Under the pieces are notes generated by a model. It made no database searches, was not told the DNA's origin, and saw only the letters and a program-made list of their open reading frames with translations. From Octopus sinensis (Eukaryota): a stretch of 64,000 nucleotides of DNA. The first letter of the stretch is position 1, and the number at the start of each line of letters is the position of its first letter. Location of the stretch: the NCBI RefSeq assembly GCF_006345805.1, contig NC_043012.1, forward strand, positions 42,966,001-43,030,000. The letters run 5' to 3'. The position numbers and the translations under genes are program-made. Of the stretch, positions 1 through 64,000 are shown piece after piece.

Positions 1-925
1 AGAATTCAAGGTGGAGGTTGGGGTCCAGTCCTCAGCCCCTCCAATTTATCATAGTCCTCCAGGCAATAACGGAGGAATTCCAGACAGGATGCCCCTGGGA
101 GCTCCTCTATGCTGATGACCTTGCTCTAATTGCGGAGTCACTATCAGAACAAGAGAAGTTTCAAGTGTGGAAACAAGGATTAGAATCAACCAAGCTAAAA
201 CCAAAGTCCTAATAAGTAGGAAGGCAGGTATACTACAAATCCCTTCAGGTAGATGGCCCTGCTCGATCTGTAGTAGAGGCGTAGGTAGAAACTCCATAAG
301 ATGTACCAAGTGTAAGCTATGGACACATAAGAGGTGCAGTAATATCAAGGGAAGGCTAACTGGGAAGATAGTTTTTGTATGTAGCAGATGCCCGGGAGCG
401 ATAAACACTGAAAATGCGCAGAGACCAACTTCCAGGGAGAAAAACTAGAAGTAGTTGATAGCTTCCGTGACCTAGTTAGTAGTGAGGGAGGGTGTGCTGA
501 AAGTGTAGCTGCTAGAATAAGAATAGCTTGAGCAAAGTTCAGAGAGCTCCTACTTCTGCAGATGACAAAGGGCCTCTCGCTCAGAGTAGAAGGTAGACTG
601 TATGATGCATGTGTAGAAACAGCCATGCTACATGGCAGTGAAACATGGGCTGTGACTGCTGAGGATATGCGTAAGCTCGCAAGGAATTAAGCCAGTATGA
701 GCCGATGGATGGGTAATGTCAGTGTGCATACTCAACAGAGTGTAAGTACCTCGAGAGAAAAGTTGGACCTAAGAAGCATTAGATATGGTGTGCAAGAGAG
801 ACAACTGCGTTGGTATGGTGATGTGGTGAGAATGGATGAGGATAGCTGTGTGAAAAAGTACCACACCCTAGCCGTTGAGGGAACCTGTGGTAGAGGTAGA
901 CCCAGGAAGATCTGTGATGAAGTCT
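1..925 (+). mobile_element. RTE-clade LINE, 3' RT/C-terminal fragment, decayed, cut by the window edge
   Basis: ORFs give CPWELLYADDLALIAESL (RT YADD motif), WPCSICSRGVGRNSIRCTKCKLWTHKRC and LRWYGDVVRMDEDS..GRGRPRK. Closely similar to the longer copy at 16262-19140. Several stops and frameshifts. Confidence 0.9.
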
Positions 926-1299
926 ACCAAGTAGGTAATCAGTCATCCAGTTAGCACCACTCCTGTAATTGTTGTAAATCCAGATTTATAAGTGGTGTAC
1001 CATCTGTATCCACATGTAGATAGAAAAATAACTTGCCTCTTGTATAGTTTATGTGTATCTTTATGTAATCGTTTTGTTACGTTTGTATCTAAAATGTTGT
1101 GAATAAAAATGTAAAATGCTGCCTGCAATGAATTAATATTGTTCATTATTAAACATTAAAATCTACTCCACAGTGAATGCAATACATTTTTAAAATTGTG
1201 AGAATTTGGAAATTTCTTAGAATATAAATTTATAAAAATATTTCCAGACGGCCAACCTTCTAATATTGCTTTCTTTTAGTAACTGTTATATACCCAAGT

Positions 1300-3591
1300 C
1301 AGTGGTTCCCAAACTTTTTAGAGTCGTGACCCACTATTTATCACACCAGTTTATGACGACCCACTTAACTCTAACGAGTAAAAACATTAATGAAATTAAC
1401 AAATTTATTCCAGATTACATCTTCAGTGAGAAGGATGAGCCTGTTTCTTGCTACGCTCAATAATAGAATTAACATCAGGTTCAATGCGTGATAGTTTCAG
1501 GCGTAAAGAATTTGAGAGTTGCAGTTTATTTCGATATTTGCTTTTAATCCCAACCATTGCTGAAAATCCAGCTTCATAAATATAAGATGACGTGAAAAGG
1601 AGAAGTACATTTAATGCTTCGGTGGAAATGATTGGGTACAAGGTTTGAAGAGACGCCCAGAACTGTACCAATCTTCGGGTGATATTCCAGTCGTCACGTC
1701 AGGCTGAAAGGGGGTTCATAATCCATCTTTTCTGTGGCATAGTATTCATCACTTTATGAAAATAAAATTCAAAACTTTCATTTAACTTACCTCGAATTTT
1801 CTCATGAATTGCAAATATACTGATACCTTCTGTTCCTTGTAAATACAAATTCAGGTCGTTTAATTTCGAAAAAATATCTGCCAAATACATAACCCTCAGA
1901 ACAAATATTTCACAAAATTGCTTTTATCTTCTAAAAATATAGCTACTTCTTCGCGGAGTTCTGCAAGTCTTGTTAACACTTTTCCCCTAGAGAGCCATCG
2001 TATTTCTGTGTGCAAAAGAAGTGATTTATGATCACTTCCCACATCTCAAAATAGGCGCAATTGCAAAGGCTTTGACTTAAAGTTCATTATTTTGACTGAA
2101 GTATTCAAAACACTTTCAAAATTATCAGTTATGTGTTTTGATACTAACGTTGCCATGTGAAGGTTACAGTGAGCCCATGATGCATTGGGATTAAGTTCAA
2201 GTATTCTGGTCACCACACCACTATTTCTACCACACATAGCCCGTGTGCCGTCTGTACATATTCCAACACACTTTTGCTCTAATATAAGTATCAACTGTAT
2301 TAAAAATTTCATCGCTGGTACTTCGAGTGACAGGTTCATGAGGTACTAAGTTCCATATGTAACATACAAAAACACGTAGCTGGCACAAACCTTGTACGTC
2401 AGTAGATTCATCGAGTTGTAAAGAAAAAAAAAGACTTCCACGAATCCGTTCAATAACTTGATTTTCTACCCATTGAGACATTTCATCGATTCAATTTCTT
2501 GTTCACTCTCATCACCAAAGAAAACTTTAACTGTATCTTTTACAACTTGAAGAACTAAAGCCTCCCCAATTGTGTGTGGCTTACCAGTTTTTGCGATTCT
2601 TAAACTGACCAAGTAAGACATACAGAGATTTTTCATTTACTTTGGTATAATGTTGCATAACGCTCTGTCCTATCTTTAACTTGGTTAACATTCGCTCAAA
2701 AAAATCGAGAGGCTTGTCTTTTAACTCCGAGTGCTTAGTCTCAAGATGACGATGCATGCTCTCGGTTGCAAGTTGTTCATAACAAATGATGCATCGTGGA
2801 TCTTCTTCAACTCCATTCCATGTAAATCTCATTTTTAAGTACTCGTAATCATACTTTCTTAATACCTTTCTTTGTTTCGATTCACCGTCATCAGCTTCAA
2901 CTGACTTTTTTAACCATTTATCCATAATATGAAGGACTGAGTAAATACGAAAAAATCGAATTTAGGACAGATAATTTCGACTTACCGAGAGATTTGACAG
3001 AATTAAAATACGTTTGGGATCATGCGAACTTCTGCAATTAATGATAAACGTCATTTCAATCGATGTGATGCCATTTAAACCGTTTATCTGATAGACTCTA
3101 TTGATCTATCTACCGTCTAGCTGCTGTCTATTCCAATCATTTCATTGGCCTCCTGGTGATCACTCCCATACTTTTTAAATAATTCATAAACTTACTAGTG
3201 AAATCCATAATGTCTTATTTATTTCATTTTTTTGCTAGTTATATTAAATGTGAAACAAAACGTTTTATAACTGTTTCAACGTCTCTATACCCTATGTGTA
3301 AATACTAACACTAATACAAAACCTTGAAGTAGTAACTGTTATCGGCTCGATCAGTGTTATACTTCACCTAGTTAAAGTTCTCTATAAATAGGTAAAAACA
3401 GACCTTTCTTTTTTATGATTACATACGAATAAATAACCTCTGATTTGTTAAGTTCGTGAAAAAGCCTAATGCTTGATAAAACAAGTCTGGTATTGAAAAC
3501 ATAAGTCTTGAACTATCTCGATAGACAGCAGTTAATCAAAGCTAATGCGTAATTTTATAACTCTTTGCGACCCATAGTTTGGGAACCACTG
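1300..3591 (-). mobile_element. hAT (Buster/Charlie-like) DNA transposon, internally deleted, transposase pseudogene
   Basis: TIRs CAGTGGTTCCCAAACT (1300) and AGTTTGGGAACCACTG (3576-3591). 8-bp TSD ACCCAAGT/ACCTAAGT with 1 mismatch. Minus-strand fragments: BED finger (PRCIICYEQL..RHLETKH), LQLDESTDV, CTDGTRAM, and a C-terminal EAGFSAMVGIKSKYRNKL dimerisation motif. Confidence 0.92.
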
Positions 3592-4009
3592 ACCTAAGTA
3601 ATAAGTGGCTTTCTCCATTATAGTATATATTTACTGAAATAAGTAAAAGATAAGCTAACACAGCTGCAGGTCACTAAAAAGCAATATCATGTGGGATGTA
3701 TTTTCCATCTAGACCATGCCAGGATGAGGAAGACAGATACAAATGAAATAAAACATCTCAGCCCCTTCATTACTAAGCCCACCATAAATACTCATTCATA
3801 TTTTAACCCTTCAACATCGATTGTCAAATGTAATGCTTATTTATTCACACTGCATTGCATTATCTCACAGCTTTGAGAATTTGGTGATGAGATTATTTAT
3901 ATTTTAGTATGACACTCTAGGTTTGGTGTAAGAGATCATTTGGCCAGATATGTTTTAAATGCTAAAGGGTTCATGAGAATCTCACTGTAGAAAATAGATG
4001 CCAAGGGGG

Positions 4010-4560
4010 GATACCTAGTAGTGGATAGCTTTTATTACCTAGGTAACCAAGTCAGCAGCAGAGGTGGATGCTTAAGAGCATAGCTGCGAGAATAAGAATA
4101 AGCTGGACAAAGTTCAGAGCTTCTCCCTCGGGGTGATGCCTGGGTGTAAGAAACCATGCTGCATGGCAGCGACTGCAAAGGCTTGAAAGAAAGACGCCTA
4201 GTATGCTGCACTGGATGTGCATGTACAACATAGTGTGTCTTGAGAGAAAAATTAAGAATAAGATATGGTGCGCAAGTGAGGACTACACTTGTAAGGTTAC
4301 ATAATGCGTATGAAGGACAGCTGTGGAAGACATGGAACAAGGTGGTGAAGCATGATCGCCAAATATGGGATCTCATGGAGGCAATGACAAATGACTGAGA
4401 CCTTTGGTGATTTGCTGTGCTCGAGAAGACTCAGCACAAGCCAAATGAAAGCCAGAGTTAGTGACACATAAAAGCACCACTCTCAGAGTGGTTGGTGTCA
4501 GGAAGGTATCCAGCCATAGAAACCAAACCAAAATTAGATTGGAACCTGTTGTAGCTCTCT
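4010..4560 (+). mobile_element. Heavily decayed RTE LINE 3' fragment
   Basis: Matches the RTE C-terminus elsewhere in the window (gtggatagcttt..ttacctaggtaaccaagtcagcagc; ccatgctgcatggcag; gatttgctgtgctcgagaagac). Confidence 0.7.
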
Positions 4561-4596
4561 AGCTTACCAATCAATTTTTCTTGTACACATAGACGT

Positions 4597-4920
4597 AGGA
4601 GTGGCAAGTAGCTTGCTTACCAACCACATGGTTCTGGGTTCATTCCCACTGCGTGGCACCTTGGGTAACTGTCTTCTACTATAGCCTCTGGCCGACCAAA
4701 GCCTTGTGAGTGGATTTGGTAGACGGAAACTGAAAGAAGCCCGTCGTATATATATGTGTGCGTGTCTGTGTTTATGTCCCCGTAACTTAGCGGTTCGGCA
4801 AAAAAGACCGATAGAATAAGTACTAGGCTTACAAAGAATAAGTCCTGGGGTCAATTTGCTCGACTAAAGGTGCTCCAGCATGGCCACAGTCAAATGACTG
4901 AAACAAGTAAAAGAGTAAAG
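4597..4920 (+). mobile_element. tRNA-derived SINE (family also at about 9985-10170, 24605-25040, 53290-53420)
   Basis: B-box-like GGTTCATTCCC head, internal (TA)/(TG) tract, and a body (tccccgtaacttagcggttcggca..ccagcatggcc..gaaacaagtaaaag) repeated in several copies in the window. Confidence 0.7.
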
Positions 4921-5173
4921 TTAAATTAGCTAATAACATGTTCTCTATTTTATTGACTTTATCTGCTTTGAGACAAAAATTATGAAATAGATTTGGTTAA
5001 GAACCTATTATTAAACCAGTCCAAATTCACAATTATCCTAGAATTTAGTTGAAACAAGATAGTGTATTTTGGATAGAAATATAATAATGAAAGAGTTAAA
5101 ACCTGTAAAGCTATCTCCTACACATTGCAAACATCTAATTAAATAAGAAACACTATTGTCAAGGGTTCACAAA

Positions 5174-5179
5174 TTTATT
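5174..5179 (-). terminator. RPS11: RPS11 polyadenylation signal AATAAA
   Basis: TTTATT on the plus strand, 15 nt past the stop codon. Confidence 0.7.
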
Positions 5180-5194
5180 GATGTAACTCATACA

Positions 5195-5318
5195 TTAGAA
5201 TTTAGAGAATGATTTCTTGCCAGATGAACCTTTTGAGACTTTCAATACATTGAATCGTACTGTCTTGCTCAGCGGTCTACATTCACCCATAGTCACAACA
5301 TCTCCAATTTGCACATCC
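5195..5318 (-). CDS. RPS11: 40S ribosomal protein S11 (uS17), exon 4 ([41 protein letters not shown])
   Basis: Acceptor ttatttctccag; phase matches exon 3; recognisable RPS11 C-terminus ending in TAA. Confidence 0.97.
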
Positions 5319-5403
5319 CTGGAGAAATAAAGGCAAAATTAATATATGGGAAAAACACTAAAATAAATAAATTGCAAATGGTTTCAAATATAAAAATTCT
5401 TAC

Positions 5404-5609
5404 CTAAAACAAGGACTCATATGCACAGACATATTTTTATGTCTTTTTTCGAATCTATTGTATTTCTTTACATAGTGGAGATAATCCCTTCTTACAACAA
5501 TTGTTCTTGTCATTTTCATTTTAAGAACAGTGCCAGTAAGGATGCGCCCACGAATACTAACATTACCAGTGAATGGACACTTTTTGTCAATGTAAGTTCC
5601 CTCAATGGC
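5404..5609 (-). CDS. RPS11: RPS11 exon 3 ([26 protein letters not shown]...[13 protein letters not shown])
   Basis: Near-identical to the metazoan RPS11 core; ttttacag acceptor and gtaag donor. Confidence 0.98.
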
Positions 5610-5702
5610 CTGTAAAATAGAAATAAAACAGTTGTGCAATCTAACTAGAAATAATCATATAATATTGCATTCACACACGCACCAAGACATAAATATAAGT
5701 AC

Positions 5703-5834
5703 CTCTTTCGGGGTTTTGAAACCAAGTCCAACATTCCGTACATATCTCAAAGATTTCTTCTGCTTTTTAGTGGTTTTAAGCACTTCTTTTCTGTTTAAGA
5801 ATACCGTTGGCTGCTTTTGAAACGATCTTTCAGT
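5703..5834 (-). CDS. RPS11: RPS11 exon 2 (TERSFQKQPTVFLNRKEVLKTTKKQKKSLRYVRNVGLGFKTPKE)
   Basis: 132 bp, 44 codons; ttttag acceptor and gtactt donor; QKQP and GLGFKTP motifs. Confidence 0.97.
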
Positions 5835-5929
5835 CTAAAATATAAGAAGCAGTATAAATAATTGAGCTTTAAACTTTAGAAGTCAAACTAAACAACAGGT
5901 CAACATTTAGAAGCCAAAACTGCCCAACC

Positions 5930-6620
5930 CATGCCAGCACAAAAGGCAGACATTGATGAGGCTTCACCCCAAGCTTACAAAGCATACTGGAGAGTAATAG
6001 ACATCTTGGGACCTGCACCTGAAGAAATCACGTCAGCTGCTGATGGTGGTGCAACACACACATACAACGATTGTATTGGAAGGAGCTTTGCCAGCACTAT
6101 TGGTCTTTCCTCCTGTTGAGTGCACTTTTCTTTGGTAGCAAGTTCCTGTTCCCCCCTTTGCAGTATATCTCCTGCGTGGGCAACCATTTGTGACCTCCCA
6201 TCTCAGGACATTCAGATCAAGCAACCACATACCTCTCTAGCAGATGTCCTGGAAACGAAAAATGAGGTTGTCCTCATGTTGCTGGCTAATTCCCCATATA
6301 GGAGTTCTTTTGGGATGCTGTTGTAGCAGAGTGACTGCCAAGGCATGGTTGAGGACTTAGGTGTTGTGGCCGGTCCACTTGATATCCAAGATGCATCACA
6401 AATTACGAAAGTGGAAGATATTGAGATGCTGCTGTCTCGAGTAGAGGCTTCACGTCTCACTGCTGCAGTGTAGTAAGGATTTTATCATATTCATTGGAGA
6501 TGATTGCCATTTCTCTAATTAGCACACACACATCTAGCAACAGACTCTAGGACATATTTTCTGACATCTAAGGTATACGATCCACACTTAGCACACCCAC
6601 CATTAGATCCCAGGATGATG
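5930..6620 (-). mobile_element. Old RTE-type LINE remnant in RPS11 intron 1
   Basis: Minus-strand IPKELLYGELAS, a typical RTE post-RT motif, within a frameshifted ORF remnant. Confidence 0.6.
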
Positions 6621-7326
6621 TAGGATAGTTGAATCTGTCATTTCTATTAATGACCCGACTCAAAGAATTGCATTCTACAAGACATTTATGTCATATCACA
6701 AATGACATGAATTCAACAACTCAACTCCCTGCATCTGCGGGGTTGGTCGACAACTCTGAGTGTTGCAACCAACCTATGTTCCTTTTACCATGGAATAGAG
6801 TATCCAAAGGAGGAATGTGGAGGCGCGCTGCTTGCCACCGATATCGGAGCATCAGACAAGATTCATCTTTTTAGATACCCATCTACCATTGAATCTCCTG
6901 TTAAGAGTTGATGTATTACTAGGCTGAGATGGATAGCAAATATGATCTTGCAATTGATGGACCCAAGTTCATGCACAGGAAGTAACATCACAAGCATTTA
7001 TCGGCAAGGCCAGAGATTTCTGAATATGCAAGAAAGTACGTTTTCAAAATTTTAAATTCAATAAGCATATAGATGTGTATAAAGAGATTCACAATGGAAT
7101 TAACAAAATCCATTATCAATATTAGCCGTCCAGTGGTATGATTATATTCGCCCGCATTTGCATTGGAGGCTGCAACACTTCATCCGGCTCTAGGATTCTT
7201 CCTCTGCAGTGTAATCGGTTTGTTGGTGCAGATTTAGGTTTTCATATTTGGGTGGCCGAATGTTACTAACTCTCAAAAGATATATGCATATGTATCTATG
7301 TACGCAAATATAAAAGATAATGGGGC

Positions 7327-7492
7327 ACTACTTGAGAATAATGGTCCCGGTTCGCGCACTCGCCGCAGCTAGTCATGACTAGTCGATCCTTACTTTGTGT
7401 TTTATTTACTTTGCTAGGTAGTCGTTGCAGGATCGACTAGTTACGACTAGCTAGCGCGGATGCGCGCACCGGGACCACTGTTCTCAAGTAGT
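7327..7492. mobile_element. 166-bp foldback/MITE-like palindromic element (second, interrupted copy at 7761-8353)
   Basis: Ends ACTACTTGAGAATAATGGTCCCGG and CCGGGACCACTGTTCTCAAGTAGT; inner arms ctagtcgatcct/aggatcgactag. Confidence 0.75.
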
Positions 7493-7852
7493 ACCAATAA
7501 TGGGTGCGTGACCGCGCCCGCACACAAAAACACATTTCATGGCGAAAGTATAGAATGCGTACACCCGGTGTACGTATTCTTTATGTCCGCCCATTTCATA
7601 TATATGTACATACATCTTACACTTTCTCCTCTCACTTCCAAGGAAATGTCGCCGTCCACGTGTCATGAAATCAAAATAAATAAAAATTTTCACGCAAATT
7701 AACGAATAACCAATTGACGTAATTTTGACAGTCATGCTGCTAAAGGGAAAAAAGTCCAGCACTATTTAAGAGTGGTCTCGGTGCGCGCACTCGCGTAAGC
7801 TAGTCGATCCTTACTTTATGTTTTTGTTTTATTTACTTTGTTTTAAAAAAAC

Positions 7853-8234
7853 TTTTTTTCGGTTTGAACGGCAGTTTTTCTAGCTGTGTCATATGAAATC
7901 GTCACCCATAATATCGATCTATTGCATTTCAATCAATTTTAGGGTTAGGGGTGGGGAGAAGGGTATCTTTTTTCTTCACAAATGTAAATAAACCCACTCT
8001 TTCTTAAACGAGAGACATATTCATACGGCACAGATTGTTGTTTACCTCAATAGACGTCAGTGATTAGTCGAAATTGCAGAAAAAAAAATGAAATATCTTG
8101 CAAACTATAGAATTTTCTGAATAGAGCCAAGAGAAAAAGATGTTTTATAAACACATTCTACCAGTATACGAAGTTTAAATTTTTTAGTTACCTAGAAATT
8201 GTGTTAAAAACTGCTGTTCAAACCAAAAAGATCC
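7853..8234. mobile_element. Non-autonomous TIR element nested in the second foldback copy
   Basis: TIRs tttttcggtttgaacggcagttttt / aaaaactgctgttcaaaccaaaaa; same family as 15807-19246. Confidence 0.7.
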
Positions 8235-9119
8235 GTGTAAAAAATCATTTATTTTGTGTGATATTTACTACTTGCTAGGTAGTCAGTGTAGGATCGACCA
8301 GTCACGACTAGCTAGCGCGGATGCGCGCTCCGGGACCACTGTTCTCAAGTAGTAACAAAAATGCAATGGCGTTAACTTTCGTTTCTCAAAAATATAACTA
8401 CCATTGCCTTCACTTTTCAACTGCAACGGAAAACGCGACTCACTCTTCTGTAATTTTACAGTGAGACTCTTTTTCTCTTTACTCAGAATAGGAATCTACG
8501 ATGGTTGAAACATCCGCAAGAAATTAAGTTATTTAGCGTAAAAGATCCTCACCCGGGATCTTTAGAGTGACCAATAATTTCCGACTCCATTCTTTAGGAA
8601 TGCAGTTCAATATTTAAAAAAGAAAATCAAATTCTTCAATCTACGGATAATAAAAGGGTCTACTTCAAAGTTATGTGTACGAACGGATGATGACTTTGCA
8701 TTTACAGATTGAAAAATTGTCGTTTTTTTAAATTTTTCAGACCGAATTAAAATTATTTTAATGAACACGTGGAGAAAGTCAAAGTTTAAAAGAAGCGCTA
8801 GAACAATGAAACGAAGTCTCCTTTTCCAATTCTTTTAACTTTGATAAACTTCAAAAATTTACGATTTCTGTTCTGGATAAATGAGCGAAAATGTGTTATT
8901 TTCTATTTTCTGGCTTCAAAAACCATTGAACCTCACGTGTCTAACGAGAAAAGCACAGATTGAAGGGAATTCATTGAAATCTTTATAAATATATCAGACA
9001 AAAACTTTCGAAGCAATTAACGACATTAAGAAAACGAAAATACAAGACATAAATAGCAGAACCTAATCTAATAATGTTGAAAAGGAAGGAATTTTCGGTT
9101 GGAATCGGAGGAAACTTAC

Positions 9120-9131
9120 CTGATCGGCCAT
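9120..9131 (-). CDS. RPS11: RPS11 exon 1 coding part (MADQ)
   Basis: ATG GCC GAT CAG followed by a gtaagt donor and preceded by the pyrimidine tract ccctctcacatcctttcc (5'TOP/TCT-like). Spliced CDS is 12+132+206+124 = 474 nt, 157 aa plus stop. Confidence 0.93.
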
Positions 9132-9286
9132 GATCGCAGTTTGGAAAGGATGTGAGAGGGCGCTGTAGCTGTGCGCATGCTTACGGAAATAACATCCGGT
9201 TGATTGGACTGCCCTCAAGTGTGAATGTACGGAAGTAATCTTACTAAGGGGAGGCAACTCATAAGACATTTCGTTCCACGTGAAAC
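9132..9286. promoter_or_regulatory. Compact bidirectional promoter/5'UTR region shared by RPS11 and NDUFV3
   Basis: 155 bp between divergent ATGs. Contains a TOP/TCT-like tract (9143-9160), NRF1-like TGCGCATGC (9172-9180), ETS-like CGGAAAT (9184), CATCCGGT (9193) and CGGAAGT (9230), inverted CCAAT (9203) and E-box CACGTG (9277). Confidence 0.75.
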
Positions 9287-9355
9287 ATGTCTGGGATTGA
9301 AAAAGTCGCTCCTTTACTGTTAAGGGGATCAAAGCAAATGAGATTTCCGATACGG
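9287..9355 (+). CDS. NDUFV3: Probable NDUFV3 exon 1, mitochondrial presequence-like (MSGIEKVAPLLLRGSKQMRFPIR)
   Basis: ATG, 23 codons, gtaaat donor in phase 0. Basic, acid-poor peptide; joins to VFC to give an R-x-F|C cleavage-like motif. Confidence 0.7.
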
Positions 9356-10399
9356 GTAAATTTATTTATTTTTATTTCTTCAATGTCACATTTCAACGAG
9401 TTTCTTGATTGAAAATAACCTCCTAAAATCATAACTTATGAAAAAAAAAAAGAACTGCATATTCTAGTCAGTGCGCGGAAACAATGTCGCGAAAACTGTG
9501 TTTATTAGAAATATGATCGGCGCCAATATTAAAATACTTTCTTTCAACTTTATAGTGTGCAGGATATCCTCTAGCAAGCTGGAATTCTGGTTTAAGGACC
9601 CCACATAACCACTCGTAACTTTAAAAAAATTTTTATTTTGTCGTGTTTTCTTTCGTTCTTCACGTATCTGTAAGAATTTGTTCTCTATTTTTGCTATTTT
9701 TGTTCCTTTAGAAATAATTGCTAATAATAATAATTATAGTGAAGGGAAATCTGTGTTTCCTACTTATCACGAATAGAATAAATTCTGGCTGTTAGAAAAG
9801 TGTAATTAAAACTTTTCGCAGCCTTAGCTGTTCACCTTCAGCAATTGTCTCTTCCCAGTTTACTGCTTCATACCCTTCAAACGTTCACGAATGTGACTTT
9901 GGTAAATATTTCGTTAAGGGCCCGTTCCTACCTTGATGTGAAATAATTTTTTTCCACAGGTTTTTACGAAATATTTACCTTATGAACGAGCACTGCTTGA
10001 CAAGGGTGTCGGTGTGTTTACGTCCCCGTAAAATAGCGGTTCGGTATAAAATACCGACAGAATAAATACGAGGCTTAAAAAAAAAGTACTGGGCTCGATT
10101 CGTTCGGCTAAAATTCTCCAAGGCGATGCCCCAGCATGGCTATAATATTATGATTTAAACAATTAAAGGATAAATGAATTGACACAAGATTTAAAAGTGA
10201 CTTTGAACGTCAAAGTCAGTAAGAACGAGCGAGAATTGTAGGAGTTGCTTCCCCTGTGTCTATCAGTGACAAGATTTTGTCTGGTAAGGATGAAACGAAG
10301 ATAAATTTTGAAGTAGGATTTTCTACATAAAATTATAATAGTTTTATGTTTGTTAAAAACAGAATGTTTTGTAAAAAATAACTTTCAGTGACACTACTT

Positions 10400-10822
10400 T
10401 AAGTATTAATGTGTATGTCGTCTGAAAAGTTCAATGTTTTCCAAGGTGGTTGCAGGACATCCAGACCTTGGGTCATCTTCAACACTATCCCTTCCTCTCT
10501 TAAATTCAGCAACCCATTTTTGCGCTGTTGATGAAGCTGGAGTGTTATCCTTTAACATAGCAACTATGTCAGCATGAATATACGTTGAGGCTAAAACCTT
10601 TTTCTGCAGAGACTTAATAACACCACGGTGGCAAATTTTGCCCATTTTCAAATCAAATTGCTACTAGTTTTAAAGTCGTCTTTGAACAGTGAGATGTCAG
10701 TTACCTGGAAAGAAACAATGCAGTTATTGATAAGAAGAGTTGAAATTAATGCATGCAAAATTTCACTGCCGTAGCATCACTCCTTCATAGTCAACCTATG
10801 AACTTTTCAGCCCACCCTTGTA
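10400..10822 (-). mobile_element. Mariner transposon 5' remnant
   Basis: TIR TACAAGGGTGGGCTGAAAAGTTCATAGGTTGA on the minus strand; HTH peptide HRGVIKSLQKK..WVAEFKRGRDSVEDDPRSG. Confidence 0.8.
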
Positions 10823-11857
10823 TATTATTTTTGGTAAATATTTTAACTTCATTGCTTAGGTGATCATTGTTTGCAGTGTATCACTTTGATGTTCAAAAAA
10901 CCTAAAAATATTTTCATCCTAATTTTCTATCACTGGTTATAGATATCCAATTCCTTCCCTTGACAAAAGTGGACTTTGTTTAAAAAATACTTGTTTTTTT
11001 TTTCTCCTTGCTAATTTCATAAAAGTAAATATCGTAACCTTTAGGTGAAGCATCATCAGTGACTGTCGGTATCAAAAAGGACTAAAAAAAATAGCTTAGC
11101 TTTCTTGAATTATGGAAACAAAGGCTCTAAAATAGGTTATGGGTGGGTCTTCTCGAGCTCAGTGAATTACCATTCATCTTGATCTTTTGTCATTTCCTTC
11201 ATGAAACTCAACATCATGAGGTCAGTCTTCACTATTGAATTCCCAATGGCAATTTTCAGGATGAGTTCAAATTATGCGAGAAGGTTGGACTGAATTATAA
11301 GTACAAGCCTGGTTCATGTCTTCTCAGTCTCACTGGCTTGGGTTGACCTGAGGTTGTGGTAAAGGACACATGTGCAACACACAAGCAGGTGAGGTTGAGC
11401 TTAGGCCCTCATGTTTCTGAAGTAAATTCTTTATCCACCCAGCCTTGCCTGAATCTATATTTAAGATTACATGGCAATAACTGACTTAATTCATAGATTA
11501 CCAGACTTGCAGTATTTAGTTGCATCCCTTTACCTTCTCAGTTCAAATCCTGTGGACATTGACATTACTTTTTATTGGGATTAATAAAATATGTTACTAG
11601 GCCTAATTAAAGCAACTGAATTGAATTACCCTCACTCTACACAACAGGAAAGTTTAAACTTTCATACCAACATTTAGAAATCAATATATTTTGGATTTCA
11701 AAGTGCAACAAGGCTAATTAAGTGTAATACAGGGAGAAATAGCAATTTTTGACCTGTAGATCTTGTGTAAATCTTATAAAAAGAAAAAAAGTAAGTTAAA
11801 CTAAAGCCTTAGATAACATTAAAAAAAATTTTTTTATTGTCTTTTAATTTTTTATAG

Positions 11858-13803
11858 GTATTTTGTGATAAGATTTCTTCTGAAAGTGTTACAAAAGATG
11901 TACCTACAAAAGATGTACCTATAAAAGATGTACCTACAAAAGATGTACCTACAAAAGATGTACCTACAAAAGATGTACCTGCAAAAGATTTAGCTGCAAA
12001 AGATGTACCTGCAAAAGATTTAGCTGCAAAAGATTTAGCTGCAAAAGATGTAGCTGCAAAAGATGTAGCTACAAAAGATGTACCTGCAAAAGATGTACCT
12101 GTAAAAGATGTACCTGCAAAAGAGGTACCTGCAAAAGATGTAGCTACAAAAGATGTACCTGTAAAAGATGTAGCTGCAAAAGATGTAGCTGCAAAAGATG
12201 TACCTGTAAAAGATGTACCTGCAAAGGGTGTAGCTGCAAAAGTTGTACCTGCAAAAGGTGTACCTGAAAAAGATGTAGCTAAAAGAGGTACCTGCAAAAG
12301 ATGTACCTGCAAAAGAGGTACCTACAAAAGATGTAGCTGCAAAAGAGGTACCTGCAAAAGGTGTACCTGCAAAAGATGTAGCTGTAGAAGATGTAGCTGC
12401 AAAAGGTGTAGCTACAAAAGATGTACCTGCAAAAGATGTAGCTTCAAAAGATGTAGCTGCAAAAGTTGTAGCTGCAAAAGATGTACCTGCAAAAGATGTA
12501 GCTGCAAAAGATGTACCTGTAAAAGATGTAGCTGCAAAAGATGTGGCTGCAAAAGATGTGGCTGCAAAAGATGTACCTGCAAAAGATGTACCTGCAAAAG
12601 ATGTAGCTGCAAAAGATGTACCTGCAAAAGATGTGGCTGCAAAAGATGTACCTGCAAAAGATGTAGCTGCAAAAGATGTACCTGTAATAGATGTAGCTGC
12701 AAAAGATGTACCCGTAAAAGATGTAGCTGCAAAAGGTGTACCTGCAAAAGATGTAGCTGTAGAAGATGTAGCTGCAAAAGATGTACCTGCAAAAGGTGTA
12801 CCTGCAAAAGATGTAGCTTCAAAAGATGTAGCTGCAAAAGTTGTAGCTGCAAAAGATGTAGCTGCAAAAGATGTACCTGCAAAAGATGTACCTGCAAAAG
12901 ATGTACCTGTAAAAGATGTACCTGCAAAAGATGTGGCTGCAAAAGATGTACCTGTAATAGATGTAGCTGCAAAAGATGTACCCGTAAAAGATGTAGCTGC
13001 AAAAGATGTACCCGTAAAAGATGTAGCTGCAAAAGGTGTACCTGCAAAAGATGTAGCTGCAAAAGATGTACCTGCAAAAGATGTACCTGCAAAAGATGTA
13101 CCTGTAAAAGATGTGGCTGCAAAAGATGTACCTGCAAAAGATGTAGCTGTAAAAGATGTAGCTGCAAAAGGTGTACCTGCAAAAGATGTAGCTGTAGAAA
13201 ATGTAGCTGCAAAAGATGTAGCTGCAAAAGATGTACCTGTAAAAGATGTACCTGCAAAAGATGTACCTGCAAAAGATGTACCTGTAAAAGATGTAGCTGC
13301 AAAAGATGTACCTGTAATAGATGTACCTGTAATAGATGTAGCTGCAAAAGATGTACCTGCAAAAGATGTACCTGTAATAGATGTAGCTGCAAAAGATGTA
13401 CCCGTAAAAGATGTAGCTGTAAAAGATGTACCTGCAAAAGATGTGGCTGCAAAAGATGTACCTGTAAAAGATGTACCTGCAAAAGATGTGGCTGCAAAAG
13501 ATGTGGCTGCAAAAGATGTACCTGCAAAAGATGTAGCTGCAAAAGATGTAGCTGCAAAAGATGTAGCTGCAAAAGATGTACCTGCAAAAGATGTACCTGT
13601 AATAGATGTACCTGTAAAAGATGTACCTGTAAAAGATGTAGCTGCAAAAGATTTACCTGCAAAAGATGTGGCTGCAAAAGATGTGGCTGCAAAAGATGTA
13701 GCTGTAAAAGATGTACCTGCAAAAGATGTAGCTGCAAAAGATGTACCTGTAAAAGATGTACCTGCAAAAGATGCCCCTACAAATGATGCACTTGACTTCC
13801 AAG
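11858..13803 (+). CDS. NDUFV3: Probable NDUFV3 exon 2: VFCDKISSESVT, about 126 K-D-V-(P/A)-(A/V/T) repeats, then NDALDFQ; 2-bp frameshift at about 12281 as assembled
   Basis: Long polypyrimidine/ttatag acceptor and G|gtgagt phase-1 donor matching the last exon. Length 1946 becomes 3n+1 if the 2 nt missing at GCT[GC]AAAAGAG are restored. Confidence 0.72.
11894..13781 (+). repeat. 15-bp coding minisatellite, consensus AAAGATGTA(C/G)CTG(C/T)A, about 126 units
   Basis: Directly visible; (1888+2)/15 = 126 units. Confidence 0.98.
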
Positions 13804-14042
13804 GTGAGTAAACATTTTCTTTTGGATGCAGAGCAAATTTAATTACTATTATTATTTTTTTTACAGTGTTGATAGTTTTGTAAAAATTTCAGCCAAACCT
13901 GCTGAAGCAAAACTCTAGTATTGAAGTACATAGAAAACCAAATATACAGAATCTTACTGAGGCATGGACTAGATGGTTTCGCATAAGGGTAATATTATAT
14001 AATTCTATTGATAGCTGTAGGAAATTCAAAGAAACTATTAAC

Positions 14043-15240
14043 ACACAAAGGGGAGCTGAAAAGTTCATACTGCTGACTATGAAGGAAATCTGTGAAATCT
14101 TACATGCATTAATTTCAACCCTTCTTATTAATAACCACATTGTTTCTTCCCAGGTAAACTGACATCTGACAGTTCAAAGAAGACTTCAGAAGTAACTAGC
14201 ATTGATTTCTCTTGAAAATGGACAAAATTTGGCATTGTGGTTTGTCAAGTGCCTGCAGAAAAAGGTTTCAGCCCCCCCCCCCCTCCCCAGCACATGGTTG
14301 CTTCATTAGGAGATGATGCTTCAGTGCAAAAGCAATCCAATGTTTGGACGTCTTGCAACTGCCACCACTAAGGAAAATTTTGATCGTATTCACTATATGG
14401 TGATGGCTGACAGGTGATTGACTATAAATCAAATAGCCTATGCTATTAATATATGTGAAAGAGTTGAGAATATTCTGTACAATGAACTTGGCATGATGAA
14501 GGTTTCTACTTGCTGGCTGCTATGTCTTCTGATACCTAGTGAAAAGGGCACCAGGTTGATCACATCATGGGAAAATCTGACATTGTTTGAAGCATATCTG
14601 GCTGGTTTCTTTGAATGTTTCTTAACCAAGGGTAAGTGTTGGGTTCATCAATTTGAGCCAGGGAGAAAGAGACACTCCATGCAGTGGAACACCCTTCCTT
14701 ATCTGCTCCAAAGAAGGCTAAGGTCATTTCATCTGCTGGGAAATTGATGACCTCAGTTTTTTTGGATGCAAAAGTATTTGCTATTTTGAAAAGGGCCAAA
14801 CAATTAATAGAGAATACTATGCCACCTTACTGAGGCAGTTCTGAAAAGATATCAAGACCAAATGCCCAGGAAATCTGACAAAAGAGGTCTTCTTTAATCA
14901 GGACAGTGCTGTAGCACACAAGTCCTTGTTTCAATGGCTGCTTTGTGTGACTGTGGCTTAGAACTGGTTGATCACCCTTCCTTATACTCTTGATTTGGCC
15001 CCATCTGACTATTATCTGTTCCCCAACATGAGAAAATACTTGGTTGGGAAACAGTATTGCAGTGATGATGATGTCATATCTGCTGTTGATGACGTTTTTC
15101 TACAAATAATATGAAGGCTTCTTGACCAATGGGATCCAAGCACTGTGACACCGATGGAAGTGTTGAAAAATAAATTTCATTTGGTCACTTTTGATGAGAG
15201 TATCTTGGTCAACCTATGAACTTTTCAGCCGATCCTAATA
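14043..15240 (+). mobile_element. Near full-length decayed mariner element
   Basis: TIR-like ends (gggagctgaaaagttcata; cctatgaacttttcagcc). Transposase fragments ILYNELGMMKVSTCW, WVHQFEP..HSMQW, QDSAVAH and APSDYYLFP. Confidence 0.85.
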
Positions 15241-15806
15241 CAGGATCGGCTGCAAAGTTCAAAGGCTGATCTCATTTTGTCAGGATTGCCTTATTTTGTA
15301 AGTCATTCCTAAGTGTAAGTTTACAATTGCTCTTTAACTGTTGTCAAATGTGTGATGAATATAATTTCCCAAAGAATTGCAGCATAAACAGATTTGAATT
15401 TGTAACCAGAAATAAATGGAATGATTGTCTCATGTGGTCAGTGAAGAATTCTATATTATATTTGTAACAATAACAAGGGGAACTTGGCATTTGGAAGCAT
15501 AAACTTCTTGGGATACTTGAATGTTGAGACCATTTTTGTAGTAATGTATGTTTTGTTTGTTTTATCAGTGGGGGAGAGAGAGATATTTTAACATGTTTTA
15601 ATGTCTGCTGAGTAGTGTTTGACTTGTATCTTTAGTATTTGTGAGAGTTGAAACAAAGTGAAATTGAATTTAACCTTAGATGGAGAATTGGTAGTCAGAT
15701 ATTTGTTACTTTCTGTGGTCTGAAGTTAATTTTGCTGCTCATCCTTCGAGAGTTGATAAAAATGTTCTGATCCAGGGCAGTGGATCAGGAGAACAGTAAG
15801 AATGTT

Positions 15807-18800
15807 GGATCTTTTCCTTTTGAACGGCACTTTGTAACATAATTTCTAGGTAACTAAAAAGTTACTGGTAGAATGTGTTTATAAAACATCATTTTTTTCT
15901 TGGTTTTATTGAGAAAATTCTATAGTTTGAAAGATATTTCGTCTGAAAATCCGAGCATTTCGGCAATTTTAACCAATCGATTACCTCCATTGAACTAAAA
16001 ATCATTTGCTGCGTCTAAAACTGAGACAACATCCTGTCACTAAGCCTAAACTTCACCCTAACCCTAACCCTAAATTTTTTTTTTTCTTAATTGTTAAATT
16101 AATTTAATTGTTACGCGTGTAAAAAAAACGAAATTAAGAAAAAAAATTTAGGGTTAGGGTGAGGTTTAGGCTTAGTGACAGGATGTTGTCTCAGTTTTAG
16201 ATGCAGCAAATGATTTTAGCTCAATTAGAGGCGATTCATTGGTTAAAATTCGAATAATTAAACTATGTTAAACAAACGAATTACAAATGCCAAAACCTTC
16301 CCAGGCAAAGAATGTACCCTGCAACATAGACTGGTAGTTAGTGACTTTAGGATCAGGACTAAGAGGACAACCAGAAGACGACCAACATGGAGAAGAAGGA
16401 TCTGGAAGCTTAAAGATCCTGCGAATGGACAGAGATTTAGGGACATGTTACTTGAAGCCTTTGACGAAGTAGAAGGGGATAGAGTATCACATGGGGTAGA
16501 AGGCAACTGGACGTTTCTAAGGGACAACCTGCTGAGAGCCACTGACCAGATCTGTGGCTGGTGCAAAGTCTCCTATCGTCCCAAGGTAACGTGGTGGTGG
16601 AACAATGTTGTAGACAGGGCTATTAGAGAAAAGAGACAGGCTTGGAAGGACTGGAAGAATGGTGGTAGCAGGGAATAGTATCAGACTGCCAGAAGGGAAG
16701 CTCGGAGACAGGTCTATCTAGCCAGAGGGGAAGCAGACAAGAAAAAATTTGCCAATGTTCTGCGCCGTGAGGACCAAAGACTGGAGGTATTTTGTGTTGC
16801 AAGACAGGGCGTGTGAGAGAGAATTGTGATGTGGTAGGAGAGAAATGTGTTCGCATGGAAGATGGTTCACTTGCGCTAAATGAGGATGCAAAGAGAGAGG
16901 TTTGGAGACGCCACTATGAAAGGTTGCTGAATAAAGAAAATGAATGGGATAAAGAGAGTCTGCCGAATGTCGATCCAACAGAGGGACCAGCTATCTGAGT
17001 TGACAGTTCCTTGGTAGTTAAGGCAATTAGAAGCATGAAGACAGGGAAGGCCAATCAGGAATCACTGCAGAGATGCTCAAAATATCTGGTAGTGTCGGCT
17101 ATAGCCTAGTCACCCGTATAGTTAATCAGGTGATACACGAAGGAGTCATACCCAATGACTGGTGTAGCAGCATAATAGTCAACTGCTACAAAGGTAAAGG
17201 TGACGCCCTAGATACAAATAATTACAAAGGTATCAAGCTGTTGGATCAGGTAATGAAGGTTACAGAGAGGGTCATAGCCCAACTAATTAGAGAGAGAGTT
17301 AGTTTAGATGAGATGCAGTTTGGGTTCGTGCCAGGGAAAAGTACCACTGATGCTATATTCCTGGTAAGGCAGCTGCAGGAGAAATACCTAGCCAAGGATA
17401 AGCCGCTGTACCTGGCTTTTGTTGACATGGAGAAAGCCTTTGACAGGGTCCCTCGATCCCTTATCTGGTGGTCAATGAGGAAACTAGGGATAGATGAATG
17501 GCTGGTGAGGGCTGTGCAAGCCATGTACAGAGATGCCGTAAGTAAGGTTAGGGTTGGCAACATGTACACAGAAGAATTCAAAGTAGAGGTAGGGTTCCAC
17601 CAAGGTTCAGTCCTCAGCCCCCTCCTATTTATCATAGTCCTCCAGGCAATAACAGAGAAATTCAAGACAGGATGCCCCTGGGAGCTCCTCTATGCTGATG
17701 ACCTTGCTCTAATTGCTGAGTCACTATCAGAACTGGAGGAGAAGTTTCAGGTATGGAAGCAAGGATGAGAATCGAAGGGCCTTAGAGTCAACCTAGCTAA
17801 AACCAAAGTCTTAATAAGTAGGAAGGTAGACAAATCACAAACGCCTTCAGGTTGATGGCCCTGCTCGATCTGTAGAAAAGGTGTAGGTAGAAACTCTATA
17901 AGATGCACCAAGTGTAAGCTATGGACACATAAGAGGTGCAGCAATGTCAAAGAAAGGCTAACTAGGAAGATAGTTTTTGTATGTGGCAGATGCTCAGGAG
18001 CAATAAACACTGAAAATGCTCTGAGACCAACTTCTGCCACATTCCAGGGAGAAAAACTAGAAATAGTTGATAGCTTCCGTTACCTAGGTGACCAAGTCAG
18101 TAGCGGGGGCGGATGTGCTGAAAGTGTAACTGCTAGAGTAAGAATAGCTTGGGCAAAGTTCAGAGAGCTCTTACCTCTGCTGGTGACAAAAGGCCTCTCG
18201 CTCAGAGTAAAAGGCAGACTGTATGACGCCTGTGTACGAACAGCCATGCTACATGGCAGTGAAACATGGGCCGTGACTGCTGAGGATATGCGTAAGCTTG
18301 CAAGAAATGAAGCCAGTATGCTCCGATGGATGTGTAATGTCAGTGTTCATACTCGACAGAGTATAAGTACCTTGAGAGAAAAGCTGGACCTAAGAAGCAT
18401 CAGTTGTGGTGCACTGGTATGGTCATGTGGCGAGAATGAATGAAGATAGTTGTGTGAAAAAGTGCCACACCCTAGCAGTTGAGGGAACCTGTGGAAGAGG
18501 CAGACCCAGGAAAACCTGGGACGAGGTGGTGAAGCACGACCTTTGAACTTTAGGTCTCACTGAGGAAATGACTAGAGACTGAGACCTTTGGAAGTATGCT
18601 GTGCATGGGAAGACCCGGCAGGACAAGTGAGACCATAACCCGTGGCCTCTACATGGGATGTAGCCAGTCCACTTATGCATACCTTTCCTTGGACACAAAA
18701 CTCTACTTGTGAAGACCTATTGAGGCAAGTGAGAATCGAAATCGATCAACATCAATGGAAATTGCAGCTGTGATACCAGTGCCAGTGGCACGTAAGAAAA

Positions 18801-19246
18801 CCATCCGAACGTGGCCGTTGCCAGTGCTGCCCCGACTGGCCTTGTGCCAGTGGCACGTAAAAAGCACCATCTGTTCATGGCCATTGCCAGCCTTGCCTGG
18901 CCCCCGTGCCGGTGGCACGTAAAAAGCACCATCCGATTGTGGCCGTTTGCCAGCCTCGTCTGGCATGTAAAAAGCACCCACTACACTCACGAAGTGGTTG
19001 ACATTAGGAAGGGCATCCAGTTGTAGAAACATTGCCAGATCAGACTGGGCCTGGTGCAGCCTTCTGGCTTCCCAGACCCCAGTTGAACCGTCCAACCCAT
19101 GCCAGCATAGAAAACGGACGCTAAATGATGATGATGATGAAAGCCAAGAGAAAAAAATGTTTTATTTTGACACATTCTACCAGTTTATGAAGTTTTATAG
19201 TGTTTAGTTAACTAGAAATTGTGTGCTGTTCAAAAGGAAAAGATCC
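15807..19246. mobile_element. Long-TIR non-autonomous DNA element split by an RTE insertion
   Basis: About 110-bp inverted arms: ggatcttttccttttgaacggcac... at 15807 and ...gctgttcaaaaggaaaagatcc ending 19246. Internal palindrome at 15965-16250. Confidence 0.75.
16262..19140 (+). mobile_element. RTE-clade LINE, 5'-truncated in the endonuclease, with RT, C-terminus, 3'UTR and (GAT)n tail
   Basis: KTFPGKECTLQHRLVVSD; RT motifs QFGFVPGKSTTDAI, FVDMEKAFDRV, QGSVLSP and YADD. A few in-frame stops and frameshifts; ends aaatgatgatgatgatga. Confidence 0.95.
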
Positions 19247-19832
19247 AGAATGTTGAACTGCATTTTTTTATGCAACTGTTTGCATTTAGAATTCAAATCC
19301 ATTTTGGCCCATTTTGGTGGTAGACTTAATCTATTGCTTGATTTATCACCACCAACTAGCACCTAAGGTTGCCTTTAGTGGAGCCCATTCTGTCTCAATC
19401 CACTGGGCTATGTTTTTAGTTTGTGGATGACTTTCTCCTTCTTTTCCACTAGTCTTGGAAGCTTTGTAAAAGGTCACAGGCAATATCTTCCCTCCTGACT
19501 AAAAGATAAAAAAAACAAAACAATCATTCATTGAATCTTGAGTCAGGTTTTATTATCTTAGCTGTTGTTTCAATAACTCTAATTCAGCTCTATGATTAAT
19601 GGTGTGACTATCTTGTCTTCTTAGGATTGCATTATCTAATGTGTTCCCTTATTTGAGATGACAAGGTATGATTTAAGTAATATTTAACTGCTGTCTCTAG
19701 CAGGTTGAATATGTAGAGGCACCTTTGTTGGCTCAAGAGTTTTTCAGTGCAGGTAATCTCTTTCAGTTATATAATTTGCTTAATATTTATGTAATCCTTT
19801 TGGTTTAAATTTCTTTTTTTTTTTAATTTTAG

Positions 19833-19966
19833 TTTTGGCAGAAGATATCGACAATGCTTCTTTCAAATGTAAAGAATATTTTGAACATAATCCTATGACG
19901 TTTTATGATATTGAATCGGGAATGGCAAAATACCGGGCACCACAACCAACTCCAGTTCACAATTAA
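19833..19966 (+). CDS. NDUFV3: Probable NDUFV3 last exon (V-LAEDIDNASFKCKEYFEHNPMTFYDIESGMAKYRAPQPTPVHN*)
   Basis: Strong (T)n-ag acceptor in phase 1. The peptide fits the NDUFV3 C-terminal signature (Y/F-K..EY..HN..TF.D.E..M.K.R.PQP), recognised from memory. AATAAA at 20039-20044. Confidence 0.85.
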
Positions 19967-20299
19967 TTCATGACAATATTCAATAATGTAATAATGATTG
20001 CTAATTCGTTGTTATCAATGTATTGATAGTCGTTTGAAAATAAAGTTTTACACCAAATATTTTATTGAGTTTCATTTTTATTTAAAATTTGAATCCCTTT
20101 AATCTGTTTCAATGTTTTACGATGCATAATGGATAATTTAGAGATGGTGATCATGAATATTCACCATTTACTTTCACTATTCTTGTTGAGTCTTGTGAAC
20201 TGTTTTTTTTTTATATTTCTAATAGATGACATGTATAAAGAGTTAAAGCTAATTTTATCAACTGTCTGTATATTTATTTTTAATCTGGAATTTCTATGA

Positions 20300-21990
20300 A
20301 ATAATCTGCTTAGGGCTACACATTAGGCATGTGGCTAAAGGAAGGTTCTAGCCAAGTCAAGAGTAACATGGTTTTGGATTCATAAGGTTGATAGGGCAGC
20401 TAAGGCTAAGAGATCAGCTTGGAAAACATGGAAGGGTGGTTGTAAGGAGCATTATCAAATGGCTAGAAAGGCATCTAGGTGTTGGGTGTATTTCGTTAAG
20501 TGTCAAGTATAGAGGAAAAGATTTGCACCTGATCCTCTGACTCTGAACCTGCAGCATGAGAGGGTTCAGGATTGTGAGAGCATGTGTGAAAGAGAACCGA
20601 GATGTTATTGGTGACAAGTGTATTTAGAATGATGAAGGCAAATAAGACATTGATATGGAACAAAAGGAAGTGCTATTATGAAAAGCTGCTGAACATGAAG
20701 AATGCATGGGTTAAATAGGAATTACCCTATGCTGACCGAATCAAGGGATCAACAATTCCAGTTTATAGAAGTGTGGTAGATAAAGTAATCAAGGACATAA
20801 AGAGGGGAAAAGTTATAGGCTCTTCAGCGATTGTTACAGAGATGCTCAAAATATCTGGGCGAGTAGGATGCAAGTGGAAGGTGTGACACTGAACAACTGA
20901 CTTAGCAGTGTTATTGTAAACTGCTACAAAGGCAAAGGAGATACCTTCGAAGCAACTATAGAGGAATCAAACTACTAGACAAAGTTATGAAGATCATGGA
21001 GAAAGTTATGGCCCAATTGATCTATGACAGGCATCATAGATACAATCTTCCTAGTGAGGCAGCTACAGGAGAAATACCTGGCTAAGAATAAACTGCTATT
21101 CCTGGTTTTCATTGATTTGGAGAAAGCACTTCACTGGGTACTGTGCTCAGTAATTGGGTTGTCACTGAGGAAAGTAGGTATAGCTGAATGGCTTGTGTGG
21201 GTAGTTGAAGCTATGTAAAGGATACAGAAAGTGAAAGTGAAAGTTGGTAACAATTTCTGAGATGAATTTAGTTCATCGTGGTTCAGTACTCTTGTTTATA
21301 TTTATACAAGCCACCAAAACAGGAATTTCAAGGAGCTATTACCACTGCTGACAAAGATCTTTTCTTCTAGAGTGAAAGAAAGATTGTATGACACTAGTGT
21401 TAGAACTGTGATGCTGCATGACAATGAGACATGGACCTTGAGAAGACTGGAAAGAAAAGAAACGAGTATTCTCTGTTGGATGTGTGATGTAAGTGTGTAT
21501 AAAAGACAATTACGAAACTGGGTAAGAGGAATCAGATGTGTACAAGAAAGAAGACTGTGCTAGTATGGACATGTGATATGTATGGATGAGGGCAGCAGCA
21601 TAATGAAGTCCTGATCGCTTAATGTGGCTGGAATGTGTGGAACAGGGAGACCTAGAAAGACTCCAAAATGAAATTTCTTTTCTATATTATATAAATCTTT
21701 TCATTTTCCTTTTTTTTTAATGTTTACATTTATATCCTGTGCCGGTGGCACATAAAAACCACTATCCAAATGTGGTTGATGTTAGTTCGCCCTGACTGGT
21801 TCCTGTGCCGGTGGTATGTAAAAAGCACCATCCGAACATGATTGATGCCAGTACCCCCTGACCAGCTCCTGTGCTTGTGGCATGTAAAAAGCACCCACTA
21901 CACTCTCAAAGTGGTTGGTGTTAGGAAGAGCATCCTGTTGTAGAAACATTGTCATATCAGACTGGAGCCTGGTGCGGCCTCCTGGCTTTG
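20300..21990 (+). mobile_element. Older, more decayed RTE LINE copy
   Basis: IDTIFLVRQLQEKYLAK..DLEKA and RLYDTSVRTVMLH; same 3'UTR motif (gtggcac..aaaaagcacc) and a tgatgatgatg tail. Confidence 0.85.
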
Positions 21991-22891
21991 CAGTTCTCAG
22001 TCAAACCATCCAGCATGGAAAACGGATGCTAAACAATGATGATGATGTGTGGCTGGAAGAGATTTAAAGAGAAGGAGAGCGTGTGAGAATGAGTGTGAGT
22101 GTCATGTGCCTTAGTGTAGTTTGTAAGTTAGTAGTAGTTTTGGTTGTTTGTGTTGCAAACTATTCATGTGAAAAAATCTGGTTGTCAAACAAAAGCTGGC
22201 ATTGAATATAACCTAACTTAATGCTAAACTGTGTCTGTTGCACCTGTCCCATCTTCAGATCTGGCTTCTAGGTTTAATTTTATAAGTTTCAGAGAAATCT
22301 GATCGAGCAGATCTGTACTGATATCACTCAAAATCTGGAAGTTGTTTATATAGAATTTCTTGATTGGAGGCAACATGTCCAGGGTTAAAAACAAAGTATA
22401 CACTTAATACATTACTCCTTCATTTGAGAGTTGGTTATTTAACAATGAGTGAAATCAGCATGACTACAGCTGCATGCACTTAAAATGAATAAAAGAATAT
22501 GTACATATGTGTGTGTGTATGTGTATATATATATATATATATATACACATTTTTCTATTTTGGATATATTTGGGGTACTTAAGTCTGCTCGGGTCTTGGT
22601 GCTTGCTTCTTCCATGGGTATGAATAAGTATTTCATTTATATCTCGCGTATGTGCCGCTGAAGAGGGGAAAATTTCTTGTGAATTAACTCCGAAATTGGA
22701 CCAATACGGTAATAACAAATTTTTTTAGAGATTTCTATCGGTTTGTTTCGAGACGCATAAATTTAATGGTTATCAACAATTTTTTTGTTTCGGCGTATCT
22801 GGCATTAGAATTTTTCTTCTGCCCTTATATATATATATACATACAATATTAGATATTACAATTCTATATTTAAGAGATGAGGAATTATGTA

Positions 22892-23240
22892 CATTATTTA
22901 CATTTGACGGATATTTGTCCTCATCTTGTTTGTTGTTAACACAGTGTTTCGGCTGATATATCCTCCTGCCTTCATCAGGTGTCTTGGGGAAATTTCAAAC
23001 CTGGGTTCTCATTCCTAAGGTATATGGCGTAGTGGTTAAGAGCGCGGCTACTAACCTCAAGATTCCGAGTTCGATTCCAGGCAGTGACCTGAATAATAAT
23101 AATAACGTTGAAAAATACCTTAGGAATGAGAACCCAGATTTGAAATTTCCCCAAGACATCAGATGAAGGCTTGAGGGTATATCAGCCGAAACATGTTAAC
23201 AAACAAGATGAGGACAAATATCCGTCAATTGTAAATAATG
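22892..23240. mobile_element. tRNA-headed element with a Penelope-like 3' end and an inverted duplicate of that end
   Basis: Arms 22892-23023 and 23115-23240 are reverse complements. The loop holds a tRNA-like head (A box TAGTGGTTAAG, B box GAGTTCGATTCC) and (AAT)n. Confidence 0.7.
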
Positions 23241-23593
23241 AATATTAGATATGTACATATATACACAAGGGTACTGCATGAGCACCTACATCGCTAAAAA
23301 TAGAAGTAAAAAATACTTCTGTACCACCGAATAGTCACAAATCTATTACAGACATGATAAGAAAAAATATCAGTAAACAACAATAACGTCTTACCTCTGC
23401 TGGGTCAGTACAAGTAAATGCTGGTCAATATGGTACCAGTTTTGAAATTTAGCGCCAAATAGGTGCCTGATTTCTCATCAGCCAAAGTCTGCCTTCTAAT
23501 TACGACTAAAATTCTCCCCCATCATGCCTGCAAAAGTTCGTTTGAAGTGACCAAGCACTATAGGAACAAACAAAATGTGAAAATTATACACAG

Positions 23594-23673
<80 letters not shown>

Positions 23674-23744
23674 GTAATGTGAAGAAACAAAAGACCTGGT
23701 AATTCAATCTGCAAACATGTCTCCGATTTTGTTTCTTCACATTA

Positions 23745-24560
23745 CATATTTATATCTTTCGTCTCAGGTTACTCTTGAGCACTTCTAAGTCCAAACGTCT
23801 ACACTGTGAGAGATGCTGTGCGTATGGTGGAACTGGGAAGGGATTATCCATTACGAATTGTTTGAATGGAACCAAACGGGCAACACGGAACTCTATGTTC
23901 AACAGATGGAACAACTCAACACGGCTATTCATGGACAGAAGCAACGATTTCTATACCGAATCGTTACTAGCGACGAAAAATGGTGCCTGTACATCAATAT
24001 GAAGCAGCGTAAGGAAGGCTTAAACCCGGTTAACACGCGACACCGCGTGTGAAACAAGATCTTCATCCATGTAAAACGATACTGTGCGTATGGTGGGACT
24101 GGGAATGGATTATCCATTACGAATTGCTTGAATAGAACCAATGGGCAACACGGAACTCTATGTTCAACAGATGGAACAACTCAACACGGCTATTCAAGAG
24201 AAAAGACCTAATTGGCAGCATGAAATTCTTTTGCTTCATGATAACATCCGCCCTCATATCGCCAACATGACCAAGGAAGCCATTCAAACGCATGGCTGGG
24301 AATTGCTGCCACACCCGCCGTACTCTCCTGATTTGGCACCAACGGATTTCCACCTCTTTCTATCTCTTTCAAATGATATGCGCAGAGTTTCATTCAATAC
24401 TGATGTAGAATTGAGAGCTTGGTTGGATCAATTTTTCGAGTCGAAATCGGATGATTTCTACCAACGAGGTATTGAAAATCTTGTTGAACGTTGGGAAGAA
24501 GTTGTAAACAACACGGGTATTAATTAATTAGTTGCTTTTTTTAATTATTAAGCCTTTTAG
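23745..24560 (+). mobile_element. Mariner transposase remnant with an internal duplication/rearrangement
   Basis: LCVWW(N/D)WxGIIHYEL occurs twice; IVTSDEKW, LLHDNIRPH, HPPYSPDLAPTDFHLF and GIENLVERW. Confidence 0.88.
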
Positions 24561-24604
24561 CAAATTTGAAAAAAAAAAGCGGCAGTAGATATGTGTGTGT
24601 GAGA

Positions 24605-24734
24605 TATGGTACTGTGGTAAGAAGTTTGCTTCCCAACCGCATAGTTTCAGGTTCAGTCCCACTGCATAGCATCTTGGGCAAGTGTCTTCTACTATAGCCT
24701 TGGGCTGATCAAAGCCTTAAACTGAAAGAAGCCC

Positions 24735-24799
<65 letters not shown>

Positions 24800-25040
24800 T
24801 TATATATATATGTACATACGTATGTGTGTGTGTGCTTGGTGTCTGTGTTTGTCCTTCATCACTGCTTGACAACTGGTATTGGTGTGTTTGCATCCCCGTA
24901 ACTTAGCAGTTTGGAAAAAAAGATATTGAGAGCATAAGTACCAGGCTTAACAAAACATAAGTACCCGGGTGGATTCACTTGATTAAGATTCCTCAAGGTA
25001 GTACCCCAGCATGACTGCAATCTGTTGGTTGAAACAAGTA
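24605..25040 (+). mobile_element. tRNA-derived SINE with an expanded (TA)n/(TG)n middle
   Basis: Same head and body as 4597-4920. Confidence 0.7.
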
Positions 25041-25179
25041 AAAGATAAATACGTGCACACACACACACACACTGAGACATACACACACACATACACACAG
25101 ACATGTATATCTTTTATCTTTTACTGGTTTCAGCCAGAGGCTGGGGCCATGCTGGAGCACCACCTTTTAATGTATTTGA

Positions 25180-26025
25180 GATTCATTTCTATACTGTTTC
25201 TGCTGAAGTTAGATAGAGCTGCTCTTCTCTGTGAGTTCCTCTGGTATTTCAGATAAAAATTTGTCCAGGCACTCTGTGAAGACCACCACAGCAACACCTT
25301 GCAAATCTCTGAGGTTTTTTGGTAGAATGTTGAACAGTTGTGGACCCTTGGGTCTTTATTTGAGATGTAGAAAATGGGATCTTTGGTCCTATACAGTAAA
25401 CTCCAGATCAGTAGTTGGTATATCTTTCAGTTTCAAACTGAGGAGCTAGACCTTTCAAGATCTCCAATATGTATATCACTGCATACCTTTCATGTCTTCT
25501 CTCTGGGGACTAGAGCTTCAATTCCTTTAGCCTCTTTCATTAGCTCATCTATTTTACCGAGTCAATCTTCTTTGTGTAGTGGTGCTTGATTGACTCAAGT
25601 TCTGCCACCAGTTTGGCACCCTACAGAGATCACTAATCCAGACTACTAAGAACAAAAGTTCTCTATAACAGTAGCATGGTGTCCTTTTTTCTGGTGTTAA
25701 ATGATCTCAGAATCCATCCAGTTACACGCCTGCAGAGTGTTATGTGGATTCCCAGGTCACACACTGACTCTGATTCTGTGATTACACTCTCCCCTGGCTA
25801 GTGTATTCTATCTGTGTGCTGTTTGTGGGACGATAGTGGAGTGCTTGAAAGTTCACAGCATTGAACTACATGTTATTTTCATCAGCCCATTTGTATATTG
25901 CATGCAGGTTCATGATGTCATCAAGGTCCTTGACTGCCTCTGATACATTTGTATCGTCAGCTGGTGAGACTGGCTGAAGGAGCCACCAAAAACTAGTAGT
26001 ACCAGTACAGTTCCTTGAGGGGCTC
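25180..26025 (-). mobile_element. CR1/L2-type LINE 3' remnant
   Basis: Minus-strand ADDT..DL..IYKWADENNM*FN and ERLKELKL*SPERRHERYAVIYIW. Confidence 0.75.
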
Positions 26026-26070
26026 TTCAAACACACACACACACACACACATGTATATATGTATGTTTGT

Positions 26071-26114
<44 letters not shown>

Positions 26115-26116
<2 letters not shown>

Positions 26117-26542
26117 TACATGGAAAATGTGAGGAAGAGAAATATTCTTAAGATTATAAACCTGGAAAATTAATAGTCTTGACCCAATGCTTATTTTTTA
26201 CATAATGAATTTGCCTACCATATTTACTATTCTACTTTGCATAAAACTTTAGCTATATTGGTACTTCTGGCTCTCGTTTTTTTAAGTATTCTAGTGTGTC
26301 AATATTTTAACAAAATGATGGTGCCTTTTTTAATTATAATGTTACTATGTAAATTAAAATCAAATAACTTTTAATATTCAAATTTTATTCTTAGCTGCAA
26401 TATTTTAAGTAAAAATTTTCTTGTTTTGTACTTTACCAGATGTAATAAGTTGTCCTGAACTTTTCCAAGCGTAATAACTTGTCCTGTACTTTTCCAGGTT
26501 TATAATCTTAAGAATATTATTTCTCACATTTTCCCATGTAAT
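26115..26542. mobile_element. AT-rich MITE-like element with about 55-bp inverted ends
   Basis: attacatggaaaatgtgag..ttaagattataaacctggaaaa versus ttttccaggtttataatcttaag..ctcacattttcccatgtaat. Confidence 0.55.
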
Positions 26543-26589
26543 CCATGTTTTTTTCCAGGCTATGCTATTATGTTAATTAATAATGTCAA

Positions 26590-26812
26590 ATGTGTCAATT
26601 AGCAGTGTCATTGATAATTTTTTCCTTACCTCAATGATACCGGTGATATATATTAAAAGTTCCCTTATAGAACTGTATTCATAAAAAAGTATAGAACTAT
26701 ATTATCACCCTCAAATTTGAGAAACAAACACTTATAACTTTTTTCTTTTAAAACTTCATTGCATGAGATTGATACCATGAAATTCCTCGAATTGAGTTCT
26801 ATCATTTAAGCT
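26590..26812 (+). repeat. Dispersed AT-rich repeat, second copy at about 63580-63808
   Basis: Long identical runs such as aaaaaagtatagaactatattatcaccctcaaatttgagaaacaaacac in both places. Confidence 0.8.
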
Positions 26813-27129
26813 AAACTATGTCTTGCAAACAACTTGCACATGCAAGTGCTACCAGTCAAGAACTCCACATACCGGAAGCCAGGAAGTGTATGGGGTCATT
26901 AGGAGAGAATGCGCGCCATTTCGGGGCCTACCTCTTGACGGCATCAATGCGCACCGGCCCTCATCACTTGCTAGATCAACTGGTTATTAAATATAGCCCA
27001 ATATTCCTCTAGCCATTGCTCAGTGTCTCTTTTTAACTAAATCCAGTGGCTAGCCTTCTCCACTGTAGTTTGGATATCGGTCATGGTGGTATTTACAATG
27101 AGTTAGACCTAACGATAGCAACAGTCGTC

Positions 27130-27400
27130 TCACACTGTGTCCAGTAAACCCTCTACACCCGACTTCGAACTTGCAAGCTGTTCGGTGTTGTAGGAAACTT
27201 CAACATCAATGGAAGATGAAGACAAGATATACTTGCCACGCAAGGATAGTGACCGTGGTCTCAAATCTTTTCTGATATTATATGAAGCGCGGATTGTGAA
27301 ATTGAAACAAAATCTGCAGCAGAGGAAAGAGATGAACGACTCTCTTTTACAAGTTTGTAACCACGAAAGCGATTGAACTTGAGGAGAGGTATGAAGTAAG
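27130..27400 (+). mobile_element. Fragment of another non-LTR RT (R4/Dong- or RTEX-like)
   Basis: GNFNIN..DKIYLPRKDSDRGLKSF..YEARIVKL resembles the post-RT motif LYLPRxxGGRGL. Confidence 0.5.
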
Positions 27401-27409
27401 AGCTGATAC

Positions 27410-30400
27410 AGGTCTCTCCTCCCATTTTCTGATTCCTCCGATATGTCGTCAGATGAAGGCGACATTGAAGAATGGCAAATAGTCACAAGGAGGGGAGAAG
27501 AAAAGGGGTAAAAAAGAACAACCACACAATCAAACAAGGCCGTGAGATACACAACTCCCGACAACAAAACTCCCACACGTAACAACACCAGCTCTACAAA
27601 CACACAAACACTAACAATGTTAACAGCCATCAACACCAACAATTTGGACCGGATGCAATACATAAGGTCAAACACCGACATAACACAAGACAATGTTAAA
27701 ACAAACAATCACCCACACACAACACCACCGCAACACATAAAAATCCTGCACATGACGCAAAATACGCACAATACACTGAAATCTCTCTACCCTGATGCAG
27801 TAGGGTACTTTTGTTGATCAGTAAATTTATTTCACTTGAAATTCTATAAATTTTCAACAGCGATTTAGTACCGACAACTAACAAGGCCAAGCTACTCCAG
27901 ACTGATGAAGGTAACTACCCTGAAACTAGTCTCTGATTGCTGGCTTTGTTGGGTGGGGGTGCTTATCTCCTCTGTTTGAAAACTTAAGGACATAGGACGC
28001 TTGTGTCACGTACCTAACTAGAAACGATGTTTCCTGGGGCTAAATAGCAGTAGCATTCTTTCCTTTCCTGGGACTGCCACGTTAAGTTGGTAACAAACAA
28101 TCACTTTATCATGCTGCTACTGTATAAATCTCTCTGAGATGTTTAGAATTGCAATATTTCTAATTCTATATAAAAACTTGCTGACAGAAACTTTCTAGGA
28201 GGATAGCAACCAACTTTCGAACTGTAAGTGACTCTCTCCCTCTTTCCTATTTATTTTTCTCCTTGTGTGTAAAGCACAAATTTCGTTAGAGCCATGCTCA
28301 AAATAGGTAGTGTAAATGAATGCGGCTTGAGGTCGCCTTGGAAACAAGGTTACCTCTTAAATGATATCAATTTACAGAACATAGATATCATAGTCATCAG
28401 TGAAACCAGACTCTCCAACCCGCACCCCCTCCCCAGCCCATATTCGGCAGACAATTCGATATTTATTTTCCCCCGTGTCTACCGAGAATGGGCGGTGGTG
28501 GTACTGCGGTGCTTTTTCGAAAGAATCTGGATCTGAAAGTAAGGGCAGTATTCCTGGACCCGGAGGGAAGGCTGGTCATCCTGGATGTCGATGGCCAGTA
28601 ATGGGTATGCTTTTCCACTGATAACAGTTTATGCACCGTCCTTAACAGGTCGGCCGGATTTCTTTCGACGTGTAGAGGTTTTCCGGGGAACGTCTCGATC
28701 TTTACTTTTAGTGGGGGATTGGAACGCTATCTTGGACACGCATCTAGACTACGTGGGTAGAGATACGAATAGGAGAGGATGTAAATGTCCCAAAGATCTG
28801 CTCAGACGTTTCCAGCTGTCTGACAGGTACCGACTGGACCACCCAAATGTAGCAATGTGGACATGGAGCAAACGCAAGGGGTCGTCCAGATCGTATATAG
28901 ATTGAGTATTCTGTTGAACAGTAGATAGGGATAGTTTAGGTTGTCCACAATTTCATATAGTGAGCTACACAGATCACACATTTGTAACTTGTACGCTTGA
29001 CTTAGATAAGAATCATAGGCAGGGTCCCGGTCACTGGAAACTGAACTCGTCGTTCACGGTGCGCCAGGCTTGCAGAAACCGGATTAGCACATTAGTGATC
29101 GTCAACAACCGCTGGTGTTATGCCCTAAAGAGATCAATCAAAGCAGAATCGTTTAGGTATAGCAAGGCTTTAGCAATAGACCGAAATAGAATAGAGGGAG
29201 GCTAAACTCAAAAGATGCGTTGTCAGAGCTAGGATGCATGCTCCGAAAAACGAAGGTGTTGCAGCAGCCTGAGATGCCCGGGTGGCGGAGGCACAACGAG
29301 GCCACAAAATCACCATTCGGTCACTAATGGATAAACAGGAGCACGAAATACTCGAGCCCGAAAAGATATGTGAGGCTTTTCAGCAGCATTTTGCCCGACT
29401 GTCCAGGACGACTGGTGCCTACCTGCATGGCCTGCCACGACTCTCGGCAAGAAAGGTGGTGTGTAGTGAAAGACTTATCACAGCCGCAGTTGTACGGAAC
29501 GTGATAGCAGGCTGTGCGGGAGACAAGTCACCAGGCTTGGATGGTTTGAACTACGAGCTTTCTTGTCATATGCCAGACTTGTTTGGAGAAGCCTTGGAAA
29601 CAGTCTACTGCAACTGGCAGCAAAACAGGTGTATCCCAGTTTTGTGAAGCGAGGAGCAGTGACGCTGCTAAAGAAAGAACCAAGCAAGTAGGGTGTTATA
29701 GATAATTTCCGGCCCATCACTCTGCTCAACACAGATCTGAAGATTTTGGCCGAGATGCCAGCCGAGACGTAAGCGCTGGTCATCGAAAAACTGGACGACA
29801 GGGCGCAAATATGCGCCGTGCCGGGAAGGAGTATGACAACCTCCATCTTATGCGCTACATTCTAGACGGGGTAGTTAAAGAACCTGGCATCGTTACTTGG
29901 AGGCTGTCCTCAGAGCGGCTGGTTTTGATCCCATCTTCCGCGGTTGGATCGCTGCTTTATACAGCGGCATCCGCTCGGTAGTTCGCGTAAATGGTCATCT
30001 GTCCAGACCATTTTACATCATGCGTTCGGTCCGTCAAAAATGTCCTCTCTCGTCGCTTTTGTATGTATTGACTCCAGAGCCATTATTGCGGAAGCTGGCG
30101 ACGCTGAGGGGCATCCCGCGAGAATTGGGATGCGGGAGGAGCGTTTCTGCATACGCAGACGACGTCACCGTCACAGTGTCGAGCCACAGTCATATCGACC
30201 TGGTCGGCGAGACACTAAAAGATTAGGAAGCGGTAACGGGAGCGAAAATTAACCCGGAAAAGTCAGTGGGCTTTCGGCTCGGCACCTGGAGAAGCAAGCC
30301 TATACCGTCCAACAACATCTTCATCGTGGGACACTGGGCCGACAGACCGGTTAAATTGCTCGGAGTCTGGTTTGGTCTGGATCTCCAAATGGAAAAGAAC

Positions 30401-31356
30401 TGGGTCGAGATAACTAGTAGAGTGGCTAGTCACACCAAGCAATAGGCCAAGAGGAAGTTATCTGTAAAAGGTTGGACTGAGGTATCGAATGCGTATATCG
30501 CATCCGTCATCTATTACCGTCTGACCGTCGTGCGTTGTCCGGAACCTATGCGTTTCATAGACGACGGTGAACAGGTGTGGTCGCCGTTTGTGAGGTGCGC
30601 TTTCTCGCAACTTGTCTCTTTGACCGAACTGCAGTCGTGGATAAAACAGAAACCGAGGCTGGGTGAATGGCACCGCGAGTACCGCCTTGCTCTCGAACAA
30701 CTCTGTAATGTCCAAACATTTCAGACCTGTGGGCTGATGTCGAACGGCTGCTGTCATGTGTGGGACGAATTCGGTTGTCGGCCGAGTCTATTGTGAATAT
30801 TACTCCGCCACCCTCCTTTAACTGGGAAGGGAAGGTAGTTTCTATTGTACTAGTGGCTAGGGTAAAAGAATGTGTGTGGTGGACTCGTGCGAAAGGTTTA
30901 GAGAGTAACACTTTCCTCTCTGGCCAATCGCTCATCAACTTTTTCAAGTACCACTTGAAAAGGAAGGTGAGAATAGAGAGGGAAGCTTTGTCTCTTTAAA
31001 GTTTCAATAAAAGGTGGGTGAATGTAGCAAAGATGGTGAATGACATAACCACTTTGAGCATAATCCTGTAAATTCAAGAGAAGAGAGAGAGAGAGCGCTT
31101 TGCTCTCATGTGTTCTTTCCCTGCCTGAGGTTACTGTGGTCTTTTTCGTAGGCTTTTCTTTCCACGGATAAACCTAATCTGTATTAAATTTTTACTTCCC
31201 CTTCTGGGAACTCTGTTATAAACGGAACATTATTATTTCGCTGTTTACATGTCCCAAACGCTTTCGATCCCTTCTGAAAAAGAAAAGTTCTACAGTGTAT
31301 TGTTCCCTCTGTATTCGGTCCTGCGTGCCTAATAAAGAAATCTGTCTGCCTGTCAT

Positions 31357-31357
<1 letters not shown>
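27410..31357 (+). mobile_element. Tx1/L1-clade retrotransposon copy A (5'-truncated, most decayed)
   Basis: ORF1 3' end; ORF2 from 28294 with APE endonuclease (MLKIGSVNECGL, ISETRL, GDWNA, TDH), RT (SAYADDVTV) and C-terminus; many stops and deletions; AATAAA at 31331, then (CTAT)n. Confidence 0.9.
27898..27935 (+). ncRNA. Minimal type I hammerhead ribozyme (Penelope-type)
   Basis: CAGA-CTGATGA-AGG(TAACTAC)CCT-GAA-ACTAGT-C/TCTG. Helix I CAGA:TCTG, intact core, 3-bp stem II, palindromic ACTAGT helix III, GUC cleavage triplet. Confidence 0.8.
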
Positions 31358-31422
<65 letters not shown>

Positions 31423-31443
31423 CATCTATCTATCCATCTATCC

Positions 31444-31539
<96 letters not shown>

Positions 31540-31544
31540 GTCTG

Positions 31545-31621
<77 letters not shown>
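31358..31621 (+). repeat. (TATC)n microsatellite between copies A and B
   Basis: Directly visible. Confidence 0.98.
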
Positions 31622-32869
31622 GTGGTCGCCGTTTGTGAGGCACGCATTCCCGCAACTCGTCTCCATGACCGAACTACAGTCGTGGATCAAAAAGAGGCCG
31701 AGGAAGGGCGAATGGCACCGCGAGTGTCGCGTTGCTCTCAAGCAACTCTGCCGTCCCGGGTCGACCTTGAGTGACTTCAACACAACCAAAGCATTCTATA
31801 GGGGATTAGTGGAGGGGAGGTACGACGACGAGCTCGGGGCAAACCTGGGCGTCGACGAGGAATACCTGACCCGCCTGTTTCAAACGACTTTCGGCCCGGG
31901 ACCTATGGACAACTTCCAGAGATTCCTGGCCTGGCGGTGCTACCGAGAAGCGCTACCCGTTCGGGATAAGCTCTATAGGCATGGCTCGAGAAACACGGGG
32001 CCGACCTGCCCGAGATGCGGGCAGAGCGACGAAACCGCTCTGCACGCAATCGTGCAGTGTCCAGCAATTTCCGACCTGTGGGCTTATGTCGAACGACTGC
32101 TGTCACGTGTGGGACGTGTCGGTTTATCAGCCGAGTCTATCGTTAATATCGTCACGCCTCCTTCCTTCAAACGGGAAAGAAGAGCTATTTTTATCATACT
32201 TGTGGCTATGGCGAAAGAATGTATCTGGTGGACGCGCCTGAAAGGATTAGAGACAAACACTTTCCTCTCTGGTCAATCTCTCATCAACTTCTTCAAGTAT
32301 CACTTGAAGAGGAAAGTGAGAGTAGAGAGGCAAGTTTTGTCTAGTGAATGTTTTAAAAAAAGATGGGTGAATGTAGCAAGGATGGCACGTATGAATGACG
32401 AAGCCACCTTGAGCATAATCCTATGAACCCAGAAATTGAAAACAGAGGGTTACCCACTTGCAAACAAATGTGGTAACATATAACAATATTGACCAAGGTT
32501 ACCGGGGTCTTTTTCGTAGGCTTTTCTTCCCACGGATAAACCTTACTTGCTTTCCCCTTTACACCATACATCATGACACTGTGATACACGATCCCTATTG
32601 ATCGTTTTTTTTCCTCTCCCCCTTTTTTCCTCTTTTTTCTTCTTTTTTCATTTTTCTTTTCTTTTTTTCCCTTTTTTCTTTTTTTTCCTTTTTTTCTTCT
32701 TTTTTTTCTCTTTTCCTTTTTTTCTTTTCTTCTTTTTTTGTTCTTTTTTCCCTTTTACGATCCCTTTTGATCGAAAACCTACGCCACCTTTTTTTTTCTC
32801 CCCAAAAGAAAAGCTCTACCTTGTAACTTGTCCTATCTGTGTGCAGCCCTGTGTGGCCAATAAAGAAAC

Positions 32870-32870
<1 letters not shown>
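31622..32870 (+). mobile_element. Tx1 copy B (5'-truncated: ORF2 C-terminus with zinc finger, and 3'UTR)
   Basis: Uninterrupted 268-codon frame with [19 protein letters not shown] (CCHC finger); AATAAA at 32859, then (TATC)n. Confidence 0.92.
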
Positions 32871-32951
<81 letters not shown>

Positions 32952-32964
32952 GTCTATCTGTCTG

Positions 32965-33043
<79 letters not shown>
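32871..33043 (+). repeat. (TATC)n microsatellite between copies B and C
   Basis: Directly visible. Confidence 0.98.
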
Positions 33044-44381
<11,338 letters not shown>

Positions 44382-44849
44382 ATACATCTGTCTATTTATC
44401 AAGCATACATACGCAGGTATACACGCGTATGTTGTAGTTCTTACATTTTCAGTGTTGCAAGTCAAATGAATGAGAATGGACGTGAAGTGGGGTTTTTCTG
44501 TACTCCATTTGAGAACACTAGTAATATTTTGAATTCATAAATCTTTTGTTACGTCACCCCGTATACTAAGGATGATAAGAATAGACAAAAATATTTTTCA
44601 GAGTACAAAAGCAACCGATTTCGCATTTTATTCCTCCCACCAAAACAACAAAAGACAAAGCAAACAAAACCAAATAAAAACAAAAGAGACTGTCATTTTG
44701 GCTTTGTAGATACAAGTACACTGAAAGACAGCATGGCCACGGTTGGGACGCCTTTTATCATACATTTATTCGATCAGAGCGTGGGTAATATAGAAATATA
44801 TTTCTTTGTTACCCACAAGATGCTAAACATAGAGGGGAAAAACAAAGAC

Positions 44850-45135
44850 AGACAAAGGGATAAAGTCAACTACATCGACCCCAGTGCGTCACTGGTACTT
44901 TATTTATCAACACCGAAACGACGAAAGGCAAAGTCGACCTCGGTGGAATTTGAACTCAGAACGTAGCGACAGACGAAATACTGCTGAGCATTTCGCCCGG
45001 TGTGCTAACGTTTCTGCCAGCTCGCCGCCTTGACCAGCTCGCCGCCTTGACCAGCTCGCCGCCTTGACCAGCTCGCCGCCTTGACCAGCTCGCCGCCTTG
45101 ACCAGCTCGCCGCCTTGACCAGCTCGCCGCCTTAG
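44850..45135 (-). mobile_element. Second tRNA-derived SINE family; this copy has a 7-fold repeated head
   Basis: Minus strand: AAGGCGGCGAGCTGG..GAGTTCAAATTCC (A/B boxes)..GTCGACTTTGCCTTTC. Related copies at about 51130-51280, 51580-51790, 51830-52000 and 52060-52215. Confidence 0.75.
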
Positions 45136-45385
45136 GTAATATAGAAATAAACAACACGGACAACAACACATAACCAACGAACCACAATGCGAACAACTAC
45201 AGCATGAGGAACAATACGAATAATCACAACTTGAAGAACAACACGAACACAGCAACACGACGCAACAACAGAAACAAGCATTCACTTTCCTAAAACCTCG
45301 GTAGAAATCCTAGAAATGCACTAGAAACTACAAAAGTATATTATAGGCTCTAGAATTGTCGAAAGACAACACTTACTCACTCACT

Positions 45386-45545
<160 letters not shown>

Positions 45546-45715
45546 GTCTTTCTTTTTGTCTTTATTAAACGCGCACACACTCATTCATACACCACATGCA
45601 CGCGCTTACATATACATATAATGTGTCTGTGAATGCATGTATATGTGTTAGCGTGTGTATATGTGTGTGTATATGCATATATATATGTATATATATATAT
45701 ATAGACATGTATCTG

Positions 45716-45773
<58 letters not shown>

Positions 45774-46189
45774 TGTGTATATAAATGTGTACGTCCTAGC
45801 AATATAGCCCTCCTTTAACCCCGACACGAAATAACACATTCACTAATATTTTTTTTACAGTTGTATCCCGTTGCGAGAAAGCTTCTTACCCCTTTATTTT
45901 TTTTATTTTCGCCCCACTGCCACTGGTTCTGGTAGTCTGTACTACTCCTAGTGCAATGTTTTTGATTATTTATCTTTCTATGTTGAACGTTATGTTTATT
46001 TTGCATCGAGTGCTACCGCTGTACTTGCATGGCCATCGTTGCCCTGGACCTAATAGACTCTACGTCTACCACCCCCGCTACCCGCTAGCCACCTATCCCT
46101 GCTGATTAGTAAACAGACAGTGTCTTCTGTTACAGTAACACTACAAAGTAAACAAAACTCACTACCGTATTTATTATACTTTTATATGT

Positions 46190-46194
46190 TTGTG

Positions 46195-46228
<34 letters not shown>

Positions 46229-46429
46229 TGTATGTATGTATGTATGTATGTATGTATGTATGTATGTATGTATGTATATAATATGTATATTATCTATGTA
46301 TATATGTATGTATGCATAAATACATATGTATATATGTTTGTGCATGTGCGCGCTTGTATGTTTGCATATATGTATATATGTATGTATGTATATATATACA
46401 TATATACATGTATATATATATTTATATAC

Positions 46430-46510
<81 letters not shown>
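46190..46510 (+). repeat. Compound (TATG)n/(TA)n/(TG)n microsatellite
   Basis: Directly visible. Confidence 0.95.
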
Positions 46511-46511
<1 letters not shown>

Positions 46512-46706
46512 ATGTATTCTCAGTAGTTTTCTTGGTGCTATTCTGTGGTAACTTGACCGAGTCTGTGCCATTCTTGTTAATGTAGGTTTGTAGATTTACC
46601 TGTAGTCTGCATACATCCATTGACTTCCTTGTCCCTTCACATCCGTGCGCATCCACGCACGAAAAGGCTATTCATTCTTTCTCCCACACACGTACGCAAG
46701 CATGCA

Positions 46707-49700
46707 TCTAATAATATATAAAATAGTATTCATGCGTATTCACTTTTCACGCAAAAACCGGCTTCACCAGTTGCTTTCATACTTGTGATGCATGAATAAG
46801 TTGACCTCGGACAAATAGTAGGCTGTTCAGTTGAATTTTTTTATTAACAATTATTAGAAATTTAAAAAAAATATTGCTTTTTATATTACATTCACGTCTT
46901 TGAAAGTTTTTAGAATATTTAATTCTGGTTTTCTAGCATCAGTGACGTAACATGTCTTTTTATGCATATCTCTCTATCTATCTCTATCTCTCTGTAACAT
47001 ATCTCTCTATCTACATTTATCTTCACTTTCATTTTTCAGACGCTATTTTTTTCACTTTCAATTTTCATACGCTATTGTTTAACTTCGATGTTATTATTTT
47101 AACTGTATGTTGAAGTTTTCAATCGCTATTTACAAACAAGCAACGACAAATTACTGACAGAAAGAAGTTCACATTTACTGATGTAAGTAATTTCATAATT
47201 TACCGACAGAAGTATCTTCATAAATTTCAATTCAATCCGTAAAGTTTTGTGTTTTTCTATTGTTGACGGTTTCTTTTTGGCTCCTTCGATACTGGCTCTT
47301 TGGTTCACTGACTAACAAATTTCTCTTCAACCCATACAATACTTTATTTTCTGTTAAAATTTCTTACTTTCTGCCCGTCGTTTAAAGAAACATAATTTCC
47401 GTTAATAAGTTATTTTCATTGTTTACTATATTCTGCACTCGTGTATTTCTGTATACATTTATAACCATGCCTAGAAGGAAAGTGTCAAATTTGTCGGCAT
47501 AACTACATATTTCTGTCCCCTCCCCCTCTTTGGATGATCATGACTTTCAGAAAAATGGATATTTTTTAATGAAATTTTCTACGAATATGTGTTATATCAT
47601 GTAGATTCCGAATATACAAAATTGTTTTGGGGCGTATTTTAGAAAGGGGTGGGGTGGAGAATTTCTGAAAATTCACCGGGGTCCACTTCAATTCGTCTTA
47701 ACTTTCAAGAAAATGGATATTTTTTAATGAAATTCCCAACAAATATATCTTGGACTATGTAGATTCTGAGGACATAGGAATATTGGGGGGAAACAATTGG
47801 GGGTTATTTTTGAGAACTGTTCCCCACTTGGGGTGGGTGGGTTTGGAACAAATCCTCCAAATTTGCTTCATTTTCTCCGTTTTGTGCGTTTGTGCACCCG
47901 TAGATTTCTACTGAAGCAATAAACAGGCAATGAAGGCAAATGATGCCCTTACAACAAAACTCGTTATGCTAAAAACAACATCTAAAGGTCTGGTACACAG
48001 AAATGTTATTAAGACGACTTATCTGTTGCATACGATTTTTTTTTCATTTCAAGTAAATTTCCAGGTCAACGTTTCTAATAGAAAGGTAAAAGACACCAGA
48101 AGCAAAAATAAGGAATATACACACACAGTTAAATATAGAAGTGTAAAGTATAATTTGTTACATAATCTCTATAAAAAATTGATATTGAAAGGAATAAGTC
48201 CCCGTTTGAACTTTTTTAATTACATATATATGTGTGCATGGTAGAAATCTACAGATGCACAAACGTACAAAACGGACAAAATGAAATAAATATGGACGAC
48301 TTGTTCCGAAACAACCCCGGGTGGGGAACGGTTCTCAAAAACTACTCAGAGTGCTACTATCTAAGGCTTCTATTGCACCATGTCAAGGGACCCACAACAT
48401 TTACAGCCCTATGTACGGTTGATAACACAGGATGTCAAACATATCGCCAGGCTTGCCATCTCGGAGGTCTTCTGGAAGATGAGGCACACTGGGATGCCAC
48501 TATAACAGAGGCGCAAATGTGCAAGTCTCCTATGCAGCTGAGAAACCTCTTCTCCATCATGCTGGTGAACTGTGGATTATCAAATCCAAATCAACTTTGG
48601 TACAAAACAAGGAGGGGCCTTTCTGAAGACATTCTTCAAAGAATTCAATATCAGTGTGACGGTGATGTCACGTTCGATGATGACATCTTCAACGATGCAT
48701 TAAGATTAATAGACAACAAGGTTCAATCACTGGGTGGAAACAAACCTGAAATCTATGGTCTTCCAGCTCCTGTCAGAGATGTTCAACACAAGAGATAATC
48801 AGGGAAGCATCATACAACAAGCAGTTGTCAATGAAAAGGAACCAATTGTGGTACAGGATCAAAAGGAGATATACTGGCAAGTTCTGACATTTGTGGACAA
48901 TAACACTGGAGGGGGTCTTCTTTTTAGATGCTCCTGGAGGCACAGGAAAGACATTGTTGATCAACCTGCTCCTTGCCAAGGTGAGACAGAAGAAGAAGAT
49001 TGCTCTGGCTGTTGCATCCTTTGGAATTGCAGCCACACTCCTAATAGGTGGAAGAACAGCCCATTCAACATTCAAGCTGCCTCTGAACCTCATCCAAAAT
49101 GAATCTCCTTTATGCAACATATCCAAGAATACAGCGTTAGCAAAGCTCCTTACAGATGCCAAACTCATTGTCTGGGATGAGGCAACAATGTCTCATAAGG
49201 CAACCGTTGAAACTCTTGATACAACACTACAAGACTTCAGAAACAATAAGATCATGGGTGGTGTCACCCTCCTCATGGCTGGTGACTTCAGGCAAACGCT
49301 GCCTATCAATCCCAGAGGAACAAGGGCAGATGAGCTGAGAGCTTGCATCAGGTCCCCATATATCCGTCAACATGTCAAGCAGCTTACTCTGACAACCAGC
49401 ATGAGGTTTCACATTCATGGTGACCCGTTAACCGCACAGTTCTCCAACAACTTACTTGATATTGGAAATGGAAAACTTCCACAAGGTCCAGAAGATAGTC
49501 TGCACCACCTTCCATGTGGTAATATGACTGCCTCCCTTGACGACCTGAAGAGCAAGGTATTTCCAAACATTTCCACAAACTATAATGTCACAAGTGGTTA
49601 TCTGAAAGAACAATTCTGGTACCTAGGAATGATGCTGTAGACAAGCTGAATCTAAATTTGTTGTCTCAGCTTCTAGGACATGAATGTTCATACAGATCAA

Positions 49701-50346
49701 CCGACTCTGTCCGTGATGAAGAACAAGCAACGCATTACCCAGTGGAGTTCCTCAATACACTTCATCCACCAGGATTTTTACCACACATCTGATCCTGCAA
49801 ACAGATGCTCTCATAATGCTACTAAGAAACCTTGATGCACCCAGACATTGCAATGGAACAAGGTTGGTTGTTAAAACAGCCATGCCCCATGTATTGGAAG
49901 CAACAATAATTATAGGTAATATGATGGGTGAGAATGTATTCATTCCAAGGATACCTCTCATCTCAAATGATTTCCCCTTTCAGTTCAAGAGACTGCAGTT
50001 TCCTGTCAAACTTAGCTTTGCAATGTCTATCTACAAAGCGCATGGTCAATCTCTAAAGGTGGTGGGACTTAACCTCCTTCAACCTTGCGTCTTCACATGG
50101 TCAGCTGTATGTTGGATGTTCTAGAGTTGGAGATGAAAAGAACCTCTACATTCTCAGTGATAATCATAGCAAGACAGAAAATACAGTATATGAAGAAACA
50201 CTTACATGAACTGTAGGTCCATGTCATAGACAGAAGTGTAAAACCATCGAGTGTTAAAGTATTATCGTTATACATTCACTTTTCGACTAACATGCGTGAA
50301 TGTATATCTGTGTGTATAAAAGTGAAACAATAACGTGATATATTCG

Positions 50347-50391
<45 letters not shown>

Positions 50392-50675
50392 TGTGTGTGT
50401 GTGTGTACTCTATGCACAGCCTTTCATTGTTTATAATCTGTACCTATTTTTTGGTTACAAAATAAGTTAGACAAACGAATATTTACATTATATACATATA
50501 TGAGTTGCAAACTTTCTATTCACATGTCACTTAAGGTCTATGTTCCATGCTGGCATGGGTTGAAGAGTTATGTAGAAAGTTGGTGTCTCAGTTACTAGCT
50601 GTTGAAACATGCGTAATCTAGACGGTGTTTTTAAATTTCATTATTTAACCCGGGCAACGCCGGGTATTTCTGCAT
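46707..50675 (+). mobile_element. Helitron, internally deleted; post-Rep region and PIF1-type helicase pseudogene
   Basis: 5' A|TCTAATAATATATAAAA; ORF start MPRRKVSNLS at 47467; YYLRLLLHHVKGPT, FFLDAPGGTGKT, LIVWDEATM, AGDFRQTLP and LRNLD..CNGTRL. 3' hairpin ACCCGG-gcaacg-CCGGGT at 50648-50665; terminal CTAG degraded. Confidence 0.9.
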
Positions 50676-51129
50676 ATATATATATTTGCACACGCAATTA
50701 AATTTAAGGTGTGTGTGTGTGTGTGCTTATGTATGTAATTCAAACGCAGTCTTGTGAGCGCACGTATTCTTCTCTCCTATTCATCGCTAAGGAATTTCAC
50801 CCATCAATTACTTCTTGGTTTCCATCTCTCTCAGGTCGCCCTTGTTGCACCATTGTTCTGCGTTGTTTCGTTTTGTTTAATTTTCGTCGTAATCGATTAA
50901 TGTTTATTTTCATCGTAAAAGAATTCATTTTTATTTAATTTTATTGTACTTAGAATTGTTTTTATTTTTTTCATCCCAGTTTCTAGTTTTCTCCGCCCTG
51001 TCACTAAGGCTCAACTCAATTTCTCCTGTTTTTGTGCTTCGTTTTCATTGTATCTATTACACAATAACCATGTGCCAGGGGTGACCAAACAACGGCTTGT
51101 AGGCCGCATGCAGCTCTTTGACTGTAAAA

Positions 51130-52215
51130 GTCGAGGACTGTTAAAGCCGGGGTAGACTTTGCCTTTCATCCTTTTAGGATCAATAAAATAGATAGCAGCT
51201 GAGCCCTGGAGTTGATGTAATAAACTTATCCACCTCCCTCGAAATTTCTGGCTTTGTACCAAAATTTGAAACCAATATATATGGCTCGTGGAAATATGCT
51301 GGCTGGGCTCTTTTTTTTATCGCAGTTATTTAAAAGTTAAATAAAACGAATTCAAACTTTATAATTTTTTTTTATTGAATATGAATTGATGATATCAGCA
51401 TTCCTACTTCTGTGGGAAGGGGAAACGGCGTTACCAACTATTTCAAATAAACACAAATATAAAATTGGAATGAATTAAAAAAAATTTCCAGTTTGTCTCT
51501 TCTGTTCTTTATCTCACACTACGTGTCACATTTGTCTATTCGCAATGGCCATTGTCGCATTTTCTGCTTAGAATCATATCGATTTCAAATTTCGGCTCAA
51601 AGCCAGCAATTTCAGGGGTGGGGGTAAGTCGATTACATCGACCCCAGTACTCAATTGGTACTTATTTTATCGACCCCGAATGAAAAGCAATGCCGACCTC
51701 AGAGGAATTTGAACTCAGAACGTAAAGACGGACAAAATGCCGTTAAGCTTGTTGTCTGGAGTACTAACGATTCAGCAAGCTCTCTGCCTTTTTACTTAGA
51801 ATAATATTGATATCATTTACTCTTTTCTACTCTAGGCACAAGGCTCGAAATTTTTGGTGTGGCCAGTCGATTAGATCGATCCCAGTACGCAACTGGTACT
51901 TAATTTATCGACCTCGAAAGGATGAAAGGCAAAGTCGACCTCGGCGGAATTCGAGCTCAGAACATAAAGACAGACGAAATACCTATTTCCTTACTGCCCA
52001 CAAGGGGCTACACACGGAGAGGACAAACAAGGACAGACAAACGGATTAAGTCGATTATATATCGACCCCAGTGTGTAACTGGTACTTATTTAATCGACCC
52101 CGAAAGGATGAAAGGCAAAGTCGACCTCGGCGGAATTTGAACTCAGAACGTAGCAGCAGACGAAATACCGCTAAGCATTTCGCTCGGCGCGCTAACGTTT
52201 CTGCCAGCTCAGTGC
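51130..52215. mobile_element. Cluster of about four SINE copies or fragments (same family as 44850-45135)
   Basis: Repeated atcgacccc..gaaaggcaaagtcgacctcggcggaatttgaactcagaacgta. Confidence 0.8.
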
Positions 52216-52658
52216 CTTATGACTGATTCATTTATTTATCTCAATAATTTATTTGATTTTACTTCATGATAGAGCACCTACTAATGCAGCAATGGGCAAC
52301 AGAAACAATTCTGAACGATAATGCTAGACCTGAGTGAGGCAATGTTATTTAGTGCTGAGCGTAGGAATGGTAAGGGGCAAAGGGAATAAAGAAATTTAAG
52401 GTAAGCAATGGTTACAGGGAAAAATCAGAAGACTGAGTAAGAAGGTTAAACATGTGGGCGTGTGGGGGAAGGGTTGAGACTGGCCACAGATAGCTTTATG
52501 AGCCTAACCCTGACACACTCTTATAGTGTACATTAATACAATGTAATACAAGTCGTTCAACTGTACATACCTTGCTGGTGCCTTACTGAGAATTATGGGT
52601 ACCTTGTTGGTAGAGTTGGATGCAAGTTTTGTTTTACAAGTATCGATGAAAAAATTTC

Positions 52659-53050
52659 GAAGGAAGATGGTATCATCAAATTGTAAGAAACGAAAATATG
52701 AAGATGAAAACAAATTTTAAGCCAGAATTGGAGGAAGATTTTGATTTCACCGTCAAACATTTCTGCCGCATCTGCAATATGTCACTTAATCATTAGAAAG
52801 CCAGTTACTTGGGACATACTGTGAAAAACTGTTTCGCATGATTATCCACCTTCATTCAAGGGAAAACAAATTAACTGCGTCAAAATCATCACTAAATAGA
52901 CAGCAAACATTGATGATAACGTTCAGCAAAGAAGACGATTTTGTTATATCATGGAATATAGTTCGTGCTAAACGTTTATATTCTGATAGCAAATTTGTTA
53001 AGAAGAATATAGCTGATGTTATATAACTGCTGCGACTAAAAGCTCAAACA
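52659..53050 (+). mobile_element. hAT transposase N-terminal remnant (GTF2IRD2/EPM2AIP1/SPIN-like)
   Basis: MVSSNCKKRKYEDENKF and VISWNIVRAKRLYSDSKFVKK. Confidence 0.6.
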
Positions 53051-53869
53051 CCAGTTCCATGTCACGGTTGATAAATGTTACAAACGAAGAGAATAAACGA
53101 AAACTGAAACCTCGAAAATGATCTTACTGAGAATTATAGGTATTTCGAAACCTAACAGCGTACCCTAGGGGTGCCAACAATCATTGGAGTAGTCATATTT
53201 GCCAAATAAGAGTTACATCCGATAAAGTTCAGATGTTTAAGAGTCACAAGACGAACAAAATTTGCTCTGTGTTTACGTTAATGTCTGTGTCTGTATGTCC
53301 CACAACTTAGATCAATAACATAACATAAGCATCAGACTTGAGAAAATAAGTAGTGGGGTTGATATGGTTGACTAAATATCTTCAAGGCGGTGCCCCAACA
53401 TCATCGCAGTCCAATGACTGATAGTAGTAAAATAAAAGTATATGTTTTAATTGTTACATGTATACATTTTGTATGTATGCAATAATATTTAACCATGAAT
53501 GCATTGTTGAAAACTGTTAAATCGTATTAGATCCATTTTATACATCAAAAGTTTTAGCGTATTTAATACAGTAATAAACATGTAAGAAAAATGTAAGAAA
53601 AATGTGCGAATTTGCATTTCAGTATAATAAAATTAGACTGCCAACAATAAAAGTAAAAAGGAAAAAAAGTATATTTTAAATGATATTTAGTTATCTTAGT
53701 AGGTCAAAACATGAAAGAAAATATGTGAAAAAGCGAACTAAATAAAATTAGAGATATTTAAATCAGACCATATATGCAATGTTAGTCTTATCATAATGTT
53801 TTTATGACAACACACAAAGCAACACATATCAGGATATTAAAGCTGCTAGTTATGCTTGTAGATGTCTTG

Positions 53870-54650
53870 TGGATTTCTATTTTGGTTGTAAGTAGTTGAA
53901 AACCGGCCGACATGTTGTCAAAGCTGTACAAACTAGCTCCATCAGGAGATGGTTTGTAAGGTTTGCATGATGCTTCGATTTCACAAATTCCATTACAGAA
54001 AACAGTGATCCATAGCAGTATGTTGTGCTGATAATTGGGATGAGTCGGACACGAGTTTTCTTTCGTTCAGGATATTTTATTTTTGGAACATGTTTCCAGA
54101 ACGCAATTGCAGACTGGGATTTATGGATCATCTTTAGGCCCAAGTCTTCCTGTAATTCTATTAGCTCCATTCCCACAGAAGATGGTTCGGTAATTAGATG
54201 TTCTAGAATTGGACAACCATCATTGACCATATCAACCATAAATAGATTTACAAGAGAGATGAAGCAGGGCCTTATCTTCTGCGAGTCATCAAATCTGGTT
54301 AGGAAATTATCAAGTAGATCTATATTTAAATTGTATACTTCCAGTTTGTGGTCGTCTATTCTTGTATCAGGGAAGGTATTTACCCTCCTTCCGAAACTGG
54401 GAAAGTGACAAAATCTTTTCAACCGTAGGTCTCTTTGAAAAGCTATCTTAGTAAGACCAAAAGAAAAAAAATCATCCTATTAATCCTGCATTTTCACCCA
54501 CCATCTGTTGCAACACTGACAAATTTATTTAGTAGAACACCAGCATTCGTTAAGGCTCTCTCAAGTGCATTTTTATTTCGAGTTGTTTCTTTTAATTCCA
54601 TCAGATCCAATATCCATTCTTTCACAATTAACTCAGAAGAAACACAATGA
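53870..54650 (-). mobile_element. hAT transposase central/C-terminal remnant
   Basis: Minus-strand KFVSVATDG, ELIELQED and FWK..KYPE..STTYCYGSLFSVMEFVKSKH. Confidence 0.7.
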
Positions 54651-55206
54651 ACAAATACTGCTAGCTGTAGGTTTTCTTGTATATTAGTTTATTCGTCGGT
54701 CTCTTACCCTTTATCGTTATTTTTGTTGCAGAAATTTACTTTTGGAATCAGCTTCGCTGTTTTGCAGGATTCTGGATCAAGTAGGTCTGTAGTAGTTCGG
54801 AGAAATGGTGAGTGTGTGACTATGTGTGTATTTGCGTTTGCGATTTTCTGTGGTTAGTGATGAGAGCTTGCTGGGATTTGTTTTGGTGACAGTTTTGATA
54901 CTGTTTTGGGGATGTCTGTTGCTGTCCTTGGATTTTTTGGTGTAGATTTCATTGCTGTTTTGTTGTTGCTGTTGTTACTTCATCACTTGATTCGCTGTTG
55001 CAGCTGTAGTGATTCCTGATGTTGCAGGATTTCTCCTAATTGTTGTTGATATTGTTTTGAAATTGATAGGCAGGCAACACATCTTTTCGCTCCGCTTTGT
55101 TGCGGTGGGCAGAAGACCATCAAGTGCACACGGGCATACATACATATATATACAAGCGTGCATATAAATGAATACGCACGTGTGTGTGTATGTGTTTGTG
55201 CACGTA

Positions 55207-55279
<73 letters not shown>

Positions 55280-55393
55280 GTAAAAAGTGAAAAAACTACA
55301 GAAGGCTTGTTTTAAAAGGTTAAAAAATATATATTTGAGTCAATATGTCTGAAGAATGTTATAAATTTTTTTCATACAATGACATAGTTTTTA

Positions 55394-55433
55394 AAGAAAT
55401 GACCGGTTTCGCGTTCAGCTTTTCAAATTTCTT
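55394..55433 (-). ncRNA. Minimal hammerhead ribozyme, U3:A8 variant (left-arm copy)
   Basis: Exact reverse complement of 56389-56428. Confidence 0.7.
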
Positions 55434-56388
55434 ACATCGTTATGTTTACGTTGAGAAGAGTTAACGTTATGTTTACGTTGAGAAGAGTTCCAGATAAGGG
55501 GAGGTAATAAGTGATTTCTTCCAGTGTAAGGGAGATAATCGCTTAAAATTTCTTGCCTTTCTTTTGGAGTGAATTTCTCTGTATAAGTATGTTGGAATGG
55601 TTAAGTTTGGGCTTGTATTTTTCAATGAAGAATGTTTCCTTGTTTAGTCTAATTTGTGTTGGAGTTCCGATAGCACATTGGTAAAATGGAAAGATTAAAA
55701 ATTGTGGTAGTAGTTGCTTTGCGCATTTCTCAATGTGCTCACTAAAGGGTATCATTCTGTATTCTGGGAATGCAATCTGTTGTCGATGCAGTGTGCATCA
55801 ACGTCTGAGTGATAGTCCCGTGAAAAGTAAAAAAATGTGGTAGACCGAACTGTGCAACATGTCCAAACCTGCTAGAAGGATCAGAATTCCTCTTCAAAGA
55901 GGGACAGAAATTCAAGATCAAATCTAATTTTACTTGTGCCCCTGAAAACATAATTTATGTCATAAAATGCTCGGGCTGCCACCAAGACTACGTGGGGTCC
56001 ACGGGACTATCACTTAGACGTAGATGCACACTGCATCGACAACAGATTGCATTCCCAGAATACAGAATGATACCCTTTAGTGAGCACATTGAGAAATGCG
56101 CAAAGCAACTACTACCACAATTTTTAATCTTTCCATTTTACCAATGTGCTATCGGAACACCAACACAAATTAGACTAAACAAGGAAACATTCTTCATTGA
56201 AAAATACAAGCCCAAACTTAACCATTCCAACATACTTATACAGAGAAATTCACTCCAAAAGAAAGGCAAGAAATTTTAAGCGATTATCTCCCTTACACTG
56301 GAAGAAATCACTTATTACCTCCCCTTATCTGGAACTCTTCTCAACGTAAACATAACGTTAACTCTTCTCAACGTAAACATAACGATGT

Positions 56389-56428
56389 AAGAAATTTGAA
56401 AAGCTGAACGCGAAACCGGTCATTTCTT
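56389..56428 (+). ncRNA. Minimal hammerhead ribozyme, U3:A8 variant, in the Penelope pLTR
   Basis: AAGAAAT-TTGAAAA-GC(TGAAC)GC-GAA-ACCGGT-C/ATTTCTT. 7-bp helix I, palindromic ACCGGT, GUC triplet. Confidence 0.72.
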
Positions 56429-56588
56429 TAAAAACTATGTCATTGTATGAAAAAATTTATAACATTCTTCAGATATATTGACTTAAATATATATTCTTTA
56501 ACCTTTTAAAACAAGCCTTCTGTAGTTTTTTCACTCTTTACTATTTTCTATATATTCAACCACGTGCTTTCACACACCAACTTTCTCA

Positions 56589-56648
<60 letters not shown>

Positions 56649-56983
56649 TACACGCATATGTGCGTGTATGTGCGCGTGTGTGCATGCGCGCACACATATT
56701 AGTTTATGCATGTGTGTATCTGTGTGTATGGGGGGTGCGTGCGCGCCCATGCACACATGCGCACGTTCGCATAAATACAGACATGCACGCAAAAGCATAT
56801 GACTACGTCCACACACATATACAAGTATATACCTGCACATACCGCCCCTTCCTACATCCCTCCGACCATGCGACCAATTTCGTGTCCACCACACGGTCGA
56901 TTTCTTGCCCACCACGTGGTCGATTTCCTGTTCACTATGCGGTATTTTCCAAGTAACTGTTGTCACTGATATACCAACATCAA

Positions 56984-57016
56984 TGGCTGAAGACTAGCTT
57001 GAAACTCGGAGTACCA
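56984..57016 (+). ncRNA. Candidate minimal hammerhead (weak stem II)
   Basis: TGG-CTGAAGA-CTAGCTT-GAA-ACTC(G)GAGT-A/CCA. Confidence 0.4.
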
Positions 57017-57128
57017 ACGAATTTGAATGAAACTGTTTTGGTCTATACATGTAACTCTCAATAAATGTGTTGAGTGTCCTTCTTTCGTTTGTCCATTCAC
57101 TCTCTCTCTTTTTCTCTCTCTCTCTCTC

Positions 57129-57169
<41 letters not shown>

Positions 57170-57268
57170 TTTCCTCTTTTCTTTTTTCTTTTCCTTTCGG
57201 ATTCCGGTGTTTCCACCTTTTACGTCTACTTTCTTCCCTGTCGACCTGTTTTAGCTTGTTATGTGGTC

Positions 57269-57354
57269 AGAGCCTGAGGATTGCGTGAAGGCACCAGATG
57301 TGTTATAAAATGGTGCCTGAGTCGTTTTCAACGCATGAAGCTATGAGTAGCTCT
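57269..57354 (+). ncRNA. Candidate type I hammerhead with extended stem II (one core substitution)
   Basis: AGAGC-CTGAGGA-[long hairpin]-GAA-GCT(ATG)AGT-A/GCTCT; A15.1 reads G. Confidence 0.45.
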
Positions 57355-57486
57355 TAAAAATATATATTGTGCTTATTAAGTTATATTTATCTCTCTCCAG
57401 ATGGAGTACTTCTTTTGTTGATCTTACCTTCACGGAACAGTATACCACATGCGCGCACACAAGCACACGCACACACACACACACAC

Positions 57487-57533
<47 letters not shown>

Positions 57534-57550
57534 TCCAATCATTCATACTA

Positions 57551-57850
57551 CATACGGAGTGCATTCCAGAAGACGTTTTGAGACTTTTTTAGGAGAACTT
57601 ATTGTAATTTTAGTATATCATTATTATTCACCAAATAAGCTGATCTGGCGACTTTTGTCATTCTAGATTGAAGGAAGTGGCTGTAACAACACTTTGAACA
57701 ATTCTTGTCACAGTTGATCCTTTTACTGAATGTAGTCAGGACGGGAAGACAAACTGGAAGTTCGTTATGAAATACAGTTTTCTGTTAAATTGGTCAAAAA
57801 CGCTACAGAAACTTATGAAATGCTCCAGGCTGCTTATGAATTAACTTGTA
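57551..57850 (+). mobile_element. Mariner 5' remnant
   Basis: TIR-like tacggagtgcattccagaag; KLEVRYEIQFSVKLVKNATETYEMLQAAY. Confidence 0.6.
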
Positions 57851-59189
57851 TGAAATCCATTTCACTTACATATTCAATATCGTTGAGAGTGACGTAAACA
57901 CCACACAGTCCGGTTGCAGGTATTGTCCTCAACGAGAAATATATTTTATCAAGCGGGTTAAAGTGTTTTCACTATTAAGGCAATGTTTTGTCAGGAAAAA
58001 AACCAACAAAAAGTAATTTGTTATGGACAATTTAGCTGGAGTACGTATTTCGCGGACAACAAGAGTTAAGACAGATCTGTAGTAACTGTTGCAATCGTTT
58101 GTTTTTACCATTTTTTAAATAACAGATTTTTTCAAAGAGTGTGTTGAGATTGACTTCATGCTTCAATCTCAAGAACTAATCTTGTTACAATGAAAGTCTT
58201 TTTTCAAGTTAAAACTTTTATCAAAGTCCTCCCTATTAACTTCAAGTCTATTATTTCAATAATAATGTTCCCGTTTAGAATTGGAACAAGAGGATGTTTT
58301 TTTTAATGTTTTCAACGAAATTAACGATTTAAGTAGATTGAAAAGAAATCGATTCTGGAAACGGAAGTTGGATTGCTGGTATTACCCACCATATCCTGGC
58401 CACTACTTTACTATGAAAGCAGCGTGTGCTTAAAGGAACAGAAATACAGATAAACACTATAAAAAAAGATGAGTAAGAGAATAGCTTTGAGTACCAGGGA
58501 AAATATTGAAAAAAATATAAAATTACTAATTTGCTGTGAACAGGAAGAAACATAGGTTAAAACTGGATGAGAATGGGAGCAGAGAAAAGATAATGGAAAT
58601 GAGTGAATGTGCATGAGGATATATTCGTTTATGTATGTGTGTGTTGTTAAATAAGAAAAATCAAAGGTGACGAAAAATAAGCAAAAGCAAACTGAACAAA
58701 AAACTGCGATGAATACAAGTGAATGCAAGCAAAATATGGTATTTTATATGAATTTAAGAACGAGAAAGTTTTGATTCTTCAACTAAAACAATAAAGTGCC
58801 AGCAGAATGTCAATGTCATTTCTCACATAATCCATTCCTTATTTATAGTCAAATATTCAAAGATGTATTTGGTTATTATCTGTTTTATCTTTCGGTTGTG
58901 GTTCATCAGCGTATTCGCTTTGTAGATTGGAAGAAACGTAGAGCTGTAAATAAATACCAGCTGGTCTACATTAGAACAAACCACTACACTTAATAAAAGA
59001 CGTGCTCGGAATCTCACGGACTCAATATATTATGAGTAATTCACGTCAACACAATTCTTTGATTAAGATTCTTAAGTTAACTCGGATATATTGACTTACA
59101 TCTTGAGTTAATAATTATTATGCATCATCCTGTGTTACTATTTGAATGCAAGTTCAGAGTTGAAAGTAAAAATAATGTACATCCGGAAT

Positions 59190-59208
59190 ATATATATATA
59201 TGTGTGCG

Positions 59209-59287
<79 letters not shown>

Positions 59288-59415
59288 CATATATATAATA
59301 TATATATACATACATATATATATACACATACATACATACATACATACATACATACATACATACATACATACATACATACATACATACATGCATACATAAA
59401 TACATATATGTGTGT
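59190..59415 (+). repeat. (TA)n/(CATA)n microsatellite
   Basis: Directly visible; similar tracts at about 23590-23675, 55205-55272, 56590-56645, 57460-57530 and 61210-61288. Confidence 0.95.
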
Positions 59416-60081
59416 GTGTGTACATGTTACTGATAGCTGACTTTATTCTGATGCACTCTAATCCAGTTCGAATTAATGGCTGAATTAATAATAGAACACT
59501 TATGTGCTGAGAAAGTCTGAGAAAAGTCGTCCAAAAAATTTTTAATATATATATTTTGAGAGAGAAATGGAATAGATGGAAAACAGCGCAAGTTCAACTT
59601 TATTGGTTAATATAGTGGCATTTTAGATCCTATCCTAATAGTCCACATTCTAATCAAGTTTTAAAAACACCCGGAAACTAATAGGTTCATCGTAAGTTAA
59701 TCATTTATGGTTGAAATAATTTGGATCATCATTATTTCTGGTGAATCGACATAACAGCATAACTTCAATTCTATTTTGCTTTTATTAGAAACACTGGTGT
59801 CTTTCAGAAAATGCTTTGCCTTTGCTTCCCGATAACTTCGCCGATTTAAAAGATAGTTCTTTCCGCCAAATTACACAATAAGTCCACTGACTCTTTCTCA
59901 GCCGATGTCAAAGACTATAATATACTCCTGACGAGTAAAGATGCGCGCAGTATATTTCTTGGATGAATGAGTCCTTCATATAAATTCAGTATGTTTTATC
60001 CAAAACGTTTACCCTTGAATAAATGACGCGCAAATACAGAAAAACAAAAATAAAGAAAAATTGCTTCGAAATTAAATTTTC

Positions 60082-60117
<36 letters not shown>

Positions 60118-61207
60118 CGCTTGCGTGTGCGTGTATGTGCATGTGTATACTTCTGTACGCGCGTGTGTATGTTGCGCGCGCGCGTCCATGTGTGCGTGTG
60201 TGTTCTCGTGTCCACGTGAAATTCAGCGTGTTTTATTCTGAACCTCAAATAACAAAGTGTCCTGTTGTAGTCATTGGTATTGACATTATTTTACTTAGAT
60301 CTTAATGCCAAATGAAGAAATTATCATTTCCTGTTTTCGCAAGTACTAAATAATTAACAACAGAAATAAAACAGAGAAAAAGCAAAAGGAGAAACAAACA
60401 AGTCTTTGTTTCATTTTGTAAGATATAGTTGAAAAAAAAAAACCAAACAAGTTCTTTTGTTGATATTGTCTTTCAGTTACCGATATACATTCTTTAGAGA
60501 AGTGCAAATTTGCAGAATTATTTGTTGATTAAAGCTCTGTAAAAATGCCTAAAACTCTTAGTTCAGGAAATAAAAACGAGTTGTTATGATTTAAAAAATT
60601 GTTAAACAACACTCGATATTAATCTTATCAAATTTTGTTAGTTTAATTTCGTTTAAGATTTGGAAATATCATATGCCAATATGGTTATTTTTTTAGGTTT
60701 AATCAACAAATAGTTCTGTTTCTATAAATTTCACTTCCGTACACACAGACAGAGACAGACACGCGCACACACGCACACACACGCACACACACACACACAC
60801 ACACATGCATGCATACATATTCTCATAGGTGTATTAACTTATGTATCAACAAATTTGCACAAAAGCCTAGAAATACTCGGTTTCAAGGAGAAAAAGCAAA
60901 AAGAAAAAATCTGACGTGGTTTTTCCACAGTGAAGTTTTGAAAAGACATTCCCAAAATTCACCATCTGACTTGGGTGTATGCATCGACAGTTCAATCAAC
61001 ACAACAATTCAACCATATATTTACAAACACCGGTAATTCTCTTAATTCGAAAAGTCTTGTTGCTTTGATACCGACCGGCTTGAACTCTCTCAAGAAGAGC
61101 TTAAATAAAACTCTAAGAAAAACATAACTTTCCAGAAGTGGAGCATGTCTAGATATGCAACTATATGCATGAAAATACATACATAAAACAAAACATACAA
61201 ATATGCA

Positions 61208-61277
<70 letters not shown>

Positions 61278-61961
61278 TACATACATACAAACCCTATCCT
61301 GTTATTGTTGTGAAATTCCAATGAAGGAGCCTTGGATCTAGATAAAAAGACCGGTTCTTTCTCCGTTGGCAGGAAATCTTGAAAAAAACTGAATAATGGC
61401 ATACATATACTTACAGACAGGCAGACAGACATGGGTCATGTCCACTGACAACCTATACAAAGAACACACAAAATATATAAGCACTAAACGTGAGGCGTCA
61501 CATAACTGCCACTACATGCGCAAATGTCATCAAACAGCAACCCAGAACACTACTACAACAGCATCCTATGAACAGTAAATCCTATCATTGCAGACCAAAC
61601 ATAAAATACATACCAAAATAGCAACAGCAATTAAACCCATTAACCTTAAACTCTATGCTGAGGTGCACACCACAAATGATAAACAACTCTGTTGCGTTCA
61701 ACTGAGTCAGGCTTTCATTGTGGCCACCAAGAACATAGAGCCAAACAGAAAGAGTACACACGTAGAATAATACACTATTCGATGTATTTGTACAATTTAC
61801 CTTGAGACAACGAGATAGCTTCTGCATAGTAAATTAAACTGCTAGAAATAGCTGTCAAATTCCCTTAAATAACAGCTTGCTGTCGTTGCAGTCCACAATG
61901 TACTCCCAGATATAAAAAAAGACGGGAGCAGTGGTCATGATTGTGTATGATTTTAAAATGA

Positions 61962-62141
61962 CCGTATTTTAACGTGTATAAGGAACCCATTTTTGTCAAA
62001 AATTAGGTTAAAAAATATGGGAGTTTCTTATACATGGATAATATTATAACCCCTTACAAAACCTTTTTAACAAATTTTAAGCACGACCCAAATTAGGGGG
62101 TTCCCTTTACACGAGGGTTCCTTATTCACGTTAAAATATGG
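61962..62141. mobile_element. pogo/Tigger-like MITE
   Basis: TIRs CCGTATTTTAACGTGTATAAGGAACCC / GGGTTCCTTATTCACGTTAAAATATGG; TA on the right flank. Confidence 0.65.
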
Positions 62142-62224
62142 TAATCATTTACAAATATATCTGAATAGAAATAAATTTTATACGACTATGAGGGTAGCAC
62201 CAAGGTGTGTGTGAGTGTATGTAT

Positions 62225-62720
62225 GTACAAGGCGCATTCCAGAAGTGCTGAGGCATTTTCAAGAGAGACATATATTTTCAGAGAAGTACAAAACTCTAAT
62301 CCCCTTCAAAATAGGATTCTCTCACTTCAATGCACTCCAGCCACTTCGTGAAAACTCCGCTGAAGTCCTCCAAAGTGAAGTGTCTCGGACCCTTGTCACA
62401 GCCTCTTTTATCTTCTTCAGTTTGGGAAACAACCAAAAGTTGCTGGGAGCTAGGTCTGAGTTGTAGGGAAGGCGAGACAGTTTTGATGACCATCTCTGTC
62501 AAGTAGTTGGTTACCAGGATGGAATCGTGGACCGGTGCATTGTCCCAGTGCCTGTACTCTGGACTTTTGCGATGACATCTCTCCCTAAACTTCCTCAAAA
62601 TCTTCACAAAGTACTCTTTGTTGACCGTCAAGCCAGACGTAACCCAGTGGATGTAGATGATGTTCTTGCTGTCGAGAATGATAATCAGCATGAGCTTTCA
62701 GTGGACTTGCTTTGCCTAGC
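62225..62720 (-). mobile_element. Mariner 3' remnant
   Basis: MLIIILDSKNIIYIHWV..TVNKEYF..HWDNAPVH; TIR-like tacaaggcgcattccagaag at 62225. Confidence 0.75.
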
Positions 62721-62763
62721 TCCTTGATTGACTGAGAGAGAGAGAGAAAGAGGTGTGCTGAGA

Positions 62764-62806
<43 letters not shown>

Positions 62807-64000
62807 TGAGTGTGTGAGTGATTGACTGAGATAGAGGTGTTGTCATGTATGTGTAAAACGGCTAGGATTAGTTACACACGCACACAAATATATACGTACA
62901 CCCATTATCTGTCGTATACACGTACATGCATAAATACATAGGTATACACGTTTTTTATGTGTGTGTGTGCGTGTGTGAGAGAGAGAGAGGGAGAGAGAGA
63001 AATCATTCACTGAGTAAAGGTGTGTGTTTTCTCATGGTGGTTTTTTTGCATTATAAATCCTTAAAATCCTTTAAAATGTTTTAGCCCGAAGGCCGCGGCC
63101 ATGCTATGGCACCATACTTATGTATAAGTAGCTAAGTAAAATTTACGCTATCACTCTCTCTCTCTCTCTGTGTCACACACACACACCGAGCAACACACAC
63201 TCCTCTCTCTCTCTCTCAGTCATTCACTGAAAAAAGATGCGAGAAAAAATAAATAAAAATGTGTTCTCTGTCTCTGTCTCTCTGTCTCTCTCTCTCTCTC
63301 ACACACGTACACAACATCAACACACACACGTCTATGTCCATTTCCTCTCTCTTTCACTTTATACTGACTTCAAACAAAATGTACATTTTCACTCACAACA
63401 ATAAATAAATAAAAATTTACGGAATTTACCGAACGCTATAAGCCGAGCTGCGCACACACCTTCGAGTTAAAACAAAAGATTGCCGAAATGGCTAGGCTAT
63501 TGCCAAAATTTTAAAATAATATCTTAATTTAAAAAAAAAATTATGATATAATTACATTAATTAATACAGATGACGTAATTAAATTAATTACAAATTAGCG
63601 GTGACGTTGATAATTTCTTCCTTACCTCAGTGATGCTGGTGACATATATTAAAAGTCCCTTATAAAACTATATCCATAAAAAAGTATAGAACTATATTAT
63701 CACCCTCAAATTTGAGAAACAAACACTCTTAACTTTTTTCTTTTAGAATTTCATTGCATGAGATTGATACCATGAAATTCCTCGAATTGAGCTCTATCAT
63801 TTAAGCTTAATTAAAATATAGTTTGTTTTTAAAATATAAAAGTTATTTATACTTAAATCCAAATTTTTGCCTTACTTATATTTATTTTCATATTTTACCT
63901 CACAACTTCTTTTATACAACTTTTTGTTGCATGGGATCAAAAACTATGACATTCTTCATGCTTTCTTCTATCATTGACGCTAAGATAAACATATTTTGCT

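Follow-up and report, generated by a model that had tools for sequence, protein, structure and literature searches.

A coding minisatellite in an octopus NDUFV3 ortholog, probably expanded within a tolerant disordered linker

Sequence comparisons confirmed that a gene in our window, a stretch of 64,000 nucleotides from Octopus sinensis, is the octopus ortholog of NDUFV3, an accessory subunit of mitochondrial complex I with a usual length of roughly 100 residues. The repeat array that it carries is a new form of this known subunit. Taking the evidence as a whole, we consider it probable, though well short of certain, that a coding minisatellite has expanded inside a linker that is disordered and tolerant of such growth. 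The identity of the gene follows from a Pfam match, from matches to chains in the PDB, and from the same three exons and synteny as those of the Octopus bimaculoides protein XP_014790491.1.

All three exons lie on the plus strand. Exon 1 (9287-9355) begins with ATG and ends in phase 0 at the donor CGG|GTAAAT. Its translation, MSGIEKVAPLLLRGSKQMRFPIR, is a putative mitochondrial presequence; the exon has a start codon and encodes a basic N terminus with five lysine or arginine residues and one acidic residue. It aligns with MAWIEKVAPLLLSRSKQIKFPIR of O. bimaculoides (XP_014790491.1) and with MFSIEKTAIYLLRRSKQMK of Argonauta hians; the exon is 100% identical in Octopus vulgaris, and the N-terminal exon of O. 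bimaculoides is identical at 17 of 23 positions. Exon 2 (11858-13803, 1946 bp) lies between the acceptor TTTTTTATAG|GTA and the donor CAAG|GTGAGT. It opens with 12 unique codons (VFCDKISSESVT), continues with the repeat array, and closes with NDALDFQ and the first base of a split codon. Both splice sites (TTTTTTATAG|G and CAAG|GTGAG) are kept in the 118-bp exon 2 of O. bimaculoides. At 1.9 kb, exon 2 is unusually long for an internal exon. The KDVxA frame enters it in phase 0 and leaves it in phase 1, in agreement with the last exon (exon 3, 19833-19966), which is read in phase 1, codes for (V)LAEDIDNASFKCKEYFEHNPMTFYDIESGMAKYRAPQPTPVHN*, and ends with a TAA codon at 19964-19966. The C-terminal peptides of the predicted product include EYFEHNPMTFYDIESGMAK and YRAPQPTPVHN. 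On the same strand, an AATAAA located 73 nt past the stop codon (20039-20044) is likely the polyadenylation signal of the gene.

The sequence-only reading of this DNA had described the last exon as NDUFV3-like, and an HMM comparison bore this out. Specifically, the exon scored 44.4 bits (cutoff, 25; E = 1.6e-11) with the NDUFV3 family in Pfam (PF15880, complex I 10-kDa / 9-kD subunit) at 19850-19951, spanning profile positions 1 to 34 of 35. A phmmer search of the PDB with the same exon returned NDUFV3 chains only, including 7vxu_K (E = 4e-4) and 8b9z_s from Drosophila. The motif sits on the last exon at the extreme C terminus of the protein, the same placement as in 26 family matches of 46 to 112 aa. 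Annotation of the syntenic O. bimaculoides ortholog (LOC106883869) gives the three-exon model of that reading, and the array indeed has the N-terminal exon on one side and the C-terminal binding peptide on the other. Furthermore, when we computed the direct splice of exon 1 to exon 3, which the reading had held to be impossible in frame, the product was out of frame and yielded FWQKIST...IIL*.

The coding minisatellite occupies positions 11894-13781 on the plus strand and consists of a 15-bp unit (consensus AAAGATGTACCTGCA) repeated 126 times and coding for KDV[P/A][A/V/T]. TRF reported a single array at 11892-13788 (period 15, 126.6 copies, 88% matches, 0% indels, score 2751), in line with the earlier description of a 1.95-kb exon of about 126 pentapeptide repeats. 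With a two-unit probe that tolerated up to three mismatches, we obtained 105 matches, all on the plus strand within 11924-13766, against 0 expected from shuffles. A dispersed satellite or transposon as the origin of the 15-bp unit was rejected, there being no copies outside the array. Likewise, we rejected a minus-strand gene, as the ORFs on that strand arise only from unit composition. On the plus strand, two of the three frames are open from the unit sequence alone, which makes openness of the frame a weak argument for translation. The array is composed of 27 unit variants. No run of identical units was longer than four at any lag, which identifies the array as a mosaic and not as a collapsed perfect repeat. 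Higher-order structure was confined to weak block similarity at lags of 18 to 26 and 63 units, and the lag analysis of units revealed no long exact blocks within the array. The encoded sequence has a charged fraction of 0.37, a net charge per residue of about 0, 11% proline, and 0.3% serine; a check of composition found no serine run. Modeled from the single sequence with Alphafold2, the array had a mean pLDDT of 33.6 and no secondary structure. The linker, which is net neutral and contains proline and alternating charges, is thus predicted to be probably disordered.

Orthologs of the gene in other taxa are short. The O. bimaculoides protein has 106 aa, carries PF15880, and is encoded by three exons with the same boundaries as in the window. 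Its locus is collinear with the window at 80-90% identity, with RPS11 in the same head-to-head position, and its array has five units only (KDVPR KDVPT NDAPT HDAPT DDAPD). The protein of A. hians (GAB1605010.1, 98 aa) has no array and a short linker rich in K, E, P, A, and V. That of Magallana gigas (XP_011432511) has 96 aa, within the span of 96-108 aa for NDUFV3 from Argonauta, oyster, and tick, and all true family matches in a search of 1.84 billion representatives were 46-112 aa. The short orthologs share with the window gene the first 12 codons and the splice sites of exon 2, as well as the C-terminal motif F-K-C-K-E-Y-F-E-H-N-P-M-x-F-Y-D-I-E...K-Y-R-x-x-Q-P, but the conceptual protein of the window is approximately seven times longer. 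When a database of 5.8 billion proteins was queried with the termini only, the short O. bimaculoides protein alone was returned, and neither this query nor the full repaired one recovered a protein with the array. Matches of the repaired 716-aa query, a Varroa HC2-like protein and three unnamed ENA proteins, were discarded as low-complexity look-alikes. Meanwhile, NDUFV3 was not found within 10 kb of the RPS11 locus of the cuttlefish Acanthosepion pharaonis, so that synteny provided no decapodiform outgroup.

Given five units in O. bimaculoides, none in A. hians, and family matches of 46-112 aa, the expansion is derived. These sequence comparisons indicate that it is real, fast-evolving, and recent, postdating the split from O. 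bimaculoides approximately 34 My ago. Since it is lineage-specific, it is independent of the long isoform of mammals. The sequence-only reading had proposed an independent, disordered tether. Its independence stood, the outgroups being short, and disorder gained support from the low pLDDT, but we only infer the role as a tether, together with constitutive inclusion of the repeat exon and a seat on complex I. Repeat length, which that reading had suggested comparing across species, came to 134.6 copies in O. vulgaris, 5 in O. bimaculoides, and none in A. hians.

Judging from sequence, neither codon positions nor the comparison of exons with introns tells whether the gene is functional or drifting: changes among units numbered 78, 48, and 20 at the first, second, and third codon positions, a pattern with its lowest value at the third position and opposite to that expected from purifying selection, and the exons were no more conserved relative to O. 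bimaculoides (87-94% identity) than the introns (90-95%). Between these two species, exon 3 was identical at 39 of 43 positions and differed by five nonsynonymous and four synonymous changes.

A second copy of the array comes from O. vulgaris (OX597828.1), a separate ONT-based assembly (PMC10700109). It has 134.6 copies in a 2068-bp exon 2 that runs from phase 0 to phase 1, and its KDVxA frame contains no stop; this frame check covered exons 1 and 2, with exon 3 outside the locus examined. The window and O. vulgaris share 99.1-99.6% identity in unique intron sequence. The two arrays are separated by approximately 28 whole-unit indels, share marker units, and have identical ends.

In the window copy, there is no uninterrupted frame from the start codon to the NDUFV3 motif. 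A 2-bp gap on the plus strand (12280-12281) shifts the frame from KDVxA to KRCxC. This single break, after position 12280 (GTAGCT^AAAAGAGG), leaves a start-to-start spacing of 28 instead of 30. As assembled, the ORF ends at a TGA at 13784-13786 on the plus strand, with 17 nt of exon 2 still to follow. Its product of 665 aa is rich in Cys, Lys, and Arg, continues as (KRCxC)n after the gap, and is without the NDUFV3 motif. Filling in the two bases restored a 716-aa product, exactly as the sequence-only reading had claimed for one 2-bp repair. At the gap, the window reads CCTGAAAAAGATGTAGCT--AAAAGAGGTACC; O. vulgaris, with the same marker units (KGVPE-KDVAT-KEVPA), reads CCTGAAAAAGATGTAGCTACAAAAGAGGTACC and has AC where the window has the gap.

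If the 2-bp deletion were real, the window copy would be a null or degenerating allele that encodes presequence-(KDVxA)29-(KRCxC)97 and yields no functional NDUFV3. We regard this as unlikely. The deletion would be the sole non-unit indel across 1.9 kb, and it would lie in a long tandem repeat, where failures of long-read consensus and of short-read polishing are most frequent. In O. vulgaris, the frame is unbroken at this site despite the near identity of unique introns, and exon 3 of the window keeps a score of 44 bits against the family model, with its changes at family-variable positions. On the other side, the window sequence as given does read frameshifted, and neither the repeat nor the exons compared with O. 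bimaculoides carry a signature of selection. In addition, fewer than 50 nt separate the stop from the last junction and the transcript might escape nonsense-mediated decay, while loss of NDUFV3 is mild in human cells (PMC8762328) and a null allele could persist. Most likely, the assembly consensus is in error at this gap, which lies in a hard-to-polish repeat; otherwise, the gap is a private allele.

We also considered whether the array could be genomic but largely or entirely cut from the mature mRNA, through internal sites or as an "exitron," leaving the protein short. Exon definition is often poor for very long internal exons, and GT and AG dinucleotides are numerous in the array, which in O. 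vulgaris permits 13 canonical, in-frame GT-AG introns of 135 nt. In addition, the product annotated in O. vulgaris from the same ATG has 711 aa, which is 45 aa, or exactly 9 units, below the conceptual 756 aa. However, a crude PWM gave the true exon 2 donor 12.3 bits and the best internal GT only 5.5 bits, and no internal AG in exon 2 was preceded by a tract of more than 50% pyrimidine; by sequence, then, exon 2 appears to have no strong internal splice sites. A 711-aa product needs about 2 kb of coding sequence, which is available only from the array. Complete skipping of exon 2 breaks the frame, and both annotated isoforms of O. bimaculoides contain the exon. Removal of the array by splicing is therefore, in our view, very unlikely. 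This gene call in the O. vulgaris record offers an indirect hint that the array may be transcribed and translated. No Pfam hit is recorded for the 711-aa model, and when 10 of the 13 intron-removed proteins were tried by exact sequence look-up, none was in the collection.

That the array is an assembly artefact, such as a mis-expanded short repeat, can be practically dismissed: assemblers can mis-size tandem repeats and the counts do differ (126.6 versus 134.6), but two independent assemblies place the array in the same exon with shared marker units and identical ends, and a mosaic of 27 variants with no identical run longer than four is the reverse of what a perfect expansion produced by artefact would look like.

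Under our preferred reading, that of a minisatellite expanded within a tolerant linker of NDUFV3, exon 2 of the ancestral Octopus would already have contained five degenerate 15-bp units. Slippage during replication or unequal exchange would then have raised one unit type (AAAGATGTACCTGCA, coding for KDVPA or KDVAA) to approximately 126-135 copies within the O. vulgaris species complex. With a unit length divisible by three, the frame would survive any addition or removal of a unit. If spliced as in the ortholog, the transcript would encode the presequence, a linker of approximately 630-670 aa, and an unchanged complex-I-binding peptide, for a predicted full product of approximately 73-77 kDa versus approximately 10 kDa. 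Through its C-terminal peptide, whose mammalian counterpart binds the NDUFV1/NDUFV2 cleft (PMC5293009, PMC8762328), the subunit would attach to the N-module of complex I at its tip. By analogy with mammals, in which NDUFV3 has a disordered N-terminal part that can be dispensed with, the expansion was most likely tolerated and not selected. We infer that the array is included in the mRNA, translated, imported into mitochondria, bound to complex I as part of the subunit, and neutral.

NDUFV3 joins complex I after all the other subunits, and in mammals it occurs in 10-kDa and 50-kDa forms (PMC5293009, PMC8762328). The N-terminal part of the mammalian protein is disordered, the long isoform has an additional 423 disordered residues, and the effects of knockout are minor (PMC8762328, PMC5293009). 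Similar to the octopus gene, this long isoform (NDUFV3-L, 50 kDa, MIPP65) has a poorly conserved insertion, predicted to be disordered, between the N terminus and the C-terminal peptide (PMC5293009, PMC8762328). However, the mammalian insertion is a separate, alternatively spliced, nonrepetitive exon 3 and coexists with a short isoform, whereas the octopus insertion is a 15-bp tandem expansion in an exon that matches the constitutive exon 2 of the ortholog, with no in-frame skip visible. NDUFV3-L also has a conserved serine string, or serine-rich acidic motif (PMC5293009), which the octopus array lacks. In contrast to the mammalian insertion, the octopus one originated independently within the last ~34 My.

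The octopus array has the hallmarks of a coding minisatellite, namely, a period divisible by 3, head-to-tail units within an exon, and copy number and order that vary between relatives. Coding minisatellites (VNTR exons), exemplified by mucins and aggrecan, are built from multiple-of-3 units in one large exon. They share with the octopus array a rapid gain and loss of units, interspersed variants, and older, more diverged edges. In contrast, the host of the octopus array is a subunit of the respiratory chain and not a secreted or structural glycoprotein, and its unit is only five residues long. The PEVK segment of titin and the side-arm repeats of neurofilaments are likewise of low complexity and rich in Pro, Val, Lys, and acidic residues, a makeup expected to give extended, flexible polyampholytes; their analogy to the octopus array is one of composition and of the way in which the array might behave, with no sequence relationship.

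A more far-reaching proposal is that the matrix-arm tip of complex I in common octopuses bears an NDUFV3 of approximately 75 kDa with a PEVK-like polyampholyte arm of 630-670 residues, at most ~34 My old and independent of the mammalian long isoform, that is maintained for function, for example as a steric brush or as a docking scaffold at the cristae surface. We consider this quite unlikely. If it were true, convergence would point to the N-terminal arm of NDUFV3 being a functional appendage and more than a tolerated one. Compared with the mammalian arm, the octopus enlargement would be independent, very recent, and far more extreme at an equivalent topological position, and the approximately sevenfold difference in predicted subunit length between O. 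bimaculoides (106 aa) and O. vulgaris or O. sinensis (more than 700 aa) would amount to a natural experiment. If the long form is on the enzyme, a comparison of complex I activity, ROS, supercomplexes, and interactors between these species would discriminate between an arm that matters and a position that tolerates anything. Caution is also warranted for annotation. The gene is frame-broken in the assembly, the protein was not found by homology search, and trypsin, like Lys-C and Asp-N, would reduce the repeat to 5-residue peptides (DVPAK, DVAAK) that routine proteomics would miss, and for these reasons the protein could be missed systematically.

Upstream, NDUFV3 is arranged head-to-head with RPS11 (uS17), whose ATG is at 9131 on the minus strand, while that of NDUFV3 is at 9287 on the plus strand. 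The intergenic region of 155 bp (9132-9286) has identical spacing in O. bimaculoides and is 99.4% identical to that of O. vulgaris; it is probably a bidirectional promoter. Intron 2 contains a fragment of a LINE retrotransposon of approximately 3.5 kb (15806-19277), which lies outside the gene product. The fragment corresponds to a gap in the collinear alignment with the O. bimaculoides intron, pieces of it match elsewhere in the O. bimaculoides locus, and an ORF at 17073-17768 matches RVT_1 (E = 1.1e-24).

The last exon of the locus matches the Pfam profile for NDUFV3 (PF15880) over positions 1-34 of 35, scoring 44.4 bits (cutoff, 25; E = 1.6e-11), which bears out the assignment to NDUFV3 made in the sequence-only reading. 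Within the PDB, matches to this exon were confined to NDUFV3 chains of complex I structures, such as the short form from mammals, the long form of 471 aa (8ud1_1s), and the Drosophila subunit (8b9z_s). Searching a database with both termini of the predicted protein, we recovered a single cluster, Octopus bimaculoides LOC106883869, whose two isoforms (X1, 106 aa; X2, 87 aa) both contain PF15880. The O. bimaculoides locus (CM046615.1) aligns collinearly with the window (80-90% nucleotide identity), shares all three exons, and carries the same divergent neighbor, RPS11/uS17, 155 bp upstream of NDUFV3. By its motif, the placement of that motif, and its orthology, the locus belongs to the NDUFV3 family.

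All three exons lie on the plus strand. Exon 1 (9287-9355; ATG...CGG/GTAAAT) encodes MSGIEKVAPLLLRGSKQMRFPIR and ends in phase 0. Exon 2 (11858-13803; TTTTTTATAG/GTA...CAAG/GTGAGT) spans 1,946 bp, beginning with VFCDKISSESVT, continuing with 126 units of KDV[P/A][A/V/T], and closing with NDALDFQ plus one base, the start of a split codon that exon 3 (19833-19966; TAA at 19964-19966, AATAAA at 20039) completes with its first two bases. Tandem Repeats Finder resolved a single array at 11892-13788 with a period of 15, 126.6 copies, 88% matches, 0% indels, and the consensus CAAAAGATGTACCTG. The unit is not a dispersed satellite, because all 105 matches to a two-unit probe (up to three mismatches) fell on the plus strand within 11924-13766, with none expected by chance. 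Direct reading of the DNA confirmed every observation of the earlier reading: the array, the three exons, a single 2-bp break, a 716-aa product upon repair, and the frame mismatch between exons 1 and 3, which, joined directly, are out of frame.

The break follows position 12280 (GTAGCT^AAAAGAGG), where a unit is short by two bases and start-to-start spacing is 28 rather than 30. As assembled, the window's open reading frame passes into (KRCxC)n and terminates at a TGA (13784-13786), giving 665 aa that lack the motif of the last exon; filling in two bases yields a conceptual product of 716 aa. It is unlikely that the gap represents a real frameshift allele private to this genome, given that it is the only non-unit indel across 1.9 kb and is missing from Octopus vulgaris. 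There, the corresponding bases are AC, beside the shared marker units KGVPE-KDVAT-KEVPA, and the NDUFV3 frame that is interrupted in the window assembly is intact across exons 1 and 2. An error in the assembly consensus is the most likely source of the gap.

We reached the O. vulgaris genome through its RPS11 protein. The chromosome assembly (GCA_951406725.2, OX597828.1) was built from ONT plus 10x data and annotated from Iso-Seq and RNA-seq (PMC10700109). Unique sequence there is nearly the same as in the window (two introns, 99.1-99.6%; intergenic region, 99.4%; exon 1, 100%), so that the window represents a second genome within the O. vulgaris species complex, either O. sinensis or another individual. 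Exon 2 measures 2,068 bp and holds 134.6 units (90% matches, 0% indels), running from phase 0 to phase 1 with the KDVxA frame free of stops throughout. The two arrays have common ends and many common marker units, but about 28 insertions or deletions of whole units set them apart, such that change in the array far exceeds change in the flanks.

Elsewhere, NDUFV3 is short. Exon 2 of O. bimaculoides aligns to that of the window with conservation of the two splice sites and the opening 36 nt; it is 118 bp long and contains only five 15-bp units (KDVPR, KDVPT, NDAPT, HDAPT, and DDAPD). The protein has 98 aa in Argonauta hians, with only a short linker rich in K, E, P, A, and V, 96 aa in oyster, and 108 aa in tick. 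When 1.84 billion representatives were scanned exhaustively with HMMER, genuine family members were all 46-112 aa with a C-terminal motif; the three longer matches were unrelated repeat proteins. The expansion is lineage specific, as the earlier reading had proposed. Since O. bimaculoides is short and split from the vulgaris/sinensis clade ~34 My ago by a published date, the expansion, common to two vulgaris-complex genomes, is younger than ~34 My.

On a crude position-weight matrix, the true exon 2 donor reached 12.3 bits, against 5.5 for the strongest internal GT; no internal AG in exon 2 was preceded by a tract of more than 50% pyrimidine. Because internal sites are weak and both annotated O. 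bimaculoides isoforms include exon 2, constitutive inclusion is the default expectation. The O. vulgaris record (L002, the locus in that assembly, 1-9983) has a gene call from the NDUFV3 ATG with a 711-aa product and no Pfam match on the record, exactly nine units shorter than our conceptual translation of 756 aa. An exact look-up of ten candidate proteins gave no match to this model, and it was absent from the results of both homology searches, although the RPS11 protein of the same annotation was recovered. The 711-aa length may stem from cDNA of animals whose array is shorter, or from a small intron that is an artefact.

Mechanistically, the array is a coding minisatellite. From the exon anatomy, we infer that slippage or unequal exchange would add or remove 15-bp units without disturbing the frame, so that an array in a tolerant region of the protein could grow unchecked. 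In mammals, knockout of NDUFV3 has only minor effects (PMC8762328; PMC5293009). The expected product, ~73 kDa in total, would join a presequence to a normal complex I-binding peptide through ~630-670 residues of flexible polyampholyte arm. Residues of the array are 24% Val, 23% Ala, 19% Lys, 18% Asp, and 11% Pro, with a charged fraction of 0.37, a net charge per residue of ~0, and proline-free stretches of at most 24 residues. Single-sequence AlphaFold2 gave a mean pLDDT of 33.6 and no secondary structure, which is weakly consistent with disorder. We found no sign of selection on the arm in unit variation, frame openness, or exon versus intron divergence. Changes among units numbered 78, 48, and 20 at codon positions 1, 2, and 3, with third positions least variable; two of the three plus-strand frames are open from the unit's sequence alone; and, in the comparison with O. 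bimaculoides, exons and introns diverge at about the same rate. The enlargement is real and striking in the genome sequence, ~7-fold for the predicted respiratory-chain subunit, and sets closely related octopuses apart. It probably reflects tolerance and not adaptation. The NDUFV3 of the window is not a mammalian-type long isoform, as it has neither a separate alternative exon nor a serine string. Its arm arose independently and would take the same topological position.

RPS11 (5195-9131, minus strand; coding exons 9131-9120, 5834-5703, 5609-5404, and 5318-5195; 157 aa) and NDUFV3 are arranged head to head, just 155 bp apart, a layout kept in O. vulgaris and in O. bimaculoides. RPS11 appears in the O. 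vulgaris record as an N-terminally extended protein of 203 aa, which looks like an over-extended model. The shared intergenic region (9132-9286) includes TGCGCATGC and CGGAAGT / ACATCCGG, which resemble NRF-1 and ETS/GABP (NRF-2) sites. Promoters of OXPHOS and ribosomal-protein genes typically carry such sites.

Intron 2 of NDUFV3 contains ~3.5 kb (15806-19277) missing from the O. bimaculoides intron, within which lies a LINE reverse-transcriptase ORF (17073-17768; RVT_1, E = 1.1e-24); related copies occur at 277-923 and in the O. bimaculoides locus. A 62-66-bp unit (GTGCCAGTGGCACGTAAAAAGCACCATCC...), repeated two to three times at 18779-18964 and 21735-21895 and present at several places in the O. 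bimaculoides locus, probably belongs to a dispersed element of SINE-like type. Non-LTR retrotransposon fragments cluster on the plus strand at 29000-44000, with matches to Exo_endo_phos (35497-36432 and 40553-41164), RVT_1 (41806-42831), and zf-RVT (31620-32426, 36825-37634, and 42832-43983), and with long (TCTA)n / (TATC)n microsatellites between fragments (31357-31621, 32871-33053, 38131-38245, and 44275-44400). At 45017-45133, a 17-bp unit (CCAGCTCGCCGCCTTGA) forms a perfect tandem of 6.9 copies (100% identity), GC-rich amid an AT-rich region. An ORF at 48891-49640 with a strong PIF1-like helicase match (E = 4e-54) is probably a Helitron-type transposon fragment. Finally, a large, near-perfect inverted repeat at 55364-56458, with 459-nt arms (55364-55822 and 56000-56458) that are 99% complementary around a 177-nt spacer and each contain a duplicated 27-nt motif, may be a foldback-type element.
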